DNA from: Eledone cirrhosa
Lineage: Eukaryota
Assembly (NCBI GenBank): GCA_964016885.1
Contig: OZ024745.1
Span: forward strand, 67,580,001-67,644,000
DNA length: 64,000 nucleotides
Direction: 5' to 3'
The notes under the pieces were generated by a model. The model had not been told where the DNA came from and did no database searches. It saw only the letters and a list, made by a program, of their open reading frames with translations. The position numbers and the translations under genes were made by a program. Within the stretch, counting starts at the first letter, position 1; every line of letters begins with the position of its first letter. Of this stretch, positions 1-64,000 are shown in pieces.

Positions 1-242
1 TGCTTTTTTGCCGTGGCACCTCCACTGTTGGTCAATCGATGATAAACATTGATTGCCAGATAAATTAACTGTGGATATATAAAAGACACAGAGGTGAAAA
101 CCAATCCAAACCAAACAGTGAGTGTGTTTTATTATTATTTCTGGCAATATCATAACAATATGACCCTCCCCAAATATAACAACATTATATCATAATCATC
201 ATAATATATAGTTAGAATTTTATTTGTTAACAATAATACTCT

Positions 243-314
243 ATACTTAAAGAAAAGTAGAGTATAAATATCATGGTTTTCTGCCCTATAGTTAAGTAGT
301 TAAGCATTTACTGT

Positions 315-394
<80 letters not shown>

Positions 395-460
395 ACAGTA
401 AATGCTTAACTACAGGGCAGAAAACCATGATATTTATACTCTACTTTTCTTTAAGTATAT
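243..460. repeat. Inverted repeat (about 70-bp arms) around a (TA)n core
   Basis: 243-320 is the reverse complement of 389-460 apart from a short indel. Confidence 0.85.
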
Positions 461-520
461 ATATTATATATATATATATAATATATATATATATATATAA
501 TATATATATATATAATATAT

Positions 521-552
<32 letters not shown>

Positions 553-644
553 ATATATATATATATAATATATATATATATATATAATATATAATATATA
601 TATAATATATATATATATAATATATATATATATATATAATATAT

Positions 645-690
<46 letters not shown>

Positions 691-744
691 TATATATATA
701 TAATATATATATATATAATATATATATATATATATAATATATAT

Positions 745-776
<32 letters not shown>

Positions 777-857
777 ATATATATATATATATAATATATA
801 TATATAATATATATATATATAATATATATATATATATAATATATATATATATAATAT

Positions 858-889
<32 letters not shown>

Positions 890-897
890 ATATATAT

Positions 898-976
<79 letters not shown>

Positions 977-1096
977 TATATATAATATATATATATATAA
1001 TATATATATATATAATATATATATATATATAATATATATATATATAATATATATATATATATATAATATATATATATAATATATATATATATAATA
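457..1096. repeat. (TA)n microsatellite interrupted by extra A residues
   Basis: Direct reading. Confidence 0.98.
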
Positions 1097-1139
1097 TACG
1101 ATATTAAATAAATGGAAACTATATTTATAAAACCATATT

Positions 1140-1205
1140 TATTTCATTATATATATTTCAGGGATATCATATTAAAAATATGGTATGCCTTCATCAGACA
1201 AAATA
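1140..1205 (-). ncRNA. Mirror copy of the same hammerhead in the left arm
   Basis: Reverse complement of 1360-1425. Confidence 0.7.
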
Positions 1206-1359
1206 CAATATAAACAGTCTTATAAATAGATAGATTTGACATACCTTGCAACTTCAACTTCCATTTAAAAAGTTGATTTACTACCAAATCAACTTTTTAA
1301 ATGGAAGTTGAAGTTGTAAGGTATGTCAAATCTATCTATTTATAAGACTGTTTATATTG

Positions 1360-1425
1360 TATTTTGTCTGATGAAGGCATACCATATTTTTAATATGATA
1401 TCCCTGAAATATATATAATGAAATA
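1360..1425 (+). ncRNA. Minimal type I hammerhead ribozyme in the right arm of a palindrome
   Basis: TATTTTGT-CTGATGA-AGG...CCT-GAAA-TATATA-TA-ATGAAATA. Confidence 0.72.
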
Positions 1426-1562
1426 AATATGGTTTTATAAATATAGTTTCCATTTATTTAATATCGTAAATATACTCCAAATACTTGTTGAGTGCTTTTA
1501 TATCAGTTATAAATATTTACTCGTTGTAACCCAACAATTTAAATAAAACTTTGCATATATAT

Positions 1563-1595
<33 letters not shown>

Positions 1596-1614
1596 ATATA
1601 TATATATATAATAT

Positions 1615-1696
<82 letters not shown>

Positions 1697-1697
<1 letters not shown>

Positions 1698-2679
1698 TAG
1701 CATTAAAGCCCGGCGTTGCACGGGGTCAGTAAGTTACCAAAGTTAGGTTGCACCACCCATTTTATGGCACCACTTTTTTGTCTGCCAGGCACTGGGTGAA
1801 TGAATTGCAGACCTGGACTGCCGAAGCAGGAGCTGCGCCAGCAGTGACAATTGTAGTTTGGCCTATGGATATTATCTCTGTGCAAAGAAGTGTTGAAATT
1901 TATTGTTTCACAGTACTTGCGCAACACGCGCGTAGACGATTCCAGCCGAACAACAGAGCTGCGATGGAGTTGTTCTGCATGGTTGTCTAATGTGTGTTTT
2001 CTAAATTTAAGACAGTAGGGAGGGATGTGACATGGGGGAGAGTTCGCTGCTGTTTCTAGCAGGTTTAGTGACCTCATAGAGGATATGTGTTTTCTAAATT
2101 TAAGATAGTAGGGAGGGTGTGATATGGGGGAGAGTTAGCTGCTGTTTCTAGCAGGTTTAGTGACCTCATAGAGGATATTATTGTGTATAGTAAATAAACT
2201 GATACTTCTTTCTTCCACGTTCGTTGAGAGATGTTTTAAAAAAGATTTATCGTTATTTTTTTTTGTTGTTGAATAAATTTATCTGTTGCTTTGGAATAAT
2301 TGTTGTCATTGAAGTAAATAAATGTTTGACCGTTCCACACTCAAAAACAAACGTTCTCTCTCTCTCTCTCTTCTTTCTTCGGCGTTCCTAAAGGAAGTTT
2401 GTAAGTTTAAGCGTATATAAGAGAAAGTTGCAGCATGTATGCAGTTTTATCGAATTTTAAGGGGAGTAGAGAGAGGTAATCAGATTGTATTAGAGGGGGT
2501 AAAGCGTAATGTATTTAGTTTTATTGATTATTTCCGTAATTGTGGGTGGGTTTAAAAGAAATAAATAGTGGTTGACCTAAGTTAGACCATTTACAACATT
2601 CTTACAGTCTTTGAGTCAAATCGGTTTGAAATTGTGCAAATGTATAAACATGGAACATGCACACACTGCCTTTTATAGA
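1697..2679 (-). mobile_element. Non-autonomous Helitron-like element
   Basis: Minus-strand 3' end CCCGTGCAACGCCGGG hairpin followed by CTAG|T; probable 5' end TCTATAAAAGGC; internal ~90-bp tandem duplication at about 1995-2176. Confidence 0.7.
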
Positions 2680-2683
2680 TAAT

Positions 2684-2866
2684 TGTTTCCACTTTTGGCA
2701 CAAGGCCAGTAAATTACCCAGTACATTACTGGTACTTTATTTTATCGACTCCGTAAGGATGAAAGGCAAAGTTAACCTCGGCGGGATTTGAACTCAGATC
2801 ATAAAGGGACATAACTATGCTGGAAAGCATGGCGTCCGACCCTCTACCGATACTGCCAATCCACCG
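2684..2866 (-). mobile_element. tRNA-derived SINE, family 1
   Basis: Head GGTGGATTGGCAGTATCGGTAGAG, B-box GAGTTCAAATCC, body GCCTTTCATCCTTACGGRGTCGATAAAATAAAGTACCAG; TSD AGATAAT. Confidence 0.85.
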
Positions 2867-2872
2867 AGATAA

Positions 2873-2926
<54 letters not shown>

Positions 2927-3493
2927 AGGTGTTTACCATTCTTTTCAATTTACAGGGAAATGCATATATTTGGCCTGTAAGTTGGTAGTGTCAGAGTCAC
3001 GATAAAATGCTCTTAGTACACTCTATAAAGTGGTTCTTGTTAGGAAGAGCATCCAGCTCCCTGTACATTCTGTAGGGTAGACAGCATTAGGAAAGGCATC
3101 CAGCTATAGAAACCAATCCAAAACAAAGTGAATGAGCAGGACCTAGTCCCCTGACCAGTCAGGCATGCAATGGTCATCTAACCCATACAAACTTAGAAAA
3201 TAGACATTAAATAGTGATGATGAGTCCTAATATGTATGGTATTAATATTTGGTCCAATAATCAATTATCTTGATTATTTGATAAATAGTTTTACTTAGTC
3301 TAATGAAATTTCAGGTGTTTCTATGAGATTATAATGTTCTGGAAATTGAATTGCCAAATTCATTAAACTCAACTGTTTTTTTAACTCAACATTCCTAAGA
3401 TAAATTGCAGCTACATTGTGATATATTCATCCACAGAAATCTTAATATAAAACTAATACATTAAATTAAGCACAAATAACTTTAATGACTTAC

Positions 3494-3728
3494 CAAAAGT
3501 TGCAATCCATTTTAACAGTAGAATTTATATCGAATTTCCTGCCTTCATATTCACATGGGCACTCCACCCTATCAATACATTTGCCATTTTCAAAAAATGT
3601 TCCTAAAGGACATCGACAAGTGGACACACAAGGTAAATCACAGTCACTAATTTCATCAGTGTTGCCACATGTTCTTGGACATGGATCACTGCATTCATCA
3701 AACACCAATCCATCTGGGCAAGTGATTG
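3494..3728 (-). CDS. Exon 20: TIL domain plus start of E/VWC-like repeat
   Basis: ITCPDGLVFDECSDPCPRTC...CRCPLG...CPCEYEG...DCNF; tag acceptor, TG|gtaagt donor. Confidence 0.9.
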
Positions 3729-6700
3729 CTAATGAAAATAATAGATATTTTGTTTTAGAAAAAAATTTAATATTTTCAGTATTTTTTTTTTTTTTTAAAT
3801 CAGAAAATATATTAGAATGAGCATGCTTGTTGAAGTATTAAGAAAGTGTTTTAAAATAACTCCAAAAGAAAATGTAATCAAGAGGTTGTTGTATTAGAAT
3901 TCGATATAGGTAAGAAGGTGTATGTCTCAACCATACATTTTAAATGTACAAAATGTTTCAGATGTACAGGATTTATTAGTTATAGAAAGATTTGGATAAG
4001 AGATAAGGATTTCTTTATTGATAATAATGATTTCTTTACTTTATAAAGCAAAAAATAATGGTATATATTATTTGCTGTTTTGGCACACAAAAAAAGATGA
4101 AAATGATAGTGTCATAAACACCTAAAGAAGAAAGTAATGCTTACGACAAATATTTCCTTTCCTCCATTTTGGAATATATTTTCCCATTAATAAACATTCA
4201 TAGGAAATAGTTTCAACTGCTATACATGCTGCTGCCATAGCTTCTTGTGTATTATCAGAAGCACGAATCATTGAGAAACAATTTTCCATTAAAACTGGTT
4301 TCTTTTCCTGAAACAAGTTATTCATATTTTAAAGAAAACAGGGAAAACTATTGTTATTAGCAGTATCGGTAAACTGTTGGACAACATGCTTTGTGACATA
4401 TAGTTACAGCCCTTTACGTTCTGGGTTCAAATCCTGCCATGGTTAGATTTACCTTTAATGGAATGAGAGGCTGGCAAAGGAATATGTAATGGAAGAGAAA
4501 CAGTGTTAGAGAGGTGGGTAATGAAGGAAAACAATGCTGGAGAGGGTAATGGAAAGAGGGAGAGAGTAATGGAAAGAGAGGCAATAATGGAAGAGAAACA
4601 GTGTTAGAGAGGGTAATGGAAAGGGAGACAATGCTGGGGAGGTAATGAAAAGAGCAAGACACTGTTGGAGAGGGTAAGGGAAAGAGATAAAATAATAGAA
4701 GAGAGACAGTGATGGAAACAACATGTTTGTTGGTGAGAAAGTAAGTGATAGAGATGGGCAATGAAAGAGAAAGTATGTCAGTAACAAAGGGAATTGGGGA
4801 GCAGGAGTGATGGTTGGAAGCATTATTGTATTAAAATACAGAAATATTGGTACTGGAATATATTTTAGCATTGGGCAAAACTGAATTATGTTTTCAATTG
4901 TGATTTAGAATTAAAACTAAACTAAAACGCTATTAAAATAAATATGTCTGTTTCAATGACTTATTAGAATGCTAACAGATTATCAAAACAGAAACCAAAG
5001 TAACAGCTTCATTAAAATATTGAGCAATTTAATGTTTAAAAAATAGTAAGTAAAAGATATTAGGAATTAAATTTTGTCACTACTTTAAAATAAAAGAACT
5101 TACAGAAATATCACAGTTATAAAAAGAAAGGGCAATCCGGCAAACTGCGTTAGCATCTGGATATCTGTAATCAGGGGTTGTTGAAAGTCTGTTATTTTTA
5201 CACTGCAAAATAAAATCATGTTTACTTAAATGTTACATTAAAAGTTAGTAAAAGAGAAAATGTATTGATAATTATGAAGAACTTTTATTATTACATTTCT
5301 ATGGCAATATCAGTAGAGGGTTGGACGCCATGCTTTGATGCATAGAGTTACGGCCCTTTCCATTCTGAGTTTAAATCCCGCCAAGGTTAACGTTGCCTTT
5401 CATCCTTATGGGGTCGATAAAATAAAGTACCAGTAATGCACTAGGTAATTGCTGGCCTTGTGCCAAAAGTAGAAACAATTATTATATTTCTATAGTGAAT
5501 AAATATTCCTAAATGTGTTCATAGTACTGAATAAAAGGAAAAGAAACCAATGTTAAAAGCTTCATTCAGAAGAATAACTGAATTCTTATACATGAAATTC
5601 ATATGTAAGTGGCTGAGTATTCCACAGACACATGTACTCTTAATGCAATTCTTAAGCTGAACCAGCATGACATGATGTGACAAGAATGGACCTTCTAATT
5701 ACAGATAATATCCAGGGAAAGAGAGAGAGAAAGAATTCCTACAAATTTGACTTAGATAAATCAGTCAATAAGAATCTTAATGTTAGTACCTCATTATTAT
5801 ATGGCAATTAACTACACACAGACATCTTACAATGTATGCAGAGAAAGACCATTTGTGTGAAATTTTCATGAATTCACTCCAGCCTCTGATCCACAGACAA
5901 GCTGTTCCCTCTCTCTACTATTTCAACCACTACAACAATTGTCTCTGTTCACAGAGCTCCACTCTGACAATCTTGACTCACTTTATCTCACCTCCTTACC
6001 TTACTCATATTGCTTTCAACCCCATAAACTCTGGACTAACAACCACATCCAGACCTTTCTTCTCGGAACATCAGCCCTCAGGAATTCCCTCTTGTCACAT
6101 ATCTTTACTACAGTTGTCAACATGCAACAGTTTAAGCAGAATGCTAATAGCCTCACTCTCATCAGACTCACATGGCCTGAAAATGTAATGGCTCCAACCA
6201 ATACCTCCAAACCAAACTAATAAGAAAAATATATTTGACTTAACTAATGGTTTAAATGCCAAAGAAACATTTTTAATAGAAAACAATATTAATATATTTG
6301 AAAAATTTGTATACTTTTGTAATTTTGTATAATAAATAACATTTATTAAAACTGCTGAAATATTTTGTAAAATTTACATCTCAAATCAGTTAAGGTACCT
6401 ACTTTATTTGGCGGTGTTATATATGCTTTAATAAATTCTTCTGCATTAGCTAAACAGTCTCCTTCACGCCTGAAGAAATCATCTAAGAATAGATACAAAC
6501 AATTATACATGATAAAGATTATTGAATAAGAAGGGATAGAATTTAAATTTCATAAGTTATATCTTCATTAAAAATTTGATCATTTTCAGCAACTTTATAT
6601 AACACCTTTATATGAATACCTTTCTACGATGTAGTGGAGACATGAATTCTAACTCTTCAAGGCCTTTTTTGGAAGGGATCTGCTTTAAAATTTAGAATTC

Positions 6701-9700
6701 AAATCTCCACCTTAACATCATTATCATCATCATTGTTGTTGTTTTAACGTCTGCTTTCCCTGCTAGCAAGGGTTGAATGTGTCTACATAGACAAAGTCTG
6801 TACTGAAGCAGAGTCACTGATCTCCCAAGCAAACCAGGGATCTGTGTCTCACTTATGTATGGTCTCATGTTCCATCTAGTCCTCAGGAATATCTTAAACA
6901 GACACTTCTTACATAATAAACCATAAATTAATATAGCATTCTAGGAAGTATCAATTTATTCTATATTTAATTATAGACTTTGAAAACATAGTTTTTAATA
7001 ACATACACTGCTAGCTCAACATATTTTCATAGAAGTATAATAAATATACAATTTGAAATGGTAAATTGTGTCAAAAAAAAAATAGTATGAGTAAATAATG
7101 ACTACAATAGCAACTGAGGCTTAGTCATATCAAATTATTGAGTCAGAATCAATTTACTTACTGTTTTCATTTCCATCATAGTTACTGCATAATCCTCTAA
7201 GATTAGGGCTTTTGAAGAGGGATTCTGAAGGAATAATCTGAATATATAGTCTTTCATCCATCAATATACTTATTGGAATAGTTGAAAATTGAATAGCTAT
7301 ATAGTCATAACGTCTTGATACTTCAACACCTGGGGAGAAAAAACAACAGAATATCTCTTTTTGAATACATTTCTAGACAACAATGTCTGTTTTAAATAAA
7401 TCAATTTATCATACATTTGTATACAATAACACTTTGAAATCATAGAAATATGAAGCCAGTGAAGCTTGGATGCTCAGTTGAAAAACTAGATAGAAAGAAT
7501 ATCAAATGGTTTAATTGGCAATTTCATTATTTCACAATGTAAATGGTTACAGTATTTTTAAATTATCCTACACCCAGATGTATATATGTATGGACTCCTG
7601 AAGGAGTTGTAGGGTGACATACGGCATTTCTTAGGGCATTTTAAAATTTGGTAGAGCCAATCCCTTCTCCAGGCCTGAGTACAGCAGATTTCTTCCAGAG
7701 AAAGTTAGAGAGAAAAGGGGAAATAGAAATATAGAGGAAGAATCGACCCCAGTACGAGACTGGTACTTTTTTATCGACCTCAAATGGATTAAAGAGGAAG
7801 TTGACCTCAACACCATGATGTCTATTAGAAAAAACTTTCTACTTGTCTATTTACATTTTTATGTAGTTTTAAACATTAAATATAAACAAAAATTCGATCA
7901 CAAGAATCTTTAGGTGAAATATAACTAAATAAATACTATTGTGTGTCTTGGCTTGTTAAAAATTTAGAAGATATTTAAAAAAAGCTATTTGACTAACCAT
8001 CTTTAACTTCTCCATTTACATTCATTGGATTTCCATTCAACAGAACATTTCCTCCCTGAGCTGTCACAATGGTGTTTCCATATTTTACAAAAATTGTCTA
8101 AAGTTGAAAGAGACAGAAAATATAAAGTCATTCTAAAGTTTTATGTTGTATTTCCTTTTGTTTGTTTCTTATGGGGAAGGGATTTTTATAACTAAGAACA
8201 AAGGCATGAAATTTCATTATATTCATATGCAATGAAAATACAAACTAATTTAGATTTTAAAACATTCTATGTTAAAATATAATATAGCACTTAGAGAAAA
8301 AGTCAACATCCTCAATCCTACTAAGCAGCTCCTTGGGCAAGTGTTTCCTACTGTAGCCTTTATATAAGTTCATATAAACAAATAACCTACAGCTAAGCAA
8401 TTCGATGTGTGAAGATCAGTACCCTACTTAAAAGAGAAAGCAGCAAAAGTTGGCATCAGGAAAGTTATTTAAACCATAGAATACTGCTGCCTCCTAAAAA
8501 AAAAGTATCATCCAAACCATGCTAACATAAATAAATGGACATAAAAACAACATTGATGATGGTGATGATGATGATGAACTAAGAGTAAAAGGAAGTGTGT
8601 TAAAGGAACATGTTTTTTCTTTGTGAAGAGACATGCTAGTTTCAGGATTTTGGTGATATACTCTGATACCATACATTTCTAGACGATAGAAACCCATTTT
8701 GACCAGAATGAAGATGCATAATCTGAACTACTTTGAAGTAAGATTCATAAGAGTACATATATGGTTACAACAGGTAACAAATAATTTTCTCATCATAAAA
8801 ACATTTCTGAAAATATTCACTTCTAAATGTGTTTTTCTATCAAGTCTTATTTTGGTTGTAACTACTTTGTGATAGTAAAATATCTCATATAAGGTACAGA
8901 CATCACTGCATGAATAAGAAGTTTGTATTGCTACCATGTAGTTTCAGGTTTGATCCCACTGTGTGGTACCTTTGCAAGTGTTTTATTCCATAGCTTTATA
9001 CTATACTAAGTGGTTGGTGAAAACTATGTGGAAGCCCTCTATAGATGCATGTGTGTGTACATATATGTATGTGTATGTCTCCATGTATATCTTCATGTTG
9101 GTAAACGACTGGTACCAAGTGTTTCATCATCATCGCCGTTTTACGTCCATTCTTCCACACTAGCATGGGTTAGATGGGTTGTCCTGTTGTGGGCAATGCC
9201 AGGTTAGATGACCATGTCTTGCTCATACAGAACTGTTTATTTTGCAAAAACAGCATGTTCTGCAGCTTTACCATTTGACAAGGAAGGATCAATGAAATAA
9301 GTACTATACTTTAAAATATATAAGGTTTGGCATCAAGAAAGGCATCTAGTCATAGAATATTGACTGAAAACCATCCCATGGAAAAGCAGATTTAATTATG
9401 AAAAATATGAAATTAGTGCATACCTTTTCACAGGTCTCAAGTCTTATACAATTTTTGAATGTCAGCTTTATCCACCAGAAATTACTAAATTCAACCAGGT
9501 TATAAACACATGAAGGTGACTGGAGTGTGAAAAAGGAGCCATCAAATGTTCTAATAAGTCTGGTACCTTGGCTTTGACAGGTTGAATCCTTTTTTAGAGA
9601 TTGATCAATTATTGTGGTGTCTAGAAAATTTTGAAATATCATGTAAACATACATTAATAGAATATTTTAGATGTAAAAAGTATGCAACAAATTCATTGAA

Positions 9701-12700
9701 ATATATTTGACTTGGAATATTATGTTTAATAGTTTAACTTGTCTTTGTAATTAATATGGTTTCATAATTTGGTTGAAATTTTGTTGCTATTTTTAGTCTA
9801 TCAAGGTGTGTATTATTTTCTGGTATCAGTTGTAATTGTAAACAAAACTGAAACTATCTTCTTTGTTTTCACTCTGTCTTTCCTGTTTTAAATTACAAGT
9901 ATGTGAATTTCCATTTGGCTTCACAAGTAATTTTTGATAACTTGGATTATTTCCTATTTCAGTTAAATAATGCATGATGGAGTAGAGATTTAAACAATAC
10001 GTTTTCTATATGTATAAAATAGATGCAGGCATGGCTGTGTGATTAAAAAATTTGCTGCAATCAGTTGAGGCATATTGGATAAATGTCTAACTAAAACATG
10101 GAGCCATCCTTTGCAATATAGAGTACAATATTATCAGCTGGGAAGTTTGAGAAATTGTCACTCACGTTAGTCAATCTAAGAAAATATTATTTCAAATGTG
10201 TGTTTTAAGCAAAATTAAAGAGCCATTCTCATATTTATACTCTAAAGCTCAGATAATAAATTTATAAGATAATTGATATATAATTTCCCCACAAAATATG
10301 TAAATGAATAACAATTTAGATCCTTTGTAACATAAATTATTAGTCAATATTACTGCTAAAATTAAACTATATTTGACAAAACCAAACTTTTCTGTTATTG
10401 GAACAAATTTACATCACAATATTGAAAGAACAAAACCAAAAATCAACTTACTTTGATAATTGCACTTGATGCATTCTTTTCCAGGTAACCCCCAAGATCC
10501 ACTATCACGTTGACTACAGCAATCAGCAAGAGTTACAACTTTGCCAACATATTTCTTATAACCAGGTCCATTACAAAGAGTTTTCTCAAAGCAATATTTG
10601 AGAGCATTAGTTGTATCTTGAAAAATAAGAGGCATAAATATAGTTTGCACACAAAAAATTGAACTCAAATTGAAAATGTTAAAGGTATGCTTGATATTAA
10701 TGAAGTGAAAAAATATATGGCATTATTGGCTTTCCCTTCCCAAAACATTCTTGGCATTATGCTTAAATCCGAAACCATTATTCGTGTTAGTGTCTGATTA
10801 TGAATTTTTAACTCAACTTGGCAAAATCTTATAATTTTCTTGCATTGAATAAGAATTAAAGTGTTAAATGAATTTTGAAAACATCAGATTGATGAACTGA
10901 TCACTGGTTATGATAATTCTGTGGAGTAAAGTAGAGCCACCAGCTGTTCTTGAACACACCCTTTGCAATTGTCCATAACTGTGTCCTGAAAACCATAGCA
11001 GATGCCTTCTGCAGTGGGATGTTGAAGGTTTGCAAAACATTAAAAAATCAAGGTGTTTTTACCTGATATTTTATTTTCACACCGGTAGCCTACAAATCCA
11101 CCGATACAATTACATTTATCAGCAGCATAGCAAATTCCTTCATTTTGACAAGGAGGGATACATAATGCTGAAAAAAAAAAAACTTTATTGAAACATAACA
11201 CTGACATTTGTGTTAACATTATGTGTATTATTAACAACAACCATCATCTCTGCCTATGCACCACAATCAAATCTAATCAATGAACAAAAAGATCAGTTTT
11301 ATAAAGTCCCTTGCCTTAAAAACTAGAATAAGAAGAGGGAAGTAAAAGTTCAAGGATCTTTGACATTTGTTACCAACGATAGGCTTCTCTCACCAAGCAA
11401 AAAAATAAATTGTATGATGCTTGTGTGAGAGGTGGAATGTTGTATGAATGCAGAGGATATGTGAAGCCTGGAGAGAAATTCATCAAACATGCTCCACTGG
11501 ATAATGTGTGAAAGGCAAAGCACAGATGAGCTGTAGAAGCAACTGGGCGGGCAAAAGAGAAATCAGATGTACTGTACAGGAGAGAAAGTTGCACAGATAC
11601 AGACGTGTAATACATATGGATGGGGATCTTTGGGTGAAGAAGTGGCAAGAGTCCTAAGTGGAGAAATGCAGTAGCAGAGAAAATTTGGCTAAACAATGCA
11701 ATCATGAAAAAAACAGACGTAAGTACAATGATTATTGTTATTGGCAGTATCGGTAGAGCATCAGAAACCATGCTTTGCAGCATAGAGTTATGGCCCTTTA
11801 CGTTCTGAGTTCAAATCCACCTAGGTTAACTTTGCCTTTCATCCTTATGGGGTCGATAAAATAAAGCACCAGTCATGCACTGGAGTAATTGCTGGCCTTG
11901 TGCCAAAAGTAGAAACGTTATTATGAGCTTTTTCTTTATATTTAACTTTTAAAAAACTTTTCAATGGTACAAACTATCAATCTAATTTATTAATATTTGT
12001 TCCATAAGAAACTATTAAATGAGATATTTTGCTACTTACGTATATTGCATTTAGTGCCAGTCCAACCAGGGCAGCAAACTAATTCCTTTTTTATACTTAA
12101 TCTAAAATGAAATTTGTTAATCATATGTATTTATCAAGACAAAAATAAATGTTTTTCTTTTCTTCACCTAGTTAACTTAATAAATAAAGAATTTTAGAAA
12201 TTTCATTTCATCTTTATTCATTAAACCTTTTGATACCAAACTGCTTGAAACCATCCCTGACTTTCTGATAGTCTAAATCTGTCTCAAACCAGGAAGCTTG
12301 TCAGACCCGTGCTTATTCCATTTTCATGGCATGAAGTGACTGAGAGTAGAAGACTCCCAACTGGACAAGACGCCAGTCCATTGCAGGGTTAAACCCCCAG
12401 ATATTGCTGATACCCATTTACAGTATACTGGGGCAACCTGAAATGAAGTGTTTCACTCAAGAATACAACACACAACCCAGTCCAAGAATCAAACATTATG
12501 ATCGTAAGTCTCACAGCCTTACCACTAGGCTCTGTGCCTCCACAGACTTTCTGATAGAAAACTATTTGTTTTAAAGTGTTTATAGTTATCTAAAAACTTT
12601 CCTTCATAATTTTACATAACAGCCTTTGTTAAGTTAATATACAAAGTATATAAAAATTAATATACAAAGTATTTCATTAGAAATATGATAAACTAGTGTT

Positions 12701-15700
12701 CCTTATTCTATCTCACATTTAGCTGCCACTAAAGATTCTTTCTTTATAAAACTTTCATAAATCAGTTGGTTATTATAAATGAATTTCTTGTGTTCTAGTC
12801 TTATATTCAGTGTCTTAGTGAATAAGAATACTACTACCTAGAAATAAAACCAATTAAAATATCATGTGAATATAAATATTGAAAAAGATTCATTTCTAAA
12901 GAAACACCTATTTATATCTTTGATATCAAAAATTTTATTGCCAACGATTTTAAGAAGATTCACGATGAGATATTACATAATGATCTATAGATAATTCAAA
13001 ACGATTTAGAACAACTTATGAAAGAAGAGAAATTTAAATAACCCTATGGATAGAGTATGATCATCTTGACTAACATCTTATGTGTTTGAATAGCCTTATT
13101 CTATTTCAGGTATTGACAACCTTTTTTGAGCAGTGGGATGCATAGGATGTGACTCTTCATAAGGCGGGCCTCACTTGTAAAAACTTCAATTTTGAAATTG
13201 TGTGTGCCATTCAGAAAGCCAAATAGGACACAGGTGACTCACAGGCTGCAGTTTACCCATAACTCTCCTATTCTCTAAAGCAAGACACTCAATATCCTCT
13301 TCTAGAAACATAAGAAACTTAGATTCCACAAAGGAGTACCAAAGTAATTCAATAATTTTGATGATTTCTACTGCTGATAAATCTCACACAAATATTAAAA
13401 AATAACTAAAAGAGATCAACAGTAAAGAAATTTTTTTTCTCATTTTTTTTAAATAAAAAAAATATTAAAGCCTTTTTTATGAACTTCATATTTTCAACCA
13501 AAAGTATACTCACTTTTCATAAAAGCATGCTTCACCCGGTTTTCGATTTTTATTATTCACAAGTTTATAACCAACAGCTAATATCAAAGAAGCATCTTTA
13601 CATGAGCCATTTCTTTGGAAATTAGTATATTCAGTTGTGTTACAAAAGTGAAAGTCAAAACTAGAAATAGAGTGAATATACAAAAATAAGTTAATGAGTT
13701 AAAAGTATTAAGAAAAATATTCAATATAAAAGTATATTGCCAGTACTCATGAACAAATATCTCATTAAAAATATTGAAATATGTCTGAATTCTTAGCATA
13801 CATGAAAAAATAGATTTAAAGCAGTTAAAAAAATTAACAAAGATACAAATAGTAAATAAATTGAAAATGTCTTACAAATGAAAAGGCTTACCTTGGCTGA
13901 GATTTTTCAAGAAGTACAGCATCTTGTAATCTATATTAAAATATATTAACATCATATCATGTAAGCAATATAACATTATTTAAACATATTTCATATTGCA
14001 CAATAAAACACAGAGTTATATTTCGATAATATAAAATATATCTATCGAGAAAGAAAACCAGGTGATTTTGATCAAATAAATTAAAAATATAATTATTCTA
14101 GTAAAATAATACTACTTACCTTTCTTGGGTTGCTTCATTTTCTTTTAGAAGGGGTTGACCGACGCTCCTGCAATTGGAATAACAATCACATCCTTACGGG
14201 GTCGATGAAATAAAGTACCAGCAATGTACTGGGTAATTGCTGGCCTTGTGCCAAAAGTAGAAACATTTATATTACAGTATCGGTAGAGAGTCGGACACCA
14301 TGCTTTGACGCATAGAGTTACGGCCCTTTCCATTCTGAGTTCAAACCCTGCCAAGGTCAACTTTGCTTTCATCCTTACGGGGTCGATAAAATAAAGTACC
14401 AGTAATGTACTGAGTAATTTACTGGCCTTGTGCCAAAAGTAGAAACAATTATATTAAAAAAACACAACTACTAGTTTCCATAGAAAAGTATGTGTATTTT
14501 TCTGAAGTCTGCATTGTCCACAACTGACCGTCATACAGAGGGTGGTTAAGAAAACAATTAGCTTACGCTCTGAACTTTGTAGTTATTCTGGGTTGTTTAG
14601 TCTCCCAAACTGTTTTACTAAATCTTAGAAAGTAGATGTTCCCTGGGTCTATTTCTTGAGTTCTACATTTAAAGTGAGGTTGTCTCTATCAGTTGAGCCA
14701 AGGTATGGAAGCACATGTACTATGTTTCATTCCATAACATTGATCTTTATGCAAGGAGGAAGCATGAGAGACTTGTCCTAAAAACTTAGTCTTCTAAGTA
14801 CTTAGACACTTATTAAGTATTAGGAAACGTACTGAATGTAAATAAAAATGCTTACCTCAGCTGATAATTTTCACGAGGTACAGCATCTTGTAATCTATAT
14901 TAAAATATATTAACATTGTATCATGTAAGCAATATTATATTATTTCAACAATATGTATTATATCTATCGAGAAAGAAAACCAAGTGATTTTGATCAAATA
15001 AATTAAAAATATAATTATTCTAGTAAAATAATACTACTTACCTTCCTTGGGTTGCTTCATTTTCTCTTTGAAGGGGTTGATCGACTCTCCTGTAATTGGA
15101 ATAACAATCATTATATTTAAAAAACACAACAACCACTAGTTCACAGAGAAAAATATAAACAAAATTAATTATGCAGATCAAACTGAAATGAAAAATATTT
15201 CTTTCTATTTGGTAAAAATATCAGGTTTTGCAGTAAAATTATTTTAGAACAGTAAATGTTTATGTTTTCATATTTTGTCTAATTATTATATGTGGGATAG
15301 ATAAAAAGTATAAAGATCCCATAACTCCTTGTGGAGTCATAGAAGCACAGTCATAGAGCATGTCTAGGGCACTTTTAAACCTGGTAGAGCCTAGCCCTGT
15401 CCTGGTTTGAACACAGCCAAAATGTTATAGAGAGAGAATCAACCCCACTACTGGACTGGTACTATTTTTATCGACCATAAAAGAATGAGAGGCAGAGTTG
15501 ACTACGGAGTGATTTAAAATCAGACCACACAATGAGGTGGGACGAATACTGTAAAGCATTCTATCCGACATCTTAACAACTCTGCCAAAGATTGTTCAAT
15601 ATATCATACAGGTTCATGTATTGATGATATTAGGTTGACTTTGCCTTTCATCCTTACGGGGTCGATAAAATAAAGTACCAGTAATGCACTGGATAGTTGC

Positions 15701-18700
15701 TGGCCTTGTGCCTAAAGTAGAAACAATTATTTAATACATAGAGAAGGACGATGGATTTGCAGAAAACTTGTAAGGAACACAGGAAGTGTGTATTTTTCTG
15801 AAGTCTGTGTTGTCCACAACTGACCATCATACAGAGGGTGGTTAAGAAAACAATTAGTTTACACTCTAAACTTTGTAGTTATTCTGAGTTGTTTAGTCTT
15901 CCAAACTGTTTTACTAAATCTTAGAAAGTAGATGTTCCCTGGGTGTATTTCTTGAGTTCTACATTTAAAGTGAGGTTGTCTATCAGTTGAGCCAAGGTAT
16001 AGAGACACATGTACTATGTTTCATTCCATAACATTGATCTATATTCAAGGAGGAAGAATGAGCGACTTGTCCTCAAAACTTAGTCTTCTTAGTACTTAGG
16101 CACTTATTAAGTATTAGGAAACGTATGGTGGCACATGGCTTAGTGGTTAGAGCATTGGCCTTGCAAGCGAAAGGTTGTGAGTTCAATTCTCAGACTGGGT
16201 GATGTGTTGTGTCCTTGAATAAGACATTTATTTCACATTGCTCCAGTTTACTCAGCTGTAGAAATGAGATGATAGGACTGGGGTCCCTATCATTCCACTG
16301 CAAAAAAGCACCCAGCCCACACTGTAAAGTGGACGTGTAGGCGCCACGGAAAAAAAGTACCCAGCACTCACTGTAAATGAGGTTGGTGTTAGGAAGGGCA
16401 TCCAGCTGTAGAAATCAAGCCAGAATCAGTTCCCGTATGCCCACAACAGGATAACCCGTCTAACCCATGCTAGCATGGAAGAATGGACGTAAAACGGTGA
16501 TGATGATGATTATTACACTGTACATGTTCAACATTAATAATACATAGAAAAATAGATTTGAAACAGTTAAAGAAATTAACAAAGATGAAAATCAGTTCCT
16601 GTATGAGCAAGGCATGGTCAGCCGACCAGACACTGCACACAACAGGACAACCCGTCTAACCTATGCTAGCATGGAAGAACGGATGTAAAACGGTGATGAT
16701 GATGATGATGATGATTTCATATTGCACATTAAAACACATTAGTGTTATATTTCGATAATATAAAATATATCTATCGAGAAAGAAAACCAGGTGATTTTGA
16801 TCAAATAAATTAAATATATAATTATTCTAGTAAAATAATACTACTTACCTTTCTTGGGTTGCTCCATTTTCTTTTAGAAGGGGTTGATCGACGCTCCTGC
16901 AATTGGAATAACAATCACATCGATGAAATCAAGTACCAGTAATGTGCCAAAAGTAGAAACATTTATATTACAGTATCGGTAGAGAGTCGGACACCATGCT
17001 TTGATGCATAGAGTTACGGCCCTTTCCATTCTGAGTTCAAACCCCGCCGAGGTCAACTTTGCTTTCATCCTTACGGGGTCGATAAAATAAAGTACCAGTA
17101 ATGTACTGAGTAATTTACTGGCCTTGTGCCAAAAGTAGAAACAATTATATTAAAAAAACACAACAACTACTAGTTTCCATAGAAAAGTATGTGTATTTTT
17201 CTGAAGTCTGCGTTGTCCACAACTGACCATCATACAGAGGGTGGTTAAGAAAACAATTAGCTTACGCTCTGAACTTTGTAGTTATTCTGGGTTGTTTAGT
17301 CTCCCAAACTGTTTTACTAAATCTTAGAAAGTAGATGTTCCCTGGATCTATTTCTTGAGTTCTACATTTAAAGTGAGGTTGTCTCTATCAGTTGAGCCAA
17401 GGTATGGAGGCACATGTACTATGTTTCATTCCATAACATTGATCTTTATGCAAGGAGGAAGCATGAGAGACTTGTCCTAAAAACTTAGTCTTCTTAGTAC
17501 TTAGACACTTATTAAGTATTAGGAAACGTACTGAATGTAAAATGCTTCATCACAATTAATGTAAAAATATATTACACTGTACATGTTCAACATTAATAAT
17601 GCATAGAAAAATAGATTTCAAACATTTAACGAAATTAACAAAGATAAAAACACGAAATAAATTGAAAAAGTTTTACAAATAAAAATGCTTACCTCAGCTG
17701 ATAATTTTCACGAGGTACAGCATCTTGTAATCTATATTAAAATATATTAACATTGTATCATGTAAGCAATATTACATTATTTAAACATATTTCATATTGC
17801 ACATTGAAACACATTAGAGTTATATTTCAACAATATGTATTATATCTATCGAGAAAGAAAACCAAGTGATTTTGATCAAATAAATTAAAAATATAATTAT
17901 TCTAGTAAAATAATATTACTTACCTTCCTTGGGTTGCTTCATTTTCTCTTTGAAAGGGTTGATCGACGTTCCTGTAATTGGAATAACAATCATTATATTA
18001 AAAAAACACAACAACCACTAGTTCACAGAGAAAAGTAGGACATTAAGCAAATAAGAAAGGTCAATATATGATACAAGTTCATGTATTGATGATATTATTT
18101 AATACTTAAAGGGCGGTGGATTGGCAGTATCGGTAGAGGTCGGACGCCATGCTTTCCAGCATTGTTACGGCCATTGCCATTCTGAGTTCAAATCTATGCC
18201 TTTCATCCTTACGGGGTCGATAAAATAAAGTACCAGTAATGTACTGGGTAATTGATGGCCTTGTGCCAAAAGTAGAAACAATTATTTAATACTTAAAGAA
18301 GGGCAATGGAGTGACAGAATTGGAAGAGCATCGGCCAACATGCTTTAAGTTTCATAGTTACGGCTTTTTATGTTCTGAGTTCAAATTCCGCCCAGATTAG
18401 ATTTAATACTTATATATATATACTCACGCAAGACCATGTTAACGTAAAGAAATCCCCACCAATCCAACAATTCAATGTTAGACACGAATTGAAGTAAATG
18501 TAATAAAAGCTGATCCCACCGTGGGACCTCTAAAATATCTTCTGTCCTTCCTACTTTTTCAAAATTTTGGATTCTTTAATTTCTTGGATCCTATGAAGTT
18601 CCCTCCACTTCAGATGACACAAGTGGATTACCATCAAAGACTATGGCGGATTTTAATCGACTTCCCTCTCTCCCAAATTGTTGGCCTTGTGCCTAAATCG

Positions 18701-20363
18701 GAAACCACTATTTAATACACACTGGTACAATTACTTGAGTATTACGTTGTTCAGAAATTAATGAAGATTTTACATTTTTATTTCTTTAAAAGATAAGAGC
18801 TAATGCAAGGTTTGTAAATTTATGTATCATTTTAAGGCTCTTTTATGCTCGTTCTTTCTACATAATATAATTTATATTTTAGGCAATATCTTTCAATTTA
18901 AAATGTCAAACTCCACCACTGTGCAATATAAACGGCTGGAAACATTAATGAATTTTTGTCTCAGGAAGTGTTAATGAATGCATGGTGCAGCATTAGTTTC
19001 AAAAATGCCATCATAATTAATTCAATATTCAAGATAAGGTCTGTCGCATACATTCTTCTGGTATTGACAACAATAAATTGAATGGGTTGGTGGAAGTAAA
19101 TCTTTATGCAACTGTTCGGGAGTGTGCTGGCAAGCACAATTTATGGATTGAAAGAGTAGCATATTTTCTCATTCATGTAACACTTAAAGTAATATGATTG
19201 TGAGCCCAACTATATATATATATAAACATGTAATTATATATATGTGTGTATGTGTGCATATATAAATGTACATATAAAGTGTATATATTACCAATGACTA
19301 AACTAACTAATGTGTCTTTCCTTTTTTAAAAAAAACAGTGAGGTGGTAATTTTCAATTATGAGAATGAGGTTCTTAACTTCACTGACAGCTCGCCTAACC
19401 GAGGTAACTAGTGATGCTCGTGAGGGTGCTTGGTTGTTCCAGCACATCAGCCTCGCCATCACCTGAGGTAATGCTGCAAGCATGCTGGCTTGCCTCAAAA
19501 ATTATTAGGGAGGTTTCCCATGCTCCTCACGACACTGGTAGTGGTTCATTTGCCCACCCCTTTCGCCTCCCTTTTGTTGTATGTGGTCCTAGATGTATGC
19601 ATTACCTGCTTTGCATATATTACACATGTTTGTGCTTTCATTCTGTAACCATTGAATTATTATATTTTTTATACAACTGTAAATAAAAGATTTTCTAAAT
19701 ATGATTTGTGCAAAATATATTAAATTTAGTCTTATTCAATGAAAATTAATATTTACCTTCTTTGATTTCTTCTGTTTTGTGTTGCTATATCCTTTCTCCT
19801 GAATTTAAAAAGATGATTTTTTGTAAATACACAATTATTTCATAGAAGAAAACAAAATATATTTTAGGAGTTAAATTAAAATAGTAATAATTATTTTTAA
19901 TTCTGCATAAATGTCAATATTTACAAGACAGAGAGTAATAGGAAACGAAATATAAACCTTATGTGTTATTGATAATCCTGAATGAAGAGCAAATTCAATC
20001 CCATGTAGATTTGAATGCAGGATCATGAAGTGGGTTTTTTTTTTTTTGTTTTTTTTGTTTTTTTTTGGGGGGGGGGGGGGGGGGGGCCTGCAAACTATAG
20101 AATCTAGCACTACCATTTGTGCACAGTTCATGAAATGAAGAATAGAAATGCATGCACATGTACACACACACACACACATATACAAGAGACCAGTTTGAAA
20201 ATTGCTCTCACAGTGAGAAACGTGATCAAATGTTTGATCACCAGAGTTACAAGACCTACATATTGTACAAATATTTAATTATTAAAGAACAACAACCATC
20301 AGAAAAATCTTTCTTATCATTTTCAAATATATTTTACTGTACTAAGGTCTTTATAAATTATAT

Positions 20364-20439
<76 letters not shown>

Positions 20440-20518
20440 TGTAAAACCCCCGACCCACTCTGAATCTCCCCATGCATTGAGTACTCTGATTAGTGGTCTC
20501 CCCAGTCTCAGAACTACA

Positions 20519-20575
<57 letters not shown>

Positions 20576-21911
20576 CACTATCTTCACATCCTTAATTGCT
20601 TGGTCTATCATCTAATGTCAGGATTTATGGCTGGTAGCTCATTTGGGTCTACATGGAGTAGACCCTCACTGTCCCATTTGTTTTCTTCATTCATCAAATC
20701 TATAGCTCAGTCCAATTGTTCCGTGTGCTGTAGGTCTCTTCTATCATATTTCCTGGAAAGAATGAAGTCTATTTGGCTTATATATATATGCCATTGACTG
20801 GTAGGTATTCATGTGTCTGGTTGGCTAGATTCCTGAAATTTGTCACAAATTGTTAGATAGTATGCATCCTAATGCACCAGAAGCTCCGCATTTCTTGTAC
20901 AATACCCATATCTTCACTGAACACAGAGAACTTCTCATGATGTTCCCCAATGTGTCTATTGAAGTTGCCAGTTGTGATAAAAAAAAGTCAATGTCATTCA
21001 TCATTAAAGTAGTTTTCATGAGGACCACATAAAAGTGACCCCCTCTGCACATTTGTAAGTCCAGCTTGTGGAACATAGACTGAGATTGTCGTAGCAGTTG
21101 TATTACCCAAAGTTATTTTAAGTTTAAATATCATATTACACACTCTGGCTACCTCAATTCCCTTGTCCCCCTATTTCTCAGTTAGAAGTATTCCTATATT
21201 GCCGATACCATCACTTTTACCCACTAAGATAAACATTTGTTACTTACCTGCATTGAAATTATATCTCACATTTGTCATTTGCAGTACATTCTGCTATTTA
21301 CCACACTGTGGTTGTATGTTAATGAGGATTTTTTGTTTTAGTCTTGATATGTTTTTAGTATATTCTAACTATGAGGTTATGATTAAGATATATGCATGGT
21401 GTGTTTTGTAATATATATATTTATATATAAAATTAGAATTTTATTTCTCACTCTAACACATATATGTGTGTGCGTATGCTTACTTGTATATATATATTCA
21501 TTTTATTGAGGCTAAAGAGGGAGTCTTGTTACTCTAGAGTGTTGTCTGTTTATCACAAGGTCATCAGACAAGAACAGATATGTGTGTGTATATATATATT
21601 TGTGTGTGTGTGAATGTATGTATGTATTCTTTGCTCTGTACATATACATTTGTATGTAAGAAAGTGTGTAGTTATAACAAATATTTCCAAAGATTACATG
21701 AGATGATCAAAAGGAATTGTTCTGTGTAAATACTTTAGGTGATTATGAAAATCATCAAATCCTTATTACACAAATTGTAAAAAAAAATTAGCCACATACA
21801 CCAAAGAGATTAATATATAAAAACTTACTGTGCTAATACAGATGTTGCTGTGAGAGCCCAGATTACAGGAACAGCAATGACAATAAATCTGCAAGTAAGA
21901 CATCTCATCAT
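3494..21911 (-). CDS. Secreted VWD/C8/TIL protein (SCO-spondin/otogelin/mucin-like); 20 exons, continues beyond the left edge
   Basis: GT-AG exons joined in phase by hand: 21911-21829 (signal peptide MMRCLTCRFIVIAVPVIWALTATSVLAQ), 19798-19757, 17971-17924, 17731-17693, 16896-16849, 15089-15042, 14894-14856, 14167-14120, 13930-13892, 13660-13514, 12101-12040 (CCPGWTG, EMI-like), 11167-11063 (EGF), 10616-10452 (TB-like), 9620-9424 (TFDG, VWD), 8097-7998, 7329-7162 (GLCSNYDG), 6482-6403, 5202-5104, 4307-4145 (C8-like), 3728-3494 (TIL + E). Total 1955 nt with no internal stop. Confidence 0.88.
4145..4307 (-). CDS. Exon 19: C8-like domain
   Basis: EKKPVLMENCF...ACIAVETISYECL...WRKGNIC; cag acceptor, gtaagc donor. 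Confidence 0.85.
4485..4770. repeat. Purine-rich degenerate minisatellite
   Basis: Recurrent GAGAGGGTAATGGAARGAGAAACARTG. Confidence 0.7.
5104..5202 (-). CDS. Exon 18: VWD-C8 linker
   Basis: CKNNRLSTTPDYRYPDANAVCRIALSFYNCDIS; phase 0-0, canonical sites. Confidence 0.8.
5303..5482 (+). mobile_element. SINE family 1
   Basis: Same consensus as 2684-2866. Confidence 0.85.
6403..6482 (-). CDS. Exon 17: end of VWD
   Basis: (N)DFFRREGDCLANAEEFIKAYITPPNK; phase matches both neighbours. Confidence 0.8.
7162..7329 (-). CDS. Exon 16: VWD
   Basis: Ends LRGLCSNYDGNEN, matching the VWD GLCGNYDG signature. Confidence 0.9.
7998..8097 (-). CDS. Exon 15: VWD
   Basis: TIFVKYGNTIVTAQGGNVLLNG...; tag acceptor, gttagt donor. 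Confidence 0.85.
9424..9620 (-). CDS. Exon 14: start of VWD
   Basis: STCQSQGTRLIRTFDGSFFTLQSPSCVYNLV. Confidence 0.9.
10452..10616 (-). CDS. Exon 13: TB/8-cysteine-like module
   Basis: YCFEKTLCNG...VTLADCCS...GSWGLPGKECIKC; phase 1-1. Confidence 0.85.
11063..11167 (-). CDS. Exon 12: EGF-like domain
   Basis: CIPPCQNEGICYAADKCNCIGGFVGYRCE; phase 1-1. Confidence 0.9.
11741..11922 (+). mobile_element. SINE family 1
   Basis: Same consensus. Confidence 0.85.
12040..12101 (-). CDS. Exon 11: EMI-like C-terminal half
   Basis: LSIKKELVCCPGWTGTKCNI; canonical sites. Confidence 0.85.
13514..13660 (-). CDS. Exon 10: EMI-like N-terminal half
   Basis: FDFHFCNTTEYTNFQRNGSCKD...EACFYE; 147 nt, phase 2-2. 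Confidence 0.8.
13892..17971 (-). CDS. Array of seven duplicated micro-exons (48-nt A type and 39-nt B type), exons 3-9
   Basis: A: 17971-17924, 16896-16849, 15089-15042, 14167-14120 (xVDQPxxxENxATQxR). B: 17731-17693, 14894-14856, 13930-13892 (LQDAVPRENYQL / LQDAVLLEKSQP). All have AG/GTAAG sites and are open in phase 2-2. Confidence 0.75.
14190..14452 (+). mobile_element. SINE family 1 (partial plus full copy), duplicated at about 16920-17150
   Basis: Same consensus; lies inside the exon-array duplication. Confidence 0.8.
16128..16512 (+). mobile_element. tRNA-derived CORE-like SINE (family 2) followed by an RTE-type tail ending in (GAT)n
   Basis: Head GGCTTAGTGGTTAGAG...GAGTTCAATTC; central GTGTCCTTGARYAAGACA..TTGCTCCAG. 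Related copies near 12290-12545(-), 22370-22475(-), 40785-41050, 44050-44170, 46032-46150, 55430-55670(-). Confidence 0.75.
18111..18395 (+). mobile_element. SINE family 1, one full and one partial copy
   Basis: Same consensus. Confidence 0.8.
19757..19798 (-). CDS. Exon 2 (42 nt, basic: RKDIATQNRRNQR)
   Basis: ttcag acceptor, AG|gtaaat donor; phase 2-2 fits exon 1 and the array. Confidence 0.7.
20570..21080 (-). mobile_element. Highly degenerate LINE endonuclease/linker fragment
   Basis: Remnant SQIDFIL motif (APE domain) and an AIKDVK..KA linker-like segment. Confidence 0.45.
21829..21911 (-). CDS. Exon 1: signal peptide
   Basis: ATG, hydrophobic core, V-L-A cleavage motif, CA|gtaagt donor. 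Confidence 0.8.
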
Positions 21912-23093
21912 GATGTCAAACCAAATGCTGGTTATTGTACAATACAGATTTACTGCAATTATCTTTTGACTTTTATATTCACATGAAATAGATTGAAATT
22001 GACTCTATCATACTTTTCTAGAATCAACCAATGAATGAAAACCATTATTATCAAAATCTTTAATTTCTTAAATTCAATAGTTAAATTATTTACGGTGTCA
22101 AATGTTTTATTGATGAAATTATGTCTTATATTATAAGTATGATTTTTTTTTTTTTTTGGTTTATTTTTGGGTATTTGATTTTTTGATAAAATTAATATAG
22201 ATTTATAGCTTCATGTCAATATCTGAGTTTTTAGTTTGTCTAATAAATGCTCTGAAATATCTGACCTTGATAATGGGTTTGCAGGTATTTAACAATATGC
22301 TATTGTAGGCGTCACAACAAAAAGTGCCCAGCCCACACTGTAAAGTGGTCATGTAGGTATCCTCATGGACTCATTTACAGCTGAGTATACTGGAGCAACA
22401 TGAAATGAAGTGTTTTGCTCAAGAACACAACATGCAACCCAGCCCAGGAATCGAACCCATGACATTATAATTGTGGTGCACCAAATACTTAAAACTATTA
22501 ATAGAAAACCCTTTGGATGATGCTTCTAATTTTACATGTTTTATTTCAAAGATTTATTTTATTCATGTTTTATTTCAAAATATTGTTCTGAATAGTAAGC
22601 TATGAAGATTAAAATGAACAAAGTATAATTATTTGTTCCTACTTTAGGCACACAAGGCCAACAATTTGAAGGGGGCTGGGTGAAAGTCGATTAAATAGAC
22701 CCCAGTGCTGGTACTTTATTTTATCGACCTTGTGAGGATAAAAGGTAAAGTTAACCTCAGCAGGATTTGAACTCAGAATGTAAAGAGATGTAATTATATA
22801 CTGCAAAGCATATTGTCTGCTGCTCTACCAATATTGCCAATCCACCATCCTTGAAGCAAAGTTTAATTAATGCCTGATGTTACTAAGTTAAGGTTACTGA
22901 TAGGTGAAGGCTCAAACTGGATATGTTTTGAGCATGCAATTGATGTTCAATTGTAGTGACACAAAATAAATTCTCACGTAGTAACTATGTTTTGTTGATG
23001 TGTCTCCCTAGATCAACCATGATTGACCAGACTAATGGCATATAGATTGACAGACACAGTAGACTGATCCCTGGTTCATTTATTGGTAATAAT

Positions 23094-23279
23094 TGTTTCT
23101 ACTTTAGGCACAAGGCCAGCAATTACCCAGTGCATTACTGGTACTTTATTTTATCGACCCCATAGGGATGAAAGGCAAAGTCAACCTCGGCGGGATATGA
23201 ACTCAGATCGTAAAGGGACGTAGCTATGCTGGAAAGCATGGCGTCCGACCCTCTACCGATACTGCCAATCCACCGCCTC
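23094..23279 (-). mobile_element. SINE family 1 with 19-bp TSD
   Basis: TTCATTTATTGGTAATAAT at 23075-23093 and 23280-23298. Confidence 0.9.
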
Positions 23280-25862
23280 TTCATTTATTGGTAATAATGT
23301 CATTGTCATTGCTTAGCTCCAGGTCAATCCTGGTTGACAAGACTGAATTTTTGACCAACAAGTAGAACCCAGAGAGAGAAACAGAGAAATAATCGACTAG
23401 AAATCTTTTTATCGACCCTGAAAGGGTGAAAGATAAAGTTGACCCCAAAAGTGCAGAATACAGAAAGCCAGAACATATACAACAAAGCATTATATCTGAT
23501 GTTAAAATGATTCTGCTAATTCACCACATTTGTGGCAAATATAGCCTGTATAGCATGTTTCCATCAAGATGAGGACAATATCCTAAAACCATGTGACCAG
23601 CAATGTATTGGTCTGGACATGCTACAATCTCTACTATCCACTTTAATTCTGCATTCGTGCAGATTCTGATGATGACCCCCATAGGACGTAGGTAATGTGG
23701 ATTCAGTCAGAGTATCGAAGTTGATGCTATAGATCAGACATGGGCAACCTTTATTGAGCAGTGGGCCAAATAGGATGTGGATCATCATAATCTGAACCAC
23801 ACTACTAAAAAATTCAAGACAATTTTGAAATTAAGCGTGCCATTCAGAAATCCAAATGAGCTGCATGTAGCTTGCAGGCCGCATTTTGCCTGTGGCTTCT
23901 GTAGATGGTAGCTCACCCTGCCTCCTCTCTTCAATGGCCCCTCCCCTCCTCAGTCAAGCCAAAGACAAAATGAGTACACAAATGATATAATGAATTTGTG
24001 CTGATTTCATGATGGAATTTGCACAGCACATTCTGTGCAGTGTTGGTGCTGGTATCACAATAAAAAACATCATATCCACCCTGTCCACTCTGTAAAGTGG
24101 TAATGCTGGTGCCATGATAAAAAGCAATCTATCCATCCTGTAAAGTGATAGTTTTGGTACCACGACAAAAAGTACTCAGCCCACCATGTAAAATAATAAT
24201 CTTGGTGCCACAAAAATGCGCCCTCTCCATGCTGTAAGGTGGCATTAGGAAGGATAGTAATACTGAAAAACAACAACGAATATCATCATCATCTGCATCA
24301 TCAAAAATATCATTCAACGTCCACTTTCCTTGCTAGCATGGCTTGGACTGGTTTTCACAGAGTGAGTCAGTACTCAAGTGGAGCTACTGACATCTCAGAT
24401 GGACCAAAGGTCTGCATCTCACTTACATACACTCCTGAACTCTACCGAGTGCTCTGATGGATTGAGAGCCCACATTTAACTTACTTATGTTCCCATGCTC
24501 TACCAAGTACATTTTATCATACCACAATACTAGGGAAGCTGTGATGTTATATGAAACATTGTATTAAAATCAGTTATTGAAATATTTACTAAAGTTACTA
24601 ACCACCTGCCACGGTATCATGTAACCCAGTACAACCTGCTTCATAGTCAAGTGGTGAGTGACTAAATCAGCTCTCCCATCAAACCCTGGGCTGGTGAGGA
24701 ATCCCTGCAGCACAAAAAACAAGAGCTTTTAAAAGGGTGGTTGGACTCCTCAGAGTCAACTGCCATCCATCACAACTTTTGGTTAAATAACCTCACCAAC
24801 TGGCAATTGGCCTAGCAAGGTGTGTATGGCTACACTCCTGACATGACCAAAACCAAACAAAAAGCAGTGGAGGGCTTCCCACAAAAAGTATGAGATGGAT
24901 CTAGATTGGAGTGGATATTAAAATGGCATTTATAACATAACAAAAGTAAGATTATGCTGCAAGGTTTTAATTTAAATAGAAACTCTTTGAAATGGATGGT
25001 TTTGTTTTATAGAATCAGAGAGTTTTGGGTGGGTTGATATGAAAAGAATTAATACTTCTTAGAATGTCTACCTGCACCTAGGATTTGGTTAAGAGCTTCA
25101 AAATTGTTTATTACAAATTTTGAAAATTAAAAAAAAAATTTTCAGAACTTAAAAAACATAATAATGCATTAAAGGTAAACATTTATTTCCTCATAGCTGA
25201 CACAACTGTAAGAAGGGAAATAATAATTTGATTCACATCACAACCCCAAACCTTTTGTTTAGTTGTTTCTGAAGTGAAACCATACTTTTTGATCCACTGC
25301 CAAAGTTTTTCTATCAATGCTAAGTAAGGCTGATTAGTCTTGCTTAATCTAGATGGTTCTAAGAATGACAACTTTACTGCTAAAACTGATACGTTTGTCA
25401 TCTGCTTTACTTCCAACTTTACTCAATATAGGTTTCTCCTATTTAACCCAGCCAATGTCTCAATATCTACAGATATTTAGTTTGTTAAATCTTTCTTCTC
25501 CAAACATTAGAAATGTTAAACATTTGGATATCATTACAGCTCTTATGGAATTACTTTCCATCTTGGACAAGGTTTTCAGTTCCTGCAGTCATCTACTCTC
25601 AGTATTTGAAGTATTCTTCTTCTTCTTCTTCTTCTTCTTCTTCTTCTTCTTCTTCTTCTTCTTCTTTCACTTATTCCTGAGAGGGTCGTGGGGGTAGAGT
25701 CCTCAAACACTCCTTCCAGCAGGTCCTGTCAGAAGCAACCATCTCCAAGCGATACCAGCCAAGCTCATGGATGTATGCAATCATGTTAATTTTTTAAGAA
25801 ATGGGGTTAGAGACCCCTTAACTACTCTTCTAACATTATTACATTCCAAATTACATTCCAAA

Positions 25863-26050
25863 AGGTGGATTGGCAGTATTGGTAAAGGGTCGGACGCCAT
25901 GCTTTGACGTATAGAGTTACGTCCTTGCCATTCTGAGTTCAAATCCCACCGAGGTTAACTTTGCCTTTCATCCTTACAGGGTCGATAAAATAAAGTACCA
26001 GTAATGCACTGGGTAATTGCTGGTCTTGTGCCAAACGTAGAAACAATTAT
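25863..26050 (+). mobile_element. SINE family 1
   Basis: Flanked by an ATTACATTCCAAA duplication. Confidence 0.85.
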
Positions 26051-26644
26051 TACATTCCAAATTTCTCATGTAATATCAATGGGAATTAATAATGTTCTTG
26101 CAAACATACTTGTAATCTCACCCTTCACTTCTCTCTTTTTCTCCTTCATTTCTCTTTAACTCCCTTCTCAGTACAGGCTTTCAAAAGTTAGATCAACTGA
26201 TTAAATACATGGTACAAACTGTTCTATTATAGAAAATTCCATAGATTGTTGCATGACACTTTAGGCAGATGTTTTCTGCTATAGCCTTGGCTGGACATGG
26301 GTCTTGTGAGTAAAATTTAGTTGACAAAAACTTTGTAGGAATTCATCAAAGAGAGTCTTCCTCTTTGTTTGTTTGATTGTTTTGTTATTTTTTATTGTTT
26401 TTTATGTGTGTAGCAGACTTAATCCATCACCAAATTTAACACTGCCAACTGAACTTTGAACAGGGTTGAGTTGCAAGCATTCAGGCCAAGACTTCCTACT
26501 AAGGATAAAACCCTCCCCTCTCACCTGATTTAATGCATCTAAAAGGTTTGTGGATACTGCTCTTCTTCCTCTGACTAACTTATTTAAAAGAAAAATGTCC
26601 TATGAAATGGAAAATATTTATACGTGCACTTCATCTTAAATGTC

Positions 26645-28860
26645 CTATAGCATATTTAAGTCAGTGTGTGTATATATAGCACATGTAAGTCAGTGTGTGT
26701 ATATATATATATATAGCACATTTAAGTCAGTGTGTGTATATATATAGCAAATTTAAGTCTGGCACACAGACTTAAATGTGCTATACATACACATACTTTG
26801 TCTTAAATGTGCTATACATACACATACTTTGTCTTAAATGTGCTATATATATACACATACTTTGTCTTAAATGTCCTATATATACACATACTGACTTAAA
26901 TGTGCTATATATATACACATACTGACATAAATGTGCTATATATATACATACCTTGTCTTAAATGTCCTATATATGCAAACACTGACATAAATGTGCTATA
27001 TATATACACACACTGACTTAAATATGCTATATATATACACATACTGACTTAAATATGCTATATATATACACACAATGACTTAAATGTGCTATATATATAC
27101 ACACACACTGACTTAAATATGCTATATATATACACATACTGACTTACATATGCTATATATATACACACACTGACTTAAATGTGCTATATATACACACACT
27201 GACTTAAATATGCTATATATATACACATACTGACTTAAATATGCTATATATATACACACACTGACTTAAATGTGCTATATATACACACACTGACTTAAAT
27301 GTGCTATATATATACACACACTGACTTAAATGTGCTATATATATACACACACTGACTTAAATGTGCTATATATATACACACACTGACTTAAATGTGCTAT
27401 ATATACACACACTGACTTAAATATGCTATATATATACACATACTGACTTAAATATGCTATATATATACACACACTGACTTAAATGTGCTATATATATACA
27501 CACACACTGACTTAAATATGCTATATATATACACATACTGACTTACATATGCTATATATATACACACACTGACTTAAATGTGCTATATATACACACACTG
27601 ACTTAAATATGCTATATATATACAAATACTGACTTAAATATGCTATATATATACACACACTGACTTAAATGTGCTATATATACACACACTGACTTAAATG
27701 TGCTATATATATACACACACTGACTTAAATGTGCTATATATATACACACACTGACTTAAATGTGCTATATATATACACACACTGACTTAAATGTGCTATA
27801 TATACACACACTGACTTAAATGTGCTATATATACACACACTGACTTAAATATGCTATATATACACACACTGACTTAAATGTGCTATATATACACATACTG
27901 ACTTAAATATGCTATATATATACACACACTGACTTAAATGTGCTATATATATACACACACTGACTTAAATGTGCTATATATATACACACACTGACTTAAA
28001 TGTGCTATATATACACACACTGACTTAAATGTGCTATATATACACACACTGACTTAAATATGCTATATATACACATACTGACTTAAATGTGCTATATATA
28101 CACATACTGACTTAAATATGCTATATATATACACACACTGACTTAAATGTGCTATATATATACACACACTGACTTAAATGTGCTATATATACACACACTG
28201 ACTTAAATGTGCTATATATACACACACTGACTTAAATATGCTATATATACACACACTGACTTAAATGTGCTATATATATACACACACACACACTGACTTA
28301 AATGTGCTATATATACACATACTGACTTAAATATGCTATATATATACACACACTGACTTAAATGTGCTATATTTATACACACACTGACTTAAATATGCTA
28401 TATATATACACACACTGACTTAAATGTGCTATATATACACACACTGACTTAAATGTGCTATATATATACACATACTGACTTAAATATGCTATATATACAC
28501 ACACTGGCTTAAATATGCTATATATATACACACACTGACTTAAATATGCTATATTTATACACACACTGACTTAAATATGCTATATACACACACTGACTTA
28601 AATATGCTATGTACACACACTGACTTAAATATGCTATATTTACACACACTGACTTAAATGTTCTATATATACACACACTGACTTAAATATGCTATATATA
28701 TATATACACACACTGACTTAAATATGCTATATATACACACTGACTTAAATATGCTATATATATATACACATACTGACTTAAATGTTCTATATATACACAC
28801 ACTGACTTAAATATGCTATATTTACACACACTGACTTAAATGTTCTATATATACACACAC
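26645..28860. repeat. Minisatellite, ~30-32-bp unit ACTGACTTAAATRTGCTATA(TA)nCACAC, roughly 70 copies
   Basis: Direct tandem array 26765-28860 preceded by 3-4 inverted units at 26645-26760. Confidence 0.95.
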
Positions 28861-29479
28861 TTTGTTTTAAATGAAGAATTAGTATTGTTCTTGTTGTTAC
28901 TACTATTATGCAATCCTTTTCGTCTTTTTACCTATCCCAACCAGACAGTCCTATACAAGCGAGACACGGTCTCCCAACCAATCTTGCCTCAAGTGGGACA
29001 ATTCCCGTCTAAACCCATGCTAGCATGGAAGATAAGCGTTAAACGATGATGATGAACCACTACAAATGCTATGCACAAATGAGAAAGCCTATACATGCTT
29101 GACTTGTTGGAAATAGCAGCCAAATCTCCCTCAAATCTCACCAAACTTTTTTTTTTAAATGAATCATTTGATGATGTAATTCTAAGTTGCCTGTATGTAG
29201 ATAAGATGAACATAATTGGAATGATTTTTATCATGGGTCTGCTCAATCAAGGCTGACCTAGGGCTAAATAACAACAACAATCACCCACAACTGCTATTTG
29301 ATTATTGAGATATTCTTTAAATGTCAGATTATCAAATGTCACATCTTGTTAAATGCATTGATGAGTATTGAGGAAAAAAAAAAAACAGTGACAGCTGTAA
29401 TCATAATATTGATTAATAACTTAGACCAGACAATAGATATACACTTCTGATCACAAAGTCATTGTCATATTCATCATCA

Positions 29480-29740
29480 TCATCATCTTCTTCTTTTTCT
29501 TCTTTTTTCTTCTTCTTTTTTCTTTTTCTTGTTTTTCTTTTTCTTCTTCTTCTTTAACTTTTTCTTCTTTTTCTTTTTCTTTTTCTTTTTCTTTTTCTTT
29601 TTCTGCTTCTTCCTCTTCTTTTATTTTTATTTTATTTTATTTTTCTTATTTTTCTTATTTTATTTTTCTTCTTTTTCTTTTTTTTTCTTCTTCTTCTTCT
29701 TCTTTTTCTTTTTTTTTCTTCTTCTTCTTCTTCTTCTTTT
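29480..29740. repeat. (CTT)/(CTTTTT) pyrimidine tract
   Basis: Direct reading. A similar (CTT)n at 25614-25667 is followed by a related ~80-bp sequence (compare 25680-25775 with 29742-29860). Confidence 0.85.
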
Positions 29741-29834
29741 TGTGAGAGTTGTGGGGGAAGAATCCTCAAAGAACTCCTTCCAGTGGTTCCTGTCAGAAGC
29801 AACTGTCTCTAATTGATCTGGTTGAATCTCCCAG

Positions 29835-31300
29835 AAACAAGATTAGCTGAGCTCATGGATGTTGCTGAGATGCTGAAAGCATCTGCGATGGTGGGTCATG
29901 CCTTGACCACCTGCATTGTAAGCCAAGTAATATAAAATGGTGTCATACTCAAAGATTGGCATAACAGCATCATCATCAACTGCTACATGGGTAACGAAGA
30001 TGCTCTAGACAGAGAAAACTATAGAGGCATTAAGTTGGTTGACCAGGTCATGAAGGTCACAGAAACAGAAAGAGTCATCGCACAGTTGATTAAGGACCGA
30101 GTTAACCTAGAGGAAATGCAGTTTGGATTTGTGCCAGGTAAAAGTACCGTGGATGCTCTCTTCGTGAGGCAACTGCAGCAGAAGTATCTAGCTAAAGGTC
30201 CTAGCATGTAGAAAGGAAAACAGGGCCCAGATTCCCTCGTGGAAATGACCTTGCTCAGTGTGCAGGAAAGGAATAGGTAGAAATTCCATCAAATGTCCCA
30301 AATGCAAGCTATGGGTATGTAAAAGATATAGTGGGGTCACAGGCAGGCTATCAAAGAATGTAGACTTTATATGCAGCCAATGCAGAGGTGCAGTAAGTAG
30401 CAAGTGCCCACAGGGTACTAACTCCTTCAAATATTCATATAGCTCTGTAGAAATAGTCAACAGTTTCTGCTACCTGGGTGACCAAATCAGCAGTGGAGGG
30501 TAGTGTTCCGAAAGTACAGTAGCCAGAGTAAGAATGTAAGCTACTACTGCTAGCTACAAAAGGTTTTCCCTTAAAATGAAGGGCAGATTGTATGATGCAT
30601 TGTATATGAACAGCAATGTTGTATGGTAGTGAGACCTGGGCACTATGTGCAGAGGACCTGTGAAGATTGAAAAGAAATGAAGCCTGCATGCTCTGATGGA
30701 TGTGTAATAGTAATATACACAAATAGCAAATAAACTGAGAGAAAAATTTAGCATAAGAGGGATCAGATGCAGTGTGCAAGAGAGAAGATTGCATTTGTAT
30801 GGCCATATGATGTGTATGAAGGATGACAGCTGTAGGGCAATCAAAGTTGATGGAACCCATGGAGTAGGAAGACCCAGGAAGACCTGGGATGAGGTGATAA
30901 AAGCTGACTTTGCATAATTGCACCTCTCAAAGATAATTGTTTCTATTTTAGGCACAAGGCCAGCAATTACCCAGTACATTACTGGTACTTTATTTTATCA
31001 ACCCCGTAAGGATGAAAGGCAAAGTTAACCTCGGCGGAATTTGAACTCAGATCATAAAGGGACGTAACTCTATGCTTCAAAGCATGGTGTCCGACTCTCT
31101 ACCGATACTGCCAATCCAATCGCACCTCTCAAAGATAATAACGCAGGATCAAGATCTTTGGTGTTATGCAGAAGACCTGCTTTCCCATGTGCACAGACTG
31201 AAGTATATGTCTAGTATGCACCTCTTAACCACTATCCTCCCTTCGCCTTCCATTCACCTCCCTCGCCCTAACGCTCCCACCTACATCTGATCACACCATC
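29835..31300 (+). mobile_element. Degenerate RTE-clade LINE fragment with internal deletion
   Basis: NYRGIKL..MQFGFVPGKSTVDA, Cys-rich finger, FCYLGD, YGSETW, GRPRKTW; stops and frameshifts. Confidence 0.88.
30938..31121 (-). mobile_element. SINE family 1 inserted into an RTE LINE, 18-bp TSD
   Basis: GCACCTCTCAAAGATAAT at 30920-30937 and 31122-31139. Confidence 0.9.
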
Positions 31301-32154
31301 CTTACACTGTAAAGTGATCTTGTAGGTGTCAGGACAAAAAGCTCCCAGCATACACTGTAAATACGGTTGGCATCAGGAAGGGCATCCAGCTGTAGAAACC
31401 AAGCCAGAAACAGTTTTGTATGAACAATGGTGGTGATGGTAACGGTTGTGGTGATTGTGATGAGGAGGAGGAGGAGGGGGGGAGCAGGGAGAGGGCCCTG
31501 TGATACTTTAACATAGCTTTTATTACTCTTACAAATAAATATGAACTGTGGATTTATATAATATCGACAACAATGTTTAATAAATGAAACATTAGAATTA
31601 ATAATTTCACCATATGTTACTAACTTTTCATCAATATCAGAATTATATCAGATTTTATCAGAATAACATAATAAGCAAACAGTGTTTGTGACTGACTTAA
31701 TTAAAATTACAGATCAAAGTTGAAATCTATAAAATGTAATGAACACCAGATATTGAAAGAAATGTCTGCTATCAGATTTGAACTACAACTTTAAACAAAC
31801 AATGTTCAATTAGTTACAGTCTTTATATTTTATTTTATTTCAAGTATTTTCCTTTGCAAGTGTGTGGGTTCAGTAAAGTTGTCGATGGTGGCGGTGTAAA
31901 TGTGTGGGGTGGAATGTGGTGAGGTGGAGAGTGGGGAAGGGTATGTAGGTTGGAAAAAGCATTGAGTTGTATGATTTCTGTTTAAATGTTTCCTATGTAA
32001 ATATCAATAATTGGTGAAACCTGCACTAAAAAATTGTCTTTAAAAACATACAGTTGCTTATTCTGATAAATATATAAAATACTACAGAGATCACTCAAAA
32101 GTGAGGATGAAATGTTAGCATTTACTATTGCTTTTCGTAATAGTCTCAGGTGCT

Positions 32155-32960
32155 CAACACCACCAGCACTGGGCTGCACCAACACTATGTTACACCAACG
32201 CTGGGTTATACCAGCAGTGGGCTACACCAACACTGTGTTACACCAACACTGGGTTATACCAGCAGTGGGCTACACCAACACTGTGTTACACCAACACTGG
32301 GTTATACCAACACTGTTACACCAACACCGTGTTACACCAACACAGGGCTACACCAACACTGTGTTACATCAACACTGGGTTATACCAACACCATGTTACA
32401 CCAACACCATGTTACACCAACACCATGTTACACAACACTGGGCTACACCGACACTGGCTACACCAACACCGTGTTACATCAACACTGGGTTATACCAACA
32501 TCATGTTACACCAACACCATGTTACACAACACTGGGCTACACCAACACTGTGTTACACCAACACTGGGTTACACCAACACTGTGTTACACCAACACTATG
32601 TTACACCAACACTGCGTTACACCAACACCGGGCTACACCAACACTGGGCTACACCAACACTATGTTACACCAACAATGTGTTACACCAACACTATGTTAC
32701 ACCAACACTATGTTACACCAACACTGTTACACCAACACTGGGTTATACCAACACCGTGTTACACTAACACTGAGTTATACCAACACTGTGTTACACCAGT
32801 ACTATGTTACACCAACACTGTGTTACACCAACACTGGGCTACACCAACACTGTTACACCAACACTGTGTTACACCAACACCGTGTTACACCAACACTGTG
32901 TTACACCAACACTATGTTCCACCAACACTATGTTACATTAACACTATGTTACACCTGTAT
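32155..32960. repeat. Minisatellite, 16-bp unit CCAACACTRKGTTACA, about 50 copies
   Basis: Tandem 14-16-bp variants; the ORFs in all three plus frames are a consequence of the unit. Confidence 0.95.
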
Positions 32961-33032
32961 TGGGCTGTACCTAAGTATGAAAGGTAAAGTTGACTTTAAT
33001 GGGATTTATGGCAAAGCACAGGACCAACGATG

Positions 33033-33088
<56 letters not shown>

Positions 33089-33098
33089 GGTGGTGGTG

Positions 33099-33131
<33 letters not shown>

Positions 33132-33477
33132 CCACCACAAAGGGTGATTCACATGAATACTCTATTTTCAAAATGTGCTCATATGAGAAAATTTCATTTT
33201 TCTTTATCATTTTTTTATTTATTACTTGATCGAGAGGAAGGGCAGTGTCCAGTCCATGAGGGAAGGTAGAATCTTCAAATCAGAAACCTATCCTAAATGC
33301 ATACAACAGAGTGAATTCTTGTAAGGGTAACCAAGAATCAGATGGTGATATTAAATGGAGTGACAGACTAAGTCTATCATTGAAAAGCCACAGTGGTGCT
33401 CAAACTCATAATACATAGAGCTGAAATAGATACTGTCAAATGCTCTACCGATGGTTCAAACTCATAATACATAGAGC

Positions 33478-35089
33478 CAGAGGCCTCGTTTGCCTTAAAA
33501 ATGTGAGGGGGGAGGACCAACATTTGTTGATTCTTAAAGAACATAAATTGCTTATGGTGCCTTTCCCGGACTCCATCACATAAGTAAAATGTTACGCTAA
33601 TTAAATTTTAAGCTGAATCAATGGCTGAACTAGAAAAGAAATTCCAAACATGGAAGCATGGTCTAGAATCAAAAGGCCTTAAAGTTAACTTGTCTAAGAC
33701 TAAAGTCCTAGTTGTAGAAAGGAAAATAAGGCACAGGTACCCTCAGGGAAATGGCCTTGCTCAGTGTGTAGGAAAGGAGTAGGCAGAAATTCAATGTTAT
33801 GTCCCAAATGCAAAGTATTGGTACATAAAAGATGTAGTGGGATCACAGGTAAACTATCTAAGAACGTAGACTTTATATGTGGCTGATGCTCAGGTGCAAG
33901 TGTCCACAGGATACTAGCCCCTTCTATTGCCCAGATGGTTCTATAGAAATAGTAGACACTTTCCGTTACCTGGGTGACGAAATTAGCAGTGGTGGAGGGT
34001 GTTCTGAAAGAACAGTAGCCAGAGTCAGAACGGGATGGAAAAAATTCAGAGAGCTTATATTGCTGTTGGCCACAAAAAGTTTCTCTCTAAAAATGAAAGG
34101 CAGATTGTATGATGGCTGTATACGAACAGCAATGTTACCTGGCAGTGATACATGGGGATTGTGCAGAGGGCCTGCGCAGACTGGAAAGGAATGAAGCATG
34201 CATGCTCTGTTGGATGTGTAATAGTAATATACATGAACGGCAAAGCATAAATGAACTAAGTGAGAAATTAGGAATAAGAGGGATCAGATGCTGTTTACTC
34301 GAGAGAAGACTACGTTGGTATGGCCACGTGATGCACATGAAAGACGACAGCTGTATAAAAAAGTGCAGGGCAATCAAAACTGATGGTAGTTACGGAGTAG
34401 GTAGACCCAGAAAAACCTGGGACGATCTGATAAATTCTGATCTTACACACTTGCACCTCTCTAAGACAATGTCACTGGACCGAGATCTTTGGTGCTACGC
34501 AGTAATACAGAAGACCCGCCTTGCTTATGTACAAAGCGAAACCTACAGTCAGTAGGCACCTCTTAACCAAATATACACCCCAATCCACTACCCCTACCCT
34601 ATCCTCCCACTCCCACCAACACCACCCCCTCTCTATAAAGTTGGTACTACAACATCCAGTTCAAATAAATGAAATAAATGAGATCGAGATCGAGATCGTG
34701 TAGGTGTCACGAGAAAAAACACACAGTCCACGCTGTAATGTAGCCGTGTAGGTAACATGGTAAAAAGTTCCCAGTTCCACACTGTAAATGTGGTTGGTGT
34801 TAGGAAGGGCATCCAGCCGTAGAAAACCTGCCAGATAGTCCTATATGAGCGAGACACGGTCACCCGACCAACCTTACCTCAAGTGGGACAACTCCCGTCT
34901 AACCCATGCTAGTGTGGAAAGTAGACATTAAACGAGGATGATGATGATGATGATATTCAAATGAAGTTCAGATATAAAAAAAAAGCTTAAAAAGAATTTA
35001 TTATATCAAATAAACAAAAAATAAAATATAGCTGTTTGAAAAAGTGGGGGGGACTTATCCCCTGGTACCCCCTTGAAGCAAGGCCCTTG
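33478..35089. mobile_element. hAT-like non-autonomous element with 8-bp TSD
   Basis: TSD CATAGAGC at 33470-33477 and 35090-35097; imperfect TIRs CAGAGGCCTCGTTT and (reverse complement) CAAGGGCCTTGCTT. Confidence 0.6.
33595..34955 (+). mobile_element. 5'-truncated RTE LINE with 3' tail, nested inside a hAT-like element
   Basis: GLKVNLSKTK, WPCSVC..CPKC..HKRC..FIC, FRYLGD, LRWYGHV, GRPRKTW; region ends in (GAT)n. Confidence 0.9.
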
Positions 35090-35646
35090 CATAGAGCTGA
35101 AATAGATACTGTCAAATGCTCTACCGATGGTTCAAACTCATAATACATAGAGCTGAAATAGATACTGACTGATGTTCTAACGATTCTATAGGTTCACCAC
35201 CATAGATAAGTGATATATTTATCGACCATAGAAGGATTTTACCATTAATAAACCAGGATGATGATCCCCATTATTATTTTAAGTGTATTAAATAATAAAA
35301 TAGACTATCATACAAAGTTCTGTAGGCATAAACGAAAACAAATCCAAATATTCAATAATATACTTTATAGAATACTTATCAGTGTGTGTGTGTCCAGCCA
35401 TAGAAACCAAGCCAAATATGGAATGTATGAGCAAGGTATATATATATATATATATATATAGATGAGTCAAGACCCCAATGGCTGAGCTCTTGCCATTTTA
35501 ACAGCTAGTTCTAGACGCTGTTGAAACAGCAAGACCTCAGCCATCGGGGTCCTAACACATTCAAATAACCATACTCTACTACCCCAAGTACTGAGCATTC
35601 TGGTGAGTAATGGTCTAACTAGTTTCTAACTGCTGATTCCATCCTC

Positions 35647-35702
<56 letters not shown>

Positions 35703-36794
35703 ATAAAGCAACAGGAGGCTGGAAAGTTGAAATTCCTTTAAATTCGGGGGCAGTAAGTCTAAAAGACTGGACGTAGGCTGCCTCCGAGTCAAGTATTTTT
35801 ATCTTTATCTTTATTTTTGTCTCCGTGTACACAACCTGTGTTCACCATATTTCCTTTACAACTGTTATGCACTGATTATGTCACTGAAATCTTACTGGTC
35901 ATTGAAATATATATAGTCCCCTCAGAATAAAAACTTTAAAGGAATTTCAACTTTCCAGCCTCCTATCGCTTTATTCAATAAGGTTTAACTCCGGCCATTC
36001 ACCACCAACATAATTTTACACCAAAGATGATTGAGTTGCGTCACGTTAAGTGCTTTTCATACTATCGCATCATGGTTAACTACACAGAATGAAAAGTTCT
36101 ATCCAATGGTGAACCACCAGCTTCAATGTGTGTGTATATATATATGTGACATTCAATATTTATTCTAAACCACATAGGCGTTTGGTATAAGTAATTTATT
36201 TGATATTGGTTGAACATAGCAATATTTTTTTAACTTTACAATAATTAAGTTTGTTTTATTTTTTATTCAATTTAATTATTTTTATCCTGCTCGCTTCAGT
36301 TTTCATTCATTTTGTTATGGCCCATCTTAATTTCAGATGTGATTACAAGGGATATAACTATTGTGCTGTTTGTCCTTCTAAAGTTATCTCCCTTGTCTAC
36401 TGCTTTGCAATATGACAGTTTATGCAAAGTTTTCCCAGATTTCTCTATTAATAGAACGAAGATCGTTTCTATCGCACGCGAAGAAGTTAAATTCACATTA
36501 AATTATGTTTGGGCATTTTAAACTCAGCGTTTGTATTGATTTATTCCAATTTTCATTTACTTCAAAGAGTATTTCATGTTGGATTTTATCTGAAACATTA
36601 ATATATTTTGACAAGATTCTACATTATCTATCTATCTGTCTGTCTGTCTGTCTGTCTATCTGTTTATCTATCTATCCCTCTCTACAATATATATATACAC
36701 TTCCTACAAAACGCTCCTTCTGGACATTTTTACATCTACCATTCTCTACCATTTGTTGTCACAAACAATGAACATATAATTTCTTCTCTCTCTT

Positions 36795-36857
<63 letters not shown>

Positions 36858-37879
36858 TCTTTTACCTGTTCCAGCCATCCGGCTGAGGCCATATATATAT
36901 ATGTGTTTATATATATGTTTATATATATATTATATGTTTATATATATATATGTTTATGTATATATTAGGAGACCAGCAATAATGATGACATAAACCTGAC
37001 AGTGAGATTCAGTGATTTGAGATCAGCTCTCACAACCTCTTCCTTGGTCTTCCTCTACTGTAGCTCCCTTCCACTGGGATTTCTTGGAATATCTTCACCC
37101 AAAGATCATCATCTATAAACATCACATGATCATACCAGCGCAATCTTCTCTCCTGCATACTACATCTGATTCCTCTTATATCTGTAGCAAAATCTGTCCA
37201 CACCTTGACCTCTGGGTAACATTTAACGGTTGTTTTCTAGGTTATCTCCTTTCAGGCATAAACAGGTCTGTGAGTGGACAACCTCTAAAGGTCAGTCCTT
37301 TGTTCTCAAGGCTTGGGGACAGAGGAAGCGATATAAATAGCCTGCCTTGGACCAGCACAGCAGCAGTTCTTGATAGAGTAAATATGTAAAACATTTGCTT
37401 TCTACAGACCTCTTGGGGTCTTACAGACTCTTACTTTCTCTTACTCTCTCTCACTCAAACTCTATCTCTTGGTCTCTCTTAACCAAGTCAGTGAAGTTCA
37501 TGAAGTTTTCTTGGTAAATACAATTTAATTCTACTTTTACAAACAAACAAATGACATACATGATTCCTGTGTATTTTTAGTATAGCTTCAGCATGAACTA
37601 TTTTCAATAAATTAATAATATAGTGGTTTGGTGTCATCGTGGTTCATTTATATATATTCATTTTCTGCGTGATCAAGGAACTATCATATCATCATTATCT
37701 TAATGGACACTTACTCACTTACCTGCACACATGCAACCTTTGGTCACACCGTATCACACAACACAGCAAGCTATAAGTGAGCACACATACAACAAATGAA
37801 TCAACACCACAACACAATCAACTACCAACTACTACCATCAAATCATCGCTATATATCCAGCTTTTCTTGCAGCTCATCC

Positions 37880-38070
37880 AATCCTTTTCATCATAAACAT
37901 TAACATTGCACATCCATCAGAGCATGCTTGTTTCATTTCTTTCTATCCTTCACATATCTCCTGCATTTATTACCTATGTCTCACTACCATACAGCATCGC
38001 ACTTCACACACAGACATCATACAGGTGGCCTTTCTTTATAAGAGAGAAACCTTTTGTAGTCAACAGTGGT
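37880..38070 (-). mobile_element. RTE LINE fragment
   Basis: Similar to 34075-34230 (KGxLYD..V.SAMLYGSET..ERNE.SML.WMCN). Confidence 0.7.
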
Positions 38071-38109
38071 TATATATATATGTGTGTGTGTGTATATTAT
38101 ATATATATA

Positions 38110-38209
38110 CAGGGTGTCCCCCAAAAATGTATACACACTTCAACAGCATTCTAATAAATATTGCCTGTACAGGTAATAAAGTGTGTATACATTTTGGGGG
38201 AACACCCTA
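38110..38209. mobile_element. About 100-bp Tc1/mariner-type MITE
   Basis: About 30-bp TIRs CAGGGTGTCCCCCAAAAATGTATACACACTT within TA context. Confidence 0.8.
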
Positions 38210-39174
38210 TATATATAGAGAGAGAGAGAGAGAGAAATTACATGAATCAAAGTTCAAACTATTTATTCGCTTACAATTATTTCTTCCAAACCGAGGTTTG
38301 GAGTCTTCGGAGCAACTTTTCAATGTTTGTTTACATACATGACCTCCTTTCCAACACAAGAGACATACAGAAACATATGTATATATCGATGCACAGTGGG
38401 TTGACATCCATTATAATATTTTAGCATGGCAATTTACATTCAAAGATTAAAGTCATATTAAAAGAAAATTAAAACAAAATTAAAGTTAAAATACAACATT
38501 GGCAGTTTACGAAGATAATGCAAGAGGATAGTTAGAAGTAGTTAGTGTATGCAATAGTTACACGTGGGGCATGCACGTGTGTCTTATTTATATAAGATTA
38601 TAGTGCGGCAAGGTGTTATATGGAATACAAGCACTTTAAGCGGGCAATCAAATATATTAATACTATATATATATATATAAACATATATATAATTGGAAAT
38701 CAGTAAAATCGAATCTCTGGCGGTTTGCAAGTAAATTTGGCCTACTTATATGAAATGATACATATATATATGTAGCATAACTAATTAGGGAAGGAGTTAA
38801 ATTAGATGAGACAATAGTTGATAGCACCAGCCCTAGCCCTTTACAGGTTGCATTAAATGTGTTTTATCACACTACCTCATTATGACATTATAGTGCTAGT
38901 TGTATTTTTGGTCCGGCTGTGGAGAGAGCAAGCATCAGGATACACATTGCTTGCTGAACCTAATTACTGGTGAAAAGTTGAAAGATGTGTAATAGAATCA
39001 ACATGTTAACTGATTTGTCTCATATATTGACAGTCGATCGACTTTCCTCAAATCAGACCGAGGAAACAATGTTTCCATTGGTCCTTCCAATTGCTAATAC
39101 TATCGCAAATCCAACGTGAAATAAAGTGTCCAGGAATCGAACTCACAACCTCACGATTGCGAATCCAATTCTCT

Positions 39175-39206
<32 letters not shown>

Positions 39207-39208
39207 TA

Positions 39209-40075
39209 CAGGGTGCGGACGATATTTGTTCACAAGATTACTGTCTAGGAAAAAATAACACAGTAGTTTTATTTTTTAAGATATATTTATCAAACTTGGG
39301 TCAGTTCGTCTTCATGACTTGTTCTTTTGATCTCACTCGATAAACCCACCATTGGCTTTGATGACAGCCTCAGAACCGGCTACAGGCCTTCGTCACTGTC
39401 CTCCGACTTAGGCCCCTAAAGGCACTTGTGATCGTCTTTCGTATTGCAGCTAGATCTGTTGGTGTCTCGTTCCACTGCGCCCCACACAAAGAAGACGAGG
39501 GGGTTGCAGTCAGGCGAGCTGGAAGGCCAGATGTCAGGTGAAGTGTGGTCGGCGAAGTTCTCTGACAGCCAGGCTTGGGTCTTTCGGCTGGTATGGCAGG
39601 GTGCTGAGTCTTGCTGCCACACGTACGGCCTACCTGCAGCTACCTGGTCGATCCAGGGCTTTACTACCTCGCTCAGAATGCGGATGTAGCCATCGGTGTT
39701 CAGCTTGAGGCCCTCAGGGAAGAAGTGAGGAAGCATAACGTCACCTTGACTGCTGACGACACCTAAGACCAATGTTGTCGCTGGAAACTTTGTCTGCATG
39801 ACTCTGGGCACGTCTTTGGATGAGACACCATTCTCCTGCTGACGCTGAGAAAGTCTGAAATTTCCTTATTTGTCCTCCCGGCGCGGATTCCAAGAAGAAC
39901 TCTGTGTCTCTTCCACAAATTTGGCGGTTCAAAATTATTCATAATCAATTATTCTGAAAATAAATAATGGAAATATAGTCACTGTTTTTATGAAGACAAG
40001 AGTGACAATGGAAGTAAAAAAAATTTGCATAAAATTAGCAGTTGAAAATTGCGAACAAATATCATCCACACCCTG
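39209..40075 (-). mobile_element. Internally deleted maT (DD37D) Tc1/mariner transposon
   Basis: 27-bp imperfect TIRs CAGGGTGYGGAYGATATTTGTTCRCAA with TA flanks; transposase WQQDSAPCH...WPSSSPDCNPL[V]; 37 residues between the second D and the mutated third D. Confidence 0.9.
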
Positions 40076-40114
40076 TATATATATAAATGGAAACTATATT
40101 TATAAAACCATATT

Positions 40115-40145
<31 letters not shown>

Positions 40146-40251
40146 AAGAAATCATCAGGGCTTAGCTGCCGGACACTGCATCCTTTAAAACCTCCATGTT
40201 TCCTGAAATTTGCCAACACTACACCTGATATTCCCCCTCTATAGACACCCA

Positions 40252-40613
40252 CCAGTATCAGTAGAACGTTAGACACCATGCTTTGCAGCATAGTTATGAC
40301 CCTTTGAGTTCTGAGTTCAAATCCGCCGAGGTTAACTTTGCCTTTCATCCTTACAGGTCGATAGAATAAAGTACCAGTAATGCACTGGGGTAATCGCTGG
40401 CCTTGACCCAAAAGTAGAAACCAGGCGGTGGATTGGCAGTATCGGTAGAAAGTCGGACACCATGCTTTGCAGCATAGAGTTACGGTCCTTTATGATCTGA
40501 GTTCAAATCCCGCCGAGGTTAACTTTGCCTTTCATCCTTACTGGGTCGATAAAATAAAGTACCAGTAATCCACTGGATAATTGCTGGCCTTGTGTCAAAA
40601 GTAGAAACAATTA
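40252..40613 (+). mobile_element. Two tandem SINE family 1 copies
   Basis: Same consensus twice. Confidence 0.85.
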
Positions 40614-41213
40614 TTCTATGTACTATACATACACCCTTGATGAGTTGTAGTGCACCTGAGCACTGTACACAATAATTTCATTTTTTTTTTTATTATTATT
40701 ATTTCTTTCGAATGAAAGTTCTAGTCCTATAGAAGCCATTTCTATAATTTTATATATGTGTGTGCGTGTGTGTATGTATGTATGGAGACGTGTGGCCTAG
40801 TGGAAAGGGCGTTGGACTTACGATCATAATGGCGTGGGTTCGATTCCTTGACCAGGTTATTCTTGAACAAAACACCTCATTTTACATTGCTCCGTTATAC
40901 TCACCCGAAAATGAGTACCAGCAATAGCTGCGGGTTTAACCCTGCGATATATTGGCATCCTATCCAGGAAAGGGGGTGAGGAATCTTGTACCCTTAGTCG
41001 CTTCACGCCACGGAAACTGGGATATGTACCGGCTTGAGGAGCCTCCGAGCATATATATATATATATATATAGGAACGAGTAGGACCCCGACGGGGTCCTA
41101 CTCGTTCCTATTACCCACTCTACTACCCTAAGTATTGAGTACTTTGGTGCGTTATGGTCCATCTGGTTCCTTACCACATTTCCTTCGTTATATATATATA
41201 TATATATATATAT

Positions 41214-41264
<51 letters not shown>

Positions 41265-41519
41265 CGTCAGAAGGAGATTTGTATTCATTCCTTTTTTGAT
41301 AAATTTGTTTCTTTCGTAAATCATATTTATTATAGAAACTGTTTATATGTAAATAAACTTTATCATTTGTACATTATATTTACATATATATATATATATA
41401 TATGTGTGTGAGACCTGTTGTAAAAAAAACAAACAAATTCACAATCCAAATTGAAAATAATGACGTACGTAACTGTCAAAAATTAGTTTCACTCTTGCGA
41501 CCGGCCGTTTTGACGTATG

Positions 41520-41580
<61 letters not shown>

Positions 41581-43210
41581 TTCATTGTATTTTTGCCTGT
41601 CCATGAAAGCACAAACTCGATAAATGACAGAGTTTATCTTCTTTTCAAGACACCAAATATATATTATGTATATTTGTTATTAAAGGGCTGTGAATGCATG
41701 TTAGCAAAGCTTCGACGACAGCGTGACACTCGTGACTTTATTTACATCATAATCATGAACACATATGGAGAAATAAGTTCAATAACCGTGAACACATATT
41801 TGCGAACCTTGTTTCTTCAGTAAACGAATATTACATTTCAAATTTATTTTATTAGTTTCGCTGATTCACGTTGTTTACATGCGTGTGTGTGTGTGAGCAT
41901 ACTGACGTCAGTTCCGGTAAGTTTTGCGATCTCCATTAAGTTTTAATTGTATAGCTTAATTAACTATATATATACTTTGGGGGGTTCTTTAAAACACGAA
42001 TAATTAAAAATGTAGCTAAAAATAAATATGCAATGAGGGAAAAATTATATTCATATTTTTACAAGCGGAAAACAACTCGTTATGATCAAAGCTGAAGAAA
42101 GATATAGATTGATATTCCAGCGACATCTGGTAAACGTATGAAAGTAAAAGAGTACTTGTCCGATCACACCGATTTCTTCGTAAAACTTTCTTCTTAATTT
42201 CATTAAGTACATTTTTTTAAGATTTAAAATTATGAAAAAAAAAAAAAAGAATTATTTATTTATTTTTACACAGAATTGACATTAAGTTACCGTCTCCGGA
42301 ATTACCATAACTGTTTAAATGTTGAACAGGCTGCGTGCGTGTTGGGTTACCTCAAAATTTTCCAATGACACTTGTGGTGTGTGACATTTGATGCATTACG
42401 GGGTGAATTTATGAAGCGGGGTCTTGCGTTTTGATTATATAATTATAAAGTTCCTAACAATAATTAATTGTATTTATTTTTAAAAAATACGTTCTGAATA
42501 TATTTTTTTTTCATTCAATATTCCATGCTCTCTACATATTTCCATTATGCTTGTCTCTCTTGCCATAATCGCTGAATTTGGTTGTTTGGGGTTCAACTAA
42601 ATGTTACATTTAGATAAAATAAATAAAATTGGAAAACATTTTGAAATATTTCCAATCGAATAAATTTATAGATGTCAGTGGGAAAGAATTTTTTCTCGGT
42701 TTTTTCGTGGGCTGGCAATCGATTTTTTCCCCTCAGAACGCTCATTTTCATTAACACGCGAAAAATCCGATTAGGCGGAGTTATCCAAGGAGGTAACTAA
42801 CCCCTCCCCTTCCGTTCTCCCAGCATTTTTGAGGTTATTTTAGTTGATAGCACACGAAAGCAACGAGGAAAACTTGGGGGGGGGGATTAAATCGCCCAGT
42901 TCATTACTGGTGCTTTATTTCATCGACCCGTAAGGATGAACGGCAAAGCGGGATTTGAACTCAAAACGTGAAGGGCTATAACTCTATGCTTCTAAGCATG
43001 TTGTCCGACGCTCTACCAATTCTGCCACATGAAAAGTTTCAGTAAATGAAAACAACAACTATATATATACATACAATAATTAATATATACAATAATTATT
43101 GTTGTGTTTTTTTGTTTTGTTTGTTAGTTTATTTTTTTATTTCATCAATATAAGAAAGTTAGGGAGGAAACGGAGAGAGAAAATTCACAGTTATATAGAG
43201 AGGGCGTATG

Positions 43211-43235
43211 GGCATGCGCAGGCTTCCCTAGCAAC
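43211..43235 (+). promoter_or_regulatory. RFX X-box (GCTTCCCTAGCAAC, 43222-43235) next to an NRF1-like GCATGCGCA motif
   Basis: About 50 bp upstream of the RSPH9 ATG; resembles the X-box consensus GTTNCY(N)RGYAAC typical of ciliary genes. Confidence 0.7.
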
Positions 43236-43285
43236 AGACTGTTTCCAAAATAACAATCGCACTGTGCGTACGAATTTATGAAATA

Positions 43286-46200
43286 ATGGAGTCAAATAAT
43301 TTGATATTGGATGTAAGTTTCTTGGGGAGCTCTGGAATTGTACTGAGTCCTGAGCAGAAAACTTCCCTGCAATCTTCGTTGACTATCTTGAAGTACGAGA
43401 ATAAATTTCAGAAAGTCTATTTTTGGGGTCAAATTAAAACAATACGAGGCAAGTGTTATTATATTGCTTCTGGAGTCGAAGAAGATGATTTTGCACCGTC
43501 AAAGAAATACTTTTATTGGTAAGTTGCTGTTATCTAAATAATTAATGATTGATAGATGTTTAAGCATAACTACAATACAGTGCCTTCCATTTTGTTTCCT
43601 CATAACTTCATTTATTTTATAATGACATTTTGCAGGCATAGATTTACGTAGGTTACGATTATATTGTTGAAATTTATTAAAAAAACTAACAAATGTAAAG
43701 ACTTTATTATTGTATACTTTCGTTCGTTAATGCTTTCATTTATTCTAGGGCGTATTGTTCCGTGGCCGGTCCCTTAGGCCATCCCCTCTCAGACTTCTTT
43801 CTGAGGAAGGATAGAGAGTGAGAAAGAGATATAGATAGAGGACTGTATACAATACATATATTAGATAAAATCAAGCCCCTCCCCCCTCTCTCTCTCTCTC
43901 ATACAAATATATTTTTCATCCCATAGTTTCAATAGAGAGTAGCTCTGTTTTGCCTGCTCTCCCTGTGTCTTTTTGGCAAAAGTCTAAATTTTTCTCTTTC
44001 CAGCATTTCACTGTTACACAATTTACAAAGTCTCACGCTTGGCTTCACATGATGTGGCTTAGTGGTTAGAGAATTGGATTCGCAATAGTAAGGTTGTGAG
44101 TTCGATTCCCGGACCGGACCGAGTGACGTGTTATGTCCTTGAACAAGACACTTTATTTTACGTTATTCTTTCTATCAAAAGTCACAACTGGTAGATAGTG
44201 TCAACAATGGAAACGTTGCTTTCTTGATCCGATTTAATGAGTTCCACCCCACATGGTAAACAAATGAGGTGTCGGATCTTGTCGATCGAATTCCATTCCA
44301 TCTCTTTTTTTACATCAGTCAGAAAACTTTTCTTTACTTATTTCTACTCATAAGACTGTTGTATATTTATTTAATGTTTCCAGTTGAAAGACACTTGCAA
44401 TTTTTCTGTCTGCTTCTATGTCGTTATATTGGTCTCACAGGCATCCTTCCAGTATGTCAATCTTACAATCCATTACACAACATGGTGTTATGCAAATCCC
44501 ACCTTTATGTGCGAAATTGCATTCCAGGAGAACCAATAGTATAATGTTGTTGTTGCTCTATTAATGAAACAACTCACATTGATTCCTTCAAGTAAACGAT
44601 AGCCTAACATTTTGAATTTGTTGTTTGTTTATTTACAGCAATGACGGAATCCACTGGGTTCTTATGCCTTCTGTAGATGAAGAAACAAAGAAAATGAGTG
44701 CAAAAGTCAGGGCAAGATTTACAGGTGATGTGAGCCATGAATTTAAATTTAAAAAAGAGGGAGCAGAAGAGTCAGATGAAGAACTCGATGTAAGTAGAAA
44801 GACATTTATTCTTACACTGGTGTCAATCATTGGACTGAGGCCATACTGGGAAACCATCTTCTAATGTACAGTTAATTAAATTTCTATAATCTTTTTTTTT
44901 TTTTTAGAAAAGACTGAACTTTATTAATAAAAATTTGTTTAAGTTGTAAACAAATCTATTTCAAATAACAACAACACTACAGATATTTAAAAACGGAAAA
45001 TGAAGGGGAGAGCAAGGGATCAATCTATATTCTTAAATTAGTTAATTGCTGCTGTATTTTTTTTTCCAAATTTTCTGATGATCTTGCCATACATGGTGTA
45101 TGGCAGATACATGCATGTCTGTATGGATATATCCATAAACACCACACATACATACATCATCATCATCATCGTTTAACATCCATTTTCCATGCTAGCATGG
45201 GTTAGAGGAGTTGTCCCATTGTGGGGCATGTCAAATCAGGTGACCTGTTTCTGGCTTGGTTTCTCTGACTGGATACCCTTCCTAATGCCAACCACATCTC
45301 AGCATATGATGTCCACCATACTTTCCCACTCTGTGCCATGGATACCAAAAGAACAGCTTTTACAATTTCTCTTCTGAATATCATGCACAACAACTTCACA
45401 GATGGAGTTGACATTCTCTGGTCTTCTCAATGCTGGAAAGTTTCCATACTAGCATTAATTTGTCATATGCTGCTACCACTTCACATGAAAAGCTACATGT
45501 AACATCTTTGTATAGCAACTACCAAGTGTCATATGTGGCATCCTTTAATAGCCCCACGTGGCAATCATCAAGGGTCACATGTAGCAAACAACAAGAGACA
45601 CATGTGGCTGGCAACCGTCGAGGGCCACATGTGGCAAACGTCGAGGGTCATATGTCGTAAATATCGAAGGCCTATGTAGCAAATATCAAGAGCCGCATGT
45701 GGCAATCATTAACATGTGGCCATGTTCGAGAGCCACATGTGGCACCCTTTGTGTAGAAACCATCATGATGAAATAGTTGTTTTTTCCTACTTATGTATTC
45801 CTTTGTGTCACTGATTTCTAGGAATTTGTGAAAGAAGAGGATCGACTGGCATCTGTTGTGCTGGATATTAATTATGATGTGAGAATAGTACCAAGAGGAA
45901 GTTTTATATATACACCAACAGGGAAAGTTGTGACCAATCCCAGTTTTAAAGGTCAGTTTTTAGGTGATAAGGTATTGTTGATTACTTTTGTTGTATATTT
46001 TATTGTTTTATATTATTCATTGTTCAATGTGAAGGCGTGTGGCTGAGTGGTTAGAGAATTGGATTCACAATCTTGAGGTTGTGAGTTCGATTCCTGGACC
46101 GGGCGATGCGTTATGTCCTTGAGCAAGACACTTTATTTCACGTTGCTCCTTCTACCTGGAGTTGCGACCGATAGATAGTACTAGCAACTGGAAAGACCAA

Positions 46201-49200
46201 CGGAAACATTGTTTCCTCGGTCCGATTTGACGAAAGTCGATCGATCCAAAAAAAAAAAAAAATTGTTCAATGTTGGAATGGTGTGCATCTATCTTTCTTT
46301 TTTTTATTCTGTTACTGGTCTCAGTCAGTGAAGGCACCGTGGCCTAGTGGTTAGAGTATTTGGCTCTTTATTTCTCATTGCTCCAGATCATTCAGTTGCA
46401 ACGACATTGGTGCCAAGCTGTATCAGCCTATGCTTTTCACTTTGACAATATATGTGGTGTGGAGAGAAAAGACTGGCATGCTTGAGTGACTGTTGTAGTC
46501 TTCTACAAAAACACCTTGCCCTAGCTCATGTTTTAGAGAGGAACTATCCAGAGGCAGTCATGACTGAGGTGAGAGTGAGTCTCGTGTCACTGGTGTCAGT
46601 CATATGACTGAGGCCATGCTGTAACACTGCTTTGAAAGATTTTTAGTTAATACTACCAAACACAGGACTTTTTTTTTAAAGTCTTGTATTTTATCTTTAA
46701 TTATCATGATTTAAATATACTTTTTTGTTGTTGTTTTTTAACTTTCTATAGGATTGTTTGCAAATGAAGCTGCCAAACTCTATTCCTACATGCATTTCCG
46801 ACCAGCCGTTCGACTGCAGGATAAACCTGTACTAGAAAGAGCGAATATGGATAAATCATTGGACTTCATGGATATTATTGAAGATGATATTCCCAAGGGT
46901 AAAAAACACTTTAACTATTTTGATATCAAGCCTTCATAAACTTCTGGTTCTATGATGCAAAACTGTTTGTTTTAAAGTGTTTGTATTTATCTAAAAATTT
47001 CATTATAATTTGATAAAAGAAACTTTAACCCTTTAGCATTTACATTACTCTGTCAAATGTCATGTTTATCTATTTACATTATTTTGAGTTAATCATACTC
47101 AAGAGGGTTATCAACTATATTTGTTTGTAATTTTGTTAATTTTCTATGTGCAGACTTGAAATTTTGTCAGTAGATGTTTGAATATCAATAATTTACAATT
47201 ATCTACTTTTACCTGTTTTTTTTTTTGTTAAATTTCACTTTCATGGGCAGGTGAAATTAATTAACAGGTGTAAAAGTAATAACTTTATGGATAAACACAA
47301 ACATTTACACTTTATAAGCCTTACTTATTAAGTTTGTTACAAAAATTATCCAACAATGACCTAGATGTTGACTTCCAACAATTTTAGCACTTTTCACGAA
47401 AGGTGAATTAATTTAAAATACAGGTGTAATCTGTACAATGTTTTAGTTTTTCTCTACATTCGAAGCAAATATTTTCATTGAAAAAAGTATAAAACCCTTT
47501 TACCAGTCAAAATAATATTGGCAAAATACTCTTACACAATGTGCAGGGTAGATTTTCATAACAGAATGTGCCCAATATATAAGTTCCCTTAACAGGTGTG
47601 ATACATTGTACTACAGATGTATGTATTTATGAGGGCAAGATCCTCTGCTAGAAGCACCAAAGAAAAAAAACGGTCAAAATATGTGTCTGTATTGAGAGTG
47701 AAAAGGTTCAGTCAGAGACCATACAACATCGTATCCCAATCCATTTTTTTCTCTATTGATTATGTTTTTTCCCCTTGTAAATATCAAAGTTTGCACAGTT
47801 GCCTGTGTCCAATTGACAGAGTTCCCGCACCTTAATGCCCCATTTGGTGGGTTTAGCTGGCATATACTGTCTGAAATGTACCCTAATTTTATAATTGCTT
47901 CATCAACACAGATTTTTTCCAGGTATATATACAGTTTAAAATTTTTCACAATATTTCAATTAATGATCGAACTTTATAGAAAGGATTGTAATTTGATTTA
48001 TTTCTACCGGGGTGCATTTGAAGTATCGACCAGGTGCAGATACTGATTTAATTTCAAATACCATGTTTTTGGCATAATACTTGATATATAAGAGTCACTA
48101 AACCATATATCAGTACTCCAGTAATTCCACAGTCTTGGAAATTGCTTTATTCCAAACATTATATTCATTGAAAAAATGCTCAAATTTCCGCAGCATCTGT
48201 CAATCGCTTTTCCCCAATTTGAAATTTTTTGTTGGGCATATTGATTTGTCTCTTTTGCCACAACTTCAAAGAAAGTTTGTGGCAAAAACAAAAAGAAATA
48301 ATCCAGTGCTTTAGCATCAGGAGGTAATGTGTGTTGTGGACCAATATTTTCAATAAAATTGGGAACATGTATTGGTGTCGTGTTTTTCAACCATGTTGCT
48401 GTAACATTTTCAATGGCGTCCTGGGGATCTTTTTCACTTTCACTATGAAAGCAACAATTGTCATCAGATGAAAATTCAGAAATATGTAATTGCTGGCCTT
48501 GTGCCAAAAGTAGAAACAATTATTATGTGTAGCCAGTTTAGAATAGATACACCACATTGCTGCATGTCATAGGAGACAACTAAAAGGGTTAATGCAGGGA
48601 AGAACATCTAGTAAAAAATATTGTCTCAAAAAGGACTATGATGATTATGAAGCCTATTACGGGGTCAGCAATGCTAACTCGTGATTTAGCAAGGGGGAAA
48701 TGGCCTTAAAACGCTTGTTGTAATGGTTACTAATATATTCAGTGAGCATTTTGAACTGGGGCCGACATTTCACATTTGATCTGAGCCAATTATCAGCTTT
48801 GGGAGATCCACATTTCACATCTGGCTTGGGGCTGTTTACCTTCTCTACACAGATCTGGCCATCCTTTCTATGCTGAGTCAGTGAAAGCATCCATGTCTAA
48901 AGTATCTTTGGTTCTCAAAGTAATAATCTCTTGTACAGAATAAAGCATGATTAAAATACTGATGTTTCTTTGTCAAGACAGAACGATGCTTAATAAATGT
49001 GAAACTGCAGTGAAGGCTGTAAAGAAAGAAAATAAGAATGGTTCAGTAGATGTGTGAAGTATTGCTTAGAGACAGGAAGACAAACAATGAATCATTCAGA
49101 ATGATGGGAATAGTGTCAGTGGTGAATGTTGGGTTGGGTATTTAGGAAGGATGAAAATGACTAGATGAAAGAAGTGATGAATATTGTGAAAAGAAATGGA

Positions 49201-49685
49201 ATGAGATGGCTGGTTCATGTGTTTAGGAAGGATGAAAGTGAATTGCTGAGAAGAATAGAGCCAGTGATGAATGTTGTGGTGAAGGATGAAAGTGACTAGG
49301 TGAGTGGAGTGATGCAAATGAATGTAGAAAGACATGGCTAAAGATGATGGAGAAGGAAATGAAAATTAGGGTGTGCAGTGGATAGGGCAATATGGAGAAG
49401 CTTGTTAAGGGACCAAAACCCCTGTTTAGCATGGAAAAAGCCTTAAAATGCTTATTAACAGAATTATACAGCAAAAGATAGATATATATGTGCCTATGTT
49501 TTATCATTAACTTTGATATTTCAGGTTGCTGGAGCATCCAATTTGAACGTGGTTGTGGTCTGGTTGTAGTCCGAAGTATATTATGGCCTGGATATACATT
49601 CTTTACAAATCCTGGAACATCAAAGTTTGGTTCACTATATTGTGGTACCGGAGAAAAAAATTTTGACCTACCTTTCATGTTGTAA
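43286..49685 (+). CDS. RSPH9: Radial spoke head protein 9 homolog; 5 exons, 273 aa
   Basis: Exons 43286-43518, 44639-44789, 45822-45951, 46752-46898, 49525-49685 (822 nt, in phase). Recognisable RSPH9 motifs: FWGQI..YYIA, RFTGD, KEEDRL..IVPRG, DIPKGCWSIQFERG..LRSILWPG..GTGEKNFDLPFML*. Confidence 0.96.
45470..45745. repeat. Degenerate ~22-bp tandem repeat with palindromic GCCACATGTGGC core in RSPH9 intron 2
   Basis: About 12 units of GAGCCACATGTGGCAAAYATC-like sequence. Confidence 0.75.
47640..48592 (-). mobile_element. piggyBac (PGBD4-like) transposase remnant in RSPH9 intron 4
   Basis: LDYFFLF..ETNQYAQQ..YWSTD..YLHLVD, then VDEAII and KPTKWGIKV in shifted frames; end ...AAAAGGG-TTAA (48589-48592); another TTAA-CCCTTTAG end at 47025. 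Confidence 0.8.
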
Positions 49686-49720
49686 AAAAACGTCAGAAGA
49701 GATGTGACAGAATTATTTCC

Positions 49721-49726
49721 AATAAA
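49721..49726 (+). terminator. Candidate polyadenylation signal of RSPH9
   Basis: AATAAA 35 nt after the stop codon. Confidence 0.55.
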
Positions 49727-49944
49727 ATCTACCGGCAATATATTCATAATGTATTTAGTCATCAATTCATACATCTTTCCAGCCAGCTATATATCATCAT
49801 CATTTAATGTTTATATTTCTGCACTTGCATGGGTTTGATGGGTTTTCGCATTATGAGACAAATCAAGTCAGGAGACCATGTTATGCTCATACGGATCTGT
49901 ATTTTATCCTAGTTTCTACTGTTGGATGCCCTTCCTAATGCACA

Positions 49945-50140
49945 TTACAGTGTGGACTAGGTGATTTATATCATGGCACCAAAATGACCATCTAACAGGG
50001 TGGACTAGGGGCTTTTTGATGTGTCACCAGCATGACCACCTTACAGGGTGGACTGGGCGCTTTTTGATGTGTCACTAAAATGGCCACCTTACAGGGTGGA
50101 CTGAGTGCTTTTTCTTGTGTCACCAACATGACTAACTTAC
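49945..50140 (-). repeat. ~45-bp tandem repeat, also at 24040-24250, 16280-16380 and 31300-31360 on the plus strand
   Basis: Unit like GTGYCACAAAAAGCRCCCAGTCCACMCTGTAARGTGGTCA; part of the RTE/SINE 3' region. Confidence 0.65.
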
Positions 50141-50284
50141 CAATAGCTATCAATGGTTACTCTAAATCTCACCTTGTTATATGTTGATCAAATAAAAAGA
50201 GGTGGATTGACAGAACAGAGTTCCAAGATTAGTTTGCTTTCTATATCTGTTCAGTTGTGTGTATCTGTCCAGCTCTGTATATCT

Positions 50285-53200
50285 TGTGGGTATGGTGTGG
50301 CGTGCGGTGGCCGGAAGCGGGGGAGTGCTTGGCCGGAAGGATGCTCGACCGGAAGGGCCAGCAGATCAGCCTCTCTCTAGTGGTGACCAGCAATGGTGTG
50401 GACGCGAGTTTTGGCAGCTCCCGGTGTTAAGGAGTTGGACGCACGTGGAAGAGGAGAAACCAGCAGTGGGATTTAGCAGCGCCTATGAAAAGCGGTAAGT
50501 GAGATAGCTTTTTCTAACCACAAGCTATTTCGGCACTGGAAACAGATCTGATTTTTAAAAAAAAAAAAAAAAAAAGCTACTGGAAAAACAGAGAGGAGTC
50601 TGTTGTTTTTTTTTATCACGTACCGCAAGACAAATTAGAAGATTGCGACGAGACTACGAACAAGCGAAGCGATCAGGGCATTTACCGGTGAAGGTGATGT
50701 TGTCGCTTGGCTGCGAAAAGTCCGGCTGGTCACAAGCTTGCAGAAGATAGAAGATGTGGCTGGCCTCATGGCACTGTACCTCAAGGGGGACGCGTTGGTA
50801 CTCTTCCTTGAGTTGGACGAACACAGCCAAAGAGATGTGCAAAAGATTGAGAGGCGCATGATGGAAGCGTTCGCTTTCGCTAAGCTGGCAAGAATTAGAT
50901 GGAACGGTGAACGCGTTGACATTTTCGCAGCGGAAATACGACGATTGGCCATGTTGGCTGGATATCAGGTGGAATGCGAACGCACGGTGCGGTTGGCGTT
51001 CATAAATGGATTTCCAGACGACATAGCGGTGAAACTGCAGCAAGTCCCGGGTTACAAAGAAATGGAGATGCGTTCATTGGTGGAACAAGCCCGGATCATA
51101 GCAGAAGATGCCAAGAAGAGTGTCGCGGTGATAGCAACTACAGAGGCTCAAGACAGCTGGCAGCGAAATGGTGAAAGGGAGGCAACCACGGCACGCGGTC
51201 GCCCGCGAACGTTTAGAGGTTGCTGTTTTTGGTGCCAGGGCCCACACATGGCTAGAGTCAAGGCCGGAAATAATATGCTACCGGTGTAAGCGACCAGGCC
51301 ACATCGCTACTAACTGCGACCAGGGAAACGATCCAAGGGGAACTACTGCGCCGGTAGTTGCCCCTTACGAGTAGAGGCGCTGCCCGTGGTGGAAGTCTTC
51401 GTGAGGGGAAAGCCACAGCGAGCCCTTGTGGACACGGGCTGTACGACGACACTGGTGACCGCGGGGGTGGCGCAGAGGGAAGAGCAGTGTAAGGGCAGTC
51501 GACGGCAGGAAAATTGAATGCCGAGGTCACAGCGAGATGGAAATAGCGGTACGGGGAAGGAAAATAAGGCTTTCTGCCACCGTAGTAGACAGCGTGGTGG
51601 ATGGGATCAGCATGGTTATGGACATGGACGCAATTGGCCGTCTAGGAGGCGTCACAGTGAACAACGTCGCTGTGTCGTTTGGCACCGCTGCATCGGTATG
51701 CGCTGTGAGTACGCGACAGGAGAACCAGAAGGCCCACGAGGAGAAATACCCCGCTTACACTGTACAGGACAAAGACTTCAAGGCCGTGTTCGATGGGCAG
51801 CGATAGGTTGTTGAGTGGCACTGGAAGGGAGAACCACCAACACTGAAGACCAAAGTGGGCTGCTATCAACACACATTGAAGGGAAACATTAGGGGCGAGA
51901 GGTAGAGAGGTGGATTGAGGAGGGCATACTGCTTCCCTGGAAAGAGGACGTGAAGTGCGGAGTATTGCCGTTAATGGCGGTGGCGCAACCCACGAAGAAC
52001 AAGGTGAGGCTGGTGCTGGACTTTCGGGAGCTGAACGAGCACGTGTCATGCCACACGGGTGGCGAGGTCACGGATGTCTGTGGGGAAACCCTGCGTGAGT
52101 GGAGACGCATGACGGAGGGTTCAGCAATCGTAGATCTAAAGTCGGCATACTTGCAATTGCATATAGATGAGAAGCTCTAGCAGTATCAGCTGGTCAGGTA
52201 TAAGGGCCGGACATATTGCCTGACCAGGCTCGGTTTCGGGCTGAGCTCCGCACCGAAGATCATGGCGGTGGTCCTCAAGACCATTCTGGGAAAGGCCGAC
52301 AAGATGAAGAGGGCCACTAACTCCTACATTGACGACATCCTAGTGGACGACTCTGGCGTCTCGGCGGCGGAAGTCACGAGCCATTTACAGGGGTATGGAC
52401 TGGCTGCGAAGCCGTCAGAAGCGTTGGAGGGGGGAGTCGCGCTGGGACTTATGGTACGGCGAGACAGGACGGACGTCTTGCTATTCCAGAGGGGAAATGA
52501 AGTTCCAGAACTGGGCCGAAGTATGAGTAGGCGGGAGCTTTTCTTGGTGTGTAGAAAGTTGGTGGGTCACTACCCGATTGCTGGGTGGCTCCGGACAGCA
52601 TGCAGCTATGTCAAGAGACGAGCGGGAGGAGCGACAGAGTGGCAGAGAGGACGGTGGCCATGATGCAGGAGATCGTGGGGAGGGTGAAGGCCGACGACCC
52701 AGTGCGGGGACGCTGGTATGTTCCCAAATCACAGAGCAGGACCGTATGGTGCGATGCCAGCAGCATAGCACTGGGTGTCACATTGGAGATAGGAGGTGTT
52801 GAGGTCGAGGATGCAGCCTGGCTTAGGAAGAAGGACGACTGCAACCACATCAATGTGGCCGAACTGGACGCAGTGTTGAGAGGGGTGAACCTCGCCCTGA
52901 GGTGGAGACTGTGCACCATCGAGATATACACCGACTCGGCTACTGTACTCGGATGGGTGAGATTAGTGCTCACCAGTGAGAAGAGAGTGCGAACGAGAGG
53001 GGCGGCGGAGATGCTGATAAAGCGCCGCCTGGGAACTTTAGGAGAGCTGGCCACCGAGTTCGACCTGAGCCTGAGCGTAGTTTTCGTGCCCTCAGAGAAA
53101 AATTGGGACGTCTTAACTAGGGTGAAGAAAGCCTGGATGGAAGCGCCGGAGGGGGTAGAAGATGAGATAGCTGCCGTGTGTCGGCTGACCGAGTCGGATC

Positions 53201-54405
53201 TGAAAGAGTTGCATGACATGCACCACATGGAAGTGGATAGGAACCTGTTCCTAGCCAGGAGAATCGACTCGGACGTTAACAGACACAGTGTTCAAAGGGT
53301 GGTTAGAGGCTGCGTCCGATGTCAGTCCATTGATCCGGCCCCGGGTGTGCACGAAATGGGAAGCCTCCCGGTGAATCGCGACTGGAAGCGATTGGCGGTG
53401 GATGTAACGCACTACCGACAGGGAACGTACTTCTCGATGGTCGACTGTGGACCAGGACAGATGGCGATATGGAGGGAGATGAAGACTGGAACGGCCGAGG
53501 AAATCATGCGGATGTTGAGAGAAGTGTTCTTGGAGCGGGACCCTGTGGACGAACTGCTGATGGACAACAGCGCAGCGTTCTGCTTGGAGGCGCTGAGGGA
53601 GATGCTCGATGGATGGAAGGTGGACCGTTTCTTCAGAGCAGCGCATAGGCTGAGCGGGAATGGAATTGTGGAGAGACACCACCGGACGATCACGGCAATG
53701 GCGGAGCGGGGCCATATCTCACCAATGGAGGCAGTGTTCTGGTACAACATGTCCCCTCGGGTGGGACAGGTCGAGGAATCGGTGCCACACAGAGCAGTAT
53801 TCAGATACGAGTGGCGGCACCCGTGAACGCCACCACAACGGCCAGTGGGGAGAGAGAGTGCATTCGTGCAGGTGGGCGAAGTCTGGGTTAAGCCCCCAGA
53901 TGCACGTTGCACATCTCAATGGGGAAGGGGAACGGTGACGGCCGTAAATTCCCAGAATAATGTATCCGTGGACGGAGTACCACGTCATTTCCTGGATGTC
54001 CGTAGAATCACTGTGTCAACGGACTCCAAGGAAAAGGAAACCCAAAGTGCCGCCCCAACACTGCGGAGATCGCAAAGAAGTCGCAAACCACCAACCTGGA
54101 CAGCAGACTTTCATATGCAGAAGGACGAGGGGGGAAATTGATCCTTGAGATCAGGGGGGCGTGTGAGTATAGTGTGGCGTGCGGTGGCCGGAAGCGGGGG
54201 AGTGCTCGACCGGAAGGGTGCTTGACCGGAAGGATGCTCGACCGGAAGGGCCAGCAGATCGGCCTCTCTCTAGTGGTGACCAGCAACGGTGTGGATGCGA
54301 GTTTTGGCAGCTCCTGGTGTTAAGGAGTTGAACACACGTGGAAGAGGAGAAACCAGCAGTGGGATTTAGCGGCGCCTATGAAAAGCGGTAAGTGAGATAA
54401 CCACA
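50285..54405 (+). mobile_element. Full-length degenerate Ty3/Gypsy LTR retrotransposon (4.1 kb)
   Basis: LTRs 50285-50522 and 54162-54405 (TG...CA); 5-bp TSD TATCT (50280-50284, 54406-54410); PPT AGGGGGGCG; gag with CCHC knuckles, protease (ALVDTG), RT (DLKSAY, YIDD), RNase H (WCDAS), integrase (HHCC, catalytic core), C-terminal RRSQR..KPP; multiple stops and frameshifts. Confidence 0.95.
50640..54141 (+). pseudogene. Disrupted gag-pol of the Gypsy element
   Basis: ORF pieces 50738-51289, 51168-51374, 51537-51806, 51950-52180, 52262-52663, 52585-53826, 53845-54141 in shifting frames. Confidence 0.9.
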
Positions 54406-56042
54406 TATCTGTCTAGCTGTGTGTATCTGTTCAGCTGTGTCCAGCTGTCAAAAATTATTGTTAGCTTAAGAACCCTGAAAATAAAACCTGTTCAAGTATC
54501 TTTCTTTGCTCGAAACATAACCAACTTGATTCATCCTCTAGATCAGAGTCTATTGCTACATTCAAACCCTACTTTTTACAGTGTATTTTAAGTTCTTAGA
54601 TGATGAAACTAAACCCACTGTAAAAGAATTTCGGCATAACATGAATACTAATGAAAATTTCACTGAAGCACCGTACTAAGTAAAAACAATCAAAATGAAT
54701 CTTATACTTGTATGAAGTTAAAATCTATCTAGATTGCATTGCAGACTTCCTGGATATTAAGGGGCCAGTTTAGGAGATTGTTGAACTGGCATACCAGACT
54801 GGGTTTAATGATACAAATAAAGAATATGTAGTGGGGTTACTTCAATCACAGGGTAAAGAAATATCTATTGAGGATCTCATGGAGAAGGAACATCACTGTA
54901 TTGAAGAAGATGATAATGATTTCTGCTATAGACACAAGGTCAGTAATTTGGAGGGAGGGGAAAGTCAATTAAATCAACCCAGTGCATTACTGGTGCTTTT
55001 ATTTTATTTTATTGACCCTGCCAGGATGAAAGGCAAAGCTAACCTCAGTTTCAATCAGTCACACACCACAAGAGATATCGGAAATGATTGAGTCAAGCCA
55101 ACACACTCATAGAATTACTGTGAGTGACGGTGAGGCTAAGGCACTGTAACAATCAAGTACCCTCAAGAGCATCACCTGACACCTTGGTAAGGTGAGCGCC
55201 GCTAATGATGACAAGAACTTTGCTGTCAGTGGCCCAGTTCCATCAAATATCTCGAACACCACAGACTGAAAAAAAATAGTATTTTAGGATTTTATTTGAT
55301 TTTGCACAATAATTTCACTCAACAATATTTATTCTGTGGGACAGACAACATATTGTATAACCCTCATATTTTGGACCTCCATTTGTTCCTTCTACGAGTT
55401 TTCCACCTTTATAATCAACAGAACAGCTTGCTCGTGAAATGTGGCTGAGCAATCTACAGGCATGTGTGCCCTGGATTCAATGTGACTGTGTGACAAAGCT
55501 GGCCCTTTGAATTACAGGTAGAACTGTTTTTTTGTTGTTTTTTTTTTCAGCTGAGTTATCTGAAACAAGGTGAGATAATGTCTTACTCAATGACATAATG
55601 GACCACCGAAAATCGAACTCACGACTTTATGATCGTGTACCAAACACTCTAACCACTAAACCACGCACCATTACAGGATAGACGAGACAAACACATAGAA
55701 ATTATACTTATAACTATCATTAATCCATTTACTGGGCCATTAAAAATACAAGTTAAAAAGCTGACGGTTTTTTTTTTTGCAACTACTGAGATCCATCAGT
55801 TTTAGTGTGTAATGTCCACTATTAACTTTAAGAATTATTGGTAATTAAATTAATATATATATATACAATTAAATAAATATATATATATACTAAATAAAAT
55901 TTGTTATATATATATAATCTGAGTTTTTCGAATATTAATAATAACATTCGATTCGTTTGCAATTATGCAAACAAGCCTCAATTTTATAGCCATGTCAGTA
56001 GAATGAACACTTCATTCTTGCTCTTGTGTTGGCATGCGAACA

Positions 56043-56092
56043 GAACTGCAGACACTAATGTTTCTGGGTATCACCCTTCATCAGTACAGCTC
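56043..56092 (-). ncRNA. Minimal type I hammerhead ribozyme
   Basis: Minus strand: GAGCTGTA-CTGATGA-AGGGTGATACCCA-GAAA-CATTAGTG-TC-TGCAGTTC; 8-bp stem I, near-palindromic stem III, GUC; A.A mismatch at the base of stem II. Confidence 0.75.
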
Positions 56093-56383
56093 ACTGTTGG
56101 AACGAATCGAATGTTATTAATATTCGAAAAACTCAGATTATATTTATTGTATTCAGCCATGTAGAACGAAATTTTCTTTTATATATATATATATATATAT
56201 GTAGGAGGTGAGTTTTATTATAGTACAATAAAGCAATGCAGATATCGGATAAGTAGCACTCTACAGTTTGTAGGACTGGAGTATAAATAATATATAAGAT
56301 CAAAAGATGGTTAAAAGAGTTCCATGTATGATTTAAAACTGCCCTATTCACAAGTGTTTTTTAACCTTCATATGATGTCTCCC

Positions 56384-56454
56384 TATTTTATCTGACGAAA
56401 ACGCAAATGTCATCGCATGATGATATTTGTTTTTGAAATGCGCATAATAAAATA
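56384..56454 (+). ncRNA. Minimal type I hammerhead ribozyme
   Basis: TATTTTAT-CTGACGA-(16-bp stem II, one mismatch, GCAT loop)-GAAA-TGCGCA-TA-ATAAAATA; perfect 8-bp stem I, palindromic stem III, AUA triplet. Confidence 0.85.
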
Positions 56455-56517
56455 CATGGAACTCTTTTAACCATCTTTTGATCTTATATATATATATATA
56501 TAGTTTTAATATAGATG

Positions 56518-56568
56518 AGATTCTACAGGACTAGAACTGTTTCATTCATTAGAAATCATCAGGAATCT
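56518..56568 (-). ncRNA. Type I hammerhead ribozyme, possibly degenerate
   Basis: Minus strand: AGATTC-CTGATGA-TTTCTAATGAAT-GAAA-CAG(TTCTAGTC)CTG-TA-GAATCT; U.U mismatch at the base of stem II. Confidence 0.6.
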
Positions 56569-57163
56569 GGGTATCAAAAAATAAAAATGGTATTTATAGG
56601 TCTCTACAAGTGGTAGGAGAAGGTGGGGAGTGGGATGGGTGTAGGTCATTGGTTGATAGAAAAGGGAATTCATTAAAAGCTAATTCTACAAAGCTATAGT
56701 TTATTTTTATTTATTTATGTTTTTAGAGTAACGAGGGCAGACAGAATTCTATAAACAAGTTCCGGATGGCATACCATTCCTTGTCATTAAGTTTCCCTTA
56801 AGCTAACAGATGTCTATAAGATCAGTGGGGGGTCAGTCATGGTCGATAGAATTAAAGAAAAGGGAGATTCTTTAAAAGCTAAAATCATTAAGGTTCTACT
56901 AAGTGACAAAGGTTTAGAGAATTCTGTACATAGATTCAAAATACTGAGTGCATATCTTACAATTATCTTCGAACTTCTCTTAAACTAATCAACTATATGC
57001 CAAAAATCAACAGACACATTCACAAAAAAACATACTCACTCACACACTCACGCGCAACCATAAACACACATACACATACACATATACACACATAAAAACA
57101 CACACACATATATATAAATATATTTATATACATACACATACATACACACATACATATATATAT

Positions 57164-57212
<49 letters not shown>

Positions 57213-57364
57213 TATATACATACACACACACATACATATATATACACACACACACACATATATACACATATAAATACACTCACACACATACATACAAACA
57301 CAAATATACATGTGTATACATATACACAGAAATACACATAGATATATATACATATATATACAGA

Positions 57365-57396
<32 letters not shown>

Positions 57397-57424
57397 CATA
57401 TATATACATACACATATATATATA

Positions 57425-57491
<67 letters not shown>

Positions 57492-57529
57492 AAAAACACA
57501 TACACACACATATATACATATACACACAA

Positions 57530-57639
<110 letters not shown>

Positions 57640-57704
57640 ATATATAGATATATATATATACATACGTCGTGTGGACGCGTTCTTGAGACTAGTAAAATGA
57701 GGTA

Positions 57705-57794
57705 TCCTCTTGATAAGTCGGCAGACCTCGCAGGGACTCTATATCTTTATGATATATTGTTTTTGTTTATGCCACGAAACTACGTAGTCGAGGA
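57705..57794 (+). ncRNA. Minimal type I hammerhead ribozyme, U3-A8 core variant (copy 1)
   Basis: Stem I TCCTC/GAGGA; core TTGATAA; stem II GT(C)GGCA...TGCCAC with long extension; GAAA; palindromic stem III ACTACGTAGT; GUC cleavage triplet ending at 57789. Confidence 0.72.
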
Positions 57795-58299
57795 ATTTAG
57801 GAGCAGTTTAGGTATGATACATTTTATTACTAATTATATCTAAATGTTTCTTCTCTCTTCATAATGTATTTTTAACTCTGATACTGGTTCAGTCTAGTTC
57901 AACTGAATTGGTCTGTCCCAGTCATTCATTGAGCAACATCGGTGAAGTTGGCACCCTTAACTCACAGTTGGGTGCGGATGCATTCATGTATATATGTGTA
58001 TGTCCGCATGTATCTGTGTGTTTCTAAATATATTGTTAATAACTCCCTCTGGTCGAGCAATCTTTGAAGTGTGGGGACAGCTGGAAAGCTTCCATTACTC
58101 ATACTTCTCGCCTTCTTCACCACCTCTTCTACGGCCTCGATATAAATACCCCCTCCGCCTCCGTGGTATTTTCATCGGGGTTATAAGAGGCTTAGCTCTG
58201 TTTCTCGACCGTTATATCGCGTGACTATCTCCCCCTCCGCCTTTTGGGATTCTTTCTCACGTCGTGTGGACGCGTTCTTGAGACTAGTAAAATGAGGTA

Positions 58300-58389
58300 T
58301 CCTCTTGATAAGTCGGCAGACCTCGCAGGGACTCTATATCTTTATGATATATTGTTTTTGTTTATGCCACGAAACTACGTAGTCGAGGA
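58300..58389 (+). ncRNA. Minimal type I hammerhead ribozyme, U3-A8 core variant (copy 2)
   Basis: Identical to 57705-57794. Confidence 0.72.
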
Positions 58390-58526
58390 ATTTAGGAGCA
58401 GTTTAGGTATGATACATTTTATTACTAATTATATCTAAATGTTTCTTCTCTCTTCATAATATATATATATATATATATATACATAAACAAACATATACAT
58501 ATACATACACACACACACACATACAT

Positions 58527-58577
<51 letters not shown>

Positions 58578-58603
58578 TATACACATATATAAGGAAAAAG
58601 CAC

Positions 58604-58693
<90 letters not shown>

Positions 58694-58702
58694 TATATAC
58701 AC

Positions 58703-58737
<35 letters not shown>

Positions 58738-58785
58738 TACACCATTCATACATATATTCATATATATATACATACACACACATAT

Positions 58786-58866
<81 letters not shown>

Positions 58867-58979
58867 TATATATACATACACATACATACACACATACACA
58901 TATATATATACACACACACACTCATATACATACACATATACACACACACATGCACATACATACATATATACACACAAAT

Positions 58980-59024
<45 letters not shown>

Positions 59025-59103
59025 TATATATATATATACACATATATACACACATATATACACAAATATATATATTTATATATAAAAATATACACACATA
59101 TAT

Positions 59104-61985
59104 ATTTTGCAGCAGGTCAAGGGAGGTAATTCTGGCCGGTGTTAGGGCAGTCTTTCCCGCACAATTTTTTTTTTTTTTTTTTTTGCCGCATCCGTTTGTC
59201 TGAGGCTGGGTCTGGTATGCAAGGATTGTTTCCTGGGTGTTATTTTGCAGCGCCTGCCCGCCGGGGTGTTAAGACTTTTTGCAGGGAGGTCCAGTGTACT
59301 GTTTCACTCTTCATCCTTAACCCATCTGAAGAAGGATATTTTTAAGCGATGTGTACAACTTATCGCCGTTTCAGCTCTGCTGTTGATGAGCTCGTGGGGT
59401 GCAGTTATGATGTGATAGAGCTCCATGAGGCAAAGATCGCATTTCCTCTTGAAGTTGTACGGTGCAGCCCTGCCGACAATCTCCCAGTGCGTGGAGAAGC
59501 TGATGTTTAAGTCCTTTAGTGATGTGATGTAGTCCGCGAGCGAAGTGGAGTGCCTTAGTTTTCTATTTGTGAAAGAGTGGAGATGTGTTCGAAACCTAAT
59601 TTTGAACGGGCCGGAGGTAGCCCCTATATAATGTTTAACGCTATTGTGGCTAGTAATAGTGCATCTATATATAACCCTATCAGTCAAGCAGTATCCTCTA
59701 AGGGGGCAGCGTCCTCTGTCGCGGCAGTTGCAATTTCTGTCGCGGTTCCGTCTATTTCCCACGGTAAGGCTATCATTGTTGCTGCCTACGTTGTTTCCTA
59801 CGCTACCGCAGCTGTCCTTAGTACCATTACAACCCACAGCACGCGGGGAGGTGCGATTGTTATTCCGCACGTCATGTTCTGCATGTTCCCCAGTCATTTC
59901 GCGGTTATTCTGGTTGCGTCTGCGGATGCCGTTGCCAACACTATTGGATGCTGCCGGGGAGTTGTTAAGGCCGATATAGTTATTGTCAGGTGTAGGTGCG
60001 TCTGTGACGAGGTGCTGTGTCTTGGTGATCTTACTGTGGTTCGTTGTTCCTATAATGTCTGTTAGGTTAGGGGTAGTAGAGAAGGATATTTTATATTGTT
60101 CCTATTAAGAATTTTTCTAGACCTATGGTTGGGCGGGAAGTTCTTCTCTAAGGCTTCGAAGAACATCCGGGGTATGTTGGAGGCCACACTCCGAGAGTAG
60201 GGAGGGTGGAACCATAGGACGTTACGGTGGTGATTACGTGTCCTTGTACTTTTGCTACGGGTGGTTCCATCTAAGTGACCACTCTTATGTGTGTTAATGC
60301 GTAGTCGCCCGTTCGGTGCCCCTTTCATTTTATGCTCGGGTGCACTCTTTCTACCTCTTCCATGTTTATGTACACGAAGATGTTGGTTGGAAGGCGTTGG
60401 TAGTAGGCCGTCGCCTTTGTTGGTTTTGTAATAGGGGAATAGTTTGAGTAATCTACAGTGTTCACCGTCGCCGGGGTCGTGATCTTTGGTGCGGTTATCT
60501 ATTCTGTTATATCCGACTTCAACGAGGTCGCCGCGTGATCGGTTATAGGTATGGCTTACTATAACGTTAGTTTTATGAGGGGGTGGTTTCTAGAGCTAGC
60601 GTTAGGGATGTAGGAAATTCCTCGGTTAAAGCCGGCGCTTATCAGGGCCTTATTGTAGTAATCTGCCGCTTGGTTGAAGATATCCTCATTGGCGGATAGC
60701 CTCGAGATTCTATGTGAGATACTATAGACTATGGAGTTGAGAGTCTGCTTAGGGTGGTTGGAGGCATAATTAATATAAGAGAGGCACTCTCCAGGCTTAT
60801 GGTATGGCTTGTATAAGCCCGTACTCAACTCCAGGGTCACGTCCAGGAAGTTGACAACCCTGTGGTTGAGGTCCATAGTTACGGATAGGCCGTATGACTT
60901 AAAGAACCTGTGTATATGTTTGTTAAGGTTCTCTATCCTACGGGGGCTATGGTTCCTAACGGTAAACAGGGCGTCGTCCCTATATACACCTCCTTGTAGG
61001 GCCGGTATTTCTTCCCTAAGCTTATGTAGGAGGTATATCCCGACCAGGTCGTTGCTTGCGCTGAGTCACTGGACCCCATCGTGACATCGAAGTTATCAGG
61101 ACGGTTGGTTCTGGTCCAGTGGGAGTCTTCGAACTGGATAATGGTTCTACGTGCCGCTAGAATTATGTCTATTTCTTTTTTAGTGAGGCTAGTGTTAGAT
61201 CTAGCTAAGATAAGTGCCTTATTTAAGAGTATGGGGGAGATAGAGGCGTAGTAACTATCTATATCAAACTGGATGAATTTCAGGGTGGCTTTATCCGGCA
61301 ACTCGGTAAACCAATTTATGACCTGGTCGGTGTTGCCCCAGAGGCAGACCTTAGCCTTTCTATTAAGCTCCAGTAGTAGTCTGTCGGGGATCACTTTACT
61401 AATCTTACCTATATCTGATGTAGAGGGGCATATTAGTCTAATAGAGGGGCTTTCATTAAAGTCATATTTGTGATCCTTAAGAGAGAATTTAGGCGTCAGA
61501 GGGACGTACGGGTTAGTGTACTTTTCTATTTCTAAGCTGGTGACTATATGCTTCCCTACTCTATTTATGTCATTTAAGGTACTAGAGGGTGTCTTTTTGT
61601 AGTCTTTGTGTAGTTCCTTATAGATGAATTTTTTATACTCACTCGCGTCCATCTTGTACAGCTTTTTGGTTTTGTCGGAGGTGACGAAGAGGTGCGGATC
61701 ATTCTTGATCTTAGTTATTAGTGTATCAAGGGACGATAAGAATGGATTGCTGCATTGGTGTTTCTTTCTGAGCTTAACGTTTTTGATCATTTTCAGCAGG
61801 TCCTCTTCAAAGGAGTCCAGTAAGGTGTTGTGCGGTGGGTTTCGGTATGTTTTGAAACCATACTTCTCTTTGGGTTCAGGAAGGTTACGGGTGTTCTTAT
61901 CCAGGTGGTAGGCCTTCCATCTGACTCTCCGTATAAACGAATTAGTAGCGTCTATAAGCAGTTTAAGGTAGGTTTTTGCTTTCCC
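59104..61985 (-). mobile_element. Penelope-like retroelement (RT + GIY-YIG endonuclease), frameshifted, 5'-truncated
   Basis: RT motifs [19 protein letters not shown] (60973-60984), VNFLDVTL, YHKP..INYASNHP; GIY-YIG VIYRC...YIGATSGPFKIRFRTH...CDLC..E; flanked by (TA)n-rich tracts. Confidence 0.92.
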
Positions 61986-61987
61986 AC

Positions 61988-62030
61988 GTATATATATATA
62001 TATGTATGTATATATATATATATATATATG

Positions 62031-62080
<50 letters not shown>

Positions 62081-62118
62081 TATGTATGTATATATATATG
62101 TATATATATATATATGTG

Positions 62119-62195
<77 letters not shown>

Positions 62196-62302
62196 GTATA
62201 TGTATATATATATATGTATATATATATATGTATGTATATATATATATGTATATATATGTATGTATATATGTATGTATATATATATATATGTATGTATATA
62301 TG

Positions 62303-62353
<51 letters not shown>

Positions 62354-62400
62354 GTATGTATATATATGTATATATATATATGTATGTATATATATATATG

Positions 62401-62438
<38 letters not shown>

Positions 62439-62915
62439 TATGTATATATATGTATGTATATATATATATGTATATATATGTATGTATATATATATATGTA
62501 TATATATATATGTATATATATATATGTATATATATATGTATGTATATATATATATATGTATGTATATATATATATGTATATATATGTATGTATATATATA
62601 TATGTATATATATATATGTATATATATATATGTATATATATATATGTATATATATATATGTATATATATATGTATGTATATATATATATATGTATGTATA
62701 TATATATGTATATATATATATGTATATATATATATGTATATATATATGTATGTATATATATATATATGTATGTATATATATATATGTATATATATGTATG
62801 TATATATATATATGTATATATATATATGTATATATATGTATGTATATATATATATATGTATGTATATATATATGTATGTATATATATTTTATGTATGTAT
62901 ATATATGTATGTATG

Positions 62916-62948
<33 letters not shown>

Positions 62949-63027
62949 GTATGTATATATATATATGTATGTATATATATATATGTATGTATATATATAT
63001 GTATGTATATATATATATATGTATATG

Positions 63028-63061
<34 letters not shown>

Positions 63062-63063
63062 TG

Positions 63064-63149
<86 letters not shown>

Positions 63150-63150
63150 A

Positions 63151-63220
<70 letters not shown>

Positions 63221-63292
63221 ATATATATATATATGTATGTATATATATATGTATATATATATATTATTTATATATATATATATATATATATG

Positions 63293-63337
<45 letters not shown>

Positions 63338-63497
63338 ATATATATATATATGTATGTATATATATATGTATATATATATATTATTTATATATATATATAT
63401 ATATATATGTATTTATATATATATATATATATATGTATGTATATATATATGTATATATATATATGTATGTATATATATATATGTATATATATATATG

Positions 63498-63528
<31 letters not shown>

Positions 63529-63667
63529 GTATTTATATATATATATATATATATGTATGTATATATATATGTATATATATATATGTATGTATATATATAT
63601 ATGTATGTATATATATATATATGTATGTATATATATATATATATATATGTATGTATATATATATATA

Positions 63668-63707
<40 letters not shown>

Positions 63708-63790
63708 ATATATATGTATATATATATATATGTATGTATATATATATGTATATATATATATGTATTTATATATATATATATATATATATG

Positions 63791-63825
<35 letters not shown>

Positions 63826-63826
63826 T

Positions 63827-63857
<31 letters not shown>

Positions 63858-63884
63858 ATATATATGTATATATATATATGTATG

Positions 63885-63917
<33 letters not shown>

Positions 63918-64000: not shown

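Follow-up and report, generated by a model that had tools for sequence, protein, structure and literature searches.

Internal tandem duplication has given rise to symmetric exons that encode disordered stretches of protein (Schad et al. 2013, PMC3632108; Ivanov and Pervouchine 2022, PMC9013439). The array of short exon-like copies in Eledone cirrhosa shares with these cases the symmetry and the origin, would share the disorder-prone product, and differs from them in no matter of principle; it is a young molluscan case in which the intron copies and the history are still readable. In Schistosoma mansoni, exon 2 of SmPoMuc is a short exon lying with its introns in units of about 1 kb near the 5' end of a gene for a secreted mucin-type protein, much as in Eledone, and these introns are more than 93% alike; SmPoMuc, however, repeats a single 27-nt exon over as many as about 20 units, forms a multigene family and shows documented transcript variation (PMC2576457), whereas the Eledone array has two exon types in seven copies, was seen at one locus, is known from genomic sequence and encodes a spacer with Ser or Thr at 9 of 118 residues. 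Small symmetric exons, which in Eledone follow a putative signal peptide, also follow one in the schistosome micro-exon genes (MEGs) and in the composite VAL-6, which like the Eledone gene joins a micro-exon stretch to a folded domain; in MEGs the micro-exons make up most of the coding region, and skipping has been shown (PMC4350168). The Eledone array, in contrast, takes up only a short stretch at the front of a large multidomain gene (within the window, small symmetric exons contribute about 118 codons and ordinary exons more than 500), and its exons are near-identical duplicates.

Among molluscs, the SCO-spondin-like proteins XP_036356616.1, XP_014786686.1 and GAB1608825.1 share with the Eledone gene the order (putative) signal peptide, EMI-like, EGF-like and VWD-C8-TIL, as does the SCO-spondin-like limpet protein P-vulgata_3 (PMC7333891). 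The Argonauta, scallop and snail models are without the N-terminal spacer, and that of O. sinensis differs in sequence. A literature search, with subscription literature mostly outside its coverage, found no publication on the locus or its accessions. From the sequence, we consider that the array probably encodes a disordered N-terminal tail, specific to the lineage and tolerated, which tandem exon duplication has lengthened, its copies likely for the most part spliced in together. Such growth would be an ordinary route of gene growth, of which this locus is a clear young example.

Host Gene

The window analysed (assembly GCA_964016885.1, OZ024745.1 67,580,001-67,644,000) is 64,000 nt long, and all coordinates refer to it. 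Judged from its predicted protein, the host is an octopod SCO-spondin-like (VWD-C8-TIL) gene on the minus strand: the best protein matches were the 'SCO-spondin-like' models of O. sinensis and O. bimaculoides, and most exons are about 58-82% identical to the O. sinensis model. A hydrophobic stretch in exon 1 was read by inspection of the translated sequence. From exon D through the TIL exon, 506 codons run without a stop; no exon after the TIL exon was found in positions 1-3490, and the gene runs beyond the part traceable in the window. The TIL domain matched with E 2e-11, while VWD and C8 matched weakly on single exons here and strongly in the Octopus models. Exon D had no Pfam match, and its homologues share a conserved Cys pattern ending in CCxGW, from which the label 'EMI-like' is taken, guided by PMC8487547. 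The 13660 exon of an earlier note on this DNA is 147 nt long (13660-13514) and itself phase 2-2; a 59-nt alternative end was dropped, as protein homology gives 147 nt. In a SCO-spondin-like host, LDL-receptor A repeats are placed after three VWD domains; such repeats are present in homologues P0006, P0029, P0050 and P0059, the corresponding part here lying outside the window. Chordate SCO-spondin has TSP1 repeats and a C-terminal cystine knot; the corresponding region here likewise lies outside the window, and none was reported in the four homologues scanned, some of them partial.

Table 1. Features of the host gene and its array, in window coordinates.
Feature	Coordinates	Strand	Length and phase	Description
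Exon 1, coding part	21829..21911	-	phase 2 end	signal-peptide-like; translation only
Exon 2 (E2)	19757..19798	-	42 nt, phase 2-2	basic (RKDIATQNRRNQR), single copy
A1	17924..17971	-	48 nt, phase 2-2	NVDQPFQRENEATQG; splice score 16.8
B1	17693..17731	-	39 nt, phase 2-2	LQDAVPRENYQL; splice score 12.6
Block C1	17190..17530	-		intronic; contains 57-nt open AG..GT stretch 17322-17266
A2	16849..16896	-	48 nt	SVDQPLLKENGATQE; splice score 18.8
Dispersed-repeat fragment	16592..16714	.		in place of the B exon of unit 2
Block C2	15787..16125	-		intronic; older copy, weak donor
A3	15042..15089	-	48 nt	RVDQPLQRENEATQG; splice score 16.8
B2	14856..14894	-	39 nt	same sequence as B1
Block C3	14493..14831	-		intronic; twin of C1
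A4	14120..14167	-	48 nt	SVGQPLLKENEATQE; splice score 18.8
B3	13892..13930	-	39 nt	LQDAVLLEKSQP; counterpart by position of LQNERIDKYQP in the O. sinensis model
Exon D	13514..13660	-	147 nt, phase 2-2	EMI-like domain, first half; 70% to P0001
Exon E	12040..12101	-		EMI-like domain, second half (CCPGW); homology and splice score
Nine further exons	3494..11167	-		EGF-like, Cys-rich, VWD, C8, TIL
Youngest duplicated segment, upstream copy	16714..18037	-		A-B-C-SINEs-A
Youngest duplicated segment, downstream copy	13988..15156	-		twin of 16714..18037

The Array and Its Splice Sites

The array (Table 1) consists of four A copies of 48 nt and three B copies of 39 nt, all exon-like, and is placed after the putative signal peptide and ahead of the EMI-like domain. 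The copies are homologous, in tandem and with homologous flanking introns, at A-to-A spacings of 922-1807 nt, which makes an exon-plus-intron repeat of about 1 kb near the 5' end of the gene. The order previously reported, A-B-A-(no B)-A-B-A-B, holds, and so do the likenesses: A1 and A3 differ at 3 of 48 nt, A2 and A4 at 2 of 48, and B1 and B2 at 0 of 39, the less alike pairs being A1 and A2 (6 of 48) and B1 and B3 (6 of 39). No further A or B copy was found elsewhere in the 64-kb window. All seven copies are open in phase 2 and bounded by AG and GT; as the earlier note had also seen, they are multiples of three in phase 2-2, and any subset would stay in frame.

This frame neutrality would suit a combinatorially spliced, diversifying N-terminal cassette of the SmPoMuc or micro-exon-gene style, giving isoforms of a mucus or adhesive glycoprotein with varying surface interactions, a reading that we find unlikely, though first among the alternatives. 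Skin mucus of octopus (PMC11431876) and pedal mucus of a limpet (PMC7333891) do contain proteins named SCO-spondin; their identity with the Eledone orthologue, however, is an assumption. The splice sites also point the other way. Short phase 2-2 candidates over 23 kb were scored with a matrix derived from 11 homology-supported exons of the host gene, the wrong strand serving as control; the A/B copies took seven of the nine top places, and only 0-1 wrong-strand candidates reached their scores; the score of exon 2 (11.2) was equalled by two wrong-strand candidates per 23 kb. The A/B scores equal or exceed those of most constitutive exons of the gene, and we lean towards the view that such very strong predicted sites favour inclusion over skipping. 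Moreover, the inverted repeats in the region are only two, short and weak (45-55 nt, 76-80%).

The same sites bear on passive duplication, in which only some copies (e.g., the last A and B) would be used and the rest would be silent pseudo-exons in a duplicated intron. One B was destroyed, purifying selection on the copies was not seen, and block C carried along an open AG..GT stretch that is not a conserved exon, all of which would fit; seven of the seven A/B copies, however, retain a strong donor and acceptor with their local flanks, with no obvious bar to recognition, and we find passive duplication improbable.

Duplication History

The youngest duplicated segments differ at 22 of 1135 aligned bases (1.9%), a likeness far beyond chance. 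The near-identical spans noticed before (about 13790-15150 and 16530-18035) have other limits, namely 15156-13988 and 18037-16714. Their flanks are older, with 9 of 53 positions different in the post-B core (16586 versus 13844) and 10-11% in the distal pre-A blocks, and since the youngest duplication covers A, B, intron and A, the proposed AB duplication followed by an ABAB doubling is too simple; the broader claim of a recently amplified, frame-neutral array is well founded. The repeated unit also carries an intronic block C of about 340 nt in three copies, C1 and C3 diverging by 1.5% and C2 by 4.7-5.6%. In unit 2, B is gone together with 138 nt, 121 nt of dispersed repeat stand in its place, and no remnant of B was found in that unit. 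We infer at least two older duplications (5-12% divergence) of a unit of about 1-1.4 kb (A, B and the intronic block) and a single, more recent one (1.9%) of an A-B-A segment, probably via unequal exchange between repeats.

Block C contains, in each of its three copies, a phase 2-2 candidate exon of 57 or 51 nt, which we discarded for its chance-level splice score, that of C1 (8.7) being reached by seven wrong-strand candidates per 23 kb and that of C2 being far lower, and for the two stop codons in the copy of C in a relative (organism B).

Comparison with Other Species

Copy number between related species, raised as a check in the earlier note, does differ. Organism B appears to hold one B, as a single B-like contig and a single C-like contig lie at roughly single-copy depth; its B copy has five differences among those listed, and the frame stays open. 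O. sinensis has a different, 16-residue repeat at the same position in the protein, and both Octopus models carry a B-like segment, coding there, directly ahead of the exon-D sequence; in a codon-distance test, B3 resembles this segment (p=0.037). Matches of exon 2 (p 0.18) and B1 (p 0.47) did not pass shuffled controls, and a nucleotide-level match by eye of A to the 16-residue repeat was rejected on the same ground (p 0.41-0.97); A has no demonstrated homologue outside the Eledone genome. In 10 of 16 aligned homologues, those with a signal-peptide-like start, the first EMI-like Cys stands at residue 24-48 with no spacer ahead of it; these include models of Argonauta hians, a scallop and a pond snail, and such absence is soft evidence because gene predictors miss micro-exons. 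Both public Octopus models are without a signal-peptide-like start, and their N-termini are therefore probably mis-annotated. Given these spacer-free homologues, the spacer is probably dispensable, and in Eledone one whole B was lost.

The separate repeat at the same O. sinensis position speaks for a diversifying cassette, and the expansion of one site by two octopod lineages is a hint that a longer spacer may be of advantage. A more far-reaching proposal, also unlikely, is that octopodids gained a micro-exon cassette in the first introns of a SCO-spondin-like mucus or adhesive protein, that diversifying selection accompanied its separate re-amplification in two or more lineages, and that it is spliced combinatorially, which would give a free-living mollusc a SmPoMuc-like variable N-terminus on a gel-forming scaffold. 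If transcripts varied, the repeated expansion at one site and the fast protein change would indicate a variable surface module in a cephalopod mucus or adhesive protein.

Encoded Spacer and Processing Signals

The array would encode an N-terminal spacer, as previously proposed: with all seven copies included, a tail of about 118 residues, predicted to be disordered, would link the putative signal peptide to the first folded domain, and the first EMI-like Cys would be at residue 151. The spacer has 0 Cys, 3 aromatics, 20 K/R and 19 D/E, and its disorder is judged by this composition, the pLDDT below 50 belonging to the O. sinensis counterpart (residues 42-181), where a fold begins at about residue 183. 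Mucin repeats of the SmPoMuc type are Ser/Thr/Pro-rich, for O-glycosylation; here Pro, like Ser and Thr, is sparse (7 of 118). Because the exons keep the frame and the flexible tail that they would encode lies outside the folded core, copies could be gained or lost without harm and their sequence might drift almost freely.

As the earlier note observed, the junctions within the array create Arg codons; every junction from E2, A or B to A or B is AGA or AGG. This Arg does not support processing, because in phase 2 the consensus AG at an exon end leaves no codon but Arg when A or G comes next, and the copies are of common descent. The proprotein-convertase consensus is R-x-[K/R]-R; the RRNQRR of exon 2, described as a furin-like site, contains the one minimal R-x-x-R, but the 118-residue spacer holds no strict motif, and splicing of exon 2 to the 13660 exon would turn the last R into Ser. 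Four dibasic sites are present (RK and RR in exon 2, RR at E2/A1 and RR at A2/A3), at which the tail may be partly trimmed during secretion. Cleavage at each junction Arg of a polyprotein-like pro-region, releasing short bioactive A/B peptides, would draw on these sites and on the Gly-Arg that ends A1 and A3, which at a peptide end can act as an amidation signal. Most junctions are monobasic, however, and O. sinensis shows no conservation of the A/B peptide sequences, in contrast to the conserved sequences of typical repeated neuropeptides; we hold peptide release to be very improbable.

Selection on the Copies

Among the copies within the window, 13 substitutions are non-synonymous and 1 is synonymous. 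This excess could reflect diversifying selection and counts in favour of a diversifying cassette, but it is borderline (p 0.047-0.125) and within reach of neutrality. Exon D compared with organism B shows 2 replacement and 6 silent changes and, on these counts, is under purifying selection; the array shows 17 and 2 (Fisher p=0.002), a ratio that neutral change could itself produce (p=0.14, or 0.046 with 30% of changes silent), and is probably under relaxed constraint relative to exon D. The copies are too young for open frames to prove use.

Integrity of the Assembled Array

It is very unlikely that the youngest duplication is an assembly artefact, with two haplotypes set in tandem. Marine invertebrate alleles can differ by 1.9%, no contig piece spans the whole array, and the read runs X1 and X2 possibly come from the assembly's own sample; the flanks on both sides of the twins, however, are 10-17% divergent, which is not allelic, and the 1.5 kb between the twins has the older C2, matched in organism B. 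Furthermore, X1 and X2 contig pieces with 0-4 differences cover half-specific features of each twin. Depth, which is not copy number, was 8.6-9.5 on copy-specific pieces in X2 against 8.3 in the exon D bin, and 3.4-4.6 (one 6.1) in X1 against 3.7 in that single-copy bin, with shared pieces deeper (13.9-14.9 and 8.4-9.6, respectively). Even if the artefact were true, the older A/B copies would remain. Among the joints listed (15 of about 6000), SINE contigs predominate, and these joints speak neither for nor against a deletion allele. The RAD-seq run X5, from another sample, has almost no reads on unique parts of the array.

Anatomy and Duplication History of the Repeat Array

The array is real. 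On the minus strand, a 48-nt element A occurs four times and a 39-nt element B three times, arranged as A1-B1-A2-A3-B2-A4-B3; every copy has an open phase 2 frame and is flanked by AG and GTAAG. Comparison of the copies bears out in outline the copies, order and phase described in the earlier note, which nevertheless partly mis-described the array. A1 and A3 differ at 3 of 48 nt, A2 and A4 at 2 of 48, and B1 and B2 at 0 of 39, while across types there are 5–6 differences in 48 nt for A and 6 in 39 for B; a search of the whole window found no further copies. In A2, A3 and A4, a second AG lies 3 bases past the acceptor, and in-frame 45-nt variants (scores 8.9–9.1) are possible.

The two segments of the young duplication differ by 22 substitutions over 1135 aligned bases (1.9%) and by seven indels, four of them of 11–138 nt. 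The content is A, B, an intronic block, two SINE pieces and A; an ABAB duplication had been proposed, of which the near-identical halves stand but the extent does not, as the young segment ends at A without the final B. Copies outside it are older, with 4, 9 and 12 mismatches per 53 bases in the three pairwise comparisons of the post-B core, and 13 mismatches in 126 bases and 5 in 45 for the distal pre-A blocks. An intronic block of about 340 nt (C) is present three times, with 5 of 339 bases different between C1 and C3 and 16–19 of about 338 for C2. From these sequences we infer that duplication took place at least three times: two older rounds produced three A-B-C units, and a recent round copied A-B-C-A. 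Unit 2 has lost its B, with 121 nt of a repeat, also found at five other sites in the window, standing in place of 138 nt; the last unit may have lost its C block. The contigs of organism B (a related genome, run X4) that cover B3 and the exon following the array (exon D) both continue unaligned into the B-to-D intron, which implies that this intron is longer there than the window's 231 nt.

It is most improbable that the young duplication is an assembly artefact, even though no contig piece of runs X1 and X2 crosses the whole array and both runs come from one sample, possibly the assembly's own source. Their contigs match half-specific features of both halves with 0–4 differences, and the depth of copy-specific pieces is close to that of the single-copy exon D bin, against about 1.5–2.5 times for shared pieces, depth not being equal to copy number. 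Stronger evidence comes from the flanks, which differ by 10–17%, too far for alleles.

Exon Status of the Copies

Splice matrices were trained on the 11 homology-supported exons of the gene, a small training set. The A copies scored 16.8–18.8 and the B copies 12.6–13.9, against 5.2–16.8 for the training exons (leave-one-out); the A and B copies take seven of the nine top places among coding-strand candidates that are short and phase 2-2, and 0–1 of 509 wrong-strand candidates score as high. A B-like segment stands immediately ahead of the D sequence in both public Octopus models, and codon-distance tests against it gave p = 0.037 for B3 and p = 0.47 for B1. In organism B, about 88–93% alike on the listed pieces, D, the B3 region and the C2 region are each covered by a single contig (depths 13.2, 16.4 and 12.7). 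Among the 40 of 339 differences listed, B stays open with at least four replacement and one silent changes, D has at least two replacement and six silent, indicating purifying selection, and C has at least two stop codons. Together, the splice scores, the Octopus segment and the differences in organism B lead us to take A and B as likely exons and C as intron. Partly silent pseudo-exons are a distinctly improbable reading.

Host Gene and Spacer

The best matches of the downstream exons are two models named 'SCO-spondin-like', XP_036356616.1 of O. sinensis and XP_014786686.1 of O. bimaculoides. Eleven exons join into 506 codons with no stops and carry EGF-like, VWD, C8 and TIL signatures. The first, exon D (147 nt), had no match in Pfam; it starts a Cys-rich domain that we label EMI-like by its Cys pattern. 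In four homologues, among them those of Argonauta and a mussel, three VWD are followed by LDL-receptor A repeats. Proteins named SCO-spondin are reported from octopus skin mucus (PMC11431876) and limpet pedal mucus (PMC7333891). The Octopus models lack a hydrophobic start, the window has a clean signal-peptide-like exon, and the first exons of these models are probably mis-predicted.

At the corresponding position, the O. sinensis model carries a 16-residue unit four times and a 17-residue unit twice; AlphaFold2 gave this stretch a pLDDT of 26–32, with the chain folded from near residue 183 onwards. The A repeat was considered as a homologue of the 16-residue unit, but the match did not pass its control (p 0.41–0.97), and no homologue of A was demonstrated. 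Fourteen homologues, hand-picked from 150 listed matches with the whole N-terminal query covered, were aligned with the two Octopus models. A signal-peptide-like start was present in 10 of the 16, with the first conserved Cys at residue 24–48; in the window gene it would be at 151 with all copies and at 48 with exon 2, the 42-nt exon upstream of the array, alone. Long non-hydrophobic starts mark the two Octopus models and one homologue, P0014, whose start is rich in Asp and whose Cys is at 110; the remaining three are apparently partial or without a hydrophobic start. Given the early Cys in signal-peptide-bearing homologues, it would seem that the spacer was added in octopodids and that the fold can do without it, with the reservation that gene predictors overlook micro-exons.

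Selection, Processing and Possible Function

Change events counted by hand along the copy tree gave eight replacement and no silent changes in A, and five and one in B. With silent sites at about 20–25%, the 13:1 ratio has p = 0.125 (0.047 if 30% of changes are silent), and the 17:2 ratio, adding organism B counts from its 40 of 339 listed differences, p = 0.14 (0.046 if 30%); these counts neither establish nor refute positive selection on the array. Set against exon D's counts from the listed differences, the array differs significantly (p = 0.002), and B3 alone does not (p = 0.10). Judged by the former contrast, the array is freed from the constraint acting on the folded part. Combinatorial, selected variation is unlikely, and it is quite unlikely that an octopus mucus protein carries a variable cassette that was re-amplified recurrently and is spliced combinatorially.

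Arg does occur at every junction within the array, as had been noticed, but its value as a processing signal falls away: phase 2, the consensus exon end AG and a following A or G force Arg, and the junctions derive from a few ancestral ones. The furin-like site previously suggested comes down to one minimal R-x-x-R, with no strict R-x-[K/R]-R in the 118-residue spacer, whose four dibasic pairs end at position 60–61. Trimming is plausible; release of defined peptides finds no support, and a peptide precursor is very improbable. We consider it fairly probable that the frame-neutral array is included near-constitutively, that its product in Eledone cirrhosa would be a flexible, presumably disordered, charge-balanced tail, and that tail length would drift through unequal exchange.

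The array resembles in its working the internal duplications of symmetric exons by which disordered regions are built (PMC3632108; PMC9013439). The closest anatomical parallel is SmPoMuc, in which, according to PMC2576457, a 27-nt exon 2 and the introns on either side of it lie in repeated units of about 1 kb. The Ser/Thr-rich repeat of SmPoMuc is absent from the array, and transcript variation is demonstrated there, whereas the array is known from DNA. The gene is not a micro-exon gene of the schistosome kind (PMC4350168), because its coding region is mostly ordinary. Literature searches found no published work on the locus.

Other Features in the Window

Coordinates of the array features and of other elements in the window
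Feature	Position	Strand	Remarks
Young duplication, two segments	18037-16714; 15156-13988	-	
Second AG in A2, A3, A4	16893; 15086; 14164	-	
Unaligned in organism B	13708-13787		within B-to-D intron
Exon D	13660-13514	-	
Eleven joined exons	13660-3494	-	
31-bp satellite	26646-28861		about 69 copies; upstream of gene
16-bp minisatellite	32161-32955		about 50 copies; several frames open
Radial-spoke-head-like gene exons	43232-48046	+	first exon PF04712, E 1e-4, below curated cut-off
Transposase remnant	48004-48519	-	PF13843 (Pfam), E 2e-10
GC-rich retroelement	50200-54440		RNase H-like matches in 423-codon frame; similar sequence at both ends
Retroelement-like frames	59304-61900	-	

The GC-rich retroelement is probably an LTR element. 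The retroelement-like frames resemble a Penelope-type element, and one of them, scanned against Pfam, gave no match. The initial 115 bp or so of the 31-bp satellite (26646-26759) is apparently in the opposite orientation.

What the first reader, a model, noticed from the sequence alone, without database searches (positions are those of the whole stretch)
57664..58460. Retrozyme-like unit: twin variant (U3-A8) hammerheads predicting a 595-nt self-excised, possibly circular RNA
Seen: two identical 202-bp direct repeats 595 bp apart, non-coding, inside a TA/CA microsatellite. Each folds as TCCTC-TTGATAA-[long stem II]-GAAA-CTACGTAG-TC-GAGGA. The core differs from CUGANGA at exactly positions 3 and 8. 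Established: C3-G8 is a tertiary pair and U3-A8 is a functional compensatory swap that standard CUGANGA searches miss; palindromic stem III lets tandem copies form a dimeric active ribozyme; retrozymes yield monomer and circular RNAs. Inference: cleavage after 57789 and 58384 releases a 595-nt RNA mobilised in trans by a Penelope RT such as the neighbour at 59.1-62 kb. Identical repeats imply recent activity. A TATAAATA at 58141 may be an internal promoter. It could instead be the tandem pseudo-LTR of a truncated Penelope element.
Basis: partly seen in the sequence, partly recalled or inferred. Interest (0 to 1): 0.85.

Follow-up and report, generated by a model that had tools for sequence, protein, structure and literature searches.

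The report
Penelope-copied U3-A8 hammerhead retrozyme family
A 595-base non-coding repeat with a variant hammerhead (predicted self-cutting RNA) motif sits at thousands of places in this animal genome with the same uneven two-ended insertion marks as Penelope jumping genes there, and it was likely copied by their enzyme running round a predicted, still untested RNA circle.

Summary
The 202-bp "LTRs" are not LTRs: this is a 5'-truncated insertion of 1.3 units from a young, protein-free family (7,204 motif matches; sister family about 74% identical).

Copies end at two fixed sites about 165 nt apart, in (TA)n. In 62 of 66 head-to-head insertions one arm ends at each site: the known Penelope "tail" rule, with a longer tail. 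Intact copies of the neighbouring Hydra-type Penelope family carry their own U3-A8 hammerhead, follow the same rule and have a 164-nt tail, but show no clear homology to the unit; the neighbour itself is broken.

Changes shared by all units of one insertion are A>G-rich (9/25, versus 7/179 in single units), and truncations ignore the cleavage site. This suggests one edited monomer read repeatedly, probably a circle.

Against: no RNA data; the active fold is predicted disfavoured; positions 3/8 do not covary within the family; U3-A8 and animal retrozymes are published. The scan reported two-armed retrozymes in this genome before (310, 422, 467 nt; a 591-bp U3-A8 unit is probably this family). 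Verdict: a new variant of metazoan non-LTR retrozyme with a testable mobilisation mechanism.

The parts
57664..58464 (+). Whole insertion: single arm, 1.3 tandem units, 5'-truncated, 3' end at family site A
   Evidence: L001: unit 1 to 206, 801 nt
57664..58258 (+). 595-bp repeat unit (unit positions 1-595)
   Evidence: two exact copies in G000:C1:174.6 Mb
57705..57794 (+). Type I hammerhead 1: stem I TCCTC/GAGGA; core UUGAUAA (U3-A8, 57710-57716); long stem II with a bulged variable C (57717-57775); GAAA; palindromic stem III CTACGTAG; GUC triplet; predicted cut after 57789
58300..58389 (+). Type I hammerhead 2, identical; predicted cut after 58384
57790..58384 (+). Predicted 595-nt monomer between the cut sites; highly structured as a circle (MFE z -5.5, 60 shuffles)
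   Evidence: prediction only
57699..57709 (+). GAGG-TAT-CCTC hairpin that competes with stem I; present in the sister family; predicted off-switch
57790..57859 (+). Long hairpin between the cut site and site A; also predicted in the sister family
57865..57869 (+). Fixed 3' end site A (unit 202-206); the window copy actually ends at its second occurrence, 58460-58464
58033..58040 (+). Fixed 3' end site B (unit 370-377), 165-169 nt after A: the 'tail' end
58141..58148 (+). TATA-like word (CATAAATA in the sister family); promoter untested; also a TA-like junction hotspot
57029..57663 (.). (TA/CA)n target microsatellite, 5' side
58461..59106 (.). (TA/CA)n target microsatellite, 3' side
59107..61988 (-). 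Separate, broken copy of a Hydra-type Penelope family (RWK, DKT and CxCX5C motifs; GIY-YIG at the C-terminus); its family is the candidate driver

Best explanation
This is one copy of a young, protein-free tandem repeat family with a U3-A8 hammerhead, fixed ends and (TA)n targets, likely a non-LTR retrozyme that a Hydra-clade Penelope enzyme likely writes into DNA from a predicted cut and circularised 595-nt RNA. Steps: (1) a locus with at least two hammerheads is transcribed (inferred; promoter untested); (2) the two ribozymes pair through palindromic stem III and cut out the monomer (predicted); (3) a host ligase closes it (inferred from other animal retrozymes); (4) the Penelope protein cuts both strands of (TA)n and starts reverse transcription at site A on one strand and site B on the other (the ends are shown; the enzyme is inferred); (5) each enzyme runs through the junction up to five times, and the two cDNAs join by microhomology, or a single one anneals back to the TA tract (architecture shown; template inferred). 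Odds: retrozyme family moved by a Penelope enzyme 0.9; Hydra clade 0.75; the neighbour's family or its close sister 0.45; one monomer read repeatedly 0.75; covalent circle 0.6.
For: Copy number and youth: 7,204 exact core matches, control 0; best hits 98-100% identical. Fixed ends: of 66 head-to-head insertions, 62 end A+B, 1 ends A+A and 3 are unresolved (38 of 41; 24 of 25 in the replication set). Single arms: 28 A, 17 B, 4 other of 49. 108 of 114 scored 3' ends run into (TA)n. Literature: an inverted 5'-truncated copy and a tail at one end only are PLE hallmarks (PMC8557442), and the tail lies between two internal RT start sites, with both target strands cut and extended (PMC11167929). Partner: intact Hydra-type PLE copies have a UUGAGAA hammerhead and A+B ends in 7 of 7 loci where both ends matched (14 loci examined); A-to-B is 164 nt against 165-169 in the unit, and 107 in another Hydra family. 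Monomer template: substitutions private to one insertion were in all its units 25 times (9 A>G, 2 T>C; 4 of the A>G in both inverted arms), in some units 6 times (0 A>G), and in one unit 179 times (7 A>G, 26 T>C); Fisher p 1e-5 for the A>G share; replication set 3/11 vs 1/76, p 0.006. A 23-nt deletion matches only twice in the genome, in both units of one insertion. 5' breakpoints are not enriched at the cut site (2 of 111 within 120-134; 2.8 expected), and 53 of 110 arms cross it at least twice; 269 of 274 junction motifs are exact and none shows added bases. Not fold-back: the two arms' breakpoints are unmatched (5 of 59 within 15 nt; 3.1 expected), and either arm can be the longer. Selection on the ribozyme: 42 of 44 core/stem positions are identical to a sister monomer against 340 of 460 elsewhere (p 7e-4), and 20 of 20 sister motifs picked by a non-ribozyme probe keep TTGATAA.
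Against: The catalytically arranged fold is disfavoured in context: 7-10 kcal/mol for one monomeric ribozyme (8.3 in the circle), about 9 for the dimer, 2 only in isolation (tertiary contacts not modelled). No covariation signal: 94% of cells pair, but the covariation score equals shuffles (243/500), only 1 pair changes on both sides, and stem II changes are one-sided wobble swaps (the 14 rows were mostly chosen by core pattern). Positions 3/8 do not covary within the family. The A>G excess rests on 9 sites; these are not enriched in predicted pairing (mean 0.56 vs 0.65), and A>G vs T>C within the shared class is not significant in the replication set alone (3:1, p 0.16). About 100 of roughly 3,700 insertions were sampled, so 'private' variants may be rare subfamily alleles. 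Within-insertion divergence is not lower than distance to the nearest other insertion (medians 0.52% vs 0.36%). No homology to any PLE pLTR by blastn; the best alignment is z about 3 to one sister PLE family among 10 comparisons, and z 0.3-1.9 to the neighbour's own family. In the literature, PLE hammerheads cleave weakly, cleavage was not needed for insertion in vitro, and 8 of 9 frog retrozyme dimers did not cleave.
Confidence: 0.65

Rival explanations
1. The template is an uncut linear multimer transcribed from tandem loci. The hammerhead is inactive or irrelevant, and the Penelope enzyme starts internally at A and B.
For: Active fold predicted disfavoured; uncut RNA was the dominant substrate for the Anolis PLE in vitro; exact junctions and no stops at the cut site fit this too.
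Against: Editing of a multimer should mark single units, but the A>G excess is confined to changes shared by all units (9/25 vs 7/179 and 0/6). Donor arrays with shared marks only move the monomer step back one generation. The core is conserved against 26% divergence elsewhere.
Confidence: 0.17
2. The ribozyme cuts, but the template is a linear monomer and the RT jumps from its 5' end back to the 3' end of the same molecule.
Against: No excess of 5' breakpoints at the cut site; no added or lost bases at 274 junction motifs. That jumps often leave extra bases is recalled from R2 work, not from a call.
Confidence: 0.12
3. The copies are truncated pseudo-LTR fragments of an autonomous Penelope element whose ORF-bearing copies were not sampled.
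For: All end features are PLE features; only about 135 loci of the family and its sister were read; the genome could not be searched exhaustively.
Against: Units follow each other head to tail with no ORF, up to about 5 per arm; 2,166 internal units run on past site B in unit sequence; none of 49 single arms abuts a PLE ORF; no short-stem version of this ribozyme exists. An origin from a lost pLTR remains likely and is compatible with the main reading.
Confidence: 0.05
4. A DNA-level satellite, local duplication or mis-assembly.
For: The window's two repeats are identical and lie in low-complexity DNA.
Against: Dispersed over many contigs with strand-polarised fixed 3' ends, 5' truncations and inversions; joint and ends are present in independent runs.
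Confidence: 0.01

Closest known systems
Metazoan non-LTR retrozymes (Cervera & de la Pena 2020, PMC7229834: passages and part 4 of 6 read; Li, Clavereau & Pollet 2026, bioRxiv 10.64898/2026.07.22.740005: parts 1-3 of 5 read)
   Same: Protein-free tandem units with one type I hammerhead each; GC under 50%; dispersed monomers to multimers; co-occurs with PLEs; length inside the 51-972 bp range reported; circle-templated tandem cDNA proposed there.
   Different: U3-A8 core and 59-nt stem II (the preprint used canonical and minimal descriptors; whether they allow U3-A8 was not seen). Ribozyme predicted blocked in the circle, unlike most animal retrozymes. Two fixed ends, two-armed insertions and shared A>G marks are not described in the parts read. 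Expression and circles are shown there and untested here.
Hydra-clade and other EN+ Penelope-like elements (Craig et al. 2021, PMC8557442: passages and section 11; Frangieh et al. 2024, PMC11167929: parts 1-2 of 4; PMC3846280: passages)
   Same: (TA)n targeting, 5' truncation, inverted adjacent copy, tail at only one end, two internal RT start sites, hammerhead just upstream of them.
   Different: No ORF. The tail is 165-169 nt rather than 30-40 (the Hydra-type PLEs of this genome also have 107-164). The repeat unit is the whole element. The paper reports canonical hammerheads for Hydra elements, whereas several Hydra-type families here carry U3-A8.
U3-A8 hammerhead variants (Perreault et al. 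2011, PMC3088659: passages; Schistosoma Cercyon PLEs, PMC4209133: parts 1-2 of 4)
   Same: Same compensatory core swap; palindromic stem III suited to dimers.
   Different: The Schistosoma hits were heterogeneous and mostly single; here the variant is fixed in a homogeneous tandem family. No rate for this sequence is known.
Plant LTR retrozymes (as summarised in the bioRxiv preprint's introduction)
   Same: Two ribozyme-bearing direct repeats about 600 nt apart, superficially like the window copy.
   Different: Type III ribozyme, true LTRs with PBS/PPT and 4-bp TSD, Gypsy partner; here the repeats are a truncation artefact of a tandem.

Membership tests
Metazoan non-LTR retrozyme | Type I hammerhead motif in every repeat unit | tested here: met
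Metazoan non-LTR retrozyme | Head-to-tail tandem units of a few hundred bp, at least two complete ribozymes, no LTRs | tested here: met
Metazoan non-LTR retrozyme | No protein-coding capacity, not attached to an RT ORF | tested here: met
   longest ATG ORF 76 aa; 0 of 49 single arms joined to a PLE ORF
Metazoan non-LTR retrozyme | Dispersed by retrotransposition | tested here: met
   fixed 3' ends, variable 5' ends, inversions
Metazoan non-LTR retrozyme | Self-cleavage of the transcript | not testable with these tools
   folding predictions only; the dimer is better than monomers but both are above the free ensemble
Metazoan non-LTR retrozyme | Expressed as linear and circular monomer RNA | not testable with these tools
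   only contig-type runs of unrecorded kind were available; indirect marks
Functional hammerhead ribozyme | Intact core with a 3-8 Watson-Crick pair, G10.1-C11.1, A15.1-U16.1 and an NUH triplet | tested here: met
   U3-A8, G-C, A-U, GUC
Functional hammerhead ribozyme | Covariation of positions 3/8 and of helices across copies | tested here: inconclusive
   family fixed for U3-A8, 18 sporadic position-3 changes keep A8; covariation score equals shuffles
Autonomous Penelope-like element (pLTR of one) | RT plus GIY-YIG ORF flanked by the repeat | tested here: not met
   on the loci sampled; not exhaustive
PLE-mobilised element | Tail at one end only, inverted 5'-truncated copy, (TA)n target | tested here: met
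   62 of 66 inverted insertions end A+B; 108 of 114 ends run into TA
PLE-mobilised element | Sequence homology to the pLTR of an identified autonomous partner | tested here: inconclusive
   none by blastn; z about 3 to one sister family among 10 comparisons
Hydra clade (for the neighbouring PLE family) | RWK, DKT and CxCX5C motifs, C-terminal GIY-YIG, (TA)n insertion | tested here: met
   motifs read by eye against the description; Pfam gives only a weak GIY-YIG hit, E 0.092; no tree was built
Plant-type LTR retrozyme | Type III ribozyme in true LTRs with fixed 5' and 3' edges | tested here: not met
   type I topology; 5' edge variable

The most novel reading that the evidence does not exclude
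A Penelope RT-endonuclease dimer grips one circular, A-to-I-edited retrozyme RNA at two sites 165 nt apart, primes one from each strand of a cut (TA)n target and runs both active sites round the same circle. The parasite hijacks the enzyme by copying the spacing and fold of its partner's ribozyme-plus-tail region rather than its sequence. The long-unexplained one-sided PLE tail would then be the footprint of an asymmetric dimer.
Probability: 0.35. Interest if true: 0.78.

Novelty: new variant of a known kind. Interest (0 to 1): 0.55.

Why it matters
Papers propose, but in the parts read here do not show, that Penelope enzymes mobilise animal retrozymes by reverse-transcribing RNA circles. This family supplies a matched test system: a 595-nt RNA with two predicted start sites, a candidate partner family with long open frames in the same genome that shares the rare core and the tail length, and thousands of near-identical insertions whose shared marks can be counted. 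It also suggests that U3-A8 hammerheads are a major class in this genome (over 10,000 pattern matches), which descriptor searches fixed on CUGANGA would skip. As a ribozyme or as a retrozyme alone it is not surprising.

Tried and rejected
Rfam scan of 55-64 kb: no hammerhead hit, including the two canonical ones nearby, so uninformative.

Expression: no RNA holder listed. Run X4 gives one wrap-around 620-nt contig, but tandem DNA gives the same and the run's kind is unrecorded, so it was not used.

Parent search: no short-stem-II form and no C3-G8 twin of this ribozyme. Six other Hydra-type copies next to family loci were old and showed no related pLTR. Sixteen loci of other U3-A8 families showed only TA/GT-repeat similarity.

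Fold-back origin of the second arm: rejected. Clustering of 5' ends just after the cut site, suggested, did not hold (9 of 111 in 127-160; p 0.18). The real cluster at 460-545 (36 of 111) is partly sampling bias and partly TA-like microhomology, so it was not taken as a transcription start.

The within- versus between-insertion divergence test did not support homogeneity and is confounded by age. My early note of 'compensatory' stem II changes was withdrawn. One search used a mis-registered structure and is void.

The 76-aa ORF was not pursued. A possible intron remnant after the ribozyme was noticed and not tested.

Paper searches: (0 hits). None listed a paper on two-ended insertion or editing marks of animal retrozymes, or on cephalopod retrozymes. 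The library lacks most subscription papers, and no supplements were read; those of PMC8557442 and PMC7229834 may hold Hydra tail lengths or U3-A8 cases.

Full report
Observation. Every stated feature is present at the stated place: exact 202-bp repeats at 57664-57865 and 58259-58460, period 595, core TTGATAA at 57710/58305, GAAA-CTACGTAG-TC-GAGGA at 57776/58371, and TATAAATA at 58141. The isolated motif folds as a three-way junction with a 5-bp stem I, a 6-bp proximal stem II with one bulged C plus a long extension, and a self-complementary stem III. The window is G000:C5:67580001-67644000 of a 3.0-Gb animal assembly. Earlier notes call it a cephalopod; I did not test that. The unit, its head-to-tail joint and (in three of the four runs) its TA-joined ends are in contigs of 4 runs from 3 studies, so it is not an assembly error.

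What it is. The 595-bp unit is a young, dispersed family. The exact core pattern matches 7,204 times, the reversed control 0 times. The first 100 matches came from about 51 insertions, so there are roughly 3,700 insertions (my extrapolation). 2,166 units are internal to tandems. Periods of 588-597 occur, and a sister family with a 508-bp period is about 74% identical. I mapped 74 loci (23 best hits to the unit, 50 chosen by the core pattern on C1, and 1) and then 40 more as a replication set (40 of the 47 loci listed beyond 54 Mb; one was already held and six were left out for call size). The window copy is a single arm of 1.3 units, so its 'direct repeats' are only the overlap of a truncated tandem. 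None of 49 single-arm insertions is joined at its 5' side to a PLE ORF, and 41 abut TA repeats.

Insertion signature. 3' ends fall at two sites: A (unit 202-206) and B (370-377). 108 of 114 scored ends run into (TA)n. In head-to-head insertions the two outer ends differ: 38 of 41 are A+B in the first set (1 A+A, 2 with an end elsewhere; one segmental twin pair is counted twice; one end was read from an overlapping locus), and 24 of 25 in the second (the script's single 'A+A' is locus L236, which the arm table shows to be two adjacent A+B insertions). Single arms end at A 28 times, at B 17 times and elsewhere 4 times. This is the known Penelope pattern: an inverted 5'-truncated copy and a tail at one end only (PMC8557442 passages; PMC3846280 passages). 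The tail lies between two internal RT start sites of an enzyme that cuts and extends both target strands and is predicted to be a dimer (PMC11167929, parts 1-2). Here the tail is 165-169 nt instead of 30-40. The arms are not fold-back copies: breakpoints are unmatched (5 of 59 within 15 nt, 3.1 expected), either arm can be longer (34 vs 24), both exceed one unit in 13 of 58, and 44 of 59 junctions overlap by 1-12 nt.

Partner. The neighbour at 59107-61988 (minus strand) has three frame changes, lacks its first 36 residues and ends before its hammerhead, so it is a bystander sharing the microsatellite. Its family is abundant and young (39,583 candidates including relatives; open frames up to 979 aa). 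It has the RWK, DKT and CxCX5C motifs given for the Hydra clade (read by eye, no tree; Pfam gives only a weak GIY-YIG hit). Full-length copies carry their own U3-A8 hammerhead (UUGAGAA, short stem II, palindromic stem III) and two fixed ends, A 61 nt after the cut and B 164 nt further. All 7 loci with both ends matched are A+B (14 examined). A short-stem U3-A8 pattern gives 3,566 matches against 61 for the control, from at least five families; several sit with Hydra-type endonuclease sequence, and one has a 107-nt tail. The unit's geometry (76-80, then 165-169 nt) matches the neighbour's family best. However, blastn finds no homology, and shuffled-alignment tests give z about 3 only for a sister PLE family, among 10 comparisons. 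The driver is therefore inferred at clade level and not identified.

Ribozyme. U3-A8 is a published natural covariation reported active in vitro (PMC3088659 passage) and common in Schistosoma PLEs (PMC4209133). Within this family it is fixed: 18 copies with another base at position 3 all keep A8 (changes at position 8 alone were not searched). Constraint shows between families: 42 of 44 core and stem positions match a sister monomer against 340 of 460 elsewhere (p 7e-4; one of the two differences is an alignment gap), and 20 of 20 sister motifs found through a non-ribozyme probe keep TTGATAA. On 14 aligned motifs 94% of cells pair (33-57% when slid), but changes are one-sided wobble swaps and the covariation score equals shuffles. 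Folding counts against easy cleavage: the active arrangement costs 2 kcal/mol in isolation, 7-10 in context and 8.3 in the circle, because an upstream GAGG/CCTC hairpin and the downstream hairpin compete. Two monomeric folds cost 17-18 and the dimeric fold about 9. This fits a dimer-only, possibly protein-assisted ribozyme that is off in the monomer, as reported for PLE hammerheads, but it also fits a poor ribozyme; 8 of 9 frog retrozyme dimers did not cleave.

Template. If one monomer is read repeatedly, its own changes should appear in every unit of an insertion, whereas RT errors and later mutations hit single units. In 104 insertions (96 with overlapping coverage; ends and a TA/GT-like stretch masked; arms under 93% identity or under 100 nt and one twin dropped), private substitutions were in all units 25 times (9 A>G, 2 T>C, from 9 loci; 10 of the 25, including 4 A>G, span both inverted arms), in some units 6 times (no A>G) and in one unit 179 times (7 A>G, 26 T>C); p 1e-5 for the A>G share. 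I saw this first in the initial set and it held in the new set (3/11 vs 1/76, p 0.006). A strand-polarised A>G excess suggests A-to-I editing of the RNA (recalled chemistry). A 23-nt deletion occurs only in the two units of one insertion. Breakpoints are not enriched at the cut site, 53 of 110 arms cross it at least twice and two cross it five times, and 269 of 274 junction motifs are exact with no added bases. Together these favour a closed circle over a linear monomer with jumps or an uncut multimer. Limits: only 9 sites; no enrichment in paired context; A>G vs T>C is not significant in the replication set alone; rare subfamily alleles can look private; and within-insertion divergence was not below the nearest-neighbour distance. 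Inheritance from a donor array would only move the monomer step back a generation.

Mechanism, shown versus inferred. Shown: family size and youth, lack of ORF, fixed ends, the A+B rule, TA targeting, a conserved core, matching features in autonomous Hydra-type PLEs, and shared A>G marks. Inferred: transcription and promoter, dimer cleavage, ligation by a host enzyme (as shown for axolotl and mussel retrozymes, PMC7229834 part 4), two-ended priming by a PLE dimer on one RNA, and the identity of the partner.

Novelty. Animal non-LTR retrozymes, their PLE link (bioRxiv 10.64898/2026.07.22.740005, parts 1-3), U3-A8 cores and one-sided tails are all in print. Not found in my searches (no supplements read): genomic evidence of two-ended multi-round copying of a retrozyme, 100-170-nt tails, and U3-A8 shared between a retrozyme and co-resident Hydra PLEs. 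The scan's own notes already describe two-armed retrozymes of 310, 422 and 467 nt in this genome and a 591-bp U3-A8 unit that is probably a subfamily of this one (the look-up by sequence returned nothing). I reached the A/B rule and the A>G test before or in the same turn as reading them, and they are not counted as support. Class: new variant of a known kind; interest 0.55.

Noticed in passing
window 56500-56570, minus strand: Canonical C3-G8 type I hammerhead (core at 56562) with a TATA-like word upstream and a short tail running into (TA)n; likely the end of another PLE-type element.
   Followed up: no
window 55890-56190, minus strand: About 290-bp mini element with inverted ends and a canonical hammerhead (core at 56084).
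   Followed up: no
window 1197-1370: Palindromic element giving the same hammerhead-like motif on both strands, inside TA-rich repeats.
   Followed up: no
window 61979-61988: 10-nt inverted stub matching site A of the neighbouring PLE family at that copy's 5' end; the main arm has lost its 3' pLTR.
   Followed up: partly
L005, L010, L022, L027, L035, L108: Small inverted element with a UUGAAAA (U3-A8) hammerhead and two TA-joined ends; a further non-autonomous family.
   Followed up: partly
L181-L196 (G000:C1): At least five short-stem U3-A8 hammerhead families, several with Hydra-type endonuclease sequence and tails of about 107-165 nt.
   Followed up: partly
L125:749-840: Another long-stem-II hammerhead with canonical C3-G8 and palindromic stem III; a related-looking C3-G8 long-stem family appears.
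   Followed up: no
L101-L105: The Hydra-type PLE has an unusually long insert between RT and endonuclease, and a possible intron starting at the ribozyme cut site and ending just after site B.
   Followed up: no
unit 487-497 and 568-578 (window about 58150 and 58231): The 595 family differs from the 508 sister by an 82-87-nt insert bounded by a repeated CCCCTCCGCC word.
   Followed up: no
family-wide: Single-unit changes show T>C over A>G (26 vs 7) on the RNA strand, which could be RT wobble errors.
   Followed up: no
window 50639-53826: Broken LTR-retroelement-like ORFs (DUF7047 and RNase H-like Pfam hits).
   Followed up: no
window 48004-48519, minus strand: DDE_Tnp_1_7 transposase fragment.
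   Followed up: no
window 26691-28200 and 32113-33018: 31-bp and 16-bp minisatellite arrays.
   Followed up: no
L054/L057 (G000:C1:19.62 Mb): Two near-identical two-armed insertions 2.5 kb apart with matching flanks: a local segmental duplication.
   Followed up: partly
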